A stretch of DNA of 64,000 nt, taken from an uncultured archaeon (lineage in GTDB: Archaea; Thermoplasmatota; Penumbrarchaeia; JASLWR01). The translations under genes and the position numbers were made by a program. Where the stretch lies: NCBI GenBank assembly GCA_964430885.1, contig CAYSHM010000001.1, forward strand, positions 1 through 64,000, given 5' to 3'. The notes under the pieces were generated by a model. It was not told where the DNA came from. It worked only from the letters and a program-made list of their open reading frames with translations, and searched no databases. This document shows, in pieces, positions 1 through 64,000 of this stretch. How positions within the stretch are numbered: the stretch's first letter is position 1; every line of letters starts with the position of its first letter.

Positions 1-3000
1 ATCATCATCATCGTCCCAAGAGTCAATATCATCATCGGAATCACCATCTTCCGCTTCAATCGATTCATCATCGGCTGCATCCGCATCATCCGAATCAGAT
101 TCCTTTTCCTCGAGGTCAGATTCTGCATCCATGTCCTCATCATATTCTTCATCATCGTCTTCAGAAGCTATCTTTCTTCTCTTAACATAAACGAATATTA
201 CAAGGATTATCAGCACTATGATGACCCCAACGATAATAGCAAGTGTAGTATAGTCCTTAGATCCGCCACCACCTGAACCATCATCAACCCCTGTGGATGC
301 CATGGGGGCAAATATAGTGAGATGGGTAACATTAGCATAAATAGTATGATTTTCAGTATCGACATAAGTACTTTCACACATCTCCCAACTGCCGGATGAT
401 TCATTCCAGAAATAAAGGCGCAGATCTTCGGCTTTCCCTCCTTCTGGTATATCAGAATCCTTGTAAGGCATCTCAATCATTAGACAATCAAGTTCTTCCA
501 AAGTAATCTCAAGGAAAACTCCCAGATCAATTAATTCAGGGGGCACTTCACCGACTGCACTGCTCATATCCTCAGTACGGGACATCCTCACACGCAGGGT
601 GCCGTTCCCCATAACCTCCAGCTTTACCATCATATTCCCGTAATCATCCCAAATCATCATCCTGCCCATTAATCCCTCCAAAATCGTCATATTCCTATCC
701 ATTAAACCCCACTCGGTTCTAACAGTAAGATTCTTACTAACTGATGAGTTCAGTCCATCATCATCTATTACTGTAAGAGTTACCTGGTAAGTACCTTTTG
801 CAGTGTAGAAATGAGATGTATTTTTTCCTGAAGAAGTGCTGCCGTCCCCAAAATCCCAATTCCATGAAACTATGCTGCCGTCAATATCCCTGGAAGTGTC
901 AGTGAAATTGACCATTTCATTGACCCACGGGAATGCCGGAAGATATCTGAATGAAGCTATAGGAGGATAGAATGTAGAAATATTCCTCTCCCTGACCATT
1001 ATTTGTTGAGTTATATTCCATGCAGACCTTGCATCTTCGGTTTCGGATGTAGGATCATGAACTGAAACGTACAAAGTTACATTATAAACTCCCGATTCTT
1101 CATAACTGTGATTGACGGTCATGCCGGATGAATTGTTCCCATCTCCGAAAAACCAGTTGAATTCCAGTTCATCAAGGGTGATGTTCAAGTAATCACAGGT
1201 CTGGTTGAAGATCACAGCATCTCCTGCCCTTGGAAGAATTGGAGAAAATTCGAAACCTGGCCACACTTCAGAAACTGGTTCCGGCGGCTCACCCACTTCC
1301 ACAACCACGCTCAAGGTGTCAGCATAATAATGTCCTGCGGTGATGGTAAGCATAATTGTATAATTACCTGGAGCAGGGAATGAATGAGTAATCTCTCTTG
1401 TGGATGCGTCGCTGCCGTCACCGAAATCCCATCTCCTGGCCACTATATCGGCAGTGGCTGTTGAATTATCTATGAAATTGAACTCGTTCCATTTCCCAGG
1501 TTCCTGTGAATGAATGATAATAACATCAATATCTACAGATGGGTGCTGGACCACAACTTGAACAATATCTGTGAACACTGCTCCTCCATCATCCGTAAAC
1601 TCAGCCGTCAATTCGTATTGGCCATCAGGCAGACCATAGGTATCCCAATCCAAATACCAGGATGAATTCTCAAATGGGCCTGCAGCTTCACCTATGAGAA
1701 CTGGATCGTCTGAATTCCTCTCCAATACAGGGCCTCTCTGGTAGAAATGACATCTCACTATGTCAGGGTGGTCCAGCTGGGCGCCCAGTTTTATTGATCC
1801 GGTAATATTCTCCTCTCCGTCGGGATAGAGTATCCTCGGAACTATATCTGAATTGACGTATCCCCATATCCACCTGACATTGTTGGACTGATCAGCATCT
1901 TCAGTAGCATTCACAAAGGTCCTGATATAGAACTCACCATCAATGTCTAGATTGATAGGCAAACTGACATTGACCAGATCACCAGGGCCCAAATAGGGCA
2001 GAACAAAGTCCGATTGATCACCGAATATCCAATTTGTCTTTAGGATGGAAATCTCATCTATGGCCATAAATGGACCGTTCACCCCGCTGTCACTTCTGAA
2101 AATGAACTTCATCTTGAACTGACTAGATTGGTATAAAGAAATGTCTATACTGACCCTATTCCACTTTCCGCCGGAGTTTGTGCTGTCAGTCCAAACAGGT
2201 ACACTGTCCCATGAAACACCGCCATCAGAACTCAGGTAGAGCTCACAGGAGTCACCGGATTCCTGCATCCAAGAATTCTCCCAGAAGACTAGGACTGGTG
2301 AAACCGCACCTGAAATGTCTATGGTAGGAGATAAAAGAGAATCATTCTCATTTATCCTGTAAGTATTTCCAGGCAGGAGGCCTCCCGAATTTTCACCTCC
2401 AATATTCATTGACCTGCCTATTGATGAGCCGAAATTCACATCATAATCCCTCAGCCAGGAGGCTCCAAGATTATCTCCAGTGACTGTCCAGCCCTTATCT
2501 TCATTAAAATTATCCTGGAATAGGTATTCCTTTGTGGTATAGGATACCTGGGCCCCAATGTTCAGATCATTGTAGGGGACATTACCATTATTTTCAATCC
2601 ATATCTCTACCTCATGATTTCCTGGCTCATATACTCCACCCTCGGTTATCTTTGAGAGGTTCACTATCTCAACCTCACCAGTGGAGGATTTTGCCACAAT
2701 TGAAATATTATCAATGTGCCAGCCAGCCAAGGAATAATACCCCCCATCATTGGTATCATAGTAAAATATGAACTGAACTGAATCCGACAGATACTTGCTG
2801 ATATCGAAGGATTCGTTCCTCCAGCTCCCCCACTGATTATTCGGATCTTCCCATATCTTCAGAGGATACCAGACCCCGCTTGAATTGCAGTATAAGACTG
2901 GTTCTATACTCGAATAGATCCATTGCCAAAGACGAAGGTTAACAAAATCGTAACCTGAAAGATCTAAATGGGGAGTTGAAAGAATGGATATATTATTGGG

Positions 3001-6000
3001 AGTATCCACCCCCGTCCTGTTGGTGGAAAAGATATTAGGGCCGGGATCATCGCTGTTGGGTCCCTCCGCAGGGAAAAAGGTTCTCTCACCATATTCCCAA
3101 TCACCAGTCCATTCCCATCCCGTGAGAGCACCCTGGTTCTCTAAATCCTCTGACCACAGTGTCTGTATATTCTCACCGCCCAGTATAACCGTTCCTGTGG
3201 CATTGTATGTATTGTTAGGATTGCCTTCATAACCGGGAAGATTAGATGTAATATTGAAATAGACCTGATAATCCGTTCCTATATCTGCATCCTTGGGAAT
3301 CTCCAATTCAACTATGAATGTTCTGGGTGAACCCGGATGAATGTTCATTAATTTATGACCGTCGGGGCCCTGCATATCCGCAAGGGGCATTATAGCTCCA
3401 TTGCTGTTCCTGACCTGGTATTCACAATTGGGCACCACTGAGACCTCTATCTCAAGTATTTCCACCGGAATAAATCTTTTCATGGTGGAATTGTTCGTCC
3501 TATCCCCCTGTACAAAGGTATCAACGGTAAGATTGAAGCCCTCTATGCTGCTGGCGAGATTCTCCACTGTGAACTCCATAGTGACATCGTTCCCCGGAGC
3601 TGCAAACACCTGACTGTCAGTATATTGTTCAGGCATCGATACCCTAGGAAGGAAAGTTGATTCCATGGTGTTATAATCAGGACCATCAAGCCAAAGGTAT
3701 GTGGTGTAAGAATCCCCAGAAGCGATATTCTGACCACCAGTAATACCGTTGCCATCTACAGCCCAGGCCATATCATCGACCAAAACATCACTGGTAATTC
3801 TTCTGGTGACGCTATCCTTATTGATATAAGTAATGAGGTTATCGAATTTAACCATGGAATATCCACCGTCATACCAAACCGGGATTAACTCACCCTCAGT
3901 AATAGGAAGCTCTGAATAAATCGAATCAAAATGTGCTTCAGGAAGTCTGCACATACCGTAATCGTATTCCCCGTTCCAGGCCAGAATCCCTGCATTCCAG
4001 AGATGGGAATGATGCTGAATGGTTATGGCAGGTGAGAGACAACCTAGAATACTTACCATATCCGAATCCAATTCAGCATTTGCCTCAGCAGAAACATGTC
4101 CGGTATAAGCAGCAGAATTCTCTGTATCCACAATGCTGATATCGTCTGCAGACACCAGATGGGTTGCATGTCCAAAAAGACTGTAATCAAATTTCTCATT
4201 GACCAAACCCTCCCCGAACAAACCCCAATTGAACAGTATCTCGCCTTCCCTGACAAGATAGCCGCATTTTTTCTCGATAGAAATTGAACCAACAGCCTCC
4301 ATCTGAAATTCCAAATCGGGAAACCGGCTGATATCCTTCGAGAAAATTCCCATACCCGTTATCTCAAGTGACCAGCCACGGGTGGTGTTCTGAAATATAA
4401 TATTCAGATAATCAGAAAGCAACAGTTCATCGGATATTACTTTCTGAGAAACAAGATGGTCAAACCAGCTGTTAATATTCACGATTCTGTTTGTAATGTA
4501 CTGATCCAGAGTGCAGATGTTTTCCGTATGGATCCTGAAATCGTCAGTTATGCCCTTGAAAAGTATACCGTCATCTTGTATCAGCGAAGACCACTCACCC
4601 TGTATCATTCCTCCTGGAAGATCTGTATCTGCGTACAATCTGTCACCGGTCCACACCTGAAAGTCTACAATATTCCTACCAATCATGCTGCCGCTGGTAA
4701 GGATAACAACATCCCCTGTGTTGTTGAAAATATCAGGCTCAGACGAGGTTCCCTCATCATCGCTGTACCAGTGTCCAACATTGATTTCTGAGTACCCCGT
4801 ATCGTCTACCCCCGGTCCGAAATGAAGGAAAATTACTGATTCCTCTGGCAGAATCACATCTTCGATTAGAGCACACTGCTGTCCCTGGCCGTTAAAAATC
4901 CTGAAACCGCTGAGGTTGAGCTCCTCCCCGTAATTGTATAGAACTATTTCCTCCGTTCCCGGGGCACCCCCCAGAGTATAATCGTAGATAAATAAGGAAT
5001 ATGAATTCTTCTTTCCGAGTGTAGGGCCGTTGGCAAAGGGGCCACCTCCGATATCCCAATCCTCTGCAGTATTTGTATCAGTAGAGAACTGGTCCCTTCC
5101 AATGCTGTCACCAGTCTCAAAGTCATCCTCGACATATGAACCTAAGGTCCACATACTATTATCTTGGGCATCGGTACTAACATCTCTGGTATTTAGATCG
5201 CCCCAACCCACATAATCAACGATTTTTGTTGGAGAATACAGTCCTACATCATCAATATTATCATCAAACACTTCCTCCACCACCCTGTAATAATATTCGG
5301 CACAGCCATCAGTGAGGTCCGTATCATTAACGTAGCCGAATACTGTAAGCTCGGACATAAAGTTCAGAACAATACAACTTCCTGGTGGGAGCAGAATCTC
5401 AGGCAGTTCATACCGGGATCCTGAACTGCTTTCAATATACCAGCTCTGAGTGTTCACACTGCCGCCCAAAGGATTTCTGATCTCCAAGGCCTCATGAGAA
5501 TTCACCCCTTCGGGTGAAACGAACATAATCTCGTTGATCAAAACGGTTCCAGGGACCCAACGATAATTAAAGGTATCATTATCCGTATACCATACCCTTC
5601 CCAAGGATGAACCTTCAACATATGTGGTGTTTATTCTGAATATATTACCTTCCAGCAGATCTGCACCGGACGCGTCCCTTTCAGCTTTCCCAGGTATAGA
5701 TGTATCGGACACATTGATCTTCCATGAAACGTAATCTACAATGGAAGGAAGGTCATTCTCCACCATGTAAAGGGCTGCGGAACCCAAAGTATTATTGAAG
5801 GTCTCAAAATGATTCTGGGTATAGTAATGGCCAAATGTATCATCCTGAAAATCAAGAGCTGCATCACCCCTGCCGAAATGAACCACTAGGGTACAGAATC
5901 CAGGTAATATTATATCTGATAATACCGCATCTATCTCTCCATCCCGGTTTGATATTCCCCATCCTTCCAGGTCCACATCGTTCTCACCGGAATTATAGAT

Positions 6001-6327
6001 AGATAACCATTCTCTTCCAGTATCTTCACCATAGGGATTGAACATTATTTCAGACAGCATCACCTTAAGTAGAGGATCCCCGCTCCTGGAAGGATAAACA
6101 TTGTTCAAATGGACGTCTGGTACATTATCCGATCCATCATCAGTGACCTTCATTTCCTTAGGATATCCTGAATCCTTGGCAAATATTGACATGAAGGCCC
6201 CCGAGCACAGGAGCAGCACCGTAAGAACTGGCAGTATTTTATCTATGGAAAAACCATATGTTCCGGTTTTGCTAATTATACCTGCTGGCACTGGATTCAA
6301 CAAACTCATTCTATATTTGAAATTCAT
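1..6327 (-). CDS. Giant cell-surface protein (>=2109 aa, 3' end outside the window): 3 lamin-tail-like domains, jelly-roll/MAM-like modules, Ig-like and >=3 PKD repeats, GPS/GAIN-like domain, C-terminal TM helix and acidic tail
   Basis: Absent from the ORF track, which is expected if there is no in-frame stop inside the window. Hand translation: ATG at 6327 after a GAGGTG SD-like motif, and the same frame at 4983, 1143, 843, 303 and 3. Motifs: VMLSEIMFNPYGEDTGREWLSIYNSG (LTD), WxFGDG x3, THLTIFA, AIIVGVIIVLIILVIFVYVKRRK, then a D/E-rich tail. Confidence 0.9.
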   Translation of the reverse strand, partial: MNFKYRMSLLNPVPAGIISKTGTYGFSIDKILPVLTVLLLCSGAFMSIFAKDSGYPKEMKVTDDGSDNVPDVHLNNVYPSRSGDPLLKVMLSEIMFNPYGEDTGREWLSIYNSGENDVDLEGWGISNRDGEIDAVLSDIILPGFCTLVVHFGRGDAALDFQDDTFGHYYTQNHFETFNNTLGSAALYMVENDLPSIVDYVSWKINVSDTSIPGKAERDASGADLLEGNIFRINTTYVEGSSLGRVWYTDNDTFNYRWVPGTVLINEIMFVSPEGVNSHEALEIRNPLGGSVNTQSWYIESSSGSRYELPEILLPPGSCIVLNFMSELTVFGYVNDTDLTDGCAEYYYRVVEEVFDDNIDDVGLYSPTKIVDYVGWGDLNTRDVSTDAQDNSMWTLGSYVEDDFETGDSIGRDQFSTDTNTAEDWDIGGGPFANGPTLGKKNSYSLFIYDYTLGGAPGTEEIVLYNYGEELNLSGFRIFNGQGQQCALIEDVILPEESVIFLHFGPGVDDTGYSEINVGHWYSDDEGTSSEPDIFNNTGDVVILTSGSMIGRNIVDFQVWTGDRLYADTDLPGGMIQGEWSSLIQDDGILFKGITDDFRIHTENICTLDQYITNRIVNINSWFDHLVSQKVISDELLLSDYLNIIFQNTTRGWSLEITGMGIFSKDISRFPDLEFQMEAVGSISIEKKCGYLVREGEILFNWGLFGEGLVNEKFDYSLFGHATHLVSADDISIVDTENSAAYTGHVSAEANAELDSDMVSILGCLSPAITIQHHSHLWNAGILAWNGEYDYGMCRLPEAHFDSIYSELPITEGELIPVWYDGGYSMVKFDNLITYINKDSVTRRITSDVLVDDMAWAVDGNGITGGQNIASGDSYTTYLWLDGPDYNTMESTFLPRVSMPEQYTDSQVFAAPGNDVTMEFTVENLASSIEGFNLTVDTFVQGDRTNNSTMKRFIPVEILEIEVSVVPNCEYQVRNSNGAIMPLADMQGPDGHKLMNIHPGSPRTFIVELEIPKDADIGTDYQVYFNITSNLPGYEGNPNNTYNATGTVILGGENIQTLWSEDLENQGALTGWEWTGDWEYGERTFFPAEGPNSDDPGPNIFSTNRTGVDTPNNISILSTPHLDLSGYDFVNLRLWQWIYSSIEPVLYCNSSGVWYPLKIWEDPNNQWGSWRNESFDISKYLSDSVQFIFYYDTNDGGYYSLAGWHIDNISIVAKSSTGEVEIVNLSKITEGGVYEPGNHEVEIWIENNGNVPYNDLNIGAQVSYTTKEYLFQDNFNEDKGWTVTGDNLGASWLRDYDVNFGSSIGRSMNIGGENSGGLLPGNTYRINENDSLLSPTIDISGAVSPVLVFWENSWMQESGDSCELYLSSDGGVSWDSVPVWTDSTNSGGKWNRVSIDISLYQSSQFKMKFIFRSDSGVNGPFMAIDEISILKTNWIFGDQSDFVLPYLGPGDLVNVSLPINLDIDGEFYIRTFVNATEDADQSNNVRWIWGYVNSDIVPRILYPDGEENITGSIKLGAQLDHPDIVRCHFYQRGPVLERNSDDPVLIGEAAGPFENSSWYLDWDTYGLPDGQYELTAEFTDDGGAVFTDIVQVVVQHPSVDIDVIIIHSQEPGKWNEFNFIDNSTATADIVARRWDFGDGSDASTREITHSFPAPGNYTIMLTITAGHYYADTLSVVVEVGEPPEPVSEVWPGFEFSPILPRAGDAVIFNQTCDYLNITLDELEFNWFFGDGNNSSGMTVNHSYEESGVYNVTLYVSVHDPTSETEDARSAWNITQQIMVRERNISTFYPPIASFRYLPAFPWVNEMVNFTDTSRDIDGSIVSWNWDFGDGSTSSGKNTSHFYTAKGTYQVTLTVIDDDGLNSSVSKNLTVRTEWGLMDRNMTILEGLMGRMMIWDDYGNMMVKLEVMGNGTLRVRMSRTEDMSSAVGEVPPELIDLGVFLEITLEELDCLMIEMPYKDSDIPEGGKAEDLRLYFWNESSGSWEMCESTYVDTENHTIYANVTHLTIFAPMASTGVDDGSGGGGSKDYTTLAIIVGVIIVLIILVIFVYVKRRKIASEDDDEEYDEDMDAESDLEEKESDSDDADAADDESIEAEDGDSDDDIDSWDDDDD

Positions 6328-6643
6328 ATTATAAACACCTCTATCAAATCATGCTGCTATATATTAAGCATTTGATCAGTTCCCTATTCTTAGATGGTTG
6401 ACAGAATCTGATGGGAATATTCGAGTGTTATATGGCTATAAGGCTATATATTTATATTGGATAGATGAAAGGAGCACGGAGAAACAAATTTTTACTTCGA
6501 GATGTGAATGTAATAGACAGAGCAATATTCTTTTTTTAAATATAAAGCTGATACTACACATTTATTATCCTTCAAACCTTTTTCCCATTAGTTAAAAACA
6601 TGTACTATCGATCTGTTATCATAACTTTCTCATAGGATACAGT

Positions 6644-7633
6644 ATGTTGGGATTCGAAATGACCATTATTAGAACAGGTAATCTATCCAAATACTTCGGA
6701 GGGGTTAAGGCACTGGATAGTGTAACAGTTGTAATTCCTGATGGAGCGGTTGGCCTCCTTGGACCTAACGGGGCAGGCAAAACAACATTGATAAGGGTTC
6801 TACTTGGTCTATCCAAAGCCAGTTTAGGTACAACCAGTATCATGGGTCAGGCACTCTCTGATAAGAACTACGAGATCAGAAAAAGAATTGGCTATATGCC
6901 CGAACACGAATGTTTGACGCCAACCATGAACGCCGTAGCCTTTGTATCCTATATGGCAATGCTCAACGGCCTTCCCAGTAGCGATGCAATGAAACGAACC
7001 CACGAGGTCCTGAACTATGTTGGCATCGATGATGAGAGATACCGACTGATCAAATCCTATTCCACTGGGATGCGCCAGAAGATCAAGTTCGCACAATCCA
7101 TAGTTCATGACCCTGAACTTCTGATACTTGACGAACCTACAAATGGAATGGATCCAAAGGGAAGAAGGGATATACTGAACCTAATAAAGGACATCAACAG
7201 GAACCAGAAGAAATCCCTCATTCTATCATCCCATATTCTTGATGATGTGCAAGAAGTATGCGAACATGTGGTGGTACTAAACCAGGGACGGCTGGTCCTT
7301 CAGAACAACATTTCAGAGCTTACCGGAGGCAGCAAAGATTCCATGGATATCAAGATCAAGGGAGATGAACAATTATTTCTAAGTAAAATGGGCGATGCTG
7401 GATTCGAGGTTACAAGGGAAGGACGGCTGTTCAGGATCAAACACGAAAAAAAAGGATTAGGGCCAATTCTGAGAATATGTGCGGAGAACGAAATACAGCT
7501 ACGTTACGCAAACCAGAGCCTCAATTCATTGGAGGATATATTTATAGGTGCTTTGTCCGGAGGCATTTCAGGGCAAATCAACAAATCTGCTATTTCCAAA
7601 ACTATGTCCGGGGGTGATGATAATGCCCGTTGA
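6644..7633 (+). CDS. ABC transporter ATP-binding protein (ABC-2/DrrA-like)
   Basis: Walker A GPNGAGKTT, signature YSTGMRQK, Walker B LILDEPT, H-loop SSH. Confidence 0.95.
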   Translation: MLGFEMTIIRTGNLSKYFGGVKALDSVTVVIPDGAVGLLGPNGAGKTTLIRVLLGLSKASLGTTSIMGQALSDKNYEIRKRIGYMPEHECLTPTMNAVAFVSYMAMLNGLPSSDAMKRTHEVLNYVGIDDERYRLIKSYSTGMRQKIKFAQSIVHDPELLILDEPTNGMDPKGRRDILNLIKDINRNQKKSLILSSHILDDVQEVCEHVVVLNQGRLVLQNNISELTGGSKDSMDIKIKGDEQLFLSKMGDAGFEVTREGRLFRIKHEKKGLGPILRICAENEIQLRYANQSLNSLEDIFIGALSGGISGQINKSAISKTMSGGDDNAR

Positions 7634-9494
7634 CAGAGGAAATTACAGACCTTGGGAAGGTAGTCACACCGGTGTTGCCTCCAGGGTGCTCGCCATATTC
7701 AAGAGCGATGTTAGATACAAGATCAAAAGGCCCGCCACAATAGTAATAATAGTGCTTATCGGCCTTTATACCCTGGTTAATGCCCTGATACCCATATTTG
7801 GCAATATATTCGGCGGGGACAACATCTTTCTAGAGAACGAGTCACCTGAATATGTGGACGATATAGTGCCAGAGATAAGAATAGTATCAGTGGATATTCT
7901 CGATGAAGAACTCAATATTACTGACTCCGGTAAAGCTCTGGCAAGTTCCTTCGACATATCACTGAAAAAGAATCACATAGTGAGATATTCAATAGTCATC
8001 AGCAACCGGGGTGGAGATTACGGCGAGATAAACACCATTCTGTCCCCCAGGTCTATCTTCGGTTCAGTTGATCAGTGGGAATATTATCTGGATGGAAATA
8101 AATACAACGGAGTGTCCCACGATAGAGGCGGTTTACACCTGGGAATAATCGAACTCGATTCCAAGGAGAGTACCACAATATTTCTAAACATCAAACTGTT
8201 GAATGACAGTCAGCCCACATGCGTATCAATGGAGCTTGCAACGGAGATAAGCGGCGAGAAGTTTGATGAAGATTATGATTATTACAGTATATGGGATAGT
8301 TACAGAAGCATGATATTAATGACCATCAGAAGTGAAGAATCAAATACTTCCCTAGTTGAACTTGGTAGTCTGATAGATCTGGAATTCATTCAGCTGAAAG
8401 CTCCTGTGACCGGTGATATCATCAGTGACGAGTTAGCTGTTTTTGATAATCCCCCACCTGCAAAATGGAAGGACACAATAGAATTCTCCTATAGAATAAT
8501 AAATAACTACCAGAAGGATCTGCAGGTCTACCTTGAAGAGATGAGCTATCAGCCATGGGTCGTCACTCCCCTGAATGGAAAGAACGACCCCTTTATACTT
8601 GGATCAGGACGTGAAAATTCAGGGGAAATAAGTATATCAATTACCCCAACAACAGACGATGCACCCAATGTGTATTATGTTATTTACAGGATCAATCTTC
8701 TGGAGGCGGTTACCAGACAGAGCAGACCCGGGAAATATTACCCTGATGACATCAGTGATGAGTACGAGGGAGAGTATGAGCAGGGAGACGATATCGTCAA
8801 TTCCACATATCTAGTGATACCTGTAAAGGTGGTTGAAAAGGATCTGGGAACCAGGGATGAAACAGGAAGCTTCTTTTTCAATGCCTTTTTCGCCGGGGGT
8901 GTCAATATATGGGTGATCATTTTCGGTGTAATATTAGGTTCTGGTATGATAGCTGATGACAAGGCCAATAAGAGTCTTCCTCTTTTCCATTCAAAAGCCA
9001 TTCCGAAATACGGTTACGCCTTGGGAAAATTCATTACATTAACATTCCTTTTAATGCTGGTCACAGGTATATGGAGCATTGTCTGGTTCTCGGCAATAAT
9101 GATTGTAGGTGGATTCTCTTGGAGCTTTTTCACCGCCCATTTATGGATAATTGGCGCCCTGGGGCTCTACGGATTGATCATAAGCCTGGTAATGTCAGGT
9201 ATGGTACTAGCACTATCCTCTCTAACCGATAATAGATACTATGTGGGTGCTTCCATAATATCTCTCTTCGTGATACTTGCCATTGTGGGGCCCCTGCTCA
9301 GAGCAATAACCGATAACAAATATTTCTCTCTTGTATCCATCAGCCATAATATGAGATATGTCGGTCTATATATATTCGATATGACGCCCCCTACACTCGA
9401 GTGGTGGTGGCCCGCTCTAGTGCTCGGATCCATTTTCATCTGCACCCTTTTGATAATATACCGTCAACTAGTGGTCGGGAGGGGAGATGTGTAA
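7623..9494 (+). CDS. ABC-2 type permease with a large extracellular insertion
   Basis: Likely start ATG 7623, overlapping the upstream stop region. One N-terminal TM, ~360 aa hydrophilic segment, then 5 TMs with GSGMIADDKANKSLPLFHSKAI..YALGK. Confidence 0.85.
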   Translation: MPVDRGNYRPWEGSHTGVASRVLAIFKSDVRYKIKRPATIVIIVLIGLYTLVNALIPIFGNIFGGDNIFLENESPEYVDDIVPEIRIVSVDILDEELNITDSGKALASSFDISLKKNHIVRYSIVISNRGGDYGEINTILSPRSIFGSVDQWEYYLDGNKYNGVSHDRGGLHLGIIELDSKESTTIFLNIKLLNDSQPTCVSMELATEISGEKFDEDYDYYSIWDSYRSMILMTIRSEESNTSLVELGSLIDLEFIQLKAPVTGDIISDELAVFDNPPPAKWKDTIEFSYRIINNYQKDLQVYLEEMSYQPWVVTPLNGKNDPFILGSGRENSGEISISITPTTDDAPNVYYVIYRINLLEAVTRQSRPGKYYPDDISDEYEGEYEQGDDIVNSTYLVIPVKVVEKDLGTRDETGSFFFNAFFAGGVNIWVIIFGVILGSGMIADDKANKSLPLFHSKAIPKYGYALGKFITLTFLLMLVTGIWSIVWFSAIMIVGGFSWSFFTAHLWIIGALGLYGLIISLVMSGMVLALSSLTDNRYYVGASIISLFVILAIVGPLLRAITDNKYFSLVSISHNMRYVGLYIFDMTPPTLEWWWPALVLGSIFICTLLIIYRQLVVGRGDV

Positions 9495-10417
9495 TGCTGG
9501 CCTTCGATAATGTATCTAAATGGTACGGACAGGTTTTGGGTATAATGGACGTATCCACATCTCTTGAAAAAGGCGTAATAGGGATACTGGGACCGAATGG
9601 TGCAGGAAAATCCACCTTCTTGAAACTAGCTACCGGTCAATTGAGACCTGATAAAGGAAAGGTCACAGTATTTGGAGAATCAGTCTGGAACAACAGCAAT
9701 TACACCAAACATGTGGGGTACTGTCCGGAATACGAGAACATGTACGACTGGATGACAGGATATGAATTCGTGAACAGCATGCTTCTACTTTCAGGTTTTC
9801 AGCGGGAAAAAGCAAAGGAACTCACTCGAAGAGCTATGAAAAGGGTGAACATGGAGAAACGCGGTGTTAGGAAGATTAGAACCTACAGCAAGGGAATGAG
9901 ACAAAGGATAAAAATAGCACAGGCAATAGCCCACCGCCCCAAGATACTTTTCCTAGACGAACCACTTGCAGGAACTGATCCTATGGGGCGTATCGAAATA
10001 ATCAAACTGATAAGAGAGTTGGGTAAAAGAGAGATGACGGTGGTGGTCTCCAGCCATATCCTCCATGAAGTGGAGAAGATGACTGAGAGGCTGATAATGC
10101 TCTATAAAGGAAGGGTAATAGCCTGGGGAAATATGGAAGAGATCAGGGATAAACTCGATGAGTTCCCCCATACACTGGAGATAAGGTGCAGTGAGATAAA
10201 TAAGCTAGCAAAGATCGCCATAGACCTTCCCGGGGTCACTTCTGTAAAGATCAAGAAGAACGGTATAAATGTGTTGATGACAGAACCGAACAAATTCTAT
10301 TTGGAGCTGCCGAAGGTTCTGGTCAAGAACAATATCACCATCCAGGGGATGGGATCCCTTGATGAAGATCTCGAATCAATTTTTTCATATCTGGTCAGGA
10401 GGAATGATAGAGCATGA
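9494..10417 (+). CDS. ABC transporter ATP-binding protein
   Basis: TAATG stop/start overlap at 9492-9496; GPNGAGKST, YSKGMRQR, LFLDEP. Confidence 0.95.
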   Translation: MLAFDNVSKWYGQVLGIMDVSTSLEKGVIGILGPNGAGKSTFLKLATGQLRPDKGKVTVFGESVWNNSNYTKHVGYCPEYENMYDWMTGYEFVNSMLLLSGFQREKAKELTRRAMKRVNMEKRGVRKIRTYSKGMRQRIKIAQAIAHRPKILFLDEPLAGTDPMGRIEIIKLIRELGKREMTVVVSSHILHEVEKMTERLIMLYKGRVIAWGNMEEIRDKLDEFPHTLEIRCSEINKLAKIAIDLPGVTSVKIKKNGINVLMTEPNKFYLELPKVLVKNNITIQGMGSLDEDLESIFSYLVRRNDRA

Positions 10418-11187
10418 CTGGAGAGATTAAACGCACCTCCGCTGGCCAGAGGATAGGTGTCCTGACTAGGATGTCCTTCTTTCAAGCCTTCCTCAGAAAG
10501 CGGATGATAGGAATTGCCCTGTTCATGCTTATCCCTATTGTTATCACAATAATATGGATGATTAAGGTGGATGATGCAAAACCTCTGGAGGAATTTTCCG
10601 GTCTCTTCATTGTTCTGTATCTGCATATACTTATTCCTCTCGTCACCCTGATAATGGGTGTGAACCTATTCCATTCAGAATTCAGAGATAAGACAATTTC
10701 ATATCTTCTTATCAGGCCGCTTCCCCGTTGGGGGGTATATCTGGGCAAGGTCTTGGGTTTGGTGGTGGCCGAACTGCTGGTAGTATTACCTTCTGTGGCA
10801 ATAACATTCTTTTTGATGATGAGCAAAGGAGAAGAATCCGGTTATATCGGCAATCTGTTCGGTTTCATATTAATGACTTGTTTGGGTATATTGACATACT
10901 CACTCTTCTTCATACTTCTGGGCCTGAAGTTCAAACGTCCAATGCTGATAGGTTTGGTGGTGGCCTTCTTCTGGGAAAAAACTGTTTCAGTTCTCAGCAC
11001 CACCATAGCTAAGTTCACAATACTTCACCATCTGCTTTCCATCGGCAACAAGATCATAAATGTAGAGGGCTTTGGTATGTCCGGGGAAGAAACAAGTCCT
11101 AAAACTGCCTTAATCATATTGATGGTGATGATAACGGTATTTTCTGCATTATCTATCAGAATTTTGAATCGGAAAGAAATCTCCTGA
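10414..11187 (+). CDS. ABC-2 type permease
   Basis: ATGA overlap with the upstream gene; about 6 TMs; EFRDKTISYLLIRPLPRWGVYLGK motif. Confidence 0.9.
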   Translation: MTGEIKRTSAGQRIGVLTRMSFFQAFLRKRMIGIALFMLIPIVITIIWMIKVDDAKPLEEFSGLFIVLYLHILIPLVTLIMGVNLFHSEFRDKTISYLLIRPLPRWGVYLGKVLGLVVAELLVVLPSVAITFFLMMSKGEESGYIGNLFGFILMTCLGILTYSLFFILLGLKFKRPMLIGLVVAFFWEKTVSVLSTTIAKFTILHHLLSIGNKIINVEGFGMSGEETSPKTALIILMVMITVFSALSIRILNRKEIS

Positions 11188-11562
11188 AGATTTTTTCTCC
11201 ATCAGCAATTTCGAATTATTCAATAAAATCTTTTATCCCAATATTATATAATATATATTGTACATTCAAGTAGATGCAAATGAAGGAATTGGAAATCTAC
11301 CTGAATTTAATAATTGGACGAGTCGTTAGGGAAGAAAGGAAAGCACGTGTAAGATAATCGAAGAAGGAAAGAAAAAGGCGAAGGAAGACAGACATAAGAA
11401 CAGATAGTATTGTAAGTAAGTACGGAAGTAAAAAGAAAAACCGGCATTCAAACCTTGTTTTTTTTATTGGGAATGCCAACACAAATGATTAAAAAACAAA
11501 GCCATTTTTTATAAATGGATATTTTCATCAAAATAATAAGCTAAAAGGAGACAGTAGATATT

Positions 11563-13866
11563 ATGAAGATTAGTAGGTACGAAATGGAACTTGAAGGTAA
11601 TACGTTAATTATCGAGCACGGCAGAATGGCATCCCAGGCGGGGGCAGCAGTGATTGCACAGATGGGAGAAACATCTGTTCTAGCCACTGTAACAATGTCA
11701 AAAGGTTCAAGACAAGGAATTAATTTTTTTCCATTAATGGTAGATTATGAGGAACAGTTCTCTGCTGCAGGCAGAATAAAAGGTCCCCGATATACGAAAA
11801 GAGAGGGACGACCCTCCAACGAGGCAATATTGATCTCGAGAATGATAGACCGGGGTTTAAGACCACTGTTCCCCCAAAATATCAGGAACGACATACAGGT
11901 AATATGCATTCCCTTGAGTTTGGATTATGAGAATCCTCCTGATATATTATCAATGATAGCCGCATGCACAGCTATACATATTTCCAATATACCCTTTGAC
12001 GGCCCGATTGTCGGTGTAAGGGTTGGTCTGATGACGGGAGAATTGGTGATAAATCCCCCATCAGAAGATATGGATTACTGCGAGATGGATCTGGTTGTAA
12101 TGGGTGATGGAGAACGGATAACAATGGTTGAGGCTAGTGCACAGGATATTCCAGACGAGTTCTTCGTAGATGGATGTAAAATGGCAATGGAGGCAATGGG
12201 GCCTCTTGCCAAATTCATTGATGATATAAGAACGGATATTGGACATGAAAAAGCCTCTGAAGATGAACTAGTACTCAGGGATAATTACAGTCCAGAAGAT
12301 ATTGAAGTTATTGAAAAAATGAAAACAATGGCCAATCCACATTTGGAAAAATATCTATTCAATACCCCGAAGGGATCCAAAGGAGAGAGAAAGGATATTC
12401 TCAAGGGATTGAAGAACCTGATCCTAGATGAGCTTTCCAAGGAACTGAAGACAGAGGAAAGAGATGAGGAGGCCACAAAAAATTATCTCTCTGGATTGAT
12501 CGGCTCATTTTTCATGGACTTTATTGAAGAACAGGTAACAAAGGCAATTCTGGATAAGGACCTCAGAATAGACGGAAGAAAACTCGATGAGATTAGAGAA
12601 TTAAAAGCAGATGCGGGATTTATCCCGCGGCTGCATGGTTCGGGTCTTTTTTCAAGAGGGGAAACACAAGTTCTTTCCATGGCTACCCTGGGAGCCCCCG
12701 GGGATGTTCTTACAGTGGAAACCATGGTAACCGATGACAGTAAAAGATTCTTCCACCACTATAACTTTAAACCGTTCTCAGTGGGCGAAGTAAAACCCAT
12801 CAGGGGAGCTAGCAGGAGGGATATCGGACATGGAACATTGGCGGAAAAAGCTTTAAGACCAGTTATTCCTGATAAGATCGAATTCCCTTATACAATCAGG
12901 GTTGTCAGTGAAGTGATGAGCTCCAACGGTTCATCATCAATGGCCTCTTCCTGCGGATCCACCCTGGCCCTTATGGATGCCGGCGTACCCATCAAGAAAG
13001 CTGTGGCCGGCATAGCTATCGGCCTTGCTTCGGACAATGAGAGATGGAAAATATTAACAGATATTCAGGACCTCGAGGATGGAACTGGCGGTATGGATTT
13101 CAAGTTCACAGGAACCAGGGACGGCTTAACGGCCATCCAGATGGATACAAAGACCAGGGGACTGGGGCTGGACATCATAGAGGCGTCAATGCCTCGAATG
13201 AGAAAGGCCATATCTGAAATTCTGGATATCATGGAAGAAACCATAGGCGAACCCAGAGCTGAACTGTCTCCCTATGCGCCGAGGATCATCAATTATATGA
13301 TCGATACGGATAGGATCGGAGAGGTAATCGGACCCGGAGGAAAGATCATCAGAGGGATCCAGGATGAATTTGATGTACAGGTGGATATAGATGATACAGG
13401 CCTGGTCCAGATCACTTCTACAGATGCAGAAAGTGCTGAAGGTGCTCTGAATTTTGTCAAGAACATTGTAAGAAAGATTGAAGTGGGGGAAGTTTTCGAA
13501 GAAGCAGAGGTTGTGAAGATCACCAATTTCGGAGCATTTATCAACCTTACGGGCAATAACGACGGATTATGCCATATTTCAGAGATCGATTGGGATCATG
13601 TAAAGAGAGTAGAAGATCGTCTGAATGTTGGTGACAAAGTAAAGGTCAAGGTAATCAAGGTCATGGGCGACAAGATTAACGTCTCAATTCGGGCATTGAA
13701 ACCAAAGCCTAAGACCCTGGGATCTTCAGGCGGGCGACCTAGAAGTAGATCTGGCCCCCGAAGCGGAGGGCGAGGGCGTTTCTCAAGTAGACCTTCCAGT
13801 GGCCGAAATAGTTACAGAAGAAAACCACCCAGAGATAATGATAATGCCAAGAAAAATGTTGAATAG
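11563..13866 (+). CDS. pnp: Polyribonucleotide nucleotidyltransferase (bacterial-type PNPase)
   Basis: Two RNase PH domains ([63 protein letters not shown]), KH ([12 protein letters not shown]), S1 ([13 protein letters not shown]), R/G/S-rich tail; AGGAG upstream. Confidence 0.97.
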
Positions 13867-13918
13867 GTTTTTATCTGGCCTATTGAACCTATCCTCTTAA
13901 TTTCCTCAAAGTGATCGC

Positions 13919-14941
13919 ATGAGCCATAATGCCATTGTTACAAATAATTTAACAAAAAGATACAGTGAAATCACAGCAGTGGACAATGTTTCTTTCAAGG
14001 TAAAAAAGGGTGAAATATTCGGTTTTCTCGGCCCTAATGGCGCAGGGAAAACAACTACCATAAGGATGTTATGCACCCTTTCCAGACCAACATCTGGAAC
14101 TGCAACGGTCGCCGGGTATGATATTGTAAAAAATGATCATCGGGTCAGAGAGCATATTGGACTGGTGGCGGAAAAATTGATAATGTATGACGAATTGACC
14201 GCCAGGGAGAATCTCAAACTATTCGGAAAACTCTACAACCTGTCATCTGGTGAACTGTCCGAAAGAACCGATGAGTTACTTGATCTTGTCAGGATGGAAA
14301 AATGGGCGAACCAGCAGATAGGAAAGTTTTCAACTGGAATGAAACAGAGGATCAATGTTATTAGGGCTCTATTGAACAAACCTGAGATACTCTTTCTGGA
14401 TGAGCCTACTTTGGGTCTCGATCCACAATCCACAAGTGAGATCAGGAACATAATCCGGCGTATCAACAAAGAGAACGGGACCACTATAATTCTTACCACT
14501 CACATGATGGTTGAGGCCGATATGCTGTGTCACAGACTAGGTATAATAGACAATGGCAAGATAGCGGCTTTGGATACTCCCGGCAACCTGAAAAGTATAC
14601 TTCTGGACGGAAAATCCACTGTAATGGAATTCCAGGTGGATTTCATCAAACCTTATCTAAAGAAACACCTCTTGGATAAAGGGTTCATAGACCGAGTGAG
14701 CCTGACTGGTGAGAACCGAATTAAAATACACGGCCGAGGAGAAGAATCTCTTACGAGTATTATTGACGAGATCCGTAGTGCAGGGTGCCGAATAAGGAAT
14801 ATCAATAACCTTGAGCCTACATTGGAAGATGTGTTCCTCCACATCACTGGCAAGAATGTCAGGGACGATGCATCCAACAGTAAGAACAAGATGAAAGGAC
14901 CTTCAAGACACAGATGGAAAAAAACCAGCAGGGTAAGGTGA
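13919..14941 (+). CDS. ABC transporter ATP-binding protein (DrrA-like)
   Basis: GPNGAGKTT, FSTGMKQR, LFLDEPTLGLDP, C-terminal PTLEDVFL. Confidence 0.95.
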   Translation: MSHNAIVTNNLTKRYSEITAVDNVSFKVKKGEIFGFLGPNGAGKTTTIRMLCTLSRPTSGTATVAGYDIVKNDHRVREHIGLVAEKLIMYDELTARENLKLFGKLYNLSSGELSERTDELLDLVRMEKWANQQIGKFSTGMKQRINVIRALLNKPEILFLDEPTLGLDPQSTSEIRNIIRRINKENGTTIILTTHMMVEADMLCHRLGIIDNGKIAALDTPGNLKSILLDGKSTVMEFQVDFIKPYLKKHLLDKGFIDRVSLTGENRIKIHGRGEESLTSIIDEIRSAGCRIRNINNLEPTLEDVFLHITGKNVRDDASNSKNKMKGPSRHRWKKTSRVR

Positions 14942-14946
14942 TATAA

Positions 14947-16137
14947 TTGGGATTGGGCAGTATCTTCAGACACAGTTTTTGGATATGCTGGAAGGACATC
15001 ACCGAGTTCTCCAGAAGCAAGCTACGCTTGATAATGCTTGTAATAATGCCCCTTTTCATGATGGTGATGGTTGGTTTCATCTTCCCTTCTTCAGGTTCCC
15101 TGGTAGATCAACCAATAGCTATTGCTAACCTAGATACAGGTATAAACGGCACATATCACTCCAGGGAATTCATTGATGCATTGGAAGCAATCAATGTAAG
15201 GACTGAGATCATGGATATCAAAACCGCAAGGAATTTCAATGATATCAAGAAGATGATACAGGACGGTGACATATCCGGCGGCCTGATAATCGAAGAAGAT
15301 TTTTCCCAATCCGTTGAAAATGGTCTGAAAGCGAATCTCACCGTAGTACCTGACCAGACGAATCCCCAGCTGGCAATGGTCATTGAAACCGTTCTATCCG
15401 AAACAATTGAGGAAATGGGAAAACAGAGGGCCGTAGGAAAGATCAATCTTACAATGAACATTTCCCTTGAAAAGAGCGATGCAATAGTGAACCCCTACAG
15501 AGTAAACATCAGAGGTCTCGTTGAGGGAGATCCCAACTACTTCCAGTTCGTGGCCCCGGGAATAATGGCCATGGTAGTAATGATGTCATTGATGACCGGC
15601 CTTCCACACGCCATATCTTATGAAAAGGACATAGGCACCCTTGATGGAATGCTTGTTGCCCCAATTAACAGAATTTCTATAATCCTGGGTAAGGTAATGG
15701 CCCAAACTACCAGAGGTATGGTACAGGGCCTCATAATTGTGGTTTTGGCCACACTTCTATTTGACGTGAAGATATTCGGTAATATATTTTTAGTATTTCT
15801 TTTACTGCTCCTGGGTGTTTTCAGTTTTGTAGGGTTAGGAATACTCATAACTTCATTTACCGATAAGGAAGAAACTGCATCAATGGTGATGATGTCCCTC
15901 ATGTTCCCAATGATGTTCTTTTCAGGTGTTTTTTTCCCAATCCAGCAGATGCCGAGGTTCATGCAGATAATATCTCAAGCTCTGCCCCTTACTTATGCTA
16001 CAAGAGCCCTGAGAAAGGTAATGATACTTGGCGCCGGGCCATCATCCATATGGATTGAAATGAGCATCATGGCAGGATTCGGTATCGTCCTTCTGGCGAT
16101 TGCAGTTCCAATGTTCAAGAGAGCCATGACAAGATAG
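14947..16137 (+). CDS. ABC-2 family permease
   Basis: TM1, extracellular loop, then 5 TMs; YEKDIGTLDGMLVAP..LGK; FSGVFFP..MP; PLTYA. Confidence 0.92.
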   Translation: MGLGSIFRHSFWICWKDITEFSRSKLRLIMLVIMPLFMMVMVGFIFPSSGSLVDQPIAIANLDTGINGTYHSREFIDALEAINVRTEIMDIKTARNFNDIKKMIQDGDISGGLIIEEDFSQSVENGLKANLTVVPDQTNPQLAMVIETVLSETIEEMGKQRAVGKINLTMNISLEKSDAIVNPYRVNIRGLVEGDPNYFQFVAPGIMAMVVMMSLMTGLPHAISYEKDIGTLDGMLVAPINRISIILGKVMAQTTRGMVQGLIIVVLATLLFDVKIFGNIFLVFLLLLLGVFSFVGLGILITSFTDKEETASMVMMSLMFPMMFFSGVFFPIQQMPRFMQIISQALPLTYATRALRKVMILGAGPSSIWIEMSIMAGFGIVLLAIAVPMFKRAMTR

Positions 16138-16242
16138 ATACTGGTGAAAAATAACACCACATTTCCCAATCGCCGAATGATTAATATACAAATAACATCC
16201 TCCGATGTTCATTGAATACAATTAAACCAGGCTGGTGAGATT

Positions 16243-16440
16243 GTGGGAAATGATGATGAAAAAAAAGCGGAAGGTGAAAAAATGAATATATCTATGTATC
16301 CCATATGTCCGAAATGCAAGGAAGGAACACTGCTGCCCTTTTATAACGACAAGGGAGTGAATACTTACATGTGCACAGTATGCGAAGTTGTATTTGACGG
16401 ACCTGGTGCAGGTGAAACATATTATTATGACACTGATTGA
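16243..16440 (+). CDS. Small zinc-ribbon protein
   Basis: CPKC...CTVC; GGTGA SD-like motif before the GTG start; isolated in an intergenic gap. Confidence 0.6.
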   Translation: MGNDDEKKAEGEKMNISMYPICPKCKEGTLLPFYNDKGVNTYMCTVCEVVFDGPGAGETYYYDTD

Positions 16441-16593
16441 AATCCCCTAGATAAGCTATTTGTGCACTATGATAGGATATTAAAAAAACGGACATTGATC
16501 TGTTTCATATTATTAAACGTGACAAGTATTATTGACGGGGTATCTACTTGATTCACCGCCTTAATTATCCCGTTTTCTCAGAGGTGTTCCTGA

Positions 16594-18978
16594 ATGATGA
16601 TCAAAAAAAGGATTGAATTGCTATTTTTCATTACCATCATTGTTCTTACTAGTTTCACGTCAGTTTTTATTCTAACAGTATCCGGGCCTATCAATGAAAA
16701 TATTGGTATTACTTCTATTGAACCCTCGCCATCTATACCTGATATTTGGTTATCCTCTTTATCACGAAAAACCGATAAATCGGAAAACACCCTCATGGCA
16801 GGATATGTATTCGACGAACAGACTGAAAGAGTTAAATCAAATCATACTGTGAAAGTATTTGGTGAATATTTACTGGCTAATACCACTATCACAGACAATA
16901 CAGGATGGTATTCTATCCACATACCTGAAGGAAAGTTGACCGTAACTGTACTCAATATGAAATCCATAGAGGTCTATATGACCTATATCAATGTTAGCGG
17001 GCACTCGAGTATCAGAAAGGATCTTATTTTCGATTCCGGCGATATTTTGAACTCTAAAATCTCGGGAAAAATAAGCTCATCCAATGATGATAAAGCTGTA
17101 GATAATGCACTGATTAAGCTTATCCCGAAGAATACGAACGGATCAAAAGTAATGTTGAACTCCAACAGTAGAGGCAATTTCTATTACTTGGCACAGGCAG
17201 GGATTTATGATGTGGAATTCTGGTACAAGGATATTCACATGAAAACCGAGAAAATTGAACTGCATTGGAGTGAGGAGCTTGTTCTGAACACAAGCCTGAA
17301 CATTCCTGATACATCCGATGAAGAAAAGGGAAAATTCTGGTCTAATTTTCTGGAGAGAGTAAAGGAAAAATGGTATTATTTCCTTGCAATGATCTCCATA
17401 CTATTTCTGAGCTTCTTGATAATGGTCTCCATCTCCCATCTGCTAAAACGTTCACAGCTGCTCCATAAAAGCTTTCTTTCCAACATCACAATAAAAATGG
17501 TCATAAGAATGGAGAAGACGCTGATACTGTTCTCCATGATGCTGGGGGAACTATATTTGGCAGGCTACTTTTTCAGATTCATTCATAATTATATCTGGGA
17601 ATTTATTTCTCCGTATATCTACAACTTCTTCTTTATAATCATAGTCTATTATCTCATAAAGATTTTCAGGGGTACAATAACTGATTATGTAATATTCAGC
17701 AGAAAAAGGGAACAAATGCAGGGTAAAGCAAAAAGAACTACCGGTAGATTTTCCATAAAAAACTTCCTCAAGATGCCTGCAAATCAAGTGGAACAGGTTG
17801 CCCCGGTGCTAAATTATATGATTCTTGTAATTGGAATATTAATAATCACTTCAACTATACTAATAAGCGTTGGAAAACAGAAATCTATATTCGGTTCAAT
17901 AACTGGATTCTTCACCGGTAATTCCAATTATTTCTATTTCATAGCCATTACAATATTGGTTGTCTGGCTCGTCAGAAGGATGGTAACCATAATCTTCCTC
18001 AACCTTTCTCATAAGACCAAAAAGGTCAATCCGGCGGTCATACGCCTTGCGGGGAAAGGAATAAACAGTTTCATAATAGGATTCTCGATCATGATAATAC
18101 TCGTAGCAATTCTTCAGATGGCAAACCTGGGTGAGATAAGTTCAGTAATTCTATCCATTGCAATAGTATCCATAGGAGTTGCCTCGGCAATAGCGTCCAC
18201 CGGAGGCATCAACAATCTGATAACTGGTATGGCGGTCCAGGCATTCCGGCCTATAGAGATAGGGGACAGAATAAAATTCGGGGATAATCTGGTGGGGGAT
18301 GTAATTGAATTCAGCAATGTTAACGTCAAGATAAAGAATTTGGAAGGAGAACATGTCACAATACCGCACAACCAGGTGCTTCAGCACACAATGGTCAACC
18401 TTTCACAGTCCATACCTGTAGCAATTACCATAGGCGCCACATTGGGATATGACGTTCCTCATGAGGATGTGGAGTGCCTGATGCTTGAAGCTGCAAATAA
18501 AACCAACGGAGTTCTTTTCGATCCAGAACCTGAAACCGTACTGGTTGATATGAAGGATTTCTACATCGCTTATGAGCTCAAGGCCTATGTCAACGATGTA
18601 ACGAATCTAAGAGATATAAAATCGGAGCTAATAAGAAAATGCCATACTCTATTCTATGAGAACGGCGTGGAAATCCTCTCCCCTGCTTATCATGTGGTTC
18701 GCCAGGAGGATGCACCTAAACCAGACATAATGAAAGGATACGTGGATTCCAAACTTGGAAATCTGGTAGAGGTAACCAAGAAGGATACATCATTGATGAA
18801 TAAAATGATAGAATCAAAAAAAAGCTCAAGGGACAAGATTAAAAATATAAAAAAGAGGAAGGAAAAGGAAAAAAGCCATAAGAAGGATAAAACTCCTATT
18901 AAAAAAGATAAAAAGAAAAAAACTCAAAAGGACAGTAAAAGCGGGAGAAAAGCAAAAAAAAATGAAAAGACCGAATGA
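16594..18978 (+). CDS. MscS-family mechanosensitive channel with N-terminal extracellular beta-sandwich (carboxypeptidase-regulatory-like) domains and Lys-rich tail
   Basis: INNLITGM..RPIEIGDRIK..GDV..VTIPHNQ, LGYDVP..VE.LM.EAA, GVEILSP; N-terminal TDNTGWYSI and SNSRGNFYY repeats. Confidence 0.9.
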   Translation: MMIKKRIELLFFITIIVLTSFTSVFILTVSGPINENIGITSIEPSPSIPDIWLSSLSRKTDKSENTLMAGYVFDEQTERVKSNHTVKVFGEYLLANTTITDNTGWYSIHIPEGKLTVTVLNMKSIEVYMTYINVSGHSSIRKDLIFDSGDILNSKISGKISSSNDDKAVDNALIKLIPKNTNGSKVMLNSNSRGNFYYLAQAGIYDVEFWYKDIHMKTEKIELHWSEELVLNTSLNIPDTSDEEKGKFWSNFLERVKEKWYYFLAMISILFLSFLIMVSISHLLKRSQLLHKSFLSNITIKMVIRMEKTLILFSMMLGELYLAGYFFRFIHNYIWEFISPYIYNFFFIIIVYYLIKIFRGTITDYVIFSRKREQMQGKAKRTTGRFSIKNFLKMPANQVEQVAPVLNYMILVIGILIITSTILISVGKQKSIFGSITGFFTGNSNYFYFIAITILVVWLVRRMVTIIFLNLSHKTKKVNPAVIRLAGKGINSFIIGFSIMIILVAILQMANLGEISSVILSIAIVSIGVASAIASTGGINNLITGMAVQAFRPIEIGDRIKFGDNLVGDVIEFSNVNVKIKNLEGEHVTIPHNQVLQHTMVNLSQSIPVAITIGATLGYDVPHEDVECLMLEAANKTNGVLFDPEPETVLVDMKDFYIAYELKAYVNDVTNLRDIKSELIRKCHTLFYENGVEILSPAYHVVRQEDAPKPDIMKGYVDSKLGNLVEVTKKDTSLMNKMIESKKSSRDKIKNIKKRKEKEKSHKKDKTPIKKDKKKKTQKDSKSGRKAKKNEKTE

Positions 18979-18998
18979 TCTGTTATTCACTTTATTTA

Positions 18999-21740
18999 TT
19001 AGATAAATTCTTTGAGCACCTTCTTAACCTTCTCAAACTCTGCATTCTTTCTCTCATCCAGCCTCCACATTCTTTTCTGGGCCCTGTCGCATTTCTTGTC
19101 AACACGGTTTCTGTAATCATCGAAAGGTTCGCCGATTAGACTCATTGACTCGTCATGGATATCCTCGTACTCCTGCTTTGCATCCCACCAGTCATCATAG
19201 AGGTCCTTGTAGTTCTGGTAATGCTCCTCCGCCTTCTCGACCATTGCTGTTACGCCATTACTATCCATGCCTGAATATGACATCACATCCACATCCATGT
19301 TGAGCTGGTCACGGACAATGGAACACACCAACTGGGTTTTATCGTAATAGAGGTTTATTCCCATCCATTTCTTCAGGGCTTCCACATTTGAGAGGTCTGC
19401 CAATCTGGCCTTTTCATATGCTCGATAGGAAAAATCCCTGTCTATCTCACCGAACTTCTCACCGACTGCTATCAAAGCTGTAGGATCTCCCTCTGCCTCC
19501 TCAAGTTCTCCGGTGAAATCAATATTGGCCTTGGCCTTTTCCAATCCCTCAGCAAAGGTCTTGTCTTTAGGGAACTTATCAAGAGCGCTCTCATATGTTT
19601 TCTTGGCCTCATCATACTGCTTTTCATGTATCTGCTTTCTGCCAAGGTTCAGGAACTCCTGATGCAGGGCTGCAGATTCCTTCTTAGTCTTTGCTTCCTC
19701 AATGAGTTCTTTAGCATCCTGGTTATCTGGATCCAGTTCCTTTAGGAGCTCTTTCAGGGTTTCCACCGCGCTATCGTACAATCCGTTGCTTATTGCAGTC
19801 TTTGCCCGGTCCATCATGCTGCTGATCTGGTTCTGCCTTTTTTCCTCCGCTTCAGCTTTCGCTTTGTCTTTGACCGCCTGGATAAAATCCGCCGTGCCCT
19901 GATGATCGGGAAGAATGGTAAAAACCTGCAGGGCAGTTTTAACCGCATGGTCATACTGAGCGTAATGACCCTCAATAAAGGTCCTGGCCTGGTTGAGAAT
20001 ATTCTGGGCTAAAAATTCCAGCACCTGCCGTCCGGTCTCCTGGTTCATGAAGGTCATGCAATTTCCGTGATCGAATGGAGGTTCTACAAATCTCCAATTA
20101 AGGTTCCTTATAACACCGTCCTCATCCACGGATACGGCGCAGTATCTGCCCCATTTCTCATTGACATTGTCAATTATGCCTGTAAACTGCAGGTCCACCT
20201 TGTAATACTGCACCTGATCATGTCTGCCAGACAAAAGTTCCTTCATGGCCTTGGCCCCCTCAAGGCCCCTGTGACCCACATACACCATTATATGGGATAG
20301 GTTATCAATATCAGGTTTATCCCACTCCATCCTTGTCAGGTACCAGGGCTGTTCCCGGTTAACAAGTTCCACTTCTCTTATGGAACCAGCGGTCTTGCTT
20401 ACCCCATCAGGTGACGATAGGTAGTAAGAGTCTTCTGAAGGTTCGACTGCCGACAGACCGTTAACGTTTAAACCATCTACATTGAACAGTTCTCCAGAAG
20501 GTGTCTTTCCGAGAACTAGATACCTAGACCTATGCACACCTGTATCGTCAACGGCACAGCAGGATGTTCCCTTCATTTCAAATGCTATAACATCTTCATT
20601 CAGCTTGCCCTGGAAGAAATCCTTTGTCTGTCCGCCTCCTATGGCCTTATCGGTCTTGTATACCATATAACCCGCAACCTCCCTCTGAGGTCTGTTCCAG
20701 GTTATATAAGCTTCATCCCAGTCCTTGTGATAGGAATACTTGAAATTGATACTATCCGGATGCTGGCTGGCTGGTTGGATGGGGGTGATATGGTCAGAAG
20801 TTGATGCAGGTTCAGGTTTACTGGTTTGTGCCGGAGATACAGCAGGCTCGGCTTTTTTTTCCACTGCCTTATCCGCCTCCTTTTTCAGACCCGGTTCCTG
20901 GACACCTGCCTTATCCGAATCCTCATATATAACGGCATCATCCTTGAACCCCTCCAGGCCCAGATACCACGGGTTCTCCATATCTGCCCGGTCAGAGGTC
21001 CAATGAAGTATCTTGTCAACATTGTAAGTATTACCATCCTTGTCAAAGGCTAGGACAAGGTATCGGTTATCAGCGCTCCCGGTATCATCCACCAGCTCAC
21101 TTATCTTCTGATAGATCTCGAACTTGGTCATTACCTCGTCAAAACCTCCGTTTACCAACTTTTTGGGATTGTTGGGGATGACCTTACCGGTCCTGTATAC
21201 AATATACCTGTAGAAATCTATATTTTTAGGGAGCTCCCATTTAAGATAAGGTTCCTGCCCTTCCTGGTGAATAACATATCTGAAAGAGATCCCTCCGGGA
21301 ATCTCGGGTTCCGGTTTCTTGACTTCCTCGGCCTTTTCGTCAGACGATCCTCCCTCTCCACTTTCATCTGTGGTTTTGAAGGAACCTATTGACAGATAAA
21401 AAGGATTGATCATACCGCTGGCGGATTCCTCTTTCACCGTATTGAGACCGGTAACCTGATGAATATTGCCCTCTGTATCAACCGCAACAATAAGGTAACG
21501 TGCATCCTTGGTATCGGTATCGTCCAGAAGTTCTGTGGTATCTGCCTTTATACTGAACCTCTTCACATAATCCAGTTCATTACTGTAAAGGCCCTGGAAA
21601 TCGTGTGCAGGAACGGGTTTGTTCGTTCTGAACAGATAGTACTGTTCTACATTGAATTCAGGTTTGTTCCATTTTACATAAACTCCTTTTGCACCCCTGA
21701 AGGTGTACTTGAAATCCGCTCTGTCAGGTATTGTAGGCAT
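18999..21740 (-). CDS. Hypothetical protein: four ~110-aa beta-rich (FN3-like) repeats plus C-terminal TPR/helical region
   Basis: Repeated W-x2-P..Y-x-VY..DDT..RYLV pattern; TPR-like YDSAVETLKELL and YDEAKKTYESAL; GGAGG SD; no signal peptide. Confidence 0.8.
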   Translation of the reverse strand: MPTIPDRADFKYTFRGAKGVYVKWNKPEFNVEQYYLFRTNKPVPAHDFQGLYSNELDYVKRFSIKADTTELLDDTDTKDARYLIVAVDTEGNIHQVTGLNTVKEESASGMINPFYLSIGSFKTTDESGEGGSSDEKAEEVKKPEPEIPGGISFRYVIHQEGQEPYLKWELPKNIDFYRYIVYRTGKVIPNNPKKLVNGGFDEVMTKFEIYQKISELVDDTGSADNRYLVLAFDKDGNTYNVDKILHWTSDRADMENPWYLGLEGFKDDAVIYEDSDKAGVQEPGLKKEADKAVEKKAEPAVSPAQTSKPEPASTSDHITPIQPASQHPDSINFKYSYHKDWDEAYITWNRPQREVAGYMVYKTDKAIGGGQTKDFFQGKLNEDVIAFEMKGTSCCAVDDTGVHRSRYLVLGKTPSGELFNVDGLNVNGLSAVEPSEDSYYLSSPDGVSKTAGSIREVELVNREQPWYLTRMEWDKPDIDNLSHIMVYVGHRGLEGAKAMKELLSGRHDQVQYYKVDLQFTGIIDNVNEKWGRYCAVSVDEDGVIRNLNWRFVEPPFDHGNCMTFMNQETGRQVLEFLAQNILNQARTFIEGHYAQYDHAVKTALQVFTILPDHQGTADFIQAVKDKAKAEAEEKRQNQISSMMDRAKTAISNGLYDSAVETLKELLKELDPDNQDAKELIEEAKTKKESAALHQEFLNLGRKQIHEKQYDEAKKTYESALDKFPKDKTFAEGLEKAKANIDFTGELEEAEGDPTALIAVGEKFGEIDRDFSYRAYEKARLADLSNVEALKKWMGINLYYDKTQLVCSIVRDQLNMDVDVMSYSGMDSNGVTAMVEKAEEHYQNYKDLYDDWWDAKQEYEDIHDESMSLIGEPFDDYRNRVDKKCDRAQKRMWRLDERKNAEFEKVKKVLKEFI

Positions 21741-21839
21741 TTATGAACCTCCAAATTTTTTTCCAAAAATAATATAAGAATATCCTTATCTCAAAAAGTA
21801 TCTTGATATGACTGAATATCAGGTTGATAGTGCATTAGA

Positions 21840-22955
21840 ATGATGATATTAAATATAATTATGGCGGGTTATGAATCTTATAGGAAATCAAATGATATGG
21901 TGCTTAAGATGACACAAAAACTGACGATCGATCTTAGAAGCGATACCGTAACAAAGCCCACTGATGAAATGAGGGAAGCCATGTACAGGGCTGAGGTAGG
22001 GGATGACGTATTCGGGGAAGACCCTACTGTAAACCTCCTGGAAGAAAAGACAGCTCATATGCTCGGCAAGGAAAGCGCCCTGTTCGTTCCCAGCGGAAGC
22101 ATGGCCAACACTGTATGCCTCCTTTCTCACTGTCAGAGAGGCGATGAAATAATAGTTGGTAATCGTTCTCATATTTTCCTTCACGAAGCGGGAGGGACTG
22201 CGGTCATCGGAGGGATCCATTCCAATGTTTTACAAAACCAGCCCGATGGTACACTTGATTTGGAGGACATAAGTGAGGCTATTAGAGATGATGATATCCA
22301 TCACCCTCCAACCCGCCTAATATGCTTGGAGAACACACATAATTTTTGCGGAGGAGTTCCGCTTTCAATGAAATACATTAAGGCAGTAGCTGAAATAGCT
22401 GGTTTCTATGGTTTACTCATGCACCTAGATGGAGCCAGAGTTTTCAACGCAGCAGTTGCTCTTGATGTGGATGTGAAGGATATAGCTCAATATTTCCATT
22501 CCATTTCTTTCTGTCTATCCAAGGGCCTAGGATCCCCGGTCGGTTCCATGGTATGCGGTGATAAGGATTTCATCGATAAGGCAAGAAGGGCCAGGAAGAT
22601 GCTGGGTGGAGGTATGCGGCAGGCGGGAATTCTGGCAGCAGCAGGGCTTATATCACTCGAAAAAATGACATTGCGATTAGGTGAGGACCATTATCATGCA
22701 GAATTGTTAGCCCAAGGGATAGATAAGATATCAGGGCTTAAAAGTGAAGAATTAGCTAATAGGACGAATATTCTTTTCTTTGGATTACTTAAAGGGAGCA
22801 TTAGTGCTCAGGAACTAGTTAAGAGAGCTGAATCAAAAGGTCTGAAGTTAATGGATACAGGGAATAATCGTTTCAGAATGGTCGTACATTACAGTATAAC
22901 TTCTGAGATGATCCATAGGACGCAGAGAATATTGAAAAATATTATGAAGGATTGA
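21840..22955 (+). CDS. ltaE: Low-specificity L-threonine aldolase (true start probably 21897 or 21909)
   Basis: [39 protein letters not shown] lysine in [16 protein letters not shown]. Confidence 0.95.
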
Positions 22956-22982
22956 CCATTAATTTCAATCCCTCAATTTATT

Positions 22983-24236
22983 CTAACTATATATTGAATA
23001 GGAAATCTCAACATACTGATCGTATGCATCAAGTCGGTATATTTTCATATCGTGATGAATCGGGTCCACTACCAGTGCTATTTGATAATCCTTTTTGAAC
23101 ATTCTCTTTTGGGTCTCTATGTCCGTTTCCGAAAGAAAACATGTATGGCCAGGATGGGAATGATACCAACCGAGGAGAATATAATCTTTACCTTCTTTCT
23201 CGAATTTGTAAAGATCCTTGAACATGGGGCCAAAATCTTTGAACTTAACAGATACTGATGAAGCGTCAAGATCCGATGTTACCACATGCTCGATATCTAT
23301 GTAGGTCCCTCCTTCGCAGGAAAATCTATGCCCCATAAGAAAACCCAGTGCTTCAAGATTCTTTTTACCCATCTTCCCGCAATGTTCCATGATCATTTTA
23401 AAAGCGGAATGGGAAATATAAACATCAGCTATACTCAATGGAGTTAGTTCGGGCATATCCTTTGATGGAAATGAAGATAAACTTTTAGACTGATTATTTT
23501 CTTTACTAACTGGTTCCTTTGATGAATCTTCTTCTTTGTCAATATTTTGTTCTTTTTCTTTAAAATGGCCAAGCTTTTCCTGGGATTCTTGGTATATTGT
23601 AAGGTCATCCCTGGATATTTCTACTGTTTGGCCCCTATCAGAAGAATCAGATTCTTTTACTGTATCATGCTTGATAATATCTTCTTCTTTTTGATATTTG
23701 ATTATTTTCTTATCTATATTCAATTCAACTAGAAGAGTATCCAATTCAATACCCAGATCATCTTTGATAAAGTTACGAAGTTCTTCACTATTGATTAGAT
23801 CTTCTTCAAGACTCATCAGGAACTTTGCAAGCTCTTCCTTGGATGTAGGTGCAATCCCCTTGGATTTTTCTCTACCTGAAAAAATTGAAGTATCGAGATT
23901 GACGTTAACAATAAAATTGAAAAGGGGTTCATCGGTATTGGAAGTATTATTTTCTCGAAATTTGTCAGTTTCTTCCGATTTTACTTTAAGGGCATCCTTT
24001 ATCTCTTTAGCAAGAACATTGACCTTTTCGTCATATTTTTCTCTGATACGGTTCTCTATCTCTTTCATTATGGATTTAGACAATATATCTTTCTTTATTT
24101 CATCAGTTGATGCTTTTATTGTTATTGATTCGAATAATGAAACAAGATCCTTTTTTAGAGATAGGGTTGATTTGGAAAGAATATCTTCAAGTTTTACCTC
24201 GAATTCTTTGAAAAATTCTTCAAATTTCTCAGCCAT
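22983..24236 (-). CDS. JAMM/MPN+ (JAB) metalloprotease, Rpn11/CSN5-like, with a ~260-aa charged helical N-terminal extension
   Basis: EALGFLMG ... [23 protein letters not shown] (complete E...HxH-x7-S-x2-D motif), IALVVDP. Confidence 0.92.
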   Translation of the reverse strand: [417 protein letters not shown]

Positions 24237-24328
24237 CTCATTGACACCATTTTGATTGGAAATAACATATTAAAGAATAAACTTGATTACTACAATGAAT
24301 AACAGTAACCATGTTCTGACCAGAATAA

Positions 24329-24571
24329 TTAAAAACCGCCTTCTGGATCGGGTATTAGTTCAAGTAGATCGCCTTCTCTAATACCTGAAATTCCAATCTT
24401 GGTTTGTCCCCTTAAAACTTTCTTGCCGTACCTAAGTACATAAGCCCCTGCTTCTTTTTCCCAGTAGCTTGCAGCACTTTCAATAACTTCTTCTATTGTA
24501 TTATCTTGTTCAAGATCCATTTCAACTTTGCTTCCAGTATCAGCGTCTCTTATTGCAATTCTTAAGCTCAT
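24329..24571 (-). CDS. Ubiquitin-like beta-grasp protein, C-terminus ...PEGG-F
   Basis: 80 aa; aligns to ubiquitin by hand with a single 1-residue gap; di-Gly followed by one residue; GGAG SD-like motif; same strand and 92 bp upstream of the JAMM gene. Confidence 0.85.
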   Translation of the reverse strand: MSLRIAIRDADTGSKVEMDLEQDNTIEEVIESAASYWEKEAGAYVLRYGKKVLRGQTKIGISGIREGDLLELIPDPEGGF

Positions 24572-24789
24572 CTATATCTCTCCATGTCTAATGATTAGAT
24601 TAAATATTCAATTGGGTTTATCAACATTTTTTCACTCTGCAAGAGCAATCAACAACTATAACCAAACTGAGTTATGTGGAAGCTAATAATGCTATACCAA
24701 TATTAATATTTTTACTCTATTGGAATAGACTTGACAGTTTGAATTAGAAAGAACATAATTTAATTGTGAATAAAATACACAAAATAATA

Positions 24790-25121
24790 CCCCCTCCCCC
24801 CTAGATTTCCTATGGAAAATAATACTTTTTAAAGAAAAAAAATAGGAAATTATACCATTTATAATTTCTATAATAATAATGATGTAATAAAATATACCCG
24901 AATTCTTAATTCCAAATAGAGTTTATATACTTTACTAATATATTTTTCTTTTGTCAATTTTTATTAAAAAATAATGAATAATGATTTTTGAAATAAAAAT
25001 CTAAAACATTATACTCTTCATTATAAAAAAAAAATAAAAAAAAATAATTTTCCCCCCTTTCTCTCCTAATTAACATTAAAAATCCATAGGAAACCTAGGG
25101 GTCCCCCCCTTCGTTCCTATC
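24790..25121. promoter_or_regulatory. Candidate archaeal replication origin (ORB-like boxes flanking an AT-rich unwinding element)
   Basis: TCCATAGGAAATCTAGGGGGG on - (24796-24816) and TCCATAGGAAACCTAGGGGT on + (25083-25102) form an inverted pair with 1 mismatch. 24821-25050 is ~86% AT by hand count. Two degenerate copies at 25052-25069 and 25103-25121. Confidence 0.7.
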
Positions 25122-27714
25122 TTTTTTCTTTCATTGCCTTCCCTTCCTCATTTTTTCTTCTTTTTTTCCTTCCTTTTTTAAACATAATAATAATTGTTAT
25201 TGTGATAACAATTAAAGTTAATATTCCGATTGTTATCAAGATCATAATATTGGATTTTTCAGTTTTTTTTTCAGAATTTGTACTGTTTAATTGTTTTTCC
25301 AATACTTCAACCATAAAAATGAATGTTGCCCAATTACCAACTTCGTCGGTAACATTTAGAGTTACAGAATAATTCCCCTTTTCCTGAAATGTATAATTAT
25401 TATATTTTCCGTTAAGTTGGACATTGGTGTTGGGACTGCTAATTAACCAAGCGTAGTTTGTGATACCAATATTATCTGAACTTTTACTTCCATCCAGCAG
25501 TAGTTTATCTCCAATTACCAACCTTTGATTATCACATGATTTTGCTACTGGAGGGGTAAAATCCTTCTCAAGAACCTTAATAGATGTAGTATCATAGGCT
25601 TTATTCCCTTCACTATCAATTATGGATAGGTTTACAGTAAATAATCCCAGTTCAGTAAACACCTTGCTTGCCTGTATGCCGTGAAGAATATACTCTGTAT
25701 TATCTCCTGTAATTGTCCAGGTATAATTTTTTATGGGATATATACTGATAGATCCACTCCCGTCAAAAGTAACTTTATCCATTTTAAAGATAGTGATGTC
25801 TGACCCTGCATCTGCTTTAATGGTTTTGGAAGTACTGGAACCTAATACTTCTATTGAAATAATATCGCTGTTCCAATTTCCCTCTGCATCGCTTACTGTC
25901 AATGTCACAGCGTAGATACCCGATAAATCAAATGTAAAAACTACAACACTCCCGTACAAAATTATTAACTTTCCGTCATATTGAAAGGTCCATGTCCAGT
26001 TGACTATGCCATAGTTATCCTTTGAAAGACTTCCGTTCAATGCTACATCCGTTCCCTTGTTTACAGTTCTATTGCTCCCTGCTTCTGCAACTGGATCTTC
26101 CGTATCGTTTTGGCTTGAAGATACATTGACAAATAACACATCTGTATCCCAATTCCCTTCCCCGTCGCTTACGTTTAAAACAACTTTATATGAATCTGTA
26201 ATCTCAAAGGTAAAAGACGCAGTTTCACCGTACAGATAAATCCAATTTGATTCGTATATGAAGGACCAAGTATAATTTGTAATTTCAATATTATCAGTAG
26301 AACTGGATCCGTCGAAATATACAGTTTTTCCTGCAGCTACTTCCAGGTTGATACCAGCTTCAGCGAGGGGTTTTTCATTGTCAGGCGGAGCGGTAACATT
26401 GACCCAAACATTGTCAGTATCCCAATTCTCTTCTTCGTCACTGACATTCAAGGTAATATGATATGATCCTATGAAATCGAACGTGAATGATGGCCCCATT
26501 CCGTAAATGGTAACATCTGAGAGATTATAAATGAAGCTCCATGAATAATTAACTATACCTGCATTGTCTATAGAACTGCTTCCGTCCAGTGTTACTTCAT
26601 CTCCTTGTGAGATTTCCAGGTCTTCACCTGCATCGGCTTTCGGCTTCTCAGTGTCATAGGCAACAGCATTTCTAGTTAATCTGAATCCAACTCTCCAGTT
26701 TGTGTATTCAGGGTCTGAAGTGAGAACCTGTTTTTGGCTGAAGAACCTGAACGTGTTCTGGAAAAAGGGGAAAAGATTTCCCCAGCTTGCTCCTCTAAGA
26801 ACATGAGCATAGGTGTATTGATGCACGCTGGAATCATAGGGTTCTGACGGTCCCTTCGGATGTTGGCATTCACTTTGGTTATTCTGACAGAATTCATAGT
26901 ATTCGGGCGAGTAATAATCCCAGCACCATTCCCAAACATTCCCAGACATATCGTGCAGCCCTAATTCGTTAGATAATTTTTCCCCAACTGGATGGGTTCT
27001 CCCATCTCCTTCCTCTTCAACTTCCTGAACATAGGAATTGTTCCTGTACCACATGAAACTGTCAAACTGGTTCATTGTAGAGAACCCACTGCATAAGTGG
27101 CCGTGTCCGTCGTTGTATTGGGTGCTCATAAGATGTCCTCCTCTGGAAGCATATTCCCATTCAGCCTCTGTTGGCAGTCTGTATCCATCCGAGCGGTGAT
27201 CCCAGCTGACGTCGTTCCCATCTATTTCATAAACAGTATCATAACCTTCCTTTTCACTCAACCAGTTGCAGTATTTAATCCCATCCAACCAGGATATGTT
27301 TATAGCAGGTCTATCGCTCCTGCCCCATCCGTCATCCGATTTTAAGTCCAGCCCCATATTGGTGCAGTATGCATCGAACTCGTCCATGGTCAGTTCGGTG
27401 TCAGAAATATAAAAATCGGGTATAGTGACATTATGAAGGTCTCTGGCATCGAAGGTGAGGTCGAGCCCATATATTCCTTCTATATCCTTTATATTCTGCG
27501 TACCCTGGGGAAGCATGTAAGCATCCTTCCAATCCCCCATCTGAAATGTTCCACCCTGAACAGTTATCATGGTGGGAGATATATAGTCATCCTTGCACTG
27601 TCTGGATACCGCAGTTTGCCCTGGTGAAGCAATTATCGATGACGTTAAAAACTGAGAGAAAAACAAAATCAGCACTACGGAAATTATCTTTTTCTTTACA
27701 TTCATTTGAAACAC
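25117..27714 (-). CDS. Surface protein: FGE-sulfatase/SUMF1-like domain, 5 PKD-like repeats, C-terminal TM
   Basis: Signal peptide; GGTFQMG, PAINISWLDG..YC.WL, YRLPTEAEWEYASRGG, LHDMSGNVWEW, VGFRL; repeated P.A.AG...DGS.S.DN..I.NY.W; TM followed by KKGRKKRRK. Confidence 0.9.
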   Translation of the reverse strand: MFQMNVKKKIISVVLILFFSQFLTSSIIASPGQTAVSRQCKDDYISPTMITVQGGTFQMGDWKDAYMLPQGTQNIKDIEGIYGLDLTFDARDLHNVTIPDFYISDTELTMDEFDAYCTNMGLDLKSDDGWGRSDRPAINISWLDGIKYCNWLSEKEGYDTVYEIDGNDVSWDHRSDGYRLPTEAEWEYASRGGHLMSTQYNDGHGHLCSGFSTMNQFDSFMWYRNNSYVQEVEEEGDGRTHPVGEKLSNELGLHDMSGNVWEWCWDYYSPEYYEFCQNNQSECQHPKGPSEPYDSSVHQYTYAHVLRGASWGNLFPFFQNTFRFFSQKQVLTSDPEYTNWRVGFRLTRNAVAYDTEKPKADAGEDLEISQGDEVTLDGSSSIDNAGIVNYSWSFIYNLSDVTIYGMGPSFTFDFIGSYHITLNVSDEEENWDTDNVWVNVTAPPDNEKPLAEAGINLEVAAGKTVYFDGSSSTDNIEITNYTWSFIYESNWIYLYGETASFTFEITDSYKVVLNVSDGEGNWDTDVLFVNVSSSQNDTEDPVAEAGSNRTVNKGTDVALNGSLSKDNYGIVNWTWTFQYDGKLIILYGSVVVFTFDLSGIYAVTLTVSDAEGNWNSDIISIEVLGSSTSKTIKADAGSDITIFKMDKVTFDGSGSISIYPIKNYTWTITGDNTEYILHGIQASKVFTELGLFTVNLSIIDSEGNKAYDTTSIKVLEKDFTPPVAKSCDNQRLVIGDKLLLDGSKSSDNIGITNYAWLISSPNTNVQLNGKYNNYTFQEKGNYSVTLNVTDEVGNWATFIFMVEVLEKQLNSTNSEKKTEKSNIMILITIGILTLIVITITIIIMFKKGRKKRRKNEEGKAMKEKR

Positions 27715-27838
27715 CTGATGTAATTATCGCAAATAATTCAAAATAGATATGATTGTATTTTCTACATGCTTAGGTGTCCTTATAAATATTGTCATATTCT
27801 TATAAATATTACTGATTTCAAAATTTCATATTGTAATT

Positions 27839-30799
27839 TCAGTTTATCGTACTTAGAAGTTCAAAGTCGAAATTTCCTTTTTCAATGCAGAACTTGGTAG
27901 GTCTGAGCAACACTTTGTTCCCTATGCCCAGTATAATGTTGTCGTTCCTATTTTTCTTAACTAGGTCTTTATAAAATCCCTTGTTATTTTGGAGTCTGCT
28001 TCCAGTAACTATCACCTTTGTCTCATCCTCGCTTATGTGTGTTCTCTTTGAGGAAAGGCTTTTCATTAAAATGAAACCTTCCATGCCTTCCTCTAGTGTT
28101 ACAAAGATACCCCTTGGTATGATCCCGTTGACATAACCTACATGCTTTCCGTTCATGAATTTAGTATCCATGATCGAATGGATACAATTTATAATATCTT
28201 TTATTGAGTATTCGAAGCTCTCTGCCTCCCTGGACCTTTCCGAGCATAATAAGCATATATCGTCGATTTCCTTCTCAGAGTACTGTAGGCCCAGATCCTT
28301 TTTGAAATCATTATTCAAAAGCCAGAGAACATCCTTCAGAAGCCGGTGTGCTATAAGGTCAGGATATCTTCTTATGGGCGAAGTGAAATGAAGATAACAG
28401 TCAGATCCCAATCCGAAATGACCTATGTTCTGTGAGGAATAAACAGCCAGATCTAGGCATTTCAGTATAGATATGTTCAATATCTCTTTCAGCTTGTTCT
28501 CCAAACTGCTTTTGTTGATGCTTTTCAGAACTCTGTTAAGATCCCTGATGATCCGGTCCCTTTTTTCGACCTCTATATATCCTTCTATCCTCCCTCTGAG
28601 AGCCTTTTTTATCTCTTTCATATCCCTTTCCATCACAGCATGTTTAAGATGATCAATATCCTTCAGGTTCATTTTATCCGAAACCCTCTGTTCCGGATCG
28701 GATAGCTCATTGTTCTCTTCATGTATACCAAGGCTTTTCAGAAGGGCGGGGTCCATTTTCCCTTTGACCTTGATCCTGATGTCGCCCATTCCGCCGAATC
28801 CCATATCCACTTCCATTTTCTTTTTTCTAGCCCTATCGATCACATTTTCATTGAAAAGTTCTATGTTCAATCTATTATGTCTTGCTATTGAATTGAAATT
28901 GACAAGCCTGGATATATCCGGCATCCCATGGGCCCTATAGGGAATATATCTGAAAAAAGCTGTCAGGAAAGTTGCTATCACCTCGTTGGTGGTAACCATG
29001 AAGGTCTCTATCATCTCTGTGGCGGGATTTGGTCTCTTGAACTCCCTGGTGACCTTGTTCCCCCGTGCGGAAAGCCTCAACTCGGAAGTCTCTATTTCCA
29101 GTTGATTTCTTTTGGCTCTCAATAGCCGGCTGAATTCGATCCATTCTCTGAAGGGTTGTTCATTTCTCCTGAAACCTTCCAGCACATCCTCATAGCAGAG
29201 GTTCCTTGTGACAGTTATTACGGAAGGGAAAAGGTCAAAATCCAGCATAATACCCTTTTTATCGAAGATCATTCTTGTCGTCATGGCGAATCTGTCAACC
29301 TTCTCTTTCAGAGAGCACAGGTCGTTTGACAGAACCTCGGGAAGCATGGGAAGGACAGTATCAGGAAGATAGACGCTTGTACATCTTTTTCCAGCTTCCT
29401 TATCCAGAGGATCATCTTTTATCACATAGTGTGAAACATCAGCGATATGAACAAAAAGAACTGTGTTTTCACCATCTTTCTCAATACTGATGGCATCATC
29501 AAAATCCTTTGCGTCTTTGGGATCTATTGTATAAGCGGTCATCTGCCTGAGATCCTTTCTTTCAAGTCTTCCATCCATTCTCTTATCTTCATTGCCTGCA
29601 TCTTCATGTTCACCATTTATATTTCCTGCAAAAGTGTATTCCAGATCCTGCATCGCTTTCAGTGATCTGCTGCTGTAAACCTTCGGATAATGCTTCGAAA
29701 AGGTGAATTGCCCTGTTTTTATCATTCTAGCGATATAAATGTTCCTTGATTTCTCCAGGGTCCAGTATCCCACCGCCAGTAGGAATAGGGTGAATACGGT
29801 AGTATGAGTACCTTTTTCAATACCGGTGATTGATTCGGCCAATCGGATTAAATAGGTCCTGATGTCAAAATTCTCAGTTTTGGTTATACGGATATCTGGA
29901 TCATTTGAAAGGCTCAATCCTCTTCCCCACCTGTCGTTAAGAATGAAATCCTCCATAAAAGAGCACATCTTCAGCATGAGCATTGTTCTCTCCTCATCTG
30001 AAAATATTCTTCGTATCAAATGCTTGTTATCCTTCCCTTTTTTCTCTCCATTAAGGGATTGGCATTCGCCATCCTCAAGTCCGGTAAGCATGGATTCTAT
30101 GATCAGGCTTGTATTCATTCTATTTGGGTCTTTGTTCGGATGGTTTTCCCTGCATTTGGAAAATTTATAATCTTCGAGTATTTTCGAAATATCCAGAAGC
30201 GTTCGAATCGTTCTTTTCAAGGTAATAAAATCTTTTTCAGAAAGCACCCTGTAAATGCCCTTTTTTCCTATTTTATTGAAAAAGGCATATCCCTCCTCTA
30301 TGCTATCATCTATGACATTTCTGACCTTTTCGATCTTGGCAGATGAACAGCCTTTTTTCCCGAAATTTAATTCCGCGATCTCCCTAAGGGTCATTTTCTT
30401 GCTTTTGTCCCTAACCTCCAGCCAAATAGAACTGACCGAGATATCTCTTGAGATGATATTACCGGAATCTATCTTATGAATTTTATTTCTGCCCGGTCCT
30501 GATCTTGAATCTTTCCTCTTTCCGTCGGCCCTATCTTTTCCTTTTGTATTCCCTCTTCCGATTATATCAAGCAGTTTTTCCTTCATTTTCAAGGAATCGC
30601 CTAGGACATTATCTTCCATAACATAATTTTTCCCCAGTCTACGGGTTATATCGCTTTTCTTCACGTATTTCTTTCCTTGAATGGTGAATATGACCTCTTT
30701 CTTCTTTTTTTTTGATCTACCTAGGAATACAGCCAAGTTATAGGGTATTTTCAAACCGGATGTTCCGTCTTTAAGCTCCACGATCTGTCCGTTCTTCAT
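27839..30799 (-). CDS. RNB-domain 3'-5' exoribonuclease (RNase R/II family), atypical N-terminus
   Basis: TIDPKDAKDFDDAIS, VHIADVSHYV, SVYLP..VLPMLP, MIETFMV, GHFGLG..YLHFTSPIRRYPDLIAHRLLK, C-terminal S1-like region. Confidence 0.92.
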   Translation of the reverse strand: MKNGQIVELKDGTSGLKIPYNLAVFLGRSKKKKKEVIFTIQGKKYVKKSDITRRLGKNYVMEDNVLGDSLKMKEKLLDIIGRGNTKGKDRADGKRKDSRSGPGRNKIHKIDSGNIISRDISVSSIWLEVRDKSKKMTLREIAELNFGKKGCSSAKIEKVRNVIDDSIEEGYAFFNKIGKKGIYRVLSEKDFITLKRTIRTLLDISKILEDYKFSKCRENHPNKDPNRMNTSLIIESMLTGLEDGECQSLNGEKKGKDNKHLIRRIFSDEERTMLMLKMCSFMEDFILNDRWGRGLSLSNDPDIRITKTENFDIRTYLIRLAESITGIEKGTHTTVFTLFLLAVGYWTLEKSRNIYIARMIKTGQFTFSKHYPKVYSSRSLKAMQDLEYTFAGNINGEHEDAGNEDKRMDGRLERKDLRQMTAYTIDPKDAKDFDDAISIEKDGENTVLFVHIADVSHYVIKDDPLDKEAGKRCTSVYLPDTVLPMLPEVLSNDLCSLKEKVDRFAMTTRMIFDKKGIMLDFDLFPSVITVTRNLCYEDVLEGFRRNEQPFREWIEFSRLLRAKRNQLEIETSELRLSARGNKVTREFKRPNPATEMIETFMVTTNEVIATFLTAFFRYIPYRAHGMPDISRLVNFNSIARHNRLNIELFNENVIDRARKKKMEVDMGFGGMGDIRIKVKGKMDPALLKSLGIHEENNELSDPEQRVSDKMNLKDIDHLKHAVMERDMKEIKKALRGRIEGYIEVEKRDRIIRDLNRVLKSINKSSLENKLKEILNISILKCLDLAVYSSQNIGHFGLGSDCYLHFTSPIRRYPDLIAHRLLKDVLWLLNNDFKKDLGLQYSEKEIDDICLLCSERSREAESFEYSIKDIINCIHSIMDTKFMNGKHVGYVNGIIPRGIFVTLEEGMEGFILMKSLSSKRTHISEDETKVIVTGSRLQNNKGFYKDLVKKNRNDNIILGIGNKVLLRPTKFCIEKGNFDFELLSTIN

Positions 30800-30896
30800 T
30801 GGATTGCCTGTTTAGTGAGTTTATATTTATAATGGTCAGGTTAAAAGAGCTTCAATCGTCACAAAAGATTTAACATTTAGGTGTATTATTGTCACA

Positions 30897-31910
30897 ATGA
30901 TGAGGCAGCATAAAAAGGTGACTTCAAGGAATACTTATCTGATAAAGAGGTTCATCGATGCCAAAAAGTTCTATCAGAACGCCCAGACCAATTACATGGG
31001 AAATATGATATGCGACGACCTTGGGGCCCTTGAGAATATGTATCAGTGTGTCAGGGGATTGCTGTCAGTGATTATGGAAAGTATGAACATTTCATTCAAA
31101 GATTATTTCGAATACCTAAAAGATGAAGTGGATGCGAAAGTAATTATAGCTTTGAAAAAGAGTGTAGATGATAAGAAGATCATAGATATTGATAGTATCA
31201 ATTTTTTTGGTATATCACGTTCAAAGGCTCTTATTATTCTTCTGGATACCCTTAATAATAAGCTTGAAAAGGAATATGATATTTCTTTAACAGGCTATAA
31301 TCAGATCCTTCTTCTTTTCGAGAGACGCTATTCAGTAAGGTATGCCAATTCAATGGTCCATAAGGATGATGTTTTCAAGATAAAGGAACAGATACTGGTT
31401 CTTCTAAAAGAGATTTCTGATATGGTATTTGGTATTTCCTATAAGGAAATGGAGTATCATCATGTCATATCGGACGATCAGCTTAAGGAGACTTTGGGAG
31501 AGTGCAACAAGCTCATTCTTGAGGAAGATTACAAGGAAGCTATCAAGAGATCCTCTCTAGCATTTTCCATATCACTGGAGAGCCAGCGTCATCGTCTGAA
31601 TTATCTTATGGAGAATGAAGAACTTAACACTTCACTGTTTTCGTTGGACTCGGAAAGGACACTCTATTATAAATTGCAGGATTATTCCTTCATCCTTCTG
31701 GCCCTTCAGGTAAATTTGAAGAAGTACCGATTGTTCATTAAGATAGTACCCACTACCATGATAGATGATAATAGTGAAGAGGGTGTTTCTATTACAATTT
31801 CCGATTTTGTCCACAGTAGATGGATAGGATTGAAATGGGCCAGGTTCTGCTATAATTTTGTAGTTGAGACAATACTTCAATGGGAGTCTATGGACCTCAA
31901 ATATCTTTAG
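30897..31910 (+). CDS. Hypothetical helical protein, possibly degenerate HEPN-like
   Basis: 337-aa ORF filling the gap; all-alpha character; HEPN resemblance is by recall only. Confidence 0.65.
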   Translation: MMRQHKKVTSRNTYLIKRFIDAKKFYQNAQTNYMGNMICDDLGALENMYQCVRGLLSVIMESMNISFKDYFEYLKDEVDAKVIIALKKSVDDKKIIDIDSINFFGISRSKALIILLDTLNNKLEKEYDISLTGYNQILLLFERRYSVRYANSMVHKDDVFKIKEQILVLLKEISDMVFGISYKEMEYHHVISDDQLKETLGECNKLILEEDYKEAIKRSSLAFSISLESQRHRLNYLMENEELNTSLFSLDSERTLYYKLQDYSFILLALQVNLKKYRLFIKIVPTTMIDDNSEEGVSITISDFVHSRWIGLKWARFCYNFVVETILQWESMDLKYL

Positions 31911-31921
31911 GACCCCCCTTA

Positions 31922-34900
31922 TCATTCGGACGTATTATCCAATTTAGTTTCTTCAGTATCTTGTCCGTCATCAATTTTCCTATTATCAGGCGGATTGTCT
32001 TCCTTTTTCTCTTCAATCTCTGAATCGATTTCTTCCTGGTCATTATCTGATTCAGGCTGAATTATTTCCATTAAACCTTTCAGGTCGACTACTGTGCTTT
32101 TTCTTCTGAAGAATATTAAATAGGCCGCAAATGAAAAGACAGCTGTAAAGAACAGCATCATAACTATTCTACCTCCGGTCCTTTGAAATAATCCGTCTCT
32201 CGCTGCAACTGTAATATTCATAATAATAACATCTTCATCCCCGTCATCATCTATTACTGTTAATTTTACCAGATAAGTGGAAGTTTCATTATAGACATGT
32301 TTGATTTTCTCTCCATACTTTATATTTCCATCTCCCAGATCCCATTTCCATTCCACGATTTTTCCATCCATATCGTAACTCTCGTTTCCGTTCAGCTCGA
32401 AACTTTCCCCTTTTTTTACCCTTAATCCCTTCAAATTTTCATTTGTATTCAGGAGAATGGAGGCTTTGGGAGCTCTGTTGAATATCCTTATATGTATATT
32501 GGAAAAAGAAATACCTCCGTCGTTATCGGTGACAGTGCAGGATACATTGTAGATACCGTCATCCTGAAATTTATGGGTAGTATTTCTTCGGGATAGGTTT
32601 TTTCCATCGCCGAAATCCCAGGAATAATTGATGATTTCACCGTCTATATCTGCGGCCTGGCTAAAGAAACTTACATCCTTAAAACTGAGTAGCTCATTGA
32701 GGCTGGAGCTGATGGTTAATTGAGGTTCAATATTCACAATATTGATACTGAGAGGTTTGCTGATGTAGATCCCACCGTCGTTATCCGTGACAATAAGCTT
32801 GACCTTGAAAAGACCTATCGTTGAATAGAGATAAGAGATATCATTCAATCCGTAGATAATAGTCCCATCCCCCATGCTCCAAGTAATGTTGGCAATAGTT
32901 CCGTCAGGATCGCTTATATTGGATGTGAATGTAAAAAACGTTGTTCTGTTCCCATTGAGCCCAGGCAGTACATGAAAATCAGCGTAGGGCATTGTATTAT
33001 TGATATTCACATACTTTTCGGAATATGATATATCTCCGTCATCATCCTTGACAATTAGGGTTACCCTGTAACTTCCCAGATCTTTATATCCATGTGTTAT
33101 CCCTCGGCCATACCTTGTTTCCCCGTCTCCCATATCCCAGGTCCAGTTGATTATAGCTCCGTCAATATCGGAAGACACTGAACCGTTGAAATATATATCT
33201 CGTCTATTCGATCCTTTTCCAGTATTCTCAAAAGTAAAATCTGCAGTAGGTTTCCTGTTCAGAACGTTTGCCCTATAGGATAGGCTGAAATCACTTTCAG
33301 CTCCTCTGTCGTCCATTACCTTGACCCTAATATCATAGCTCCCATTGTCAATATATTTATGTTGGATAACGGAACTATTTAACCATGATGTGTTTGATCC
33401 GTCGCCTAGGTCGAAGAAGTACTCTGTAATATTTCCATCAAGATCAAAGGAGCCTGAGGCGTTGAAGGTAAAATTGACGTAGGTTAACGGTGTGCTCACA
33501 TCGCCGTTTATCCTGGGTATCGGAATTGCATTTATTTCTATTGACTCTATCAATGAATTATCTAGCTCGCGGTACTCGTCTATAAGGTTATCTGGGTCGG
33601 TGATGATCATGATTTTCTTGGCTCCCCAATCCTGAAATGATACCGGGGTATTCAGTATGATTTCGGTATCCGGAAACATGGGACCAATGGTCCAATTTTT
33701 GACAATCGCTCCATCGAGATAGAGACTTACGTTAAGATCATCAACACTCTCCAAACCATTATTGATTACTGTCACGTTTAGACTGAAAAATTCATTCTGT
33801 GCCGGGATTTCCTTGGATATTTCAATTTCCCGCACGGCAGGATTTGGCCCGTGACCAAATGGGGTATTTCCATCAATATTTTGAACAATCGATGAATTTA
33901 TGGGAAGAGGTCGATTCCAGAAATGAGCAGGTGTGAACAGTTTCAGTTTTGGGTCGCCGTAATAAATTGCATTCTCAAGCATATCCCACCACCATCCATC
34001 GGTGGAATACATTATTCCAACCAGTTCCATGCCGGTCTTGAATGCCTCGCCCATGGTTCGGTTCTGGGCTATTTCCCTCATCATTATCTGGTAGCCGTAA
34101 GTAGCATACCAGGCTGATGTCCAAGGGTTGATTACCTGGAAGGCTGTTCCATGGCGGATAAGTGACAGATGGAAGAAGGTATTACCCGGAAGACAGGCTC
34201 CGGTTATGAAACCGCATGAGTGCAGATTTTCAGTGTAATTGTCCAGCAGTGTTCCTTTCACGCTTGCAGTATGTTTTTGCTCCGCCACAGCAATAATTAT
34301 ACCATCCCTGTCGTCACTACCAGTGGAAATGTGCGTTTCTTCACCGGTATCCCTTCTCATTGCCACTGAATCCGGTTCGTCAGTGGAGCCGGCTGTCTCA
34401 TATCCCCTCCAAGGATTTGGTTCCTCTTCGTAATCTCCCTTCCATAATGCAATTGATCCTGTACCTCTGGCACTGCCGTGTCCGTTAACTGACCAGAGAA
34501 ATACTCCGCTGTTGACATTTTCCATACAGGGAAAGAAATAGGTACTGTAAACGGAATCGAATCCGCATTTATTCGTGTAGAAAGGCATTATCTCTGAGAG
34601 CCCAAGATCCGGCCAGTAGTCGCCCGGCATGCCATATTTGGCATTAACATCCCTATCTATTTCGTTTCCTGAAGGTGTCCAATAGGGTATCATTCCATTT
34701 GTGCAGCTATAGTTTGCACCCCAGTATCGGCTCCCCCTCTGGTTGAACCTATGTCTGTATGATACATATGAGTGCTGGACCGGATAATAGTATCTGTTCT
34801 CTCCTCCCTGATCGTAGATATCCAGAAAACCCAGATAATCCCTTTTGGATTGAGTACCGTTAGTAAGATTGACTCCAAGGGGATCCATAGCGGGATTTTC

Positions 34901-37033
34901 AAAAACCAATGCTGGATAGAACAGATTTCTTGAAATTGAACATGCGGAATCAATGGGAGAACCTGTGAACCTCCCGGTCATGGCCTTTCCTAGAAGGGCC
35001 CTGTCCCATGCAGGTCCTATATCGTACTGATCGGCAACGGTGATGATGTATTCGCTTCCCTCTGCTTCCAGATCAAGCTGTTCCAATCCCTCATAGATAT
35101 TTCTGCTGCTGATCACCATATCTCCAACTGACGGGTCTATGCGGTCTTTCCATTCCTGCTGCCAGTATACGTTATGCCAGGCTTTGGATGTGGACAGAAA
35201 GGAATGTCTTTCAGTAATTAGGAGAGGTGAACCGTGATGAGCCGCCGTGTAGGCTGCAGGTCCGATGAAATGACCCGCGGATGTTTCCTCCGAAGGAGTT
35301 TTGTCTATCTCCCACTTTGTCCATGGATCCAGACTGCTGATAACTAGATCTGTGCAGGATGAGATATCTCTAATAGCTTCCATCGCATCCTTCTCATGAT
35401 CTATTATCTGAACCTGTTTTATTCCATGATCATTTATCAGTTCTTCATCAATATCAAATCGGGAGTGTGAACCAATGTCCAAAACGGTTATATTATCAAC
35501 CTGAAGTTCATAAATGCACTGGGTTATCATTCCAGGGAGTTCATCTCTGGACATGTACAATAATGGAGAGTTAGAAAGGCTGGCCAATATAGAACCCTGA
35601 ACCGCATTAGATATGTTATCAGTCCATTCAAATTCCCTTTTCTGGCTCCATGAATAGGTAATTGTGAAATCTGTATCGTTCAGGTTATCATCAAGCTTCA
35701 GAACGGTCACATTATAGCTGCCAGCACCTAGTTCTTTGGGATGCAGGAGTGCAGGGCTGCTCCCATCCAGGGAGCTCATGAGACACTCTCCGTCAGGTCC
35801 CAGGAGGACCAATCCTAGTTTTCCTTCATCATTTTCCCCTCCGGAATTGTTCCATGATAGGTTTATTTCGATATCTCGGCACCAGAATGGAGCCTCAGGA
35901 AAGGTGAATTCCATACCTGGATATTGAGTGATATTGATAGTGTAATCAACAGGGCCTGCCCCTCTTGTGCTGCTTCTTACATCCATATTGGAAGCAAAAT
36001 TATCAGATTCGGTAGGCATATATGTTACAGCGGCGCTCCATTTACCATGGTTCCTGATCACGCTTTGGGCCAGCTCAAATGCACCATCAACACAATTCCA
36101 TTCCTCGGATGCTGCCGTCTGTCCAAACTGCATATCATATAACTGAAGATCCGGGTCCTTACCAGTCATATTATCCCAGGTCATATGCGCGGATAAGAAT
36201 TCATAGGGTTCGTTCACACTGAAATTGTTGAATTGGGGAGGTACCGGCCCTACGGATATACTGCCGTGAAGGGAGGTTAGGTTAATTTTCATATAACCGG
36301 GGAATGTTCCCTGAATATGGTTCTCAACTGTTAAATCAACATCAGATATTTCTTCACTAGTCACAGCCAGAAATGCATGTTCAGAATCGAACCAATTTTC
36401 CAGGCTGAGTTCAGCGGAGAGATTGTAGATAGAATCATATGAATATGAATCCGTTCCAGTTCCATTTCTATCCGGTTTCCAGCTGTCAGTTATGAATTCT
36501 TCCTGATCAGAAGTCATACCGATGAAATTGAAATTATCTATTCCGCCGTCCAAGAAACTGGACCAGTCATCCATCAGATAATCTATGCTCTCATAGGAAT
36601 TCTCCATTCGGTAAGCCGATGGGTCCTGATAGAACAGGAGTGGGTTTGAATATATCAAATTATCCCTATCTGAATAGAAAACGTTTGATGGGATTGCCGC
36701 GAGGTAGGCAAGATCGTCAATTATGGAATTTTCATCATATGCTACAAAACTTATTCGGTCCAGGGGCACCACGTCTCTGAATGAGCATCCTTCAAATCCC
36801 GTTCTCTCCAGTTCGGCTTTTATCACTGGCGATTCCAAAGCAGTATCATCCTCGTTCCTATCATTTTCATTTCCAGAAAGGCAGCCTTCCATGGAAGGGT
36901 CGAATGAAGAAATAAATGATCCAGATAAAAGAGTAAGCAGTCCCTGGGAGATAAAAAGGATTCCTATGAGAAGGAAGAGTATTTTTTTGCAGAATATAAT
37001 ATCGTCTTTGTTCTTCTCCATCCTCAGGACCAT
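31922..37033 (-). CDS. Large surface protein with a peptidase C25 (gingipain-like) domain, CARDB, ~6 PKD repeats and C-terminal TM
   Basis: Signal peptide; WSVNGHGS (His), FITGACLPG (Cys), YYGDPKLKL; VTVINNG..DPDNLIDEYRELDN (CARDB); repeated WDxGDG..LTVxDDDG. Confidence 0.85.
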   Translation of the reverse strand: MVLRMEKNKDDIIFCKKILFLLIGILFISQGLLTLLSGSFISSFDPSMEGCLSGNENDRNEDDTALESPVIKAELERTGFEGCSFRDVVPLDRISFVAYDENSIIDDLAYLAAIPSNVFYSDRDNLIYSNPLLFYQDPSAYRMENSYESIDYLMDDWSSFLDGGIDNFNFIGMTSDQEEFITDSWKPDRNGTGTDSYSYDSIYNLSAELSLENWFDSEHAFLAVTSEEISDVDLTVENHIQGTFPGYMKINLTSLHGSISVGPVPPQFNNFSVNEPYEFLSAHMTWDNMTGKDPDLQLYDMQFGQTAASEEWNCVDGAFELAQSVIRNHGKWSAAVTYMPTESDNFASNMDVRSSTRGAGPVDYTINITQYPGMEFTFPEAPFWCRDIEINLSWNNSGGENDEGKLGLVLLGPDGECLMSSLDGSSPALLHPKELGAGSYNVTVLKLDDNLNDTDFTITYSWSQKREFEWTDNISNAVQGSILASLSNSPLLYMSRDELPGMITQCIYELQVDNITVLDIGSHSRFDIDEELINDHGIKQVQIIDHEKDAMEAIRDISSCTDLVISSLDPWTKWEIDKTPSEETSAGHFIGPAAYTAAHHGSPLLITERHSFLSTSKAWHNVYWQQEWKDRIDPSVGDMVISSRNIYEGLEQLDLEAEGSEYIITVADQYDIGPAWDRALLGKAMTGRFTGSPIDSACSISRNLFYPALVFENPAMDPLGVNLTNGTQSKRDYLGFLDIYDQGGENRYYYPVQHSYVSYRHRFNQRGSRYWGANYSCTNGMIPYWTPSGNEIDRDVNAKYGMPGDYWPDLGLSEIMPFYTNKCGFDSVYSTYFFPCMENVNSGVFLWSVNGHGSARGTGSIALWKGDYEEEPNPWRGYETAGSTDEPDSVAMRRDTGEETHISTGSDDRDGIIIAVAEQKHTASVKGTLLDNYTENLHSCGFITGACLPGNTFFHLSLIRHGTAFQVINPWTSAWYATYGYQIMMREIAQNRTMGEAFKTGMELVGIMYSTDGWWWDMLENAIYYGDPKLKLFTPAHFWNRPLPINSSIVQNIDGNTPFGHGPNPAVREIEISKEIPAQNEFFSLNVTVINNGLESVDDLNVSLYLDGAIVKNWTIGPMFPDTEIILNTPVSFQDWGAKKIMIITDPDNLIDEYRELDNSLIESIEINAIPIPRINGDVSTPLTYVNFTFNASGSFDLDGNITEYFFDLGDGSNTSWLNSSVIQHKYIDNGSYDIRVKVMDDRGAESDFSLSYRANVLNRKPTADFTFENTGKGSNRRDIYFNGSVSSDIDGAIINWTWDMGDGETRYGRGITHGYKDLGSYRVTLIVKDDDGDISYSEKYVNINNTMPYADFHVLPGLNGNRTTFFTFTSNISDPDGTIANITWSMGDGTIIYGLNDISYLYSTIGLFKVKLIVTDNDGGIYISKPLSINIVNIEPQLTISSSLNELLSFKDVSFFSQAADIDGEIINYSWDFGDGKNLSRRNTTHKFQDDGIYNVSCTVTDNDGGISFSNIHIRIFNRAPKASILLNTNENLKGLRVKKGESFELNGNESYDMDGKIVEWKWDLGDGNIKYGEKIKHVYNETSTYLVKLTVIDDDGDEDVIIMNITVAARDGLFQRTGGRIVMMLFFTAVFSFAAYLIFFRRKSTVVDLKGLMEIIQPESDNDQEEIDSEIEEKKEDNPPDNRKIDDGQDTEETKLDNTSE

Positions 37034-37152
37034 GATTTTTCATAGTTTTTAAAATATTAATATGATACCGAGTATTTGGAAATTAATTGGAAAGTGTTGG
37101 TAATTGAGGGTATATTTACCCTAAAGGGATATTTCATGATTCTGTTATAGTA

Positions 37153-38043
37153 TCATTCCGGTAGTATAAGTTTTGCCGCATTAATATGGGCAGGAACACC
37201 TAGCGCTTCGGCTACAGGCTGACATTTAGTGCGCATAAGGAAAGCAGTAGGCTTAACAATTCTCTCTGAAAGCGCCTCGAAATTGGCCATGCCCTTGGCG
37301 ATAATAATATCGCAGTTAATGATCTCATTTTCGAGTTCCAAGGGTATATTGTCAAGATCAATGCCCACGGCAAAGCCCCCGGTTGTGAGAACTTTCCAGA
37401 CTATCTTATCCAATTCCAATTCTTCCGCATCTTTAAGAGTTGCATCGGTCAGTACGGGTTCACCTTTAACTACCAGCACCACACGGCATCCCCTAGAGGC
37501 TAGTTCTTCCAGAAGCAAAGTATCCAGCACGATCTCCCCGCAGTTATCCGTGAGATAGATCATCCTGCTTTCAGGACGTATATATTTTCGAATTTTCGGC
37601 AGGTCATCGCATCCTAATCCTTCTTCCAGAAGTGATTTGAAATTGGTTTTCAGGGCTTCGGGATCCTTCCATTTTGTATTTATACCAAAGTCCATTATAT
37701 TTCCGATAATAGAAATCAGCACTGCAGCTTGGAACCTTTCGTCGGTCCGCTGAAATCTTTCCAGGTAATTTCTGGCCCTTGGAAGAATATTGAGTGCCAC
37801 CCTGTTGCTTTGCTCCTTGATCTCAGCATAAGGATCGAATCCCAACATTTCATGGCACTTCTTGTGGATCTCCGTTGCTAGTACAGCTGAGCATATGTCC
37901 GAAGAGTAATTTTGAGAAATTATATTAAGACATTCTTTTATGATAGGTGGTCCGTAGTCCTTATCCCTAAGTTCTGACTGATACCTTATCCGCTCAAGAA
38001 GACATGGAACGCATTTGGTTGTTATTTTCAATTTGCCTTTCAC
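37153..38043 (-). CDS. ARMT1/DUF89 damage-control phosphatase
   Basis: CVPCL, DPY..IK..SN, GNIMDFG, YLTDNCGEIVLD, DAT, IAKGMANFEAL, KC. Confidence 0.92.
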   Translation of the reverse strand: MKGKLKITTKCVPCLLERIRYQSELRDKDYGPPIIKECLNIISQNYSSDICSAVLATEIHKKCHEMLGFDPYAEIKEQSNRVALNILPRARNYLERFQRTDERFQAAVLISIIGNIMDFGINTKWKDPEALKTNFKSLLEEGLGCDDLPKIRKYIRPESRMIYLTDNCGEIVLDTLLLEELASRGCRVVLVVKGEPVLTDATLKDAEELELDKIVWKVLTTGGFAVGIDLDNIPLELENEIINCDIIIAKGMANFEALSERIVKPTAFLMRTKCQPVAEALGVPAHINAAKLILPE

Positions 38044-38143
38044 CCTTCAATGTTATTTTTAATCGTTAATGAATACCTTCGTAAGAAAACTATCATTATT
38101 CCAACTGCATTTTGCGGCTCATAAAAACTAGTAGGACTTGTGT

Positions 38144-39043
38144 TCATTTGGGAACTAGCACCTTCAATTTATTCGGCAACACCTCAATATCGAACCTTTT
38201 GCCATTGAAACACTCACCATCAAGCTGCCCATGAATGATGTCCTTTGATTCTATCAATATCCTTTTAGCCTTTCTATAACTGATCTGGGGAAGATTTACT
38301 TTTATCCCCTTCTTCACCTTTCTCACATGCCAGAAAAACTTCGCTTTTGAGATATCGGTAATGGATACTACAACAAGTTCGGGACTGTTCATCTCGGCCA
38401 TTGGCGCTATTATGAAGTCCCCGCCAAAGGTTGTTCCGTTGGCCACGCTGAGCATGAAAAAGCGGTCGTTTATCTTCTTATTATCTATTTTAACCTTGAG
38501 GGGCAGGCTCTTGTAATGCAATATCGTCTTGAGAAGCGCCCTGTTGTAGGAAACCTTTTTTGGAGGTTTTCCATCCTTTTCCCTCATGCACCACATATTA
38601 GACATGACAGATCCGTCAAAACCGACTCCCATGATGTTTACAAAATATCTATTTCTATTGCATCTGCCTACGCTTATGGTCTTTGTTCTGCCGTTAATTA
38701 TTGTTTTGATACTGTGGTCTAAATTGTTCTTGATACCCAGGGATTTAATAGTGTCATTACCTGAACCAGTGGGAAGAATTCCCAGAGCCGGTTTACTTTC
38801 AGATCTGCAGATTCCGTTGATCACTTCACTTATTGTTCCATCCCCTCCTACTATAATCAATACACTGCTATTCCGGGAAATATTTTCAGCTATTTCCGCT
38901 GCATGGAGAGGTCCTTTTGTTCGGTAAACCTTATGCTGAATATCCTTCTTTTTCAGAGCATCCTCAAGGCTCTTGTGATAATGATTTCTTTTACTTCCTC
39001 CAGCCACGGGATTTATTATTACCGTCCATCTTTCCATAAGCAT
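38144..39043 (-). CDS. Diacylglycerol kinase-family (YegS/BmrU/DgkB-like) lipid kinase
   Basis: IINPVAG, GGDGTISEVING, ILPTGSGND, GVGFD, NG..FGG, QLDGE. Confidence 0.92.
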   Translation of the reverse strand: MLMERWTVIINPVAGGSKRNHYHKSLEDALKKKDIQHKVYRTKGPLHAAEIAENISRNSSVLIIVGGDGTISEVINGICRSESKPALGILPTGSGNDTIKSLGIKNNLDHSIKTIINGRTKTISVGRCNRNRYFVNIMGVGFDGSVMSNMWCMREKDGKPPKKVSYNRALLKTILHYKSLPLKVKIDNKKINDRFFMLSVANGTTFGGDFIIAPMAEMNSPELVVVSITDISKAKFFWHVRKVKKGIKVNLPQISYRKAKRILIESKDIIHGQLDGECFNGKRFDIEVLPNKLKVLVPK

Positions 39044-39085
39044 CTTCTTGGTTAGGATATTTCATTGAAGTATGAACCTGATGTA

Positions 39086-39640
39086 TTATCTTTCTTTACC
39101 CTTTTGCTTTGTGAATGGATACCAGGGTATCGGCCCGTTTTTCAGGTAAAAGAGAAATATTCCTACAGCTACCAATATTATACTGAAATATATTATCGTA
39201 TTTGCACTCTCCGAAATGAATCCGCATTTGAACAGACAAAATCTTTGGTCGGTAATAGGCCAGAAATACATTGTACCCATATCGTAGGGCGCCTCATTAT
39301 ACTGTGCTTTTGGGAATAGATAATGTAGGCTTGATTTACCCAAGTTGAAGACATCCAGGAGCATATGTATTGAAAGCCCCATCAGGACAGGTATGGAAAA
39401 ATTCCGCCCATATAGCTTGTAGAATATCATGATCATGATCAGGGCTATTAATGGCATGACAATAAGGGAATGTGTGAAAGCTCGGTGAAATTCCCTGAAG
39501 GCAGTCACTCCGAACACTCCGAATATGAAATCGATGTCGGGAATAAGTGATGCAATAAGAAGGCCTCTCATCTGGAGCTCATCCAGCTTTGTTTTCCTTC
39601 CTAAAATAAAGGCGTATATGTAATGTGAGAACCAATCCAT
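39086..39640 (-). CDS. YdjM-like membrane metal-dependent hydrolase
   Basis: MDWFSH, SLIPDID, HRAFTHSL, SIHMLLD, FWP. Confidence 0.88.
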   Translation of the reverse strand: MDWFSHYIYAFILGRKTKLDELQMRGLLIASLIPDIDFIFGVFGVTAFREFHRAFTHSLIVMPLIALIMIMIFYKLYGRNFSIPVLMGLSIHMLLDVFNLGKSSLHYLFPKAQYNEAPYDMGTMYFWPITDQRFCLFKCGFISESANTIIYFSIILVAVGIFLFYLKNGPIPWYPFTKQKGKER

Positions 39641-39649
39641 TATTTCACC

Positions 39650-40765
39650 TTATAACTTGTTAACCAATATGTCGCAGCAGTAGTTTAATTCCAGGGGGGA
39701 ATAGGTCCTTACCAGGTGTTTATTGTTCAAGTATATTTCACAATTGCGTTCCTCTGCAGTTTTCCGGCATTGGCGAATATTTTCCCCGAGTTTTTCCTCT
39801 GAGCAGATGAGATATAGGTGTATCATTCCACCGTTTTTTATACATCCTAAAGAATTTTGGAAAAATTCCATTGAGCTGTGTGGAAGGTTCATAATTATTC
39901 TATCATATCTTTCCTGCCAATCCGGTCTTTTAGAGATCATCCCTGCATCCCCCGTATATAGAGCTATGTTATTTATTTTGTTCAGAAATGCGTTTTCGTG
40001 CAGTAGCGACGTAGCCTGTGGATTGATATCCACTGCATCAATTGATTCAGCTCTTGTGTGGTGAGCTATCAAAAGGGAGAACGGTCCTATGCCAGCGAAC
40101 ATATCAAGTATTATTTCATTGTCCTTTACCTGTCTGACTATCCTCCATCTTTCCGTGGCCAATCTCGGGCTGTAATAAACCTCTGAAGGGTCTATCTTCA
40201 TCCTCACTCCGAATTCCTTTGTAATGGTGACCGTTCCTTTATCACCCGCCAGTTGTTCAAGCTCCCTCACCCTTGTTTCTCCCGAGACCTTGATGACCCT
40301 GTGAACTCCATTGATGCTTTTATGCGCCTTTAAAAGTGCTGTTCCAATCTCTTTTTTATAATCCAGAACTTCATCATTGATCTTTACAAGGATCAGATCC
40401 CCTATAGTGTCCCAGGACGAAGGCATGTATTCACGGACTTCCTGGGGGAAATCATAGTGATCTAGATAATTGCTGCTCGCTCTCTCTTTGACAGTGACAT
40501 TTTTACGTTCAAACTCTATTGTTTTGATGGAATCAGCTAAACCATCGGATTTTGCGGCACTTTGGAGAAGTCCCTGCACCTCATCCCTGTTAATATAATG
40601 TTCAACGGGAATGGAAATAAGGCTTCCCTCACTTTGAATAGGTGCGTTCTTAAGCAGTAAACCGTTTTTTAAAAGGGCGGTTTTTACCCATTCGGCCATC
40701 TCTTTATTCACCTTTACAATCAAGGTATCAACAGTATTATTCTTCATCAAATTCAGATTATTCAC
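39650..40765 (-). CDS. trm5: Trm5/Tyw2 (Met10+) family tRNA methyltransferase
   Basis: SWDTIGD, KEFG..YYSPRLATER, LDMFAGIGPFS, DINP, DRIIMNLP. Confidence 0.88.
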   Translation of the reverse strand: MNNLNLMKNNTVDTLIVKVNKEMAEWVKTALLKNGLLLKNAPIQSEGSLISIPVEHYINRDEVQGLLQSAAKSDGLADSIKTIEFERKNVTVKERASSNYLDHYDFPQEVREYMPSSWDTIGDLILVKINDEVLDYKKEIGTALLKAHKSINGVHRVIKVSGETRVRELEQLAGDKGTVTITKEFGVRMKIDPSEVYYSPRLATERWRIVRQVKDNEIILDMFAGIGPFSLLIAHHTRAESIDAVDINPQATSLLHENAFLNKINNIALYTGDAGMISKRPDWQERYDRIIMNLPHSSMEFFQNSLGCIKNGGMIHLYLICSEEKLGENIRQCRKTAEERNCEIYLNNKHLVRTYSPLELNYCCDILVNKL

Positions 40766-40965
40766 CTGTCTTCAGTCATGCTGAATTTATCATTTTATAG
40801 TTTTTCAATTTCAAAATTATGGTACCAATACGGCCCGGTAACACCCACTTTCGGACAATAAATTCTATCTATCAGGAATAATCAATAAAGATATTAATAA
40901 GTCCCCCTGCTTAAGGAATTTTGAAAAATTCAGATAGTCCAAGATGTATAAGGCGGTAAAAATCT

Positions 40966-41658
40966 ATGAAGAAAATGAACGAACCTTACCTAGGCCCGGG
41001 TTTATTGGTATTGATCTCAGGCATTCTGCTTATGGAGGTTCTTTCCAATATTTTCGTTGGAACTGTGGACGTGTTCTCCTATATTTTTTTACCTCTGCCG
41101 CTGCTTGGAGTCTTCATGATATTCAGATATAGGGGAGACATGACCCTGGCCTCTTCCCGTCTAGCCGTTTTATCCATGTTTATAATGGTATTATTCTTTG
41201 TAAGCCACATATTGTTGGCCGGGTTGTACCAGTATCATACAATGAAGGGTCATACAGATTCAATGTCCGCATTGCTGCTTCTGTATTATTCCACTCCGGT
41301 TCTGCTCTTGGTCGGAGGTATCATAGCAGGTTTTTCTTTCAAGGAAAATGCCTGCAGATATGTTCCAATTGTTTTGATTATCATTTTCATGGCTGCAGCA
41401 ATAATCTCCTTGTTAATTCTAAATCCGGGTACTGAGAATATGGTGGAAGATATTGATGAGATCCGATCTGATGATTCCATGACCAAATCAACAAAGGAAA
41501 CATTGATCAACCGCGCTCTTACCGATTACAATAACAGTGATGAGAAATACTTCTCGGGTATTCCCTTTGTTATATCAGGGCTGATATCATCGGCCTATAT
41601 CTTTTGGCAGGGGAGGCCCCACATATCCAGTTTGTTCCGTGGGATGAGGAGAAGGTAG
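40966..41658 (+). CDS. Hypothetical multi-pass membrane protein
   Basis: About 6 hydrophobic segments; AGGCGG upstream. Confidence 0.7.
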   Translation: MKKMNEPYLGPGLLVLISGILLMEVLSNIFVGTVDVFSYIFLPLPLLGVFMIFRYRGDMTLASSRLAVLSMFIMVLFFVSHILLAGLYQYHTMKGHTDSMSALLLLYYSTPVLLLVGGIIAGFSFKENACRYVPIVLIIIFMAAAIISLLILNPGTENMVEDIDEIRSDDSMTKSTKETLINRALTDYNNSDEKYFSGIPFVISGLISSAYIFWQGRPHISSLFRGMRRR

Positions 41659-41820
41659 AATTTAGAAATTATATCAACAATCATCTCATCAAATCTTTCT
41701 GCTCTTAAGTAATATTGATAAGGCTTTTTAAATGGAGTAAAAAGGTTTAAATCCGTTGTAGGAGTATAAAATACGGTTATTTTTTATATTTATTTGATAA
41801 AAATACTTGGTGATGATAAA

Positions 41821-43428
41821 ATGATGAAAGGATCAAAGAAAAAGATGTGTCTGGCCTTCGGCTTGATATTAATTATATCATTGTTCTCCCTGGCACCTAT
41901 GGCCTCAGCCGAGGTACCCGAGCTCAATGAGGGGATGGTGGGGTGCCAATCCTTGGATATTGATTTCACGGATATTGTGGACGAAAAAGAATTGAATGGA
42001 ATGATAGACGATCTGATAAAGGATTACTCGTTATTCTTCAATGGAGGAAGCGTGGATGCGGATGTGGATTTCAACGGCGGCGGTCTGGGATTTTATCTCA
42101 TGAACGAGGTGGTCTCCGCACAGGCAAATGTTAACGGCGCGGATTGTTATCAGACCAGATGGTCAGCCTATTTTGCTTCTGGCTTAGATGTAGGTGCCGA
42201 CGCTTCAGTGGATATTCCCGCTGGTGGAGCAATGGCATCGCCTACCAAGGTGGATGCAGATGCCAAATTGGATTATTATGCAGAATTCGATTTCACCTTT
42301 GACCAGTGGTATACCAAGGATGCTATGGCCTTGGCAAAGATGGAGATGAAGTTCAAACCCAAGTTTGATGGTAATGTTGAAGCCAATGTAAATGCCAATG
42401 TTGATAATGTTAAGATTGATGCAAAGATAAAGGCTTCAGCCAAGACAAGCGGAATTGTTGGTACGGTAACCTTTGATTTTGATGAGCCTTTGGATCTATT
42501 GGATCTTCCTGTGGAAGAGAATGAGGAATGGGAAGCTAACATAAGTTTCACCGTAACAGCTTCCATCGTGGGGACCATAGAGGCAAACTACGATATCAGC
42601 GGTATTCCAGACCTCGAGGACCAGAAGGGTACAGAGACCATTGATCTTGCAGTTGAATCTGGCGGTGAGGTAAGTGAGCAGATTTCCGGTGAGGTACTCC
42701 GTTTCAGGTCCGGCGAGGGAAAACAATTTGAAATTGCTGACGGCACCACAACAACTGTGATACCCGTATACAGCGTTGATCTGGAGGAAGCCATGGAGGA
42801 ACTCTTCGAAGATGACTATTATGACGACTATTATGATTATTATGATACAAGGGCAGAATCCTATGAAGAGAGTAGTTCCTCCGACAATAAAGACGATTAT
42901 TATGAAGAGGAAGTTGAGTATGGATTATTATCTGGATTAGGAGATCCGATGGATTTCCTAGGTGATCTGGATGCCGAAGATTTCAAAATGGAATTCTACT
43001 TTGCCCCGTCTGAAGGTATGTTTGTTGGCTCCAATGTAGGTATGGAAGAAACAGCTTTGAAAAAATTTACACAGCAGGCCGGTATGGGGGATATCCTGAA
43101 TAACGTGGATATGGAAATGAAACCAGCAACCAAGGAAGAGGTCAATACCTTTAAGACCAGCAGGGGAGCGGATTACTATGCAATCTCAGGAACTGACGAT
43201 GAGGGTTCAGAAGGTGTGAACTGGATCCTTGTAATTGCGGGAATATTCCTTGCCATAATTGTTGTTGTGATAATATTGTTTATTTTGGTTAGGAAGAGGG
43301 CGTCTTCCGGTGAACCTGAACAGGATTATCAAAATATGGAGGACGATCCAGCAGGACTTTCCGAGGATGATGGAAGCGGATGGGATGAAGATCGGGACAC
43401 ATTCTCGGATTCGCCCCCTGAGTTATAG
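41821..43428 (+). CDS. Secreted, C-terminally anchored acidic beta-rich protein
   Basis: Signal peptide ..APMASA-EV; Tyr/Asp-rich insert; TM WILVIAGIFLAIIVVVIILFILVRKR; acidic tail. Confidence 0.85.
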   Translation: MMKGSKKKMCLAFGLILIISLFSLAPMASAEVPELNEGMVGCQSLDIDFTDIVDEKELNGMIDDLIKDYSLFFNGGSVDADVDFNGGGLGFYLMNEVVSAQANVNGADCYQTRWSAYFASGLDVGADASVDIPAGGAMASPTKVDADAKLDYYAEFDFTFDQWYTKDAMALAKMEMKFKPKFDGNVEANVNANVDNVKIDAKIKASAKTSGIVGTVTFDFDEPLDLLDLPVEENEEWEANISFTVTASIVGTIEANYDISGIPDLEDQKGTETIDLAVESGGEVSEQISGEVLRFRSGEGKQFEIADGTTTTVIPVYSVDLEEAMEELFEDDYYDDYYDYYDTRAESYEESSSSDNKDDYYEEEVEYGLLSGLGDPMDFLGDLDAEDFKMEFYFAPSEGMFVGSNVGMEETALKKFTQQAGMGDILNNVDMEMKPATKEEVNTFKTSRGADYYAISGTDDEGSEGVNWILVIAGIFLAIIVVVIILFILVRKRASSGEPEQDYQNMEDDPAGLSEDDGSGWDEDRDTFSDSPPEL

Positions 43429-43456
43429 GTTGATATTGATTGGTTTTTAATTATTT

Positions 43457-43483
43457 AAGAGGGGAATTCCCCTCTTTTTTTTT
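43457..43483 (+). terminator. Putative intrinsic terminator / palindrome
   Basis: Perfect 20-bp palindrome AAGAGGGGAATTCCCCTCTT followed by a T-run, 29 bp after the stop at 43428. Confidence 0.6.
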
Positions 43484-43493
43484 ATTAGTTGAA

Positions 43494-44267
43494 ATGGTGG
43501 TTAATCTGAGATTATTATACAAGATCCTGATTGGTGTGGGTTCGGTTTTTGTAATATTCATAGCCTATTATCTAATAGTGGATATATATGTCAACCAAAC
43601 CAAGGACAGCTATCATGGGAACAATCCTCCGAGAGCCTATATAGACGGTCCCCAGCAGGTCTATTACAATCAAATGGTTACCTACAATGCCAATGATTCA
43701 TATGATGACGACGGTGATGAGCTGACCTATACTTGGGAGTTCTATGACGGGACAAATATGACTGGAAAGGTAGTAGAATATACTTTCACAGAGTATTACG
43801 GCAATGTTGAGAATGATACGCATAGAATAACCCTTACCGTGTCAGATGGTGAGAATGAGGATTTTCATGACCTGTTTGTTACAGTAATTCTCCATCCTGA
43901 CTCAAAGGCTCCCAGTGTTGATCTGAGATGTGATTCAACCAGTATTCCCGGATTGCCGAAATTATACATTGTAGAGGTTATTTTTGTCAGCCAGGGCGAT
44001 GCAGATATCAGCCATATTTCCTATAGTCTTCTTTCTGGTACTAACGGGGCGACATTGGCAGGTGGTATGAACTCTACAGTTGGCTCCATTGATAAGGCCC
44101 CAATTGACTCGCCTGTTCGATATGTCAATAATTATGATGCCGATATGGAGATGAATGAATACTTCTCAATAGATTCAGAAGCGTTGAGTGCCAAAGAAGG
44201 TGATGAGTTCTTTCTATATCACATCCCCACCGGAATTAAGATTGGATACTGTCAGTTGATAGGATGA
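43494..44267 (+). CDS. N-terminally anchored PKD-domain protein
   Basis: TM, then NNPPRAYIDGP..SYDDDGDELTYTWEFYDG..ITLTVSDG; ATG at 43494 is more plausible than the TTG at 43440. Confidence 0.85.
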   Translation: MVVNLRLLYKILIGVGSVFVIFIAYYLIVDIYVNQTKDSYHGNNPPRAYIDGPQQVYYNQMVTYNANDSYDDDGDELTYTWEFYDGTNMTGKVVEYTFTEYYGNVENDTHRITLTVSDGENEDFHDLFVTVILHPDSKAPSVDLRCDSTSIPGLPKLYIVEVIFVSQGDADISHISYSLLSGTNGATLAGGMNSTVGSIDKAPIDSPVRYVNNYDADMEMNEYFSIDSEALSAKEGDEFFLYHIPTGIKIGYCQLIG

Positions 44268-44325
44268 ATATATTTGGCGGAATTGTCCCCACCAATCACC
44301 CACACACATTCACTCCCTTACTTAG

Positions 44326-45711
44326 CTATATATTCATTTTAGTATTGTAGAAATCCAGCATTTTTCCGCTGATCTTTGAGCAGGAAAACTCACTTCTAAT
44401 TCTATTGACGGCATTATTACCAATTTTTCTTTTTATATCAGGATTGTCCAGTAGAAATATTATCTTTTCTTTGAACTCATCGACATTACGTTTCATGGAT
44501 TCTATTCTGTTCAATGATTTTTTAATTCTTTTTTCGTTATTGAAATTCCTATCGATTTCCCGTTCTACGGGATTTTCAACTAGAAGTCCTGATTTTTCAT
44601 TCTCTATGTAATGCCTTATCTCACCCACACTATCAGCTACCACAGCTTGACCCAAATACATGAGATCCACGAGTTTAGCCGAGCACTTTGCCATTGTAAT
44701 ATTGTTTTTATCCATTGGCACCATTGAAATACTGGACCGCTTAAATACCTCTTCCATTTTGAAAGGAGATATCCTACCTGTGAAATGAAAACAGTCTTTC
44801 CCCAGATGCTTCTTCAAACGTTTTTCCAATGTTTTCTCTTCACCGTTGCCTCCGGCCCCCACGATCAGGAAACTTGTTTTTTGCCGTTCTTTTTGGATTT
44901 CTTTTATTATTCTTTCGGCTCTATCAATATCATGATCCCTGAATCTTGTAAATAAAGAGACAGTATCATCCTTTTCAAATTTTTTTAAGATCCCCTTGTG
45001 ATTTTTTCTTTCTTTATTTTCATTCTCTTCATCATCAATTTTTATTATACCTTTCATATCTGAAATAACTTTATCGGGAACCCAGTTCTCTTTTTTGAAT
45101 ATGGGATTGGCGCAATTGGGTATATGGGCGATATTATCCTTTTGGATGCCGGCTGATTGAAAATGATAATTCAGGAAACTACTTGCTACACTGACTCCTT
45201 TGACCATCCGCGGTATCAGCCTCTCTTGCATTTGAAATACCAATTTCCATGAGAGTGGATAATCCATAATGTCATTCATACCGCCAAAACCCTCCAGGTC
45301 ATCAGCATCCAAAAATAATCCCTTTGAATGTTTTTTATCCCTACCGTTTAATTTTTCACTGATGCTTTCGGCTATTGAGCATATTCCACCGTATCCTTTT
45401 GGTTTGAAAAGATGGATCACATCAGGGGTTGTGGAATCGATCTCCCGTTTAAGATTGAGACAGTCTTTTAAGTAATTCATGGGTCCGTTTTTATTACCTA
45501 AGGTGCTCATGGGAATACTGCGTAAATTGATACACCCTTTGTAAATTTCCCAATGTGAATCGATAGTTTCATTCTGAGGCATTAATATTTCAACAGAATG
45601 ATTTCTCCGGGCGATGCCCAAACCCAGTGGGAGTATTCGTGATATTACAGTACCTTTTGGGTATATCGAGAAAGGGGCTACCATAGTGATTTTCATATGA
45701 TAGGTCTCCAA
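44326..45711 (-). CDS. Glycosyltransferase family 4
   Basis: PDVIHLFKP, DADDLEG, HFTGR, SAKLVDLMYLGQAVVADSVGEI..YIE..KSGLLV. Confidence 0.9.
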   Translation of the reverse strand: METYHMKITMVAPFSIYPKGTVISRILPLGLGIARRNHSVEILMPQNETIDSHWEIYKGCINLRSIPMSTLGNKNGPMNYLKDCLNLKREIDSTTPDVIHLFKPKGYGGICSIAESISEKLNGRDKKHSKGLFLDADDLEGFGGMNDIMDYPLSWKLVFQMQERLIPRMVKGVSVASSFLNYHFQSAGIQKDNIAHIPNCANPIFKKENWVPDKVISDMKGIIKIDDEENENKERKNHKGILKKFEKDDTVSLFTRFRDHDIDRAERIIKEIQKERQKTSFLIVGAGGNGEEKTLEKRLKKHLGKDCFHFTGRISPFKMEEVFKRSSISMVPMDKNNITMAKCSAKLVDLMYLGQAVVADSVGEIRHYIENEKSGLLVENPVEREIDRNFNNEKRIKKSLNRIESMKRNVDEFKEKIIFLLDNPDIKRKIGNNAVNRIRSEFSCSKISGKMLDFYNTKMNI

Positions 45712-45726
45712 GGAAATTTATTTCAA

Positions 45727-46626
45727 TTAATTTCTATTCCTTAGTATCTCATTAATTTTTTCTTTATCACCTAGACCGAAGTTGTATTTCCTTTGTCTTG
45801 ATAGGTCGAACTCCAGTATTTTTTTCTTAAATTTTGACTCTAAGGGGATACCCAGGGCCGAACAGATCATTTCAATATTTTTTAAAGGCTCTTCTATCAA
45901 TTCTTCCATGTTCATCTCAAGCAATACTTCTTCAGGGATCTGTTCCAGAATATCTTTTATTCCATTCCACGAATCAACATACCAAATGGAGCATTCCCCT
46001 GCATCTCCCGGACACCATACACTGTCCATCATGCTCCCGATTACCTGAGTAGGTTCCCTTATCATGTGCAAAAGTACAGATTCCGGAAATAATTCATTTA
46101 GAATGGAGGCATAGAACATGTTGTAGGTTCCGTCATCAACATATACGGCAGTCTCCCTGTTCAGTCCTCGCTCTTCCACAACATCATTCAGCATCTTGAG
46201 GAAAAATTTTCTTATTGCGATCCTGACTTTTTCAGTTTTGGGGCTGACATAAGGAATACTGCCTTTTTCCGGCATCCAATCCCAGAATCCCTCAAAGCTG
46301 AATGTTTCCAATTCCTTCAGAAATTCATCCACTCTAAAATAGTATTTGGGGAAGGCATCATTTGAAAGGTTCCAGCCCTGGTATCGACCTTCTTTACCTT
46401 TTTCACCAAGATTGTAAAGAAATTTCTTCATCCGCTGGAATCTTATGTGGATCTTTTGAGGCGTCCAGTATTCCTTAACATTTCTGTAGAATTCACAAAG
46501 TCCATCCTCATCGATGAGAAGCCGAATTTCGAAGGGAAATGAGAATGTATCGGGGTGTAAATCCATAAGATACTTTGTTACATTCGTCCCGCATCTGCCG
46601 GTTCCGCCTATGAATAACATTTTCAT
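45727..46626 (-). CDS. PAPS-dependent sulfotransferase (Sulfotransfer_3-like)
   Basis: 5'-PSB loop FIGGTGRCGT; 3'-PB LHMIREP..VIGS; MEELIEEP..IC..LG. Confidence 0.85.
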   Translation of the reverse strand: MKMLFIGGTGRCGTNVTKYLMDLHPDTFSFPFEIRLLIDEDGLCEFYRNVKEYWTPQKIHIRFQRMKKFLYNLGEKGKEGRYQGWNLSNDAFPKYYFRVDEFLKELETFSFEGFWDWMPEKGSIPYVSPKTEKVRIAIRKFFLKMLNDVVEERGLNRETAVYVDDGTYNMFYASILNELFPESVLLHMIREPTQVIGSMMDSVWCPGDAGECSIWYVDSWNGIKDILEQIPEEVLLEMNMEELIEEPLKNIEMICSALGIPLESKFKKKILEFDLSRQRKYNFGLGDKEKINEILRNRN

Positions 46627-46752
46627 GATGTGTCAACCCCATGTTGTTCTGGAAAAGCTATAATGAGATAGGGAATTAATAAGGATGACTGTAGAATTAG
46701 AAGAAATTTTCTTGGTGAGGAGAAATATATATGCAGAATATTATTGAAAAAG

Positions 46753-46827
46753 TGCTCCCGCCGGGATTTGAACCCGGGTAGCTGGCTCGAAAGGCCAGAA
46801 TGATTGGCCGGACTACACCACGGGAGC
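46753..46827 (-). tRNA. tRNA-Glu(TTC), no encoded CCA, no intron
   Basis: Reverse complement GCTCCCGTGGTGTAGTCCGGCCAATCATTCTGGCCTTTCGAGCCAGCTACCCGGGTTCAAATCCCGGCGGGAGCA; acceptor stem GCTCCCG/CGGGAGC, anticodon arm CTGGC-CTTTCGA-GCCAG, T-loop TTCAAAT. Confidence 0.97.
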
Positions 46828-47016
46828 AATTGATATTCAACCTTACTTTTACTGCAGGTTAAATTCTTCCTGCTAATCACCCAGAATAATATTTCTATAT
46901 TTCGGTTGTTTTTTCCTTTATACTGGTTAGATGAATTGTATAGAATGTAGTTTCGAAAATTCCAAGAAGCGTTGGAGGGCTTCCTAAAATAAATTGGATA
47001 AAAAATAATAAATCAC

Positions 47017-48042
47017 TTGACCACGGTTCTATCGAGCATGGAAAGAAAAGCGTGTTGGAGCATGATTATGATACCTTTATTTTTATTCATATTGGTCTTA
47101 TGTTCTATTCCAACCTCAAAGGCCACCCCCATCAGATCAGAGACCCATTTAAATAAGCTTTTCGGGGATGATGCTGATTATGATGACCAGATGTCATTTA
47201 CCATATTATCTGGAGTTTTTATCATTGTAGGAGGAATAATTTCAACCTTCATCAAAAAGGATGTGAGCAAGAGAAATATGAGCGATAAGAAATGGATGGT
47301 TCTCTTAGCCTTAACCGTAATACTGGCACCAGTGATAGATATTTATCTCATTGTAAATTATGAACTCACATCATTCATAAGCGTTTCACTCCTCGGTCTG
47401 ACATATTTTGTTTTCTTTGCGCCATATATCTATTTCAAACGCCGCTCTCTGCTTATTGTCGATCAGGTTCCCGCAGAGTTCATGGTTCGGCTTACGGCGG
47501 CATACAGGGATATTCTTGCTTTCGGAGTTTTTCTTTCAGGGCTTGTTCTAATGATCATGAGCATCTACAATTTTGCCATCAATGAGAAGATAATGGGGAA
47601 GGTCCTGTTTTCTGTATCCATACCGTTGATTATTGCAGGGAGCATTCTTATTTGGCTCTGGTTCTCCATGGATAAGATATCCATATCGACCAGGGAGATC
47701 CAGATATACAGACAGAGAAAAGCAAATATCATTACTTGGGGGAAGGCCAAGAAGATAATTTTTTACCAGCAGTCTGCCCCTCTCTTCACCCTTCATTTAC
47801 CTGGTTATCGAAAGAAAATGGGACCCAAAGGCGCAGAAAGGGTTGTTGAGATAATATCAAAGAATCACATACTCAAGATAAAGGAAAGTGATATTCCAAG
47901 TGAACAGGATTTCAGGCTTCTGTTCTTCATTCTTCTATACCATCGAAAGCGTTCCAATCCGGAATGCAGGGTGGAATTCAAAGGCAGATGGGCTAGGTCG
48001 TGGTATGGAGATTATAGAAAACACATATCCAATTCAAATTGA
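47017..48042 (+). CDS. Hypothetical membrane protein with basic C-terminal soluble domain
   Basis: Signal-like N-terminus, about 5 TMs, soluble C-terminus; start codon uncertain. Confidence 0.7.
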   Translation: MTTVLSSMERKACWSMIMIPLFLFILVLCSIPTSKATPIRSETHLNKLFGDDADYDDQMSFTILSGVFIIVGGIISTFIKKDVSKRNMSDKKWMVLLALTVILAPVIDIYLIVNYELTSFISVSLLGLTYFVFFAPYIYFKRRSLLIVDQVPAEFMVRLTAAYRDILAFGVFLSGLVLMIMSIYNFAINEKIMGKVLFSVSIPLIIAGSILIWLWFSMDKISISTREIQIYRQRKANIITWGKAKKIIFYQQSAPLFTLHLPGYRKKMGPKGAERVVEIISKNHILKIKESDIPSEQDFRLLFFILLYHRKRSNPECRVEFKGRWARSWYGDYRKHISNSN

Positions 48043-48149
48043 ACTGTCGGCCATTTTTCCTCCTGCCCGCTTTAAAATTTTTAAAAAATAAAATATTAAG
48101 TTTTGGTAAAGAAAGAATTATTAACATCTTATAATATCTTTCTCGGTAT

Positions 48150-49343
48150 ATGAAAGCAATATTTGATGGTCTATCGACACCTGATATTTTCAAGGATCAG
48201 TCAAAATTGGATTTTGATTATGTTCCAGATGAACTTCTTTACAGGGATGAAGAAGCAAAGACATTGGTCAATTTGTTAAGGCCTATGCTCAAGAAGGACC
48301 TATCGCAAAACATAATGCTGACTGGATCAGTGGGAACGGGTAAGACTGCCCTGGTAAAACGATTTTGCTTGGACATTCTTGATGTGGCTGTTGAGCGCAA
48401 TATTATTTTAGAATATATTCATGTCAACTGCAGAAGACGCAGAAGCGAAAGTATGGTCATGTTTGAGATCATCAAGCATTTTCAGCCCAATTTTCCTGAT
48501 CGCGGTTTCAATGTCAACGAGATCCAAAGACTTGTTAAAAAACATATCAAATCCAGAAAAGGATGTAAATTGTTAATAGTCCTTGATGAAGTGGATGCTT
48601 TAATAAATAACAGCGGGTGCGATCTGCTGTATTCATTGACACGTTTCAACGAGGAGGATATTTATCTTAAAGGGAGTATCTCACTGATATTGATATCCCA
48701 AAAGGATATAGTAAACCTCTTGGATGATGCTACAAGATCCACTGTTAAAAGATCGAATCAAGTAAGGCTGGAGAAATACAACAAGAGGCAATTATGGGGC
48801 ATTATCGAAAAACGTGTTGATTTGGCTTTCCATGACGGAGTGGTGGAAATGGAGGTGCCCGAGCTGATAGGTGAGATTGCTTCCGAATGGGGTGATGCTA
48901 GATATGCTATTGAACTCCTGGAAACTGGAGGAATGTTCGCCCAGAGAGAAGGGTCTAAGTATGTCAATGCGGAGCATGTAAGAGCAGCTAGAGCTTCCAC
49001 TTATCAGAAGATCAGCAGGGACAGGTTATTGACGCTGCCTCTACATCAAAAATTGACTCTCTTAGCAGTAGCACGCGGTCTGGTTAAAAGCACCTATATA
49101 TCCACTGGAGATGTGGAAGGACTGTACCGAATTGTATGTGAGGAATACCAACAGGAATCCCGGCAATATACTCAGTACTGGAAGTATATTAATAATCTTA
49201 TCAATGAAGGTATGATAGATGCCCGAATGGTCTCCGAAGGAATCAGGGGCAGGACGAGACATATCACCATATCCTCCGTTCCAGTCAAGGTGCTGATAAA
49301 GGAACTGGAACCTCTAATTAGATCGGATATATCCAAGAATTAA
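48150..49343 (+). CDS. cdc6: Orc1/Cdc6 replication initiator
   Basis: LDFDYVPDELLYRDEE, Walker A GSVGTGKT, HVNC, Walker B LLIVLDEVD, GDARYAIELL, winged-helix wing SEGIRGRT. Confidence 0.96.
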   Translation: MKAIFDGLSTPDIFKDQSKLDFDYVPDELLYRDEEAKTLVNLLRPMLKKDLSQNIMLTGSVGTGKTALVKRFCLDILDVAVERNIILEYIHVNCRRRRSESMVMFEIIKHFQPNFPDRGFNVNEIQRLVKKHIKSRKGCKLLIVLDEVDALINNSGCDLLYSLTRFNEEDIYLKGSISLILISQKDIVNLLDDATRSTVKRSNQVRLEKYNKRQLWGIIEKRVDLAFHDGVVEMEVPELIGEIASEWGDARYAIELLETGGMFAQREGSKYVNAEHVRAARASTYQKISRDRLLTLPLHQKLTLLAVARGLVKSTYISTGDVEGLYRIVCEEYQQESRQYTQYWKYINNLINEGMIDARMVSEGIRGRTRHITISSVPVKVLIKELEPLIRSDISKN

Positions 49344-49365
49344 AAATTAACCCCTTTGGTGTGAA

Positions 49366-50091
49366 TTGATGCTTTTATGTAAGATAAAGACAGGAATCCT
49401 AAAGGATTTTTTCAGGGCCATACCTGTTATTGATGAGTTCTGTATCATATCCATCACCAGAGGAAAATTGAATCTATCGGCCTCTAGTTCAGAGGATAAT
49501 CTTTTTGTCAAAGGAATCATTCCCGGGGAAAGTTTCGATTATTTGATGGCCAATGATCTAGAGTTTGCTATAAATCTTATTAAATTAAAGAATTTCATTG
49601 ATGGAGCATTCACAGGTACCTCCATTGAGATATCTATGTCTACCAAGGATGCCCTTCTGAATATTTCCACATCTCATATAGAGCGCCAATTCAACTGTCT
49701 GCATCCTGAAAATGTTGAACAGAGCAATATGGATATTCCATCTTATAAAATAGAATCCTGGGTAGTGGGCGGAAAGGATTTATCAGTCATTATCGGGGCA
49801 CTTTCTCAAATAGACAGCGATTCCTTTTTTGAATTAAGGGAAGGCGGTGTCATTTTTTCTTCTTTCAATGAGACTGATAGGGTGATTATTTCGGAGGAAT
49901 ATCAAGGTGATCTCCATGAAACTATAGGAATATTCGTCTCAACAAAACATTTGGGGCTTGTCAAGGATCATATCGGTATTAGGGACAGTGTCGGCCTGCA
50001 GCCATCCAATAAATCACCACTCCACGTTAGAGTTGATATTCCATCAGGATGCAAGGTTCATTATCTGATACCAAGATTGGGGAACCAGTAG
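49366..50091 (+). CDS. Highly divergent PCNA (sliding clamp)-like protein
   Basis: 241 aa; pattern LKDFF.AI..IDE, SFDY...EFAINL.KL..FI, SPL.V, VHYLIPR matches the PCNA layout. Confidence 0.7.
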   Translation: MMLLCKIKTGILKDFFRAIPVIDEFCIISITRGKLNLSASSSEDNLFVKGIIPGESFDYLMANDLEFAINLIKLKNFIDGAFTGTSIEISMSTKDALLNISTSHIERQFNCLHPENVEQSNMDIPSYKIESWVVGGKDLSVIIGALSQIDSDSFFELREGGVIFSSFNETDRVIISEEYQGDLHETIGIFVSTKHLGLVKDHIGIRDSVGLQPSNKSPLHVRVDIPSGCKVHYLIPRLGNQ

Positions 50092-50093
50092 TG

Positions 50094-51164
50094 TTATATG
50101 TGGGTCAGGCCGGCGCCTTTGGTATCGATAGACGTCTCGAAGACGTGCCCTCTGTTTTTCAGTATATTCAAGGATTTCAAGTATTTCTCCTCCTTTCTGC
50201 TTACATCATTTTCAAATACAGCAAAAACAGAATTTCCCAGCATACACATGGAAGCTTTTACTCTCAATTCATCCAATTCGTCACAGATATATTTTATCTC
50301 ATTTTTCATGAGTCCCGCATTCTCGGCAAAATACCTTGAAAGTTCAGTCATTTTCTTAATATTCTTTTCCTTGAGAAGTTTATCCAAAAGGTTTTTTCCA
50401 GCTTCATTGATCTTATCTTCCATGTTTTTGTCGTATATTATTTCACTGGTCTTGATGGGTTCACCCACAACACACAGTAGTATTGGATTATTGTATTGAT
50501 AACAATGGACCTTTCCGTAAGGATCCAATCCAGGTCTTTCTCTTATTGTGAATCCGCCTTTAATCTGTGCAGGAATATCACCCAGTCCAGTACCAGATCT
50601 GACCTCAGTCATATGGGCAAGAAAATGAAGGTCACTTATCTCCAGGGGCGAACCCAGGGCCGAATTCAATGCCAGTGCCTGACTAAGAAGGCCGCCTCCG
50701 CTCATTCCGAATCCCTGTGATTGGGGAAGTTGGAATTCAGATCGGATATCCAATAGGTATTTTCCGCACCAGCAAACTCCAGTTGATAGTGATAATGATT
50801 TCAGGAATGGATCTAATTTTCCTCTTGAATGAGCCATCTTTATTAATTGTTCTATCAGAATATATGTAGGTTTGAAATCATCATTTCTTTCAGATTCGGG
50901 CCGAGATTGAAAGATGTAATGAAGATCTGGTCTTACAACAGTCGTCCTTATTAGGTCATTTTTAATTTTATCTATCACTTTCAACTCAACTTTGGTTAGA
51001 ACTCCGTATGAAGTGTTGAATCCGGACCCCCTTGACCCGACTTTCCTATAATCACTGTTTGTCTTATCGATTACAAAGAATCCGGTTATATGTCCGGGAC
51101 AGAAGGCTTCTGCTGTAGTAACTGTCTCTATAAGGAAATATTTATTATCCAATATTCTACACAT
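50094..51164 (-). CDS. Archaeal pantoate kinase (GHMP family)
   Basis: AFCPGHITGFF, GSRGSG, QLPQSQGFGMSGG, AH..EV..GTGLGD, ASMCMLGNSVFA; adjacent to coaBC. Confidence 0.92.
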   Translation of the reverse strand: MCRILDNKYFLIETVTTAEAFCPGHITGFFVIDKTNSDYRKVGSRGSGFNTSYGVLTKVELKVIDKIKNDLIRTTVVRPDLHYIFQSRPESERNDDFKPTYILIEQLIKMAHSRGKLDPFLKSLSLSTGVCWCGKYLLDIRSEFQLPQSQGFGMSGGGLLSQALALNSALGSPLEISDLHFLAHMTEVRSGTGLGDIPAQIKGGFTIRERPGLDPYGKVHCYQYNNPILLCVVGEPIKTSEIIYDKNMEDKINEAGKNLLDKLLKEKNIKKMTELSRYFAENAGLMKNEIKYICDELDELRVKASMCMLGNSVFAVFENDVSRKEEKYLKSLNILKNRGHVFETSIDTKGAGLTHI

Positions 51165-51196
51165 CCATTTTTGCTATAATTCCTGGATATGCGTTC

Positions 51197-52426
51197 TCAG
51201 TTTATGGGACCGCTCTTGTTTCTTTTCAAAATCTCATCGAAAATAACGGAAGCATTGTCATCCTTGCTCCCCTGGGTAATGGTACTGTTATTGTCCCTAT
51301 CCAGAATGAATATCTTTGCTTCGTCCGGTTTGACATCCTCAAATTTATTGGCTACCATCAGGTCCAATTCCATCTCTTCCATCCTGTTTCTGGCCCTGTG
51401 TATAAGATCCTCATCGGAAATACAGCATTCCAGTTTGAAAGCGGTCAAAAAACTGTCAGGCGCCCTTTTTCTGATATGAGGGTTAACCTTTTGGGTGGGC
51501 TGCAGCTGCAGAGTAAGCTGGTCCCGGCCGGAATCTATTTTCCCATTATATTTATCGATGGTATAATCGGAAATTGCAGCACAGTTTATAATAATGTCAA
51601 ATGGATAGATCTTACTGTAATTTACAAGGCCTAGGAGGTCGTCAACGGTTTCAAAACGCCTTGTTTTAATAAAATAGGGAGGCTCGTATATCCCGTTTCC
51701 GAACCACATTTCTACATTCGCACCTCTCTCGAATGCATTCATTGCTAAAGCTATACCTGTTTTCCCGCTGCTTCTATTGGTGATCATCCTTACTTCATCT
51801 ATGTGTTCGCCGGTGGCCCCGGCTATTATCAGCACCTCTTTCCCCAGCATATCTCTCTGACCCAATCTTCTGATAGTATATTTCACCGCTAGATCAAGAT
51901 TGGCAATCTTTGCTTTCTCCTCTCCCAATTGAGGCTGAATGATCTCCACACCCATTCGCCGAAGTTCAATAATATTGTTCTTTATTGCAGGGTGGTCGTA
52001 CATGGTGCTGTGCATTGCGGGCATTATCATTATAGGTATTTTATTACCTATGGCTGTTAATGCAAATAGTGATACAGTTGTATCTCCTATTCCGTACAAT
52101 ATCTTGGAAATGGTGTTTGCAGTTGCAGGAGATATTAGAAGCAGATCTATTGCTTCCCATTTACCGCCGCAGAACTTCACATGTTCAACATCCCCAGTGA
52201 TATCTATGATGGGTTTTTTACCCGATGCAAACTCTATCGCTTCTGGTGTGACCATTTTCAAACTTTCTTTTGTCATTATGGGTATAACATCGGCGCCATG
52301 ACGAATTAGTTCTCTGATCAATTTAACGCATTGAATAGCACCAATTGAGCCCGTTATGCCAAGTCCTATCCTTCTGTTCTTGAGTTTTTGACTCTTTATC
52401 ATAAAAATAGTTTCGCTGGGATGCAT
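51197..52426 (-). CDS. coaBC: Bifunctional phosphopantothenoylcysteine decarboxylase/synthetase
   Basis: Start MHPS at 52426; GITGSIGA, PATANTISK, PAMH..MY, GAT.E.ID.VR.ITNRSSGKTG, AAISDY, FKLE, VAN. Confidence 0.95.
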   Translation of the reverse strand: MHPSETIFMIKSQKLKNRRIGLGITGSIGAIQCVKLIRELIRHGADVIPIMTKESLKMVTPEAIEFASGKKPIIDITGDVEHVKFCGGKWEAIDLLLISPATANTISKILYGIGDTTVSLFALTAIGNKIPIMIMPAMHSTMYDHPAIKNNIIELRRMGVEIIQPQLGEEKAKIANLDLAVKYTIRRLGQRDMLGKEVLIIAGATGEHIDEVRMITNRSSGKTGIALAMNAFERGANVEMWFGNGIYEPPYFIKTRRFETVDDLLGLVNYSKIYPFDIIINCAAISDYTIDKYNGKIDSGRDQLTLQLQPTQKVNPHIRKRAPDSFLTAFKLECCISDEDLIHRARNRMEEMELDLMVANKFEDVKPDEAKIFILDRDNNSTITQGSKDDNASVIFDEILKRNKSGPIN

Positions 52427-52587
52427 GAACAGAGTCAAGCACAAAACTCGTTTATATTTTTTTCTTTCCTGTACAGGAAAATTGATTATGCCTTTATTTT
52501 GGTAATTCATGATAAAAATAGGATTTAGGTGATTATAGAGTAGTTTGAATCAAAAGGATGAGCGGGATAAATTGATGATGAACTTTT

Positions 52588-53739
52588 TTACTCGTTTAGA
52601 ATCTCCATGGTCCCGCCTATCTTTTCCTTGTCCTGAATCCTATAGTTCCAGAACTTGCCAGCTCTTTCCTGCCCGATGATATGAGCATTCAGGAGTTTTT
52701 TCATGTGCCAGCTTACGGTGGAAGCGGATAGGTTTAAGGCCCGGCAAATATCTCCCTGGCTGCAATTAGGATTTACCATAATGAACCTAACCACATCCTT
52801 TCTAGTGGGATTTTTTAATAATGAAACAATCTCTTTGTATTCCAATCCGCCTATATGGTTTCTGAGTTCGGCCCCTCCGAAAATTCCCTCTGAATAGGCA
52901 TAATATCGCTTGTATTTACTTCCCTTGTGAGATAAGATCTTTTCGTTCCTTTCCAGGAGGCCCAGATGATACATTGCCGTGGACGGCGACATATCGAATT
53001 CATATTTTATGGCTGATAGATGTTCACCTGGATTGTGTTTTATGTATTCATATATGTCCCTTCTCAATCCCTTCATTATCTTATCATTTTTTCTTTTGTT
53101 CCTTGTAACAACACCTGCAAGACCCAGAAATACTATTATTGAAATGCCGATAATGATATAGACATTGTCAGTGATGAACTCTGCAGGAGAATTCATCCCT
53201 CTATTATTTTCGCCGTCCTCTTCCAGATCATCTAGAGCATTTCTGAATCCATTGTCATCATCATCAGAGCCGTAGCCACCCTCTTTGGGCGATTCCTCAT
53301 CATAGTCCTGAGCGCTGTTCTTATCATGCGATAGATCGGAGTCATCGTTGCTAACATCACTGGAATCATCATCCTCGGAGTCCAAAGATCCGTTCCCGCC
53401 TGCTTCAGTATCTGAATTGTTCCCGTCTTCTCTGGTCCTATAGGAGAAAAGATAGTTTTCTTCATCCAATAATGTCAGACGGGTGCTGTAGCTTTCTGAA
53501 TGAGAACTGACATATTTATTCAATGACGGAACTCCAAGGCTGAACAGGAAAAAGGAGAATATAAAAATACCTGCAATCAATACCATGTTCGTTCTCTTTG
53601 ATTTCAAATGTTGTTTCATCACTGCTACTATAGTTTCGATATATATTAATGATTTTGGTAAGACCATCGAAATGACGGGTGCAAAAGTTATACCTAAGAA
53701 AAGGATAATCTCTATTATGACCAAAAGTATTATAAACAT
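52588..53739 (-). CDS. Membrane-anchored double winged-HTH transcriptional regulator (start possibly 53619)
   Basis: Signal/TM, acidic D-rich segment, TM, then RRDIYEYIKHNPGEHLS..YHL..LE and PNCSQGDI..L.LS.STVSWHMKKL. Confidence 0.85.
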   Translation of the reverse strand: MFIILLVIIEIILFLGITFAPVISMVLPKSLIYIETIVAVMKQHLKSKRTNMVLIAGIFIFSFFLFSLGVPSLNKYVSSHSESYSTRLTLLDEENYLFSYRTREDGNNSDTEAGGNGSLDSEDDDSSDVSNDDSDLSHDKNSAQDYDEESPKEGGYGSDDDDNGFRNALDDLEEDGENNRGMNSPAEFITDNVYIIIGISIIVFLGLAGVVTRNKRKNDKIMKGLRRDIYEYIKHNPGEHLSAIKYEFDMSPSTAMYHLGLLERNEKILSHKGSKYKRYYAYSEGIFGGAELRNHIGGLEYKEIVSLLKNPTRKDVVRFIMVNPNCSQGDICRALNLSASTVSWHMKKLLNAHIIGQERAGKFWNYRIQDKEKIGGTMEILNE

Positions 53740-53891
53740 TTGATTGCTTGAAACGCTATTAGCGCTGGCCTCAATTTCAAAGTGTTAGTTTCAATAATTG
53801 AACCGGAAATTTTATGGTAAAATAATCGTAAATCACATTGAAATCTAATTAAATCAAATCCGATCAAGATTCACCAAAAAGGAATGATAAC

Positions 53892-55205
53892 ATGTCCATT
53901 CACAGATTGATGAATTCCTATAGGATGGTATCCATTAAGGAATCAGCTACATTAACAATGGCGGAAATAGCTTCCGAGTTATCTCAGAGCGGTGTTGATG
54001 TTATTTCCTTTTCAACAGGAGAACCGGATTTCCCCACTCCTCAGCACATTAAGGACGCTGCGAAGAAGGCTCTTGATGATGGATGGACATATTATACGCC
54101 GTCCAACGGAATAAAGAAACTTCGTATGGCTGTAGCGGAGAAGACCATTGCCGAAAACGATATACCTTGTTCTTACAGAAATGTTATCATAACTCCTGCT
54201 AAACATGCGATATTCTCATCTATCTTTTCAACGGTCCAAAAGGGTAGTGAAGTGATTGTTCCTGATCCCCTTTGGGTGTCTTATATTCCTCAGATAGAGC
54301 TTTCGGAGGCCAAACCGGTTTATGTGCCTTTAGATCCTGAAAACGATTTTAGAATGCTTCCAGACGATATCAATGAAAAAATTACTCCTTACACGAAGAT
54401 GATCATCCTCAATTCTCCTTCAAATCCTACGGGAGGAGTTCTTAAACAGGAGGATATCAAGGGGATTGCAGATCTGGCCATAGACCATGATCTGATTGTG
54501 TTATCGGATGAAATTTACGAAAAGATCATCTATGATGCCAAACACCATTCAATAGCTTCACTTCCTGACATGTTCGAGAGAACCATAACCATAAACGGCT
54601 TCTCAAAGGCTTATTCAATGACGGGTTGGAGAATGGGCTGGCTTATTTCCCCCAAGCCTCTTATTAAGGAGATATCAAAGATACAGCAGCACACAATTAG
54701 CTGTGCTACCGCCTTTGCCCAGATGGGTGCCTTAGAAGCCCTGAGAGGCCCTCAGGAACCAATCAATGAGATGGTAGAAAAATTCCGTAATCGAAGGGAT
54801 TATACGGTTGACCGGTTGAATCAGATGGAAGGAATCAGCTGTGTGAAACCAAAGGGGGCTTTCTATGCTTATTACTCCTTTGATCATGACATGTCCGCCC
54901 CTGATTTTGCCATGCACCTGTTGAAGAAAGGGCATGTGGCAATGACCCCAGGCACAGCTTTCGGTCCGTCGGGTGACAATTTCATACGGATGACCTATGC
55001 CAACTCCCTTGAGAACATAAAGGAAGGCCTGAACCGAATGGAAGAGGCCATTAAGGATCTGCCGATCAAATGGAGACGTTCCAAGAAAGAGAAATCAAAT
55101 GGGATGGTGGGAGAAAGAAAGGCATTTACAAAGGAAGATCTGAAACATTTTCCAAAATTGAAAGATAAGAACAGGGGCGTAATTCCATTGCCCCTGGATA
55201 AATGA
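53892..55205 (+). CDS. PLP-dependent aminotransferase class I/II (aspartate aminotransferase-like)
   Basis: GEPDFPTP, NSPSNPTG, SDEIYE, GFSKAYSMTGWRMG, PKGAFY, PGTAFG. Confidence 0.95.
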   Translation: MSIHRLMNSYRMVSIKESATLTMAEIASELSQSGVDVISFSTGEPDFPTPQHIKDAAKKALDDGWTYYTPSNGIKKLRMAVAEKTIAENDIPCSYRNVIITPAKHAIFSSIFSTVQKGSEVIVPDPLWVSYIPQIELSEAKPVYVPLDPENDFRMLPDDINEKITPYTKMIILNSPSNPTGGVLKQEDIKGIADLAIDHDLIVLSDEIYEKIIYDAKHHSIASLPDMFERTITINGFSKAYSMTGWRMGWLISPKPLIKEISKIQQHTISCATAFAQMGALEALRGPQEPINEMVEKFRNRRDYTVDRLNQMEGISCVKPKGAFYAYYSFDHDMSAPDFAMHLLKKGHVAMTPGTAFGPSGDNFIRMTYANSLENIKEGLNRMEEAIKDLPIKWRRSKKEKSNGMVGERKAFTKEDLKHFPKLKDKNRGVIPLPLDK

Positions 55206-55261
55206 ATTTAAGATAACTATGCAACAAAAAGATTGAGCATAATAATTTCACATCATTTTTT

Positions 55262-56356
55262 CTACATTTTGGTAAGGAAGGATTTTATTAGTTCGATATC
55301 TCCTCGAATATTGGCCACAAGACTTCTGACCTCTTTTATCTCCCTCTCCATTATTTTGTTTGTTTCATCGTGATTCTTGTTGAGTGTCTTCATAAGATCT
55401 TTCTGCTGCTGGTTGAGAAGTTCAATATTGTTCTTGTGATTTTTTTCCACCATTTTTATGAAGTTTCCCATCATTTCCCGATTTTTATTGAACTCCTGGC
55501 CTATGGATTGTACTGTGGTGTCGAGTATTCCCTTTGTTTCACCTTTGAATTTACCCAGCTCATTATTGAGATCTGTTTTTAGCTCTCTAGTGGCCACATG
55601 GAATTTTTGAAGAAGATCATCCAATTTACCATTCATGGACTTGTGGTTCTTGGTGTTAAGATTGTTGATGTTCTCATATCTCTTCTTTCCCTCACTGTTC
55701 AGAACCTGAACCGCCTTTGCAATCTCCGCCATTTTCGTCTTTATGATCTTTGCGATATCATTATCCATGTTATTGAGGAAATCCATGAGGTTTTCTTCCA
55801 CTTTACCCATTTCATCCTTCATGCTGTCTATTTCAACCTCTAGGTTACCCCTCAATTGAGTCATTTCTCTGGAGGAAGCTTTGATAATACCTTTAGAAGC
55901 TTTCAATATATCTTCTGTGAATTCTTGGCTTAACTCCTCTAATTTGGGTTTTATCTCGTTGGTGTCAGTGAGCAGTTTGTTCTGTCTCATGGCCGATTGT
56001 TTGAACCTCTTTCCTATCTCTTGACCCAAACTGGAGTTTTGATTATTAATATAGGTGTTCATACTCTTCAAAGATTCGTTCATCTTCCGATCCGCAACGT
56101 TCATTTGTCTCTCCAGTGCCAGATAGGTATTCTTGATAATATCGTCTACTTTTTTGGCCAGGATTTCAGTTAGTTCCATGGTGGCAAAAACAGTCCAGTG
56201 ATCGTTTTTTCTGAAGTCCTTCATGGGTGAGTCTTCCAAACCCTTCTGCTTTCGCCATTCTCTGTTGCTTATCCTTTTCAGAATTCCATTCAATTCCCTG
56301 GAAATGAGTCCTTTCTGATATGATTCCCATTTAGCCATGATAATTTCTCCTTTCAA
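55262..56356 (-). CDS. Hypothetical coiled-coil/amphipathic-helix protein (start possibly 56338)
   Basis: Long heptad-like helical sequence with no TM; AGGAG before MAKWE. Confidence 0.75.
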   Translation of the reverse strand: MKGEIIMAKWESYQKGLISRELNGILKRISNREWRKQKGLEDSPMKDFRKNDHWTVFATMELTEILAKKVDDIIKNTYLALERQMNVADRKMNESLKSMNTYINNQNSSLGQEIGKRFKQSAMRQNKLLTDTNEIKPKLEELSQEFTEDILKASKGIIKASSREMTQLRGNLEVEIDSMKDEMGKVEENLMDFLNNMDNDIAKIIKTKMAEIAKAVQVLNSEGKKRYENINNLNTKNHKSMNGKLDDLLQKFHVATRELKTDLNNELGKFKGETKGILDTTVQSIGQEFNKNREMMGNFIKMVEKNHKNNIELLNQQQKDLMKTLNKNHDETNKIMEREIKEVRSLVANIRGDIELIKSFLTKM

Positions 56357-56682
56357 ATTATAAGAAGTCCTTGAGTACTACAATCGATGTATGGTCTTTC
56401 AATTTATCCTTTGTTATTATTATTATTATTTCAGGTCAAGAACATTCTTAGGCAATACACAGAAAATACACTTGTAATTATAAATACCTATTCCCCTTTT
56501 ATTTTACCAGTGTTGGCAATATTGTCGGCCAGAAATTTTACATATGATTCATTAAAATCCATTTTCTTCAGGGAATGGATATTATGATGGATATTATTAC
56601 AGTAATATAGATAAAGAGAAGTTAGTAATGAGTTAATATTGACTAACAGTATCTTGTTTACTCCCCTTAAAAGCTCCAATAG

Positions 56683-58041
56683 GTGATTAGAATGATAGTG
56701 TCAGAGGAAGGGACCGATATCAGATCGGTGGCCAGGGAATGCAGCAGTAAGTTGTTCGTTGCCAAGGGAATAATAACAAAATTACATTCCATGGGCAGAA
56801 ATGTCTCCGACCTTCTTCACCTGTATTTTGAATCTCGAGAGCCCCTGATAAACCAAGATTATAAAAGGGCGTTGGGAATTGCCCAGAAGGTTCATGACAG
56901 GTCAATGGGGATGCTGGAATTGACACTTAAACCTGAAGATAACGCATCTTCTATTGAAGAATCTACCGTAGAGAAGGAATTGACAGGTGCGGAAGTCGGA
57001 CTTGATTTCGAAATGGAGCTGGATGAAAAAGATGTGGATGTTTCGCAAATTGATATCCAAGATGATTTGGAAAAGGATGTGGAATTGGAATGTCCAGATT
57101 GCGGAAATTTTTATTTGCCTGATGATGGAGGATGTTCCATATGCTTTGAAGCAGATTCGGCCCCTGGAGATCCAGATCATTTGTTCATTGATGTTAAGGA
57201 GAATGATCCGGAGGAAATGAAGTCTCAAACAGTCGAATTTATTGAACTTAAAGGATCGAAGCCGAAGAATTTCAATACTGAAAAAGAAACTTCTGAGGTC
57301 AATGAATATTTGGCTTTTGAAATGATCGAGGAAAAAGACACCCAGGATATAGGAGAAGATGTGGATATTTTCCTAGGCGAAGAATCTTTTATCCTTATGG
57401 ATGATCCGGAGGGCAGTCCGAACCGCTCTTTGGAAATGGAACTCATTCCTGAAGATCAGATTTCACCAGATAGAGTAAATATGGATGAGGTGAGGGATGA
57501 GATGGATTCCTTAGTAGCATCAGGTGATAGCTCAGGGGCATTGGCACTATTGAACAAATATATCAAAGATTATCCAAATGACGTTGTTTTACACAATGAA
57601 AAGGCATTATTCCTCAATATTTCTGGGAACTTCAAGGAAGCTATTATCGAGTATGACCGTTCTCTGGAAATAGATCCAAAATCGGTGGAGACTTGGATGG
57701 ACAAGGGATATGCTCAGCATAGCTCAGGGGAGATAGTGGATGCATTCTACTGTTATGAGAAAGCGAGGGAATTGGATCCGGAGAACACGTCGGTCCTAAC
57801 AAGCTTGGGGGCTCTTTATTTTGAAGGAGAGGAATATGATAAAGCAGATCAATTTTTCACATTGGCAACAGATTTGAATCCGGAAGATCCAGACCTATGG
57901 AACTATAGAGCTTTTATCAATGAGAGAAGGGGGCGTTTCATGGAAGCCCTGAAGATATATGATAATGTCCTTGAATTGGATCCATTTCACAGGGAAGCTC
58001 TCATTGGTAGAGATAACTGCCTCAGTACCATTGCTAAGTGA
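56683..58041 (+). CDS. Zinc-ribbon and TPR-repeat protein
   Basis: CPDC..CSIC; about 5 TPRs (EAIIEYDRSLEIDP, AFYCYEKARELDP, EALKIYDNVLELDP). Confidence 0.88.
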   Translation: MIRMIVSEEGTDIRSVARECSSKLFVAKGIITKLHSMGRNVSDLLHLYFESREPLINQDYKRALGIAQKVHDRSMGMLELTLKPEDNASSIEESTVEKELTGAEVGLDFEMELDEKDVDVSQIDIQDDLEKDVELECPDCGNFYLPDDGGCSICFEADSAPGDPDHLFIDVKENDPEEMKSQTVEFIELKGSKPKNFNTEKETSEVNEYLAFEMIEEKDTQDIGEDVDIFLGEESFILMDDPEGSPNRSLEMELIPEDQISPDRVNMDEVRDEMDSLVASGDSSGALALLNKYIKDYPNDVVLHNEKALFLNISGNFKEAIIEYDRSLEIDPKSVETWMDKGYAQHSSGEIVDAFYCYEKARELDPENTSVLTSLGALYFEGEEYDKADQFFTLATDLNPEDPDLWNYRAFINERRGRFMEALKIYDNVLELDPFHREALIGRDNCLSTIAK

Positions 58042-58070
58042 CGAATTTTTTTTATAGGTGTTGATTTCCC

Positions 58071-58667
58071 ATGTCTAGCAGATGGTACAGCAGGAAGAAG
58101 AAGGAATATTATTATAATAGGGCTAAAAAAAGTGGCTACAGGGCTAGGTCAGCCTATAAGTTGATACAGATAAATAAGAAATTTGACCTTATACATATTG
58201 GAGATAATGTTGTGGATCTCGGCGCTGCTCCAGGAGGGTGGAGTCAAATAGCTGTTCAGCTTGTGGGAGAAGAAGGAAAGGTGGTAGGGGTGGATCTCGA
58301 TCCTATAAAAACTCTGGAAGGTGCGGAATTTATAAGAGGAGATATGAGGGAAGAAAGGATAGTAAAATTGGTTAAGGAAAAAATTCCTAAAATCGATGTG
58401 GGGATATCCGATATGTCCCCGAATATTACAGGAAATTATTCTGTTGACCAGGCACTGTCCTTTGAATTGGCTATGACAGCTTTATTGTTTTTCAAGGAAA
58501 ATCTCAAGAAAGGCGGAAGTTGTGTGATGAAGATATTTGAAGGTGAGGATTTTCCCAGGTTTATTGAGACCGCCCGAGAATATTTCAGTTATGTGAAGCC
58601 GTTCAGACCGGGTGCCACAAGGAACAAGAGCTCGGAGATCTATATTGTCTGCAAGAATAGAAAATGA
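58071..58667 (+). CDS. rlmE: 23S rRNA 2'-O-methyltransferase RlmE/FtsJ
   Basis: GYRARSAYKL, DLGAAPGGWSQ, SDMSPNITG, KIFEG, SSEIY (K-D-K-E tetrad). Confidence 0.96.
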   Translation: MSSRWYSRKKKEYYYNRAKKSGYRARSAYKLIQINKKFDLIHIGDNVVDLGAAPGGWSQIAVQLVGEEGKVVGVDLDPIKTLEGAEFIRGDMREERIVKLVKEKIPKIDVGISDMSPNITGNYSVDQALSFELAMTALLFFKENLKKGGSCVMKIFEGEDFPRFIETAREYFSYVKPFRPGATRNKSSEIYIVCKNRK

Positions 58668-58687
58668 ATTTGCAGGCAGCTATATGA

Positions 58688-59080
58688 TCATTTGAATTCT
58701 TTTTTATTCATTATCAATAGAATTATTATTACCAATGATATTGGGATGAAATATAGTCCGAAGGTTGCTCCGGCAAAGGCAATTGAGTGATGTCTGCGTT
58801 TTTTAATCATTCTCAGCGAAATGAGCTGCATGAAACCTGAGAAAAGAAGCAGAACGGTCAGGAGTACCATACCATCATATATGTCCCCCATGGATTCGCC
58901 TCTGAAAAAAAACAATATCACCGAACCAACAGCGAAAAGAAGGAATGTGATAGACATCTGAAAGCATAGAAGTATCCGGGTCAACCCGAGAGAATCGTTT
59001 TTCTTTGGGGATTTAGGCTTAAGAATAGGTTCCATACTTCCTTCCCAGGAGAATTTTCCTTCCTTACTTTGTTCATCCAT
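58688..59080 (-). CDS. Small hypothetical membrane protein
   Basis: ATG at 59080 after AAGGAG; 3 TMs. The longer ORF call overlaps the upstream gene. Confidence 0.65.
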   Translation of the reverse strand: MDEQSKEGKFSWEGSMEPILKPKSPKKNDSLGLTRILLCFQMSITFLLFAVGSVILFFFRGESMGDIYDGMVLLTVLLLFSGFMQLISLRMIKKRRHHSIAFAGATFGLYFIPISLVIIILLIMNKKEFK

Positions 59081-59093
59081 ATATTTTTCTCCT

Positions 59094-62000
59094 TCACGGA
59101 GGCAATGGAGGTTCATCGTCTGGAGGTACAGCCATATATGTTTGGGGAGTTGGATCATCGAGTAAAGGAGTTTCATCCCCGGGGATTCCAACGGGAGCAT
59201 CATCAGGCGGCATCTCACCAGGTGGTAGTGGTTCGCCTAGATCCAGCGCAGGAGCATCATTAGGTGGTATCATATCAGGCGGTAAGTCCTCAGGCGGAGC
59301 AGGGTCAGCCCCATCTTCACCGGTCGTATCCTCTTCGCCAACGCCCAAATCTATGGACTCTCCCTCAAACCCTGGAAGTACGGCCGTGGATTCCTGCATG
59401 ATCTCCTCATATGTTTTGGTATCCGCCTCGGTAACTCTTTCAGTTCCGGCACCTGATGATGAGAAAGCCACTTCCATTATTCTTCTTTCTTCCTCCTCCT
59501 TCTTTCTATTTTCTTTCTCCTCGACCTTGTGGTAGTGTCTTCGGCTCAGCAAAAATATAGCCAGAATGACAGTAATTACAACTATTATACTGATTATTAT
59601 GATCATCGTAAAGGGCATTTCTTCGGTTTTTTTATCATTATTGTCATCATCATCATCATCACCAGGTATATAAGGAGTAACAGTGATATTTATCCGGTCA
59701 ACCTCCTGAATGCTTTCGTTCCCGTCATTGCACAATAGAACTATGTCGTATACACCTTCAGAATTGAAATTGTGCAGGAGTATTTTTGTGCCGTTTGTTC
59801 CGGTCATCCTGTTATCCCAGGATATGGTCTGGTTGTTTGACTGCTTGAAGATCATCCATCCGAACTCTATCTGGTCGCCGTCAACATCGAAAACGGTTCC
59901 GTCTATTACCATCTCTTTGAGTGTCTTATCCCTGACATAGAATGTATAGTTCATATTCTCGATTTCAGGTGAGTTTGGATTTTTATCCACAACTTCGGTC
60001 CATATTTCCCAGTGGGTGATCACAGGTTCATCGTTAACAGGTTTGATATTGAATGAAATAGTTTTATCTGAATGCTCTTCGCCGTCAAGCACTCTTACCT
60101 TGAAGGATTCTAGGCCGTTGAAATCGGTCTTAGGAACATAGGATATCCTTGCTACTGTAGCGTTTCTTTTCGTAATGTATATTCTGTCTGGATCCTGTCC
60201 TATAAGTTCGAAGGAAAGGAATTCACCCCCGTGCTTCAGATCATCATCATGTACATTGACATACACGAAGGTGGCCTCTTCCTCATTTAGTTGGAATTCG
60301 ATGTCTTCAGACGGGAGGAAGGAATCATCGGAGTTGTTGAATCCAAGGAATACTGGCTTGTCGTTGGTATTGGAAATATCCACAGTGAAGTTCAGGTATT
60401 CGGAATATGTGTCCTTAATGAGTGACGCTTCATCATCATCCTCCAATAGAGCCCAAACTGAGTAATAGCCCACCAGATCATTATCCGGTGTAAAATTAAG
60501 TGTGTAGGTATAGGTATTGGTGTAGGGGTCAATTACTGTTTTTTCACCAATTTCTACACCAGGTATGGCCTCTGATAGATTGGTGGTTAAGGTTAAGGTA
60601 TCTTCAGGGTCCCTTGTGTCCTTTGCGACAATGATGATCTCGCAGTTCTTATCCTCTTTGGCATTTATAAGTTTTTTATTTGAGACTATCTCGGGTTCAT
60701 CATTTGTGCTGTTGATGGAAATGTTCACGTCCCAAGTAATGGAGCCCATAATATCAGATGCCCTGAAGGTTACTGCGTCAAAGGTTCCTGGTGGCATGTA
60801 TATATTAGGTTTTGGTGTGATCCTGAATGTGAGGTTCACAATGAAGGTAACAGTCATATTTGGACTGTCGTATTCCAACCCCCAGCTGCCGTTCTCATCC
60901 ATAATCCTCAACTGGACATCGTCACCCTCTGCATCATAGAATATCTCGTAGGGATCGAGATAAACTGGATTGGAATCTTCTTCCATATAGATTGTGGTTG
61001 GGGCCAACATGTTAATCTGGGGTGGGTAGTTCATGGGTAGAATTGTTATTATTGCCAATTCTACATTGTTCTGAAATATGTTCCCCCAGGGCCCGTAAGC
61101 AAAAATTTTTACAATATAGTTACGGTCCTCCGTACCTCTGGGAACTTTGAACTTGAATGAATAATTTCCATCATTGGCCACTAGATCCCCTTGGGTTCCA
61201 TTGTCGGCAAGCTCCGTCCGCAGTGATAAATCCAGTTCTGTCATGTTTGAATAAACATATTCGACATCATAGTTACCATCGGTATCCAGAACTTCGGCTA
61301 CAAGTGTACACATGGATTCGTTATCAGCCATAAGTCCCTGGTCCTGTCCAGGGTATATCACGTAGGGATTTTCCACTCTGGGGACGCAGTCGTTCTGATA
61401 GATGTCATGAACGGTGGCAGGCCACTCACCAGGCATTGCCGTATTATTTATGAATGGTTCGTTGCCCGTAACATCGTTCACCACTACTTCCTGTTCCCCT
61501 GGATTGGAGAAATTCAATTCGTACCACTGTAAATCCTCAGGGCGTTTTGATGCCCCGGTAAGTCCGCCAACCGTATAGGTAAGACCGTTCGTCTCATTGA
61601 AATTTGTAACACGTATAAATATATTGAATTTAGTGTTGGCATCTAGAGTGTAACCAAACCTCCCAGCTTTCAACCTGATCTCATATATTCTATGTTCATT
61701 CCTCTCACTGGCTCTGAAAGTGTAATTCTTGCCGTCTCCATTATCTATGGCGGCTAATACTGGGTTATCATACTTCAGGTCTTCATCTCTGTCTTCCGTT
61801 CCAGAGTCCTCCACCAACCAGCCTACCTTATCCTGCTGATAAGGTGGGGAATTAAATCCCGCGTAAGCTTCCATACCAAAATCCTTTACCTGATTGCGGG
61901 GGGTGTCAAAAGGTTTTATTTGACCGTCCCTATCGCCGTCTATGAGGATGGTGACGGAATCGGCGTTGTCCGGTATAACTGTCCGGTCTCCTTTGACCTC

Positions 62001-62231
62001 GATATAGAAATACATATATTCAGAATTGTATGCTACCGTGAGGTTGGTGGGTTGGAGGGCTCTGCTGATCTGCCCGTAGCCGTCAGATTTTTTTATGGAA
62101 CAGGAGGACATCGCCTTGTTGACAGATGTCAATTCAGAATCGAAGGATATTCCCAAAGGGGCAAGAAACAAGAAAATTACTGCAATTATAAGAAGTGGGT
62201 TGAAGGTTCTTTTTGGTATGTCCATGTACAT
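59094..62231 (-). CDS. Surface protein: DOMON/CBM9-like N-domain, choice-of-anchor-X-like motif, cadherin-like (tandem-95) repeats, TM and Pro-rich tail
   Basis: Signal peptide; LADNGTQGDLVANDGNYS; N.NDEP/TNDKP/VNDEP linkers; YVPKTDFNGLESF; TM followed by SRRH; PP-rich C-terminus. Confidence 0.85.
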   Translation of the reverse strand: MYMDIPKRTFNPLLIIAVIFLFLAPLGISFDSELTSVNKAMSSCSIKKSDGYGQISRALQPTNLTVAYNSEYMYFYIEVKGDRTVIPDNADSVTILIDGDRDGQIKPFDTPRNQVKDFGMEAYAGFNSPPYQQDKVGWLVEDSGTEDRDEDLKYDNPVLAAIDNGDGKNYTFRASERNEHRIYEIRLKAGRFGYTLDANTKFNIFIRVTNFNETNGLTYTVGGLTGASKRPEDLQWYELNFSNPGEQEVVVNDVTGNEPFINNTAMPGEWPATVHDIYQNDCVPRVENPYVIYPGQDQGLMADNESMCTLVAEVLDTDGNYDVEYVYSNMTELDLSLRTELADNGTQGDLVANDGNYSFKFKVPRGTEDRNYIVKIFAYGPWGNIFQNNVELAIITILPMNYPPQINMLAPTTIYMEEDSNPVYLDPYEIFYDAEGDDVQLRIMDENGSWGLEYDSPNMTVTFIVNLTFRITPKPNIYMPPGTFDAVTFRASDIMGSITWDVNISINSTNDEPEIVSNKKLINAKEDKNCEIIIVAKDTRDPEDTLTLTTNLSEAIPGVEIGEKTVIDPYTNTYTYTLNFTPDNDLVGYYSVWALLEDDDEASLIKDTYSEYLNFTVDISNTNDKPVFLGFNNSDDSFLPSEDIEFQLNEEEATFVYVNVHDDDLKHGGEFLSFELIGQDPDRIYITKRNATVARISYVPKTDFNGLESFKVRVLDGEEHSDKTISFNIKPVNDEPVITHWEIWTEVVDKNPNSPEIENMNYTFYVRDKTLKEMVIDGTVFDVDGDQIEFGWMIFKQSNNQTISWDNRMTGTNGTKILLHNFNSEGVYDIVLLCNDGNESIQEVDRINITVTPYIPGDDDDDDNNDKKTEEMPFTMIIIISIIVVITVILAIFLLSRRHYHKVEEKENRKKEEEERRIMEVAFSSSGAGTERVTEADTKTYEEIMQESTAVLPGFEGESIDLGVGEEDTTGEDGADPAPPEDLPPDMIPPNDAPALDLGEPLPPGEMPPDDAPVGIPGDETPLLDDPTPQTYMAVPPDDEPPLPP

Positions 62232-62624
62232 TGTGACACCTCGCGGCCTTAGTGATACAGCTCATAGGTTATTAACCTGCAATATATAATAAACATATAC
62301 TCTGCATGAATAATATGGATAAATACGGATTATCCTCTGGTGGAGAGTAAAATCGAGCAAGAAATAAGAGTATTATTCTATTTTATGGTTTTTGTTCTTT
62401 TTTATGGTAATTATTTCAAGTTGGATTGTTATGGTACTGGGTAAAAAACCTGAAATTTATTCCTCATTTATATTGAAAGTGCTGCAGATCACAGGGGAAC
62501 AGTCATTCAATTGATAGTTTTCTTACTACAATAATAACAAGTCAGGAATAATATTTAGAGATTTCTGATGGCAATAGAATTATATAAATGTAAATGAATA
62601 TGATGTATTAGAGGGGGTATTCAG

Positions 62625-62972
62625 ATGACAGATATGGGTAAGATAATCTGCTCCAAATGTAAACAGGAGAATCTTGAGAATACGTCTACCTGCTTCTATT
62701 GCGACCAAGATCTTTCCAAACAATGCGGAAATGCTCCAGTGAAAGAAGTAGGGGATGGGAAGAAATGGAGACCAGATTTTGTTGATATTCATCTACCTAG
62801 GGACGAGGGTTTGATCAGGATTTTGTTTAAAAACGAGATTTTGATACAGGGAAATAAGATACGCTTATTGTATAGAGGCAATGACGGAAAGTTCAGGGGT
62901 ATCAAAGATATCACCAGTCCTCAGATGCGCGCATTAATATTGGAGTTGAAGAGAGTTATCAATGATATATGA
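62625..62972 (+). CDS. Hypothetical protein with N-terminal zinc ribbon
   Basis: CSKCKQEN....TCFYCDQDL; GAGGGG SD-like motif. Confidence 0.7.
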   Translation: MTDMGKIICSKCKQENLENTSTCFYCDQDLSKQCGNAPVKEVGDGKKWRPDFVDIHLPRDEGLIRILFKNEILIQGNKIRLLYRGNDGKFRGIKDITSPQMRALILELKRVINDI

Positions 62973-63067
62973 TATTTTTCACTAATGATGGTTATTTGTT
63001 AATATCAAAGATTCTATTCTAAGTAAGATTATCATTTGGATGATATAATTTTAGTTCTGGTGAAAAA

Positions 63068-63907
63068 ATGGTAGATGTAGCAGATTTCGTCATTGAGGTT
63101 CTGTTATCAACAGTGGTTCAGATGCTTGTTTTGTTCGGACCTCTTCTAGTAGCAGGATTTTTAATAGCAGTGTTTGAGAAATATTCCAACAAGATGCTTA
63201 TGACAGTATTCAGTTTCAAAGCGGTCATTTATTCAACTGGTTGGTTGGGTACACCCGTTCATGAGACTGGACACGCATTGTTCTGTCTGATTTTCGGACA
63301 CAAAATACACGAGTTCAAACCTTTTGCTCCTTCCGAAAAAGAGGGAGGAGGTTATGTTCTAGGATATGTTAAGCACAGTTCAAAGGGGAATATCTGGAAT
63401 AATATTGGTTACCTTTTCATAGGTACTGGCCCCATCATTCTGGGGTCTGCAGTAATAACACTTCTCATAGCGATTCCTGCAGGTGGTTTCTCATATTTCG
63501 GCCAGATGCTTGATCAGGCCCCGAATACAATAAATATCGATAGTTTTCTGGAAATGTTCAAAGGAGTTCTGGAAATAGTGTTCGATTCAGTTTTTTCCGA
63601 GGGATGGGGGACTTTTGCCACCTGGCAGTTTTGGGTGTTCTTCGTAGTTGCTGCGATGATAGCTCTTCATATGTCCCTATCGCCACCTGATCTTAAAAGT
63701 GCCTGGAAAGGTGCTTTGTTCTTTCTGCTGATCCTACTGATAGTGAATATTGTTTTTGTAGCATTTGGCTGGGACAGTTTTACACTGCATATAGCTAGCT
63801 ATTTGATGTTTACCACGGGCATACTATTCATTGGCGTTGTATTATCCTTCATAACAATGCTATTGATCATGGCTTTTACAGGTATAATTAGCAAGTTAAA
63901 AGGTTAG
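63068..63907 (+). CDS. M50/site-2-protease-like intramembrane metalloprotease
   Basis: GTPVHETGH (HExxH), GYVKH, IGTGP, LSPPD; multiple TMs. Confidence 0.8.
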   Translation: MVDVADFVIEVLLSTVVQMLVLFGPLLVAGFLIAVFEKYSNKMLMTVFSFKAVIYSTGWLGTPVHETGHALFCLIFGHKIHEFKPFAPSEKEGGGYVLGYVKHSSKGNIWNNIGYLFIGTGPIILGSAVITLLIAIPAGGFSYFGQMLDQAPNTINIDSFLEMFKGVLEIVFDSVFSEGWGTFATWQFWVFFVVAAMIALHMSLSPPDLKSAWKGALFFLLILLIVNIVFVAFGWDSFTLHIASYLMFTTGILFIGVVLSFITMLLIMAFTGIISKLKG

Positions 63908-64000
63908 TATCAGCCTGGTGGGATGATGTGCGGTTCTCATTTCAGGAACGGGATAAATATAAATAAACCCTAATTAATGGCACCTTCAATATGGAAACTT

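Follow-up and report, generated by a model that had tools for sequence, protein, structure and literature searches.

A 64,000-nucleotide stretch of DNA from an uncultured marine Thermoplasmatota archaeon (hereafter the window) was confirmed to encode an intact polynucleotide phosphorylase (PNPase) of bacterial type at positions 11563–13866. The reading that best accommodates this gene, and which we hold with fair though not full confidence, is that a single transfer from a donor resembling Patescibacteria (CPR) brought it to the ancestor of the archaeal class, that vertical inheritance followed, and that PNPase is now the likely main phosphorolytic enzyme; the activity and trimeric state of the protein, the identity of the donor, the direction in which the gene passed and the take-over of function are what we infer from comparisons of sequence. 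An enzyme that reviews and structural papers regard as bacterial and organellar is here found in an entire class of Thermoplasmatota that are abundant in sediments and marine settings. In the accessible text of PMC7144898 and PMC2723993, PNPase is treated as exclusively bacterial or organellar, and the former source describes archaeal 3′ decay as the work of either the exosome or RNase R only. No paper describing a PNPase inherited across this archaeal class came up in searches of the literature: two Thermoprofundales genome papers make no mention of PNPase, and neither 'exosome' nor 'ribonuclease' occurs in PMC6461988. Public annotation already designates the equivalent proteins of relatives as PNPase, so the novelty is below that assumed in the preliminary description of this DNA.

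The PNPase gene and its setting

The gene constitutes a single uninterrupted open reading frame of 767 residues, the features of which are collected in Table 1. Its product matched both relevant NCBIfam equivalogs in a single stretch (residues 6–711) with scores far above the respective cut-offs (NF008805, 810.1 bits against 471; TIGR03591, 805.3 bits against 525.05), the match spanning positions 2–688 of the 689 in the model, and Pfam placed two RNase_PH matches, RNase_PH_C (residues 147–211), KH_1 and S1 in order on the one chain. The closest solved structures were PNPases (8zaw, E = 7e-177; 5yjj, E = 5e-176), and alignment with the E. coli enzyme gave 40% identity over 691 residues, with the SNGSSSMAS and RRDIGHG motifs unchanged and D506, D512 and K514 corresponding to E. 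coli D486, D492 and K494, such that all of the metal and phosphate ligands were retained; the roles of these residues are those given in the accessible part of PMC2723993. Domain order, metal ligands, Ser-rich phosphate loop and RR motif are accordingly identical to those of bacterial Pnp (TIGR03591/NF008805; 8zaw, 5yjj and E. coli 7ogk/3cdi). The levels of identity to solved trimeric PNPases (40–50%) suggest that the protein would be a functional, trimeric polynucleotide phosphorylase.

Table 1. Features of the pnp region and the RNB gene (positions in the window; aa, residues of the encoded protein)
Feature	Position	Strand	Description and basis
AT-rich spacer upstream of pnp, 375 bp	11188..11562	+	TATA-like TTTATAAA at 11508-11515; GGAG at 11547-11550, 12 nt before the ATG
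pnp, complete PNPase gene	11563..13866	+	ATG at 11563, stop ending at 13866; PH1-helical-PH2-KH-S1 plus basic tail; ORF, Pfam, NCBIfam and PDB matches
Second RNase PH domain	12589..12990	+	aa 343-476; catalytic core with RRDIGHG and SNGSSSMAS phosphate/RNA-site motifs; best Pfam RNase_PH stretch, E. coli PNPase alignment
Active-site motif, 16 residues	13057..13104	+	aa 499-514; E. coli PNPase alignment
KH domain	13294..13458	+	aa 578-632; Pfam KH_1, E = 7.7e-9
S1 domain	13474..13683	+	aa 638-707; Pfam S1, E = 1.5e-15
Arg/Gly/Ser/Pro-rich, disordered-looking tail	13699..13863	+	aa 713-767; read from the translation
RNB-domain exoribonuclease, 986 aa	27839..30799	-	Context, unlinked to pnp; Pfam RNB, E = 8.9e-88

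The complete domain set, scores and retained ligands thereby bear out the preliminary description of a full-length bacterial-type enzyme, as does the composition of residues 713–767 its mention of an R/G/S-rich tail. E. coli PNPase lacks this 55-residue extension, but many Patescibacteria (CPR) PNPases likewise possess an Arg/Gly-rich C-terminal tail (for example P0122, P0124, P0127 and P0178). A tail of at least 30 residues was present in all 44 archaeal PNPases compared, with a median Arg fraction of 0.27, and one of at least 30 residues with an Arg fraction of at least 0.2 in 39 of 150 bacterial representatives.

In bacteria the gene usually belongs to an rpsO-pnp operon with a leader, neither of which accompanies the archaeal gene: as the preliminary description had remarked, rpsO is not the upstream neighbour, the position being occupied by an ABC-2 permease gene separated from pnp by the 375-bp spacer. 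Near pnp an Rfam search detected neither a leader nor any other RNA, the sole match in the window being tRNA-Glu (46753–46827), and scans for sigma-70 promoters and terminators gave no signal above shuffled level. The TATA-like TTTATAAA may represent an archaeal promoter element. The archaeal surroundings recorded in the same account were also recovered, with Cdc6/Orc1, TRM5/TYW2 and an HVO_0163-type HTH protein encoded in the window, and SBDS, Rrp4 and Csl4 elsewhere in the same genome.

Misassembly or misbinning of a bacterial (CPR) fragment into an archaeal genome might be suspected from the CPR affinity of the nearest non-archaeal relatives and from a local gene order that differs from that of related genomes. 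However, pnp lies between archaeal-type genes within a 251-kb contig carrying archaeal markers, and its composition is normal for the genome (among the long ORFs it ranks at percentile 49 for GC and at percentile 70 for codon-usage distance). A chimeric junction at 11.2–13.9 kb, which the preliminary description had wished to see checked, was sought by comparison of contigs from sequencing runs, and no break was found: two per-run contigs (X1 and X2; 46.8 kb; possibly from the source samples) cover positions 10300–15100 without differences, and in two other samples small contigs run across the start (X3) and the end (X4) of the gene. Furthermore, orthologues with 53–69% identity occur in 32 of the 37 genomes of the class, among them a relative with a one-contig 3.6-Mb genome (G012), and the closest CPR protein is merely 49–50% identical. 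An artefact of assembly or binning is thus effectively refuted and may be assigned a negligible probability.

None of the genes flanking pnp was conserved beside it in 16 relatives, and synteny gives no support because the neighbourhood is unconserved even within the family. The one gene that recurred was an ABC ATPase of approximately 30% identity located 3′ of pnp in six f7 genomes, a level of similarity expected for any pair of ABC ATPases.

Distribution and ancestry of the archaeal PNPases

The survey of sister genomes advocated in the preliminary description located TIGR03591 matches (E ≤ 1e-60) in 33 of the 401 genomes of the phylum, 32 of them among the 37 of the class and only one among the 364 outside it, the counted genomes being related and hence not independent samples. 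Within the class the enzyme was found across eight of the nine families, the exception being f2 (both of its two genomes). Three incomplete class genomes, G031 (68% complete), G033 (69%) and G035 (83%), showed neither PNPase nor Rrp41, an indication that incompleteness affects the class counts. Among control genomes the PNPase cut-off was passed by all ten bacteria and by none of the four archaea. Those of the top 120 relatives that carried organism names (55–68% identity) were all from Thermoplasmata or Thermoplasmatota MAGs, bar one labelled Eubacterium. A 37-residue match in a Rhodospirillaceae MAG, returned by a single-protein search of genome contigs, was rejected as spurious.

Phylogenetic analysis, likewise proposed at the outset, was conducted with the 150 best-scoring representatives under the LG+G4 model, and placed the archaeal proteins in a clade nested among PNPases that, wherever an organism name is attached, belong to Patescibacteria (CPR). 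The 44 archaeal PNPases were monophyletic (FastTree support 1.0), as were the 12 archaeal rows in the IQ-TREE analysis rooted on E. coli (LG+G4; SH-aLRT 100), and the latter fell inside a 16-row clade (SH-aLRT 99) with Uhrbacteria- and Patescibacteria-named proteins, itself nested in a 53-row clade (99) that held all seven CPR-named representatives, with the Pseudomonadota-named one outside. Patescibacteria proteins were therefore the nearest non-archaeal relatives by score and by tree, as exemplified by those of Ca. Uhrbacteria (P0123, 49% identity) and a Patescibacteria group bacterium (P0126, 44% identity). The archaeal proteins nevertheless formed a clade separate from them, on a stem of 0.3 substitutions per site, being 53–69% identical to one another and at most 50% identical to any representative. 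Within that clade the three f1-family genomes clustered (99), as did the f7 members (IQ-TREE), groupings by family that vertical descent predicts.

These data suggest that the whole class inherited PNPase from an ancient transfer for which ultrasmall CPR bacteria were probably the donor, to judge from organism names available for eight of the 30 clusters looked up. CPR bacteria are known to live on archaea. The preliminary description had envisaged horizontal acquisition, and the bacterial origin which that implied is supported by the tree; as an event specific to this genome it did not survive, since the gene is ancient and class-wide (32 of 37 genomes, in one clade). Indeed a recent, strain-level transfer into this genome alone, for which nothing speaks except the bacterial affinity of the family, is refuted by the class distribution and the tree and retains scarcely any probability: the archaeal copies are monophyletic in a pattern that fits family membership, they extend across eight families, and codon usage has been ameliorated. 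The opposite possibility, that PNPase was ancestral in archaea or passed from this class to CPR bacteria, draws what plausibility it has from a PNPase tree rooted by choice (on E. coli or at the midpoint) rather than by inference. It is nonetheless very improbable, given the solitary occurrence outside the class, the results from the control genomes and the topology, in which a single long-stemmed archaeal branch lies inside CPR-named lineages (Uhrbacteria, Paceibacterota, Peregrinibacteria and Abawacabacteria) and not vice versa. PNPase is, moreover, near-universal in bacteria.

The native exosome and other ribonucleases

The archaeal exosome is, according to the accessible part of PMC2723993, a homologous phosphorolytic machine of RNase PH fold with S1/KH caps and the same chemistry as PNPase, differing in that it is assembled from several subunits, whereas PNPase carries everything on one chain. 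A search for its genes, as recommended beforehand, confirmed that rrp41, rrp42, rrp4 and csl4 are all retained in this genome. The two caps scored above their family cut-offs (Rrp4, 223.3 bits against 200 for NF003181; Csl4, 148.8 bits against 90 for NF034126), whereas the two ring proteins scored below theirs (Rrp41-like, G000:C9:3693-4553, 172 bits against 318.7 for TIGR02065; Rrp42-like, 109.8 bits against 280), and rrp41-rrp42 was located outside the usual operon. The Rrp41 here has lost the phosphate-site motif DRR, has GAGLM in place of the phosphate-site motif DAGTR, and has Leu in place of both catalytic Asp residues (ED...GEAD), all of these elements being intact in 14 of 14 canonical Rrp41 sequences. 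Degenerate Rrp41 was recorded in three genomes, namely this one (G000), G002 and G007.

Rrp41 was detected in 356 of the 364 genomes outside the class, as against 13 of the 37 inside it. In a set of 41 relatives the same 24 lacked detectable Rrp41 and Rrp4 alike, and in 24 of the 37 class genomes neither was found. The PNPase-less family f2 retains a canonical SBDS-rrp4-rrp41-rrp42 operon. The suggestion that the exosome might be replaced or duplicated by PNPase is supported and can be put more sharply: the four exosome genes persist here, but the Rrp41 of this genome is devoid of all the catalytic and phosphate-site residues checked, and in most relatives of the class neither rrp41 nor rrp4 could be detected.

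The second exoribonuclease encoded in the window, 14 kb from pnp and on the opposite strand, can be assigned on the basis of its RNB domain and an acidic motif to the RNase II/R superfamily: DPKDAKDFDD fits the pattern D-x6-D-x-D-D, which we take to comprise the catalytic Asp residues of that superfamily. It scored below the cut-off for RNase R (TIGR02063, 342.9 bits against 597.85), and RNB, split by an insert, was the sole domain to pass in Pfam, an architecture other than the CSD-RNB-S1 of RNase R. Of the 401 phylum genomes, 116 encoded RNB proteins, chiefly in families where canonical Rrp41 is likewise retained. The preliminary description had taken the RNB nuclease and PNPase together as a sign of bacterial-style RNA decay, a proposal that found no support: RNB proteins occur phylum-wide beside intact exosomes, and RNase E/G, RNase Y and bacterial RNase J, which partner Pnp in bacteria, gave no match above the cut-offs in this genome.

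Relation between PNPase and the exosome

On the preferred reading, the class ancestor would have gained PNPase, basic C-terminal tail included, from a Patescibacteria (CPR)-like bacterium in a single event, and the gene would since have adapted completely to its host genome. The enzyme is predicted to act as a phosphate-dependent 3′-to-5′ exoribonuclease that in reverse adds heteropolymeric tails; it would presumably form the ring-shaped trimer typical of the family, into whose channel RNA is fed by the KH and S1 domains. With another phosphorolytic machine at hand, one homologous to the core of the exosome, the native complex may have become dispensable: here the Rrp41/Rrp42 ring and Rrp4/Csl4 caps persist with the Rrp41 active site lost, and in most relatives the exosome genes are undetectable. 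PNPase would then probably do most of the phosphorolytic 3′-exonuclease work and of the tailing, alongside the RNB hydrolase and RNase PH. The degenerate Rrp41 of this genome, and the frequency with which Rrp41 and Rrp4 go undetected inside the class when compared with the near-constancy of Rrp41 outside it, indicate that PNPase has probably taken over exosome catalysis.

Displacement of the exosome is evidently not obligatory, since PNPase and a canonical-looking Rrp41 occur together in eight class genomes, which indicates that coexistence is stable in some lineages. That same coexistence would be expected if no replacement had taken place, PNPase being a specialised enzyme (for tailing, turnover of small RNAs or under stress, or handling of damaged RNA) and exosome decay having some other cause such as compensation by RNB. 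The presence of an RNB protein in all three genomes with degenerate Rrp41 is in keeping with this, and because most exosome-less f7 genomes also encode one, RNB rather than PNPase could compensate in that family. Several observations tell the other way: RNB-bearing families outside the class (f31, f35, f16 and f34) retain Rrp41 almost invariably, so RNB alone is not tied to exosome loss in the phylum; four PNPase-containing class genomes (G001, G008, G010 and G014; 83–93% complete) gave no detectable Rrp41, Rrp4 or RNB; and the sole family without PNPase is one with an intact exosome operon. We consequently regard the absence of any replacement relation as unlikely, albeit a reading to be taken seriously, and retain the take-over of exosome catalysis by PNPase as the more probable account.

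Precedent for replacement of the exosome by a 3′ exonuclease of bacterial type is furnished by the haloarchaea and some methanogens, which are described in the accessible part of PMC7144898 as exosome-less users of RNase R; the incoming enzyme there is RNase R, and here PNPase. The class itself offers a natural series, with an intact exosome at one end, a catalytically dead ring in between and genomes without a detectable exosome at the other, which bears on the non-catalytic roles of the ring and caps, on how one homologous machine displaces another, and on whether contact between CPR bacteria and archaea moves core information-processing genes between domains.

The eukaryotic Exo9 core is a catalytically inert RNase PH ring dependent on the RNB-type Rrp44/Dis3. 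The present genome resembles that arrangement in encoding a capped RNase PH ring devoid of phosphorolytic residues together with an RNB nuclease, a comparison to which the abstract of PMC5735172 relates. The likeness is limited by the fact that relatives in which no exosome was detected also encode RNB proteins of comparable length, as a result of which the N-terminal region of the RNB protein is unlikely to be exosome-specific, and binding of RNB to the ring is hypothetical. A bolder proposal, to which we attach only a small probability, is that the class has been caught in mid-swap, with a CPR-derived PNPase in place and an exosome ring first dead (this genome, G002 and G007) and then deleted in most lineages, the inert ring and caps having been kept as an RNA scaffold or channel for RNB or PNPase in an independent prokaryotic re-run of the Exo9 route.

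Exosome subunits serve as archaeal marker genes, and their absence will therefore depress estimates of genome completeness in the class.

The PNPase gene and its genomic setting

The product of pnp carries, in Pfam terms, two RNase PH domains followed by RNase_PH_C, KH and S1, matches two NCBIfam PNPase equivalogs over its full length (805 bits against a cut-off of 525, and 810 bits against 471), and has bacterial PNPases as its closest solved structures (E about 1e-176). Alignment with the E. coli enzyme, taken from MG1655 (40% identity over 691 aligned residues), placed D506, D512 and K514 at the positions of D486, D492 and K494, Mn/Mg ligands according to passages of PMC2723993, and confirmed conservation of the RR motif as well as of the Ser-rich loop that binds phosphate. 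With all of the sequence-level defining features examined present, the protein reads as a typical PNPase and is very likely active. The preliminary description was accurate as to domain order, active-site residues and the R/G/S-rich tail, the latter being an Arg/Gly/Ser/Pro-rich stretch of the C-terminal 55 residues. A basic tail was recorded in 44 of 44 archaeal PNPases and in 39 of 150 cluster representatives, several nearest neighbours among them, and probably arrived together with the gene.

The window opens a 251-kb contig, of which it takes up the initial 64 kb; the genome (3.13 Mb in 44 contigs, 91.6% complete) encodes SBDS, Rrp4 and Csl4. Archaeal-type genes within the window itself (Cdc6/Orc1, TRM5/TYW2 and an HVO_0163-type regulator), and the failure to find either rpsO or an Rfam leader beside pnp, bear out the description of a PNPase set amid archaeal markers without its usual bacterial neighbour. 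The assembly across the gene was checked: two per-run assemblies gave 46.8-kb contigs spanning 10300-15100 with zero differences, although these are not independent because they possibly derive from the source samples, and two additional samples from the same study contributed short contigs bridging the gene start and the gene end. Neither base composition nor codon usage sets the gene apart from its host genome: GC content (0.447) falls at the 49th percentile among 1070 long ORFs, codon usage at the 70th percentile among 260 ORFs of comparable length. The 375-bp AT-rich spacer 5' of the gene holds a TATA-like TTTATAAA ~50 nt ahead of the start codon (ATG) and, at a distance of 12 nt, a GGAG, elements compatible with a putative archaeal promoter.

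An ABC-transporter ATPase gene follows pnp, as it does in six genomes of family f7 (loci L012, L014, L017, L019, L052 and L053) at ~30% identity; this recurrence may be due to chance, ABC ATPases being so alike.

Coordinates of the features discussed (locations without a contig name are window positions)
Feature	Location	Strand	Remarks
Very large surface-type ORF	1-6327	-	>2109 aa, runs off window
pnp	11563-13866	+	single unbroken ORF, 767 aa
ABC-transporter ATPase gene	13919-16137		
JAB/MPN-domain protein	22983-24236	-	417 aa
Surface-type FGE-sulfatase/PKD protein	25117-27714	-	fusion of FGE-sulfatase domain and five PKD repeats
RNB protein	27839-30799	-	986 aa; strong RNB domain split by insert
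Surface-type PKD/CARDB protein	31922-37033	-	1703 aa
tRNA-Glu	46752-46827	-	
Cdc6/Orc1 gene	48150-49343	+	
Surface-type Big_9 protein	59094-62231	-	1045 aa
psmA-SBDS-rrp4 cluster	G000:C13:23293-25634		
rrp4	G000:C13:24924-25634		after proteasome-alpha and SBDS genes, its usual place; above cut-off
csl4	G000:C11:24574-25155	-	above cut-off
rrp41-like	G000:C9:3693-4553		172 bits vs cut-off 318.7
rrp42-like	G000:C9:4550-5329		109.8 bits vs cut-off 280
Bacterial-type RNase PH (TIGR01966)	G000:C38:6577-7329	-	326.8 bits vs cut-off 141.5
pnp of G050 (locus L044)	C112:18545-20647		

Distribution and origin of pnp

A survey of sister genomes placed the PNPase model above its cut-off in 31 of 41 relatives (own genome counted). 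At E<=1e-60, 33 of an even sample of 401 phylum genomes gave a match: 32 of the 37 in the host's class, representing eight of its nine families, together with G050 and none of the other 363 genomes outside it. The same search did not find PNPase in either member of family f2 (94% and 80% complete) or in three f7 genomes (68-83% complete); G012, one of the carriers, is assembled as one contig of 3.6 Mb. The 120 top-ranking of 8000 scored homologues in the database were 55-68% identical to the window PNPase, and those with an organism name were all Thermoplasmata/Thermoplasmatota MAGs bar one, P0082 (57% identical; NCBI label [Eubacterium] cellulosolvens), whose position inside the archaeal clade indicates that the label is probably wrong and the record probably a mislabelled or contaminant contig. 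Class-wide presence and archaeal names among the homologues together make PNPase a character of the class.

The PNPase of G050, the sole carrier among 364 genomes outside the class, nests within the class clade, and its tail is apparently frameshifted and hydrophobic instead of basic; a canonical Rrp41 is also present. A secondary transfer, a misbinned 21-kb contig and a taxonomy boundary effect are all possibilities.

Public pipelines already name proteins of the class PNPase. No description of an archaeal PNPase was found in the literature searched, which covered subscription journals sparsely and excluded supplements; passages of PMC2723993 state that none is known in archaea, and the phrase "archaeal PNPase" in another paper refers to the exosome. 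The enzyme family is a known one; its presence in an unexpected domain of life sets this case apart, as do the age of the transfer and the exosome decay that goes with it.

Representatives from a library clustered at 50% identity were, at best, 50-44% identical to the window PNPase, and an organism look-up on 30 of the 150 listed supplied names for eight clusters: Ca. Uhrbacteria, Patescibacteria group (2), Ca. Paceibacterota (2), Ca. Peregrinibacteria, Ca. Abawacabacteria and one Pseudomonadota. A FastTree phylogeny of 194 sequences, comprising all 150 representatives and 44 archaeal rows (among them every fifth of the database homologues P0002-P0121, P0028, P0082 and 17 from relatives' loci), recovered the archaeal PNPases as monophyletic (support 1.0), with immediate sisters that include Uhrbacteria- and Patescibacteria-named proteins (node support 0.993). 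IQ-TREE, run under LG+G4 on 72 rows (E. coli, which served as root, 12 archaeal sequences, and 38 near plus 21 far representatives), gave the archaeal clade an SH-aLRT of 100, joined it to Uhrbacteria- and Patescibacteria-named proteins in a 16-row clade (99), and placed all seven representatives named as Patescibacteria (CPR) in a 53-row clade (99) that left the Pseudomonadota-named one and E. coli outside. Among the archaeal rows, those from three f1 genomes grouped together (99), as did the f7 members, the expectation under vertical inheritance.

A bacterial origin, as proposed in the preliminary description, is on these trees highly probable; the arrival is ancient and class-wide rather than specific to this genome. 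A CPR donor is rather likely, in an analysis with few labels, only the best-scoring representatives, a root imposed rather than inferred, and LG+G4 in place of a site-heterogeneous model. PMC9600506, PMC10936435 and PMC12281837 report Patescibacteria living on archaea, which offers a plausible route for transfer. The gene is an ancient, class-wide and probably CPR-derived acquisition.

Relationship to the exosome

A search of the host genome for rrp41, rrp42, rrp4 and csl4 found all four, the first two far below their cut-offs. These have moved out of the psmA-SBDS-rrp4 cluster, whose immediate downstream neighbour is a leucyl-tRNA-synthetase-like ORF, onto another contig, where they overlap by 4 nt and adjoin an EamA-type transporter gene. 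Alignment to solved Rrp41 chains and 16 relatives established that the host Rrp41 has lost the DRR motif, that DAGTR has become GAGLM, and that both Asp of ED...GEAD, equivalent to PNPase D486 and D492 according to passages of PMC2723993, are replaced by Leu; all of these are retained in 14 of 14 canonical sequences. The Rrp41 proteins of G002 (f1) and G007 (f5) bear other, equally disabling substitutions. By these replacements the exosome ring of the host is predicted to be catalytically dead.

Rrp41 and Rrp4 were both undetected in 24 of 41 relatives, the identical 24 genomes, ten of them at least 90% complete, being negative with the Rrp41 model, the host Rrp41-like query and the Rrp4 model. 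Phylum-wide, 369 of 401 genomes had Rrp41; within the class the share was 13 of 37, against 356 of 364 elsewhere in the phylum. Class genomes with PNPase comprised 21 with no detected Rrp41, three with a degenerate Rrp41 and eight with a canonical one; of those in which PNPase was not found, two (f2) had a canonical Rrp41 and three, all incomplete, had none detected. In G001, G008, G010 and G014 (83-93% complete) PNPase was present while Rrp41, Rrp4 and RNB were not detected, so that it would be their sole recognised 3' exonuclease.

On the suggestion that PNPase might replace or duplicate the exosome, the dead ring of the host and the 21 carriers with undetected Rrp41 conform to what a take-over of exosome catalysis predicts, while the eight genomes in which both enzymes coexist indicate that any such take-over was neither immediate nor universal. 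The class offers a good natural series in which to study the displacement of a core machine.

Other RNases and further features of the window

The companion claim, that PNPase and the nearby RNB nuclease constitute bacterial-style RNA decay, is not supported. The RNB protein possesses the acidic motif DPKDAKDFDD and scores below the RNase R cut-offs, and 116 of the 401 phylum genomes, whole families outside the class that keep a canonical Rrp41 among them, encode an RNB protein, which makes RNB an older, independent feature of the phylum and no companion of pnp. RNase E/G was not found in the host genome, where the RNase Y and bacterial RNase J models matched only partially and weakly, far short of their cut-offs. 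The bacterial-type RNase PH, on a small contig, is a second bacterial-type phosphorolytic RNase of the lineage; each of the three other genomes in the host's family f1 has it, and the 12 of 41 relatives that carry it all belong to the class. The class has therefore collected bacterial-type exonucleases and no degradosome.

The insert that divides the RNB domain into two Pfam stretches is ~70 residues long and Lys/Glu-rich, the ~400 residues N-terminal to the domain have no family match, and the same split recurs in the f1 relatives G002 and G003. A GC trough at 23000-26000 (0.31-0.32 vs about 0.42) surrounds the JAB/MPN-domain protein as well as the spacer that precedes the FGE-sulfatase/PKD protein. 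Cdc6/Orc1 lies near tRNA-Glu, and GC skew flips sign several times over 41-50 kb, a stretch that may be a replication origin region.

Follow-up and report, generated by a model that had tools for sequence, protein, structure and literature searches.

A ubiquitin-like modifier and an Rpn11-like JAMM protease in Thermoplasmatota, and the candidate conjugation system around them

Eukaryote-type ubiquitination, with its E1, E2, RING and Rpn11 components, is currently discussed in archaea for Aigarchaeota and Asgard lineages, and lineages on the euryarchaeal side are taken to be users of E2-independent SAMPs. The window analyzed here, 64,000 nucleotides of contig CAYSHM010000001.1 from an uncultured archaeon of the Thermoplasmatota, raises the question of whether two neighboring genes, one for a small ubiquitin-like protein (Ubl) and one for a JAMM metalloprotease, belong to a eukaryote-type system in this phylum as well. 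We consider it probable (roughly 0.78) that they supply a complete ubiquitin-type conjugation system, conserved in many Thermoplasmatota, with its modifier and its isopeptidase. The direct results concern the genes, their intact catalytic motifs, the fold, operon linkage in relatives, co-occurrence and a predicted complex; from these we infer the whole of the chemistry, along with targets and physiological role. Both open reading frames lie where the initial annotation had placed them, as the ORF list confirms, and the locus comprises the following features.

24329-24571, minus strand: Ubl pro-modifier gene, 80 aa, ubiquitin-like (ORF and DNA read)
24338-24340, minus strand: codon of Gly78
24335-24337, minus strand: codon of Gly79
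24332-24334, minus strand: codon of Phe80
24329-24331, minus strand: stop codon of Ubl
24237-24328, minus strand: 92-nt spacer from the Ubl stop to the JAMM start, A+T-rich, with a TATA-like stretch
22983-24236, minus strand: JAMM protein gene, 417 aa (ORF)
23472-24236, minus strand: N-terminal extension of the JAMM protein, aa 1-255, K/E/D/S-rich and lineage-specific
22983-23471, minus strand: Rpn11-type JAMM/MPN+ domain, aa 256-417 (162 aa), plus stop codon (PF01398)
23352-23354, minus strand: codon of the JAMM general base Glu295 (DNA read)
23121-23162, minus strand: codons of the JAMM metal site, H359-S-H361-x7-S369-x2-D372 (DNA read)

The modifier gene and the fold of its product

A GGAG-like Shine-Dalgarno sequence lies approximately 7-12 nt upstream of the Ubl ATG in the DNA, and the encoded protein (MSLRIAIRDADTGSK...ELIPDPEGGF) closes with LIPDPEGG-F. 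Two metatranscriptome runs from the probable source study yielded identical RNA-library contigs, which cover 24412-24614 and 24239-24429 only; the latter, of 191 nt, comprises the 3' part of Ubl and the spacer to the JAMM gene. Transcript ends, strand and level are not readable from these contigs, which may also reflect DNA carry-over, and no weight attaches to the fact that none of them spans the body of the JAMM gene.

The di-glycine that the initial annotation had taken for a conjugation terminus is conserved throughout the family. Homologues of Ubl numbered 99 (best E 5e-44), the tail ELIPDPEGG is invariant in all 27 rows of the homologue alignment (A1), and each of 80 related loci encodes a C-terminal GG, within a PDPEGG-type sequence in 77 and PDPTGG in three. 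No residue follows the GG in 43 of these loci, a single residue follows in 24, and between 2 and 15 follow in the remaining 13; the one-residue tail reported earlier is thus accurate for the window's Ubl but is not a trait of the family. Within A1, K39 and R47 are each conserved in at least 90% of rows. The wider family also includes GG-less paralogues and Ubl-domain fusions (P0153, P0164, P0193, P0120 and P0154), and the window's own genome encodes a second Ubl-like domain without GG (C3:80965-81177).

The resemblance to ubiquitin is faint at the level of a single sequence. The Pfam ubiquitin family (PF00240) matches Ubl at E 0.0022 and 18.2 bits, below the cut-off of 25.4, and a six-frame search of the whole genome with the same family at E 0.01 returned no match because Ubl has diverged too far for the Pfam model to find it in this way. 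When a profile of 27 homologues was compared with the PDB, ubiquitin chains ranked first, with poly-ubiquitin at 1.3e-9 (a value inflated by its repeats) and single ubiquitin at 0.08-0.6. The AF2 model of Ubl (pLDDT 88.9) is a ubiquitin-type beta-grasp of bbabb-3/10-b order, with strands at residues 2-9, 15-21, 44-48, 51-53 and 69-74 and helices at 26-36 and 59-62. Its Foldseek matches in the PDB include SUMO1, ubiquitin variants, Hub1, Caldiarchaeum ubiquitin (CsUb), ISG15 and NEDD8, at E values of approximately 1e-6 to 1e-7 and TMq of 0.80-0.87; CsUb chain 6fno_D aligns at TMq 0.86 and 22% identity. MoaD, ThiS and YukD chains were absent from the PDB matches listed, down to rank 50. With these profile and model data added, the likeness of Ubl to ubiquitin is beyond chance, and the model assigns its fold to the ubiquitin, SUMO and Caldiarchaeum ubiquitin kind, unlike that of MoaD or YukD. 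This grouping with conjugated ubiquitin-type modifiers, and not with sulfur carriers or YukD, agrees with the ubiquitin-type reading proposed at the outset, and the other computational checks suggested with that reading likewise supported it.

The HMMER alignment of Ubl to ubiquitin is gapless, each Ubl position p corresponding to ubiquitin position p-3. R47 therefore falls at I44, K51 at K48, and G78G79 at G75G76, all as initially described. Of the remaining alignment claims, a figure of about 16 identities in 76 is roughly right (15/76 by hand count), while the one-residue gap disappears. By hand count, K51 is Lys in just 17 of the 27 rows of A1, and a K48-like linkage site is therefore not conserved.

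The JAMM protein and its predicted complex with the modifier

The long N-terminal extension distinguishes the window's JAMM protein from its cassette counterparts, which are mostly 205-225 aa long (47 of 72 recovered at related loci). Residues 1-255 are probably helical or disordered; they match no Pfam family above threshold, and tblastn against the 80 related loci gave no match at E 1e-5. The nearest JAMM relatives align over the MPN domain only (53% and 43% identity), and their likeness in the extension is compositional only.

The description of the C-terminal domain as Rpn11-like is well founded: Pfam JAB (PF01398) matches aa 270-378 at E 1.8e-12 and 47.5 bits (cut-off 22.5), and the solved structures nearest to it belong to yeast Rpn11 (E 4.6e-13) and to the Rpn11-like protein of Caldiarchaeum, 6fjv (E 5.5e-12). 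The NCBIfam model desamp_Halo reaches E 1e-4 and 22 bits against a cut-off of 130. Among 73 aligned sequences, H359, H361 and S369 are present in every one and E295 and D372 in 72 each. Judged by profile matches and catalytic residues, the domain is an intact member of the Rpn11-type JAMM/MPN+ family.

When the JAMM domain and Ubl were modeled together, three runs gave ipSAE values of 0.91, 0.91 and 0.92, compared with 0.57 for the best control; of 80 solved complexes, 58 attained that mark, as did 2 of 110 mismatched pairs. The three models share at least 98% of their contacts, with partner pLDDT of at least 92, and in the modeled complex the JAMM active-site residues are predicted to contact Ubl residues 73-80, an arrangement that may echo the solved CsUb:CsRpn11 complex. 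A comparable pair, Caldiarchaeum ubiquitin with Rpn11 (6fnn/6fno), has already been solved, and the score therefore shows likeness rather than binding; it may reflect memory of that Caldiarchaeum structure.

Other components in the genome and the cassette in relatives

The initial annotation had noted that the ligation machinery must lie elsewhere or be non-canonical. It does lie elsewhere, and looks canonical: the genome encodes one Ubl, one E1 (E1x), two E2s, three JAMM domains and at least 14 RING-like fingers. E1x (C17:12139-12996) is a ThiF-family protein (PF00899, E 1.6e-49) of 286 aa, most relatives being approximately 262-265 aa. Its best PDB matches are SAE2 (6.8e-27), UBA3 (1.4e-26) and UBA1 (2.6e-26), with MoeB at 3.9e-17 and ThiF at 2e-15, and by its adenylation domain it classes as a eukaryote-type E1. 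The GxGxxG motif is found in 55 of 59 sequences (the remainder being gaps), a CxxC motif in 58, and Cys215, 16 residues past the CxxC, also in 58; conservation and position alone mark this residue as the putative catalytic cysteine. At 286 aa, E1x is too short to contain a ubiquitin-fold domain (UFD) for E2 recruitment.

The two E2s, E2a on C14 and E2b on C18, belong to the UQ_con family (PF00179), each scoring 52 bits (cut-off 27), and this family matched none of 14 control genomes. The E2 matches Rad6/UBE2A at E 1e-10, and all of 75 sequences retain the HPN motif and Cys103. A tandem JAMM protein adjoins E2b and, together with the window's JAMM, accounts for the three JAMM domains.

The RING-like fingers share eight conserved C4HC3 ligands and sit mostly at the C-termini, on the cytoplasmic side, of giant membrane proteins. 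Their best Pfam match is zf-RING_2, below threshold in all eight members searched (best E 1.2e-05; member 1 at 25.1 bits, cut-off 27.3); Pfam RINGv (PF12906) matched neither this genome nor the controls and is uninformative. A finger model (pLDDT 91.7) resembles RNF165, Arkadia and RNF12, and the Foldseek PDB matches listed, down to rank 50, are all RING E3 domains, at E values of only 0.009-0.26. A finger is encoded within or next to the cassette described below in eight genomes, for example in the order finger-E1-Ubl-E2-JAMM in L099. Fingers also occur in genomes with neither Ubl nor E2, such as 15 of the 24 genomes of family f3, and are therefore not exclusive to the Ubl system. We regard them as candidate E3s.

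A tblastn survey of 80 related loci with proteins of the window's genome, following up the suggestion that the neighbors of homologues be examined, showed 50 of them to carry a compact E1-Ubl-E2-JAMM cassette with all genes on one strand. Seven more have the E1 within 10 kb, nine have Ubl-E2-JAMM and two E2-Ubl-JAMM, and natural Ubl-E2 fusions with an internal PDP[TV]GG were found in P0114, P0152 and P0176. In the window's genome the system genes are dispersed, the cassette having broken apart in this lineage; operon linkage is therefore borrowed from relatives. Conserved cassette neighbors include Trp/Tyr-tRNA and Phe-tRNA synthetases, the ribosomal proteins L18e and L13, one SIS and one TIM-barrel protein, and an M29 peptidase, a context of housekeeping genes and not of defence islands. 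A 384-aa gene without Pfam match lies directly 3' of the JAMM gene in 16 loci. An apparent antisense family over Ubl and E2 (58 ORFs) was rejected as an artefact of longest-ORF picking in G+C-rich relatives.

Modifier and E2 also co-occur. Among 401 genomes sampled once from the phylum, 99 matched the Ubl profile, 94 matched UQ_con and 86 matched both (lists compared by hand). Where the Ubl match is strong (E at or below 1e-19), an E2 accompanies it in 85 of 86 genomes. Presence is all-or-none by family (14/14 in f10, 5/5 in f27, 4/4 in f30 and 0/36 in f14), and the system is kept in small genomes of 1.1-1.5 Mb. This family-wise pattern looks vertical, not mobile.

A proposed pathway, its alternatives and known systems

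These components suggest a pathway in which Ubl, an 80-aa beta-grasp protein, would be made as a precursor ending in PEGG-F. The Rpn11-like JAMM metalloprotease would grip it through the R47 face and the beta1-beta2 loop, thread residues 73-80 to its zinc site and cut after Gly79. The small eukaryote-type E1 would then adenylate the freed Gly79 and take Ubl onto Cys215, the position of this cysteine being putative, and Ubl would pass to Cys103 of either UBC-fold E2 and on to lysines of its targets, a transfer that the RING-like C4HC3 fingers of the giant membrane proteins would probably assist. The same JAMM, along with the tandem JAMM beside E2b, could reverse the mark. Our guess from the housekeeping context is that the system serves protein turnover or quality control.

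Other readings of the two genes are possible, and each must be set against the cassette and its context. That Ubl is a non-conjugated structural or adaptor beta-grasp protein of the YukD/EsaB kind, with the JAMM acting on something else, appears extremely unlikely. The YukD family (PF08817) does match Ubl at E 0.017, many homologues bear a precomputed PF08817 label, one NCBI record is titled 'EsaB/YukD family protein', and GG-less paralogues, Ubl-domain fusions and the GG-less domain of the same genome would fit such a protein. However, the YukD match of 16.3 bits falls below its cut-off of 27 and is outscored by the ubiquitin model, the orthologues invariably have GG at their C-terminus or close to it, the Ubl gene lies between those of E1 and E2 in the 50 cassette loci, the best Foldseek matches are conjugated modifiers, and the conserved cassette neighbors include no type VII/WXG100 genes. 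We also hold it very unlikely that Ubl is mainly a SAMP/Urm1-like sulfur carrier, for which E1x would make a thiocarboxylate destined for tRNA thiolation or cofactors, with conjugation secondary or absent. E1x is indeed of the ThiF family, the NCBIfam moaD_arch model gives Ubl a weak match (13 bits against a cut-off of 49.5, E 0.11), and the available parts of PMC4571572 describe archaeal SAMPs and Urm1 as uniting both roles. Yet the genome encodes, on C8, a separate ThiS/MoaD-type protein of 81 aa ending in AGG beside an adjoining MoeB-type E1, a pair that already covers the classical SAMP-like role. E1x has no rhodanese domain, Pfam returning only ThiF and weak NAD-fold matches; its operon partners, a UBC E2 and a JAMM, are not required for sulfur transfer; the modeled fold is that of ubiquitin and SUMO, not MoaD or ThiS, and the ThiS family is absent from the Pfam matches of Ubl; and cofactor or tRNA-thiolation genes were not found among the cassette neighbors.

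A further alternative keeps conjugation but changes its purpose, the system being an antiviral module of the Bil or CBASS Cap2-Cap3 kind that tags viral proteins instead of serving host housekeeping. Bacterial E1-E2-Ubl-JAB (BilABCD) operons act in defence, their JAB trimming a short Ubl tail, according to the portions of PMC10557695 available to us; PADLOC gives weak matches to JAB on the JAMM (1e-6) and to a Cap2-type 'E1-E2' on E1x (2e-10); and an arms race could lie behind the expanded sets of E2, RING and JAMM genes that the window's lineage carries. Against this, PADLOC matches neither Ubl nor E2b and reaches just E 0.0087 (12.7 bits, CBASS 'E1-E2' model) on E2a, its matches on the JAMM and E1x are generic and far below those to eukaryote-type proteins, and the housekeeping neighbors, all-or-none presence by family and retention in genomes of 1.1-1.5 Mb do not resemble defence; we judge this alternative decidedly unlikely. 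It seems very improbable, lastly, that the JAMM is a maturation protease only, removing Phe80 without any deconjugating role. The window's Ubl requires trimming prior to activation, and BilC (PMC10557695) and Caldiarchaeum Rpn11 (PMC6043591) process precursors in the available parts of those accounts, but the cassette JAMM is retained in 41 of the 43 loci where Ubl terminates exactly at GG, and maturation is therefore not its main conserved role; the genome, moreover, has three JAMM domains for one Ubl. The pattern of conservation suggests that deconjugation is probably the conserved job of the JAMM, removal of Phe80 being an extra task in tailed lineages.

Among the known systems closest to the one that we favor is the operon of Caldiarchaeum subterraneum (Aigarchaeota), which encodes ubiquitin, an E1-like, an E2-like, a small RING protein and an Rpn11-like protein (PMC3082918, PMC5654768 and PMC6043591, in the parts available). 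As far as those parts describe it, it shares with Thermoplasmatota the same five kinds of component, a single beta-grasp modifier with C-terminal GG, an operon organization (finger-E1-Ubl-E2-JAMM in some Thermoplasmatota) and an Rpn11-type enzyme positioned for both maturation and removal of the tag. It differs in belonging to another phylum, Thermoplasmatota lying on the euryarchaeal side otherwise known for SAMPs; their Ubl is sub-threshold for the Pfam ubiquitin family and has an invariant tail peculiar to it, ELIPDPEGG, the genes usually run E1-Ubl-E2-JAMM with no RING gene among them, the E1 is very small (approximately 265 aa), the C4HC3 finger is mostly C-terminal on giant membrane proteins instead of forming a small stand-alone protein, and the window's lineage has scattered the operon and multiplied its components. 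Eukaryotic ubiquitin, SUMO and NEDD8 systems, with their Rpn11/CSN5/AMSH JAMM isopeptidases, likewise offer the nearest E1 adenylation domains (SAE2, UBA3, UBA1), UBC-fold E2s with HPN and Cys, RING-fold fingers, a JAMM motif of the same kind in Rpn11 and a collinear modifier with GG in register. Unlike theirs, the E1 here is neither heterodimeric nor duplicated and has no UFD, precursor genes of the polyubiquitin or ribosomal-fusion kind are absent, Arg stands at the I44 patch position, the K48 position varies, and nothing points to a 19S lid context for the JAMM.

Bacterial BilABCD has the same four-gene set of E1, E2, Ubl and JAB protease, and a conserved Ubl Gly followed by 0-9 variable residues for removal by JAB, a step only predicted here. 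Its E2 is a diverged 'CEHH' form where ours is Pfam UQ_con, its E1 is multidomain, and its genes lie in defence islands rather than amid housekeeping genes, all as given in the accessible portions of PMC10557695. The Haloferax SAMP/UbaA/HvJAMM1 system resembles the one described here in having a beta-grasp modifier that ends in GG, an E1 of ThiF type and a JAMM protease, in its case a desampylase; SAMPylation works without E2 or E3 (PMC11354881, in the part available). SAMPs are of MoaD/ThiS type, whereas the system described here has a eukaryote-type E1 and an E2, alongside a separate ThiS-type/MoeB-type pair.

The initial description of the system as undescribed holds within the literature searched: no Ubl system of Thermoplasmatota or Methanomassiliicoccales is described in that full-text literature, which lies outside subscription journals, nor one of Thermoplasmatota in the available parts of PMC4327156, PMC11354881, PMC10557695, PMC4571572, PMC10989744, PMC13037920, PMC10936438 and PMC7203096. 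It needs one qualification, as a preprint (10.1101/2023.07.25.550441) already mentions a 'Ca. Thermoplasmatota E2' clade within an E2/UEV tree. Archaeal ubiquitin-like operons are already known, and the Thermoplasmatota system is new as a system within this literature. Members of the Ubl family are annotated as 'hypothetical' or 'YukD', and are therefore invisible to domain-based ubiquitin surveys.

The cassette occurs in approximately a quarter of the sampled Thermoplasmatota genomes, Methanomassiliicoccales included, which gives the ubiquitin system a broader phyletic base and is relevant to the question of whether that system is older than the Asgard-eukaryote lineage or spread by transfer. 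Some Methanomassiliicoccales are cultivable gut methanogens, and cassette-bearing organisms could reveal native targets of Ubl. The window's lineage offers a rare prokaryotic example of a ubiquitin operon that came apart and grew into a network, with many candidate membrane-anchored E3s. More tentatively, and at somewhat less than even odds, Thermoplasmatota may have vertically inherited a complete ubiquitin-type network in which the RING-like fingers act as receptor-like transmembrane E3s, and which was dispersed and multiplied in the window's lineage. If so, transmembrane E3 ligases would exist in an archaeon outside Asgard and TACK, and the passage from operon to dispersed network would be the same organizational step as that from prokaryotic operons to eukaryotic ubiquitin signaling.

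A ubiquitin-like protein paired with an Rpn11-type protease

Both genes singled out in the initial annotation are present exactly as it described them when the open reading frames of the window are read:

24329-24571, minus strand: ubiquitin-like protein (Ubl), 80 aa, C-terminal end ELIPDPEGGF
22983-24236, minus strand (as the Ubl gene, from which it lies 92 nt downstream): JAMM protein, 417 aa

Taken singly, the Ubl sequence lies under the threshold of every family, with ubiquitin at E 0.0022 (18.2 bits vs 25.4), YukD and Rad60-SLD sub-threshold at E 0.017 and 0.07, and NCBIfam moaD_arch at 13 bits (cut-off 49.5). Its close homologues number 99, and ELIPDPEGG is invariant in a 27-row alignment of Ubl homologues. 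When the profile of this alignment is compared with the PDB, ubiquitin chains rank first and align without gaps, pairing R47 with I44, K51 with K48 and G78-G79 with G75-G76; a hand count on the same profile alignment gives 15/76 identities. The AlphaFold2 model built on these homologues (pLDDT 88.9, pTM 0.75) has the secondary-structure order of ubiquitin, and Foldseek against the PDB matches it to SUMO1, ubiquitin variants, Hub1, ISG15 and NEDD8, as well as to Caldiarchaeum ubiquitin (6fno_D; TMq 0.86, 22% identity), with no MoaD, ThiS or YukD chain among the best 50 matches listed. Profile alignment, predicted fold and structural matches thus confirm the ubiquitin likeness originally proposed. 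Only 17 of the 27 rows have lysine at K51, which leaves a K48-like linkage unsupported as a family feature. The last basic residue of the Ubl is R65, so trypsin would leave a remnant of 14 residues on a modified lysine, unsuited to classical diGly enrichment; Glu-C, which cleaves after E77, should leave Gly-Gly.

The JAMM/MPN+ domain comprises the last 162 residues of its protein (PF01398, E 1.8e-12, 47.5 bits vs a cut-off of 22.5) and, as read from the sequence, has a complete catalytic set: E295, H359-S-H361, S369 and D372. Among solved structures it comes closest to Rpn11 of yeast and human (E 4.6e-13 to 8e-12) and to the Caldiarchaeum Rpn11-like protein 6fjv (5.5e-12), with CSN5 and AMSH ranking after the Rpn11-type structures. 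Residues 1-255 form an extension rich in K, E, D and S, for which Pfam gave no family match and tblastn and pairwise comparison found no conservation, nearest relatives included. Contigs of 191 and 203 nt, identical in two metatranscriptome (RNA-library) runs, span window positions 24239-24614, from 43 nt ahead of the Ubl gene through the gene itself and across the spacer to where the JAMM gene begins; the runs and the likely source DNA stem from one study, and as expression evidence for Ubl the contigs are weak, not being independent of that study.

Large repeat-rich proteins, one of 913 aa and the other of 865 aa, are encoded on either side of the pair (18999-21740 and 25117-27714, both minus strand) and are probably surface proteins. 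The translation of the 865-aa protein suggests a series of Ig-like modules, with a TM helix at the C-terminal end and a short tail of basic residues; both flanking proteins lack a RING-like finger.

Conjugation enzymes in the genome and the cassette in relatives

The window contains no E1, E2 or E3, as the initial annotation had stated, but E1 and E2 genes and a candidate E3 exist elsewhere in the genome, the whole of which was searched (3.13 Mb, 44 contigs, 91.6% complete). The E1 and E2 genes and their neighbours are as follows (C, contigs; L, loci):

C17: E1x, E1-type protein, 286 aa
C8:8710-9689 (L001:1217-2196), minus strand: ThiS-family protein (81 aa, end PPIAGG) directly downstream of a MoeB/ThiF-type E1 (244 aa)
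C14:43751-45513 (L104:5752-7517): dnaJ and the E2 gene E2a, the latter 75 nt downstream of dnaJ
C18:30909-31418: E2b, a second E2; a tandem-JAMM protein starts 340 nt downstream
C18:31761 onwards (L004:2161-3231), plus strand: tandem-JAMM protein, 533-aa frame, two JAMM domains, each ~52% identical to the window JAMM

A PF00899 search finds two E1-type genes, on C8 and C17. E1x matches the catalytic subunits of SUMO, NEDD8 and ubiquitin E1s best (7e-27 to 3e-26), with MoeB later (4e-17), and the C8 genes are a classical sulfur-carrier/SAMP-type pair, separate from the ubiquitin-type system. The two E2 genes score above the curated cut-off of UQ_con (PF00179), which has no match in 14 control prokaryotes; in each, the HPN motif and the catalytic Cys are present, and Rad6/UBE2A is the closest match. 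The dnaJ upstream of E2a is full-length (J domain, CXXCXGXG and C-terminal domain), and two family mates also have dnaJ and E2 close together, separated by a single additional gene (548 aa); this could connect the E2 with protein quality control. Upstream of E2b and the tandem-JAMM gene lies an ORF whose translation resembles a tRNA-splicing endonuclease.

Scanning one genome per species, we found Ubl encoded in 221 genomes and analysed the best 80 loci, all in records titled Thermoplasmatota, Thermoplasmata, Methanomassiliicoccales or similar. The arrangements, determined by tblastn with the proteins of the window's genome, are dominated by a compact same-strand E1-Ubl-E2-JAMM cassette of about 2.2 kb:

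Arrangements in the 80 Ubl loci
E1-Ubl-E2-JAMM, compact: 50
E1 within 10 kb: 7
Ubl-E2-JAMM, some truncated by contig ends: 9
E2-Ubl-JAMM: 2
Ubl-E2: 4
E1-Ubl-E2, truncated by contig end: 1
Ubl-JAMM only: 4
Ubl alone: 3

The window's three nearest relatives (L005-L007) are of the Ubl-JAMM-only type, and their JAMM likewise features a long N-terminal extension; since the window and these relatives retain only this pair at the locus, we infer that an ancestral operon dissolved in the window's lineage. Natural Ubl-E2 fusions with an internal PDP[TV]GG also occur (P0114, P0152 and P0176). Directly 3' of the JAMM gene, on the same strand, 16 of the 80 loci encode a 384-aa protein without a Pfam match (e.g. 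L043:3911-5065, plus strand), which may represent an additional component or a substrate.

We assessed co-occurrence in a single sample of 401 genomes from the phylum, comparing two match lists by hand. The Ubl profile matches 99 genomes and UQ_con 94; 86 have both, 13 Ubl only and 8 E2 only. All but one of the 13 Ubl-only cases are weak matches to GG-less paralogues, and of the 86 genomes in which the Ubl match is strong, 85 have an E2. By family, Ubl and E2 presence is all-or-none, in a sample whose kin are not independent. The E2-only genomes (G003, G008, G015, G018, G026, G130, G134 and G146) encode a different, higher-scoring UQ_con E2 (E 1e-17 to 1e-22), with no match to the PDPEGG Ubl family, and possibly possess a second, different ubiquitin-type system in Thermoplasmatota. 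Overall, we put the probability that the Ubl/JAMM pair is part of a functional Ubl conjugation system at roughly 0.78.

Further Ubl-like domains were seen. One weak match in the window's genome (C3:80965-81177, plus strand; E 2.5e-8 against positions 1-72 of the Ubl profile, GG lacking) forms the N-terminus of a 427-aa frame resembling the 435-aa Ubl-fusion protein P0154. Arrays of up to 13 matched stretches occur in giant proteins of 736-2445 aa (P0113, P0121, P0124, P0133, P0137 and P0146), Ubl-FHA-like fusions without GG in P0120 and P0125, and a tandem Ubl-Ubl-TM arrangement in P0116.

RING-like fingers as candidate E3s

The zf-RING_2 family gives ten sub-threshold matches in the window's genome and none in 14 control genomes. 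The matches have in common a C4HC3 pattern, CxxC-x12-CxCG-x3-H-x2-C-x6-CxxC. At least 14 fingers of this kind are counted in the genome, at these sites:

C24:31621-32076 and 17087-17209
C5:4498-4623 and 33811-33933
C4:127372-127497 and 132103-132228
C3:115254-115376 and 152215-152334
C1:201581-202192 (outside the window)
C25:9054-9173

Eight of eight fingers tested match RING families, all below threshold. An AlphaFold2 model of the finger (pLDDT 91.7) returns only RING E3 domains among the best 50 Foldseek matches listed (RNF165, Arkadia, RNF12, RNF38 and RNF13), at weak E-values of 0.009-0.26, as expected for 42 residues. In most cases the finger ends a giant protein, of 848-1626 aa here and in frames of up to 4913 aa in relatives; some of these proteins in the window's genome carry two. 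Short membrane proteins can have it as well: a 409-aa protein of one relative can be read as a signal/TM segment followed by a low-complexity ectodomain, a TM segment and a cytoplasmic finger.

A finger profile matches 108 of the 401 genomes, is distributed over the families much as Ubl and E2 are, and is present in Ubl-less families too (f3, 15/24 genomes; f36; f42). Copies number at least 14 in the window's genome, 17 to at least 18 in family mates and one in the majority of the remaining positives. Physical linkage of the finger to the system is seen in eight genomes, which represent five families:

L099: finger-E1-Ubl-E2-JAMM
L098: finger-E1-Ubl-E2
L096, L097: giant-finger-Ubl-E2-JAMM
L100-L102: giant-finger-E2-JAMM
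L103: finger adjoining two E2s and JAMM

These positions in or beside the cassette make a RING-type E3 role plausible, and we consider it an even chance that the C4HC3 fingers are the E3s of the Ubl system.

Role of the JAMM and of the system

The catalytic residues are extensively conserved. In the JAMM, H359, H361 and S369 are found in 73/73 sequences, and E295 and D372 in 72/73; HPN and Cys103 are found in 75/75 E2s. Among 59 E1s, GxGxxG is present in 55 (the others being gaps), the CxxC pair and Cys215 in 58, and Cys281 in all. Cys215 of E1x lies 16 residues beyond CxxC, a spacing after the zinc motif that we take to be that of the catalytic Cys of SAE2/UBA3, and on this ground it is proposed as the putative thioester site.

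Two uses of the JAMM must be weighed, maturation of the precursor and deconjugation. After GG, 43 of the 80 loci have no tail, 24 have a single residue (many different ones) and 13 have 2-15 residues. The JAMM is nonetheless kept in the cassette in 41 of the 43 tail-less loci, and maturation is therefore not the conserved role; the core function is probably deconjugation, with precursor trimming (Phe80 here, the E2 moiety in fusions) likely a second use of the same specificity. That the JAMM removes Phe80 in particular seems a good bet. In a predicted complex, the JAMM domain with Zn and Ubl, each modeled on its family alignment, scored 0.91, 0.91 and 0.92 (best control 0.57), passing a mark reached by 58/80 solved complexes and 2/110 mismatched pairs; since the Caldiarchaeum Ub:Rpn11 complex is already solved, this score shows likeness to that complex and not binding. 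Contacts agree between runs to at least 98%, partner pLDDT is at least 92, and Ubl residues 73-80 lie on E295, H359, H361, S369 and D372, with body contacts at R47, 49-52 and 10-13. The initial annotation, which had the JAMM removing Phe80 and deconjugating, thus stands in its observation and overall in its interpretation, with the core role of the JAMM as the one correction.

Of the systems described so far, the Caldiarchaeum Ub/E1/E2/RING/Rpn11 operon comes closest, and the Asgard and eukaryotic cascades rank next. Bacterial BilABCD has four-gene logic and tail trimming in common with the cassette but differs in E2 type and in its defence context (PMC10557695), and the Haloferax SAMP system works without E2 and E3 (PMC11354881). 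Among Euryarchaeota, Grau-Bove 2015 reports a UCH and RINGs from a lone single-cell genome of marine group II and nothing further, and a preprint places a 'Ca. Thermoplasmatota E2' clade deep in an E2/UEV tree (Lu et al., 10.1101/2023.07.25.550441). The searched literature, with subscription journals and supplements outside it, holds no description of the Thermoplasmatota cassette or the PDPEGG Ubl family.

A defence role would parallel BilABCD. PADLOC defence models gave no match for Ubl or E2b, E2a only at E 0.0087, and weak generic matches for the JAMM and E1x. The genes conserved next to the cassette encode Trp/Tyr-tRNA and Phe-tRNA synthetases, the ribosomal proteins L18e and L13, an M29 peptidase, and one SIS and one TIM-barrel protein, and the system is kept in small genomes of 1.1-1.5 Mb. 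Because of these neighbours, the PADLOC result, the retention in small genomes and the dnaJ-E2a neighbourhood, our guess favours a cellular housekeeping role for the system, which might be, for example, in protein turnover or quality control.
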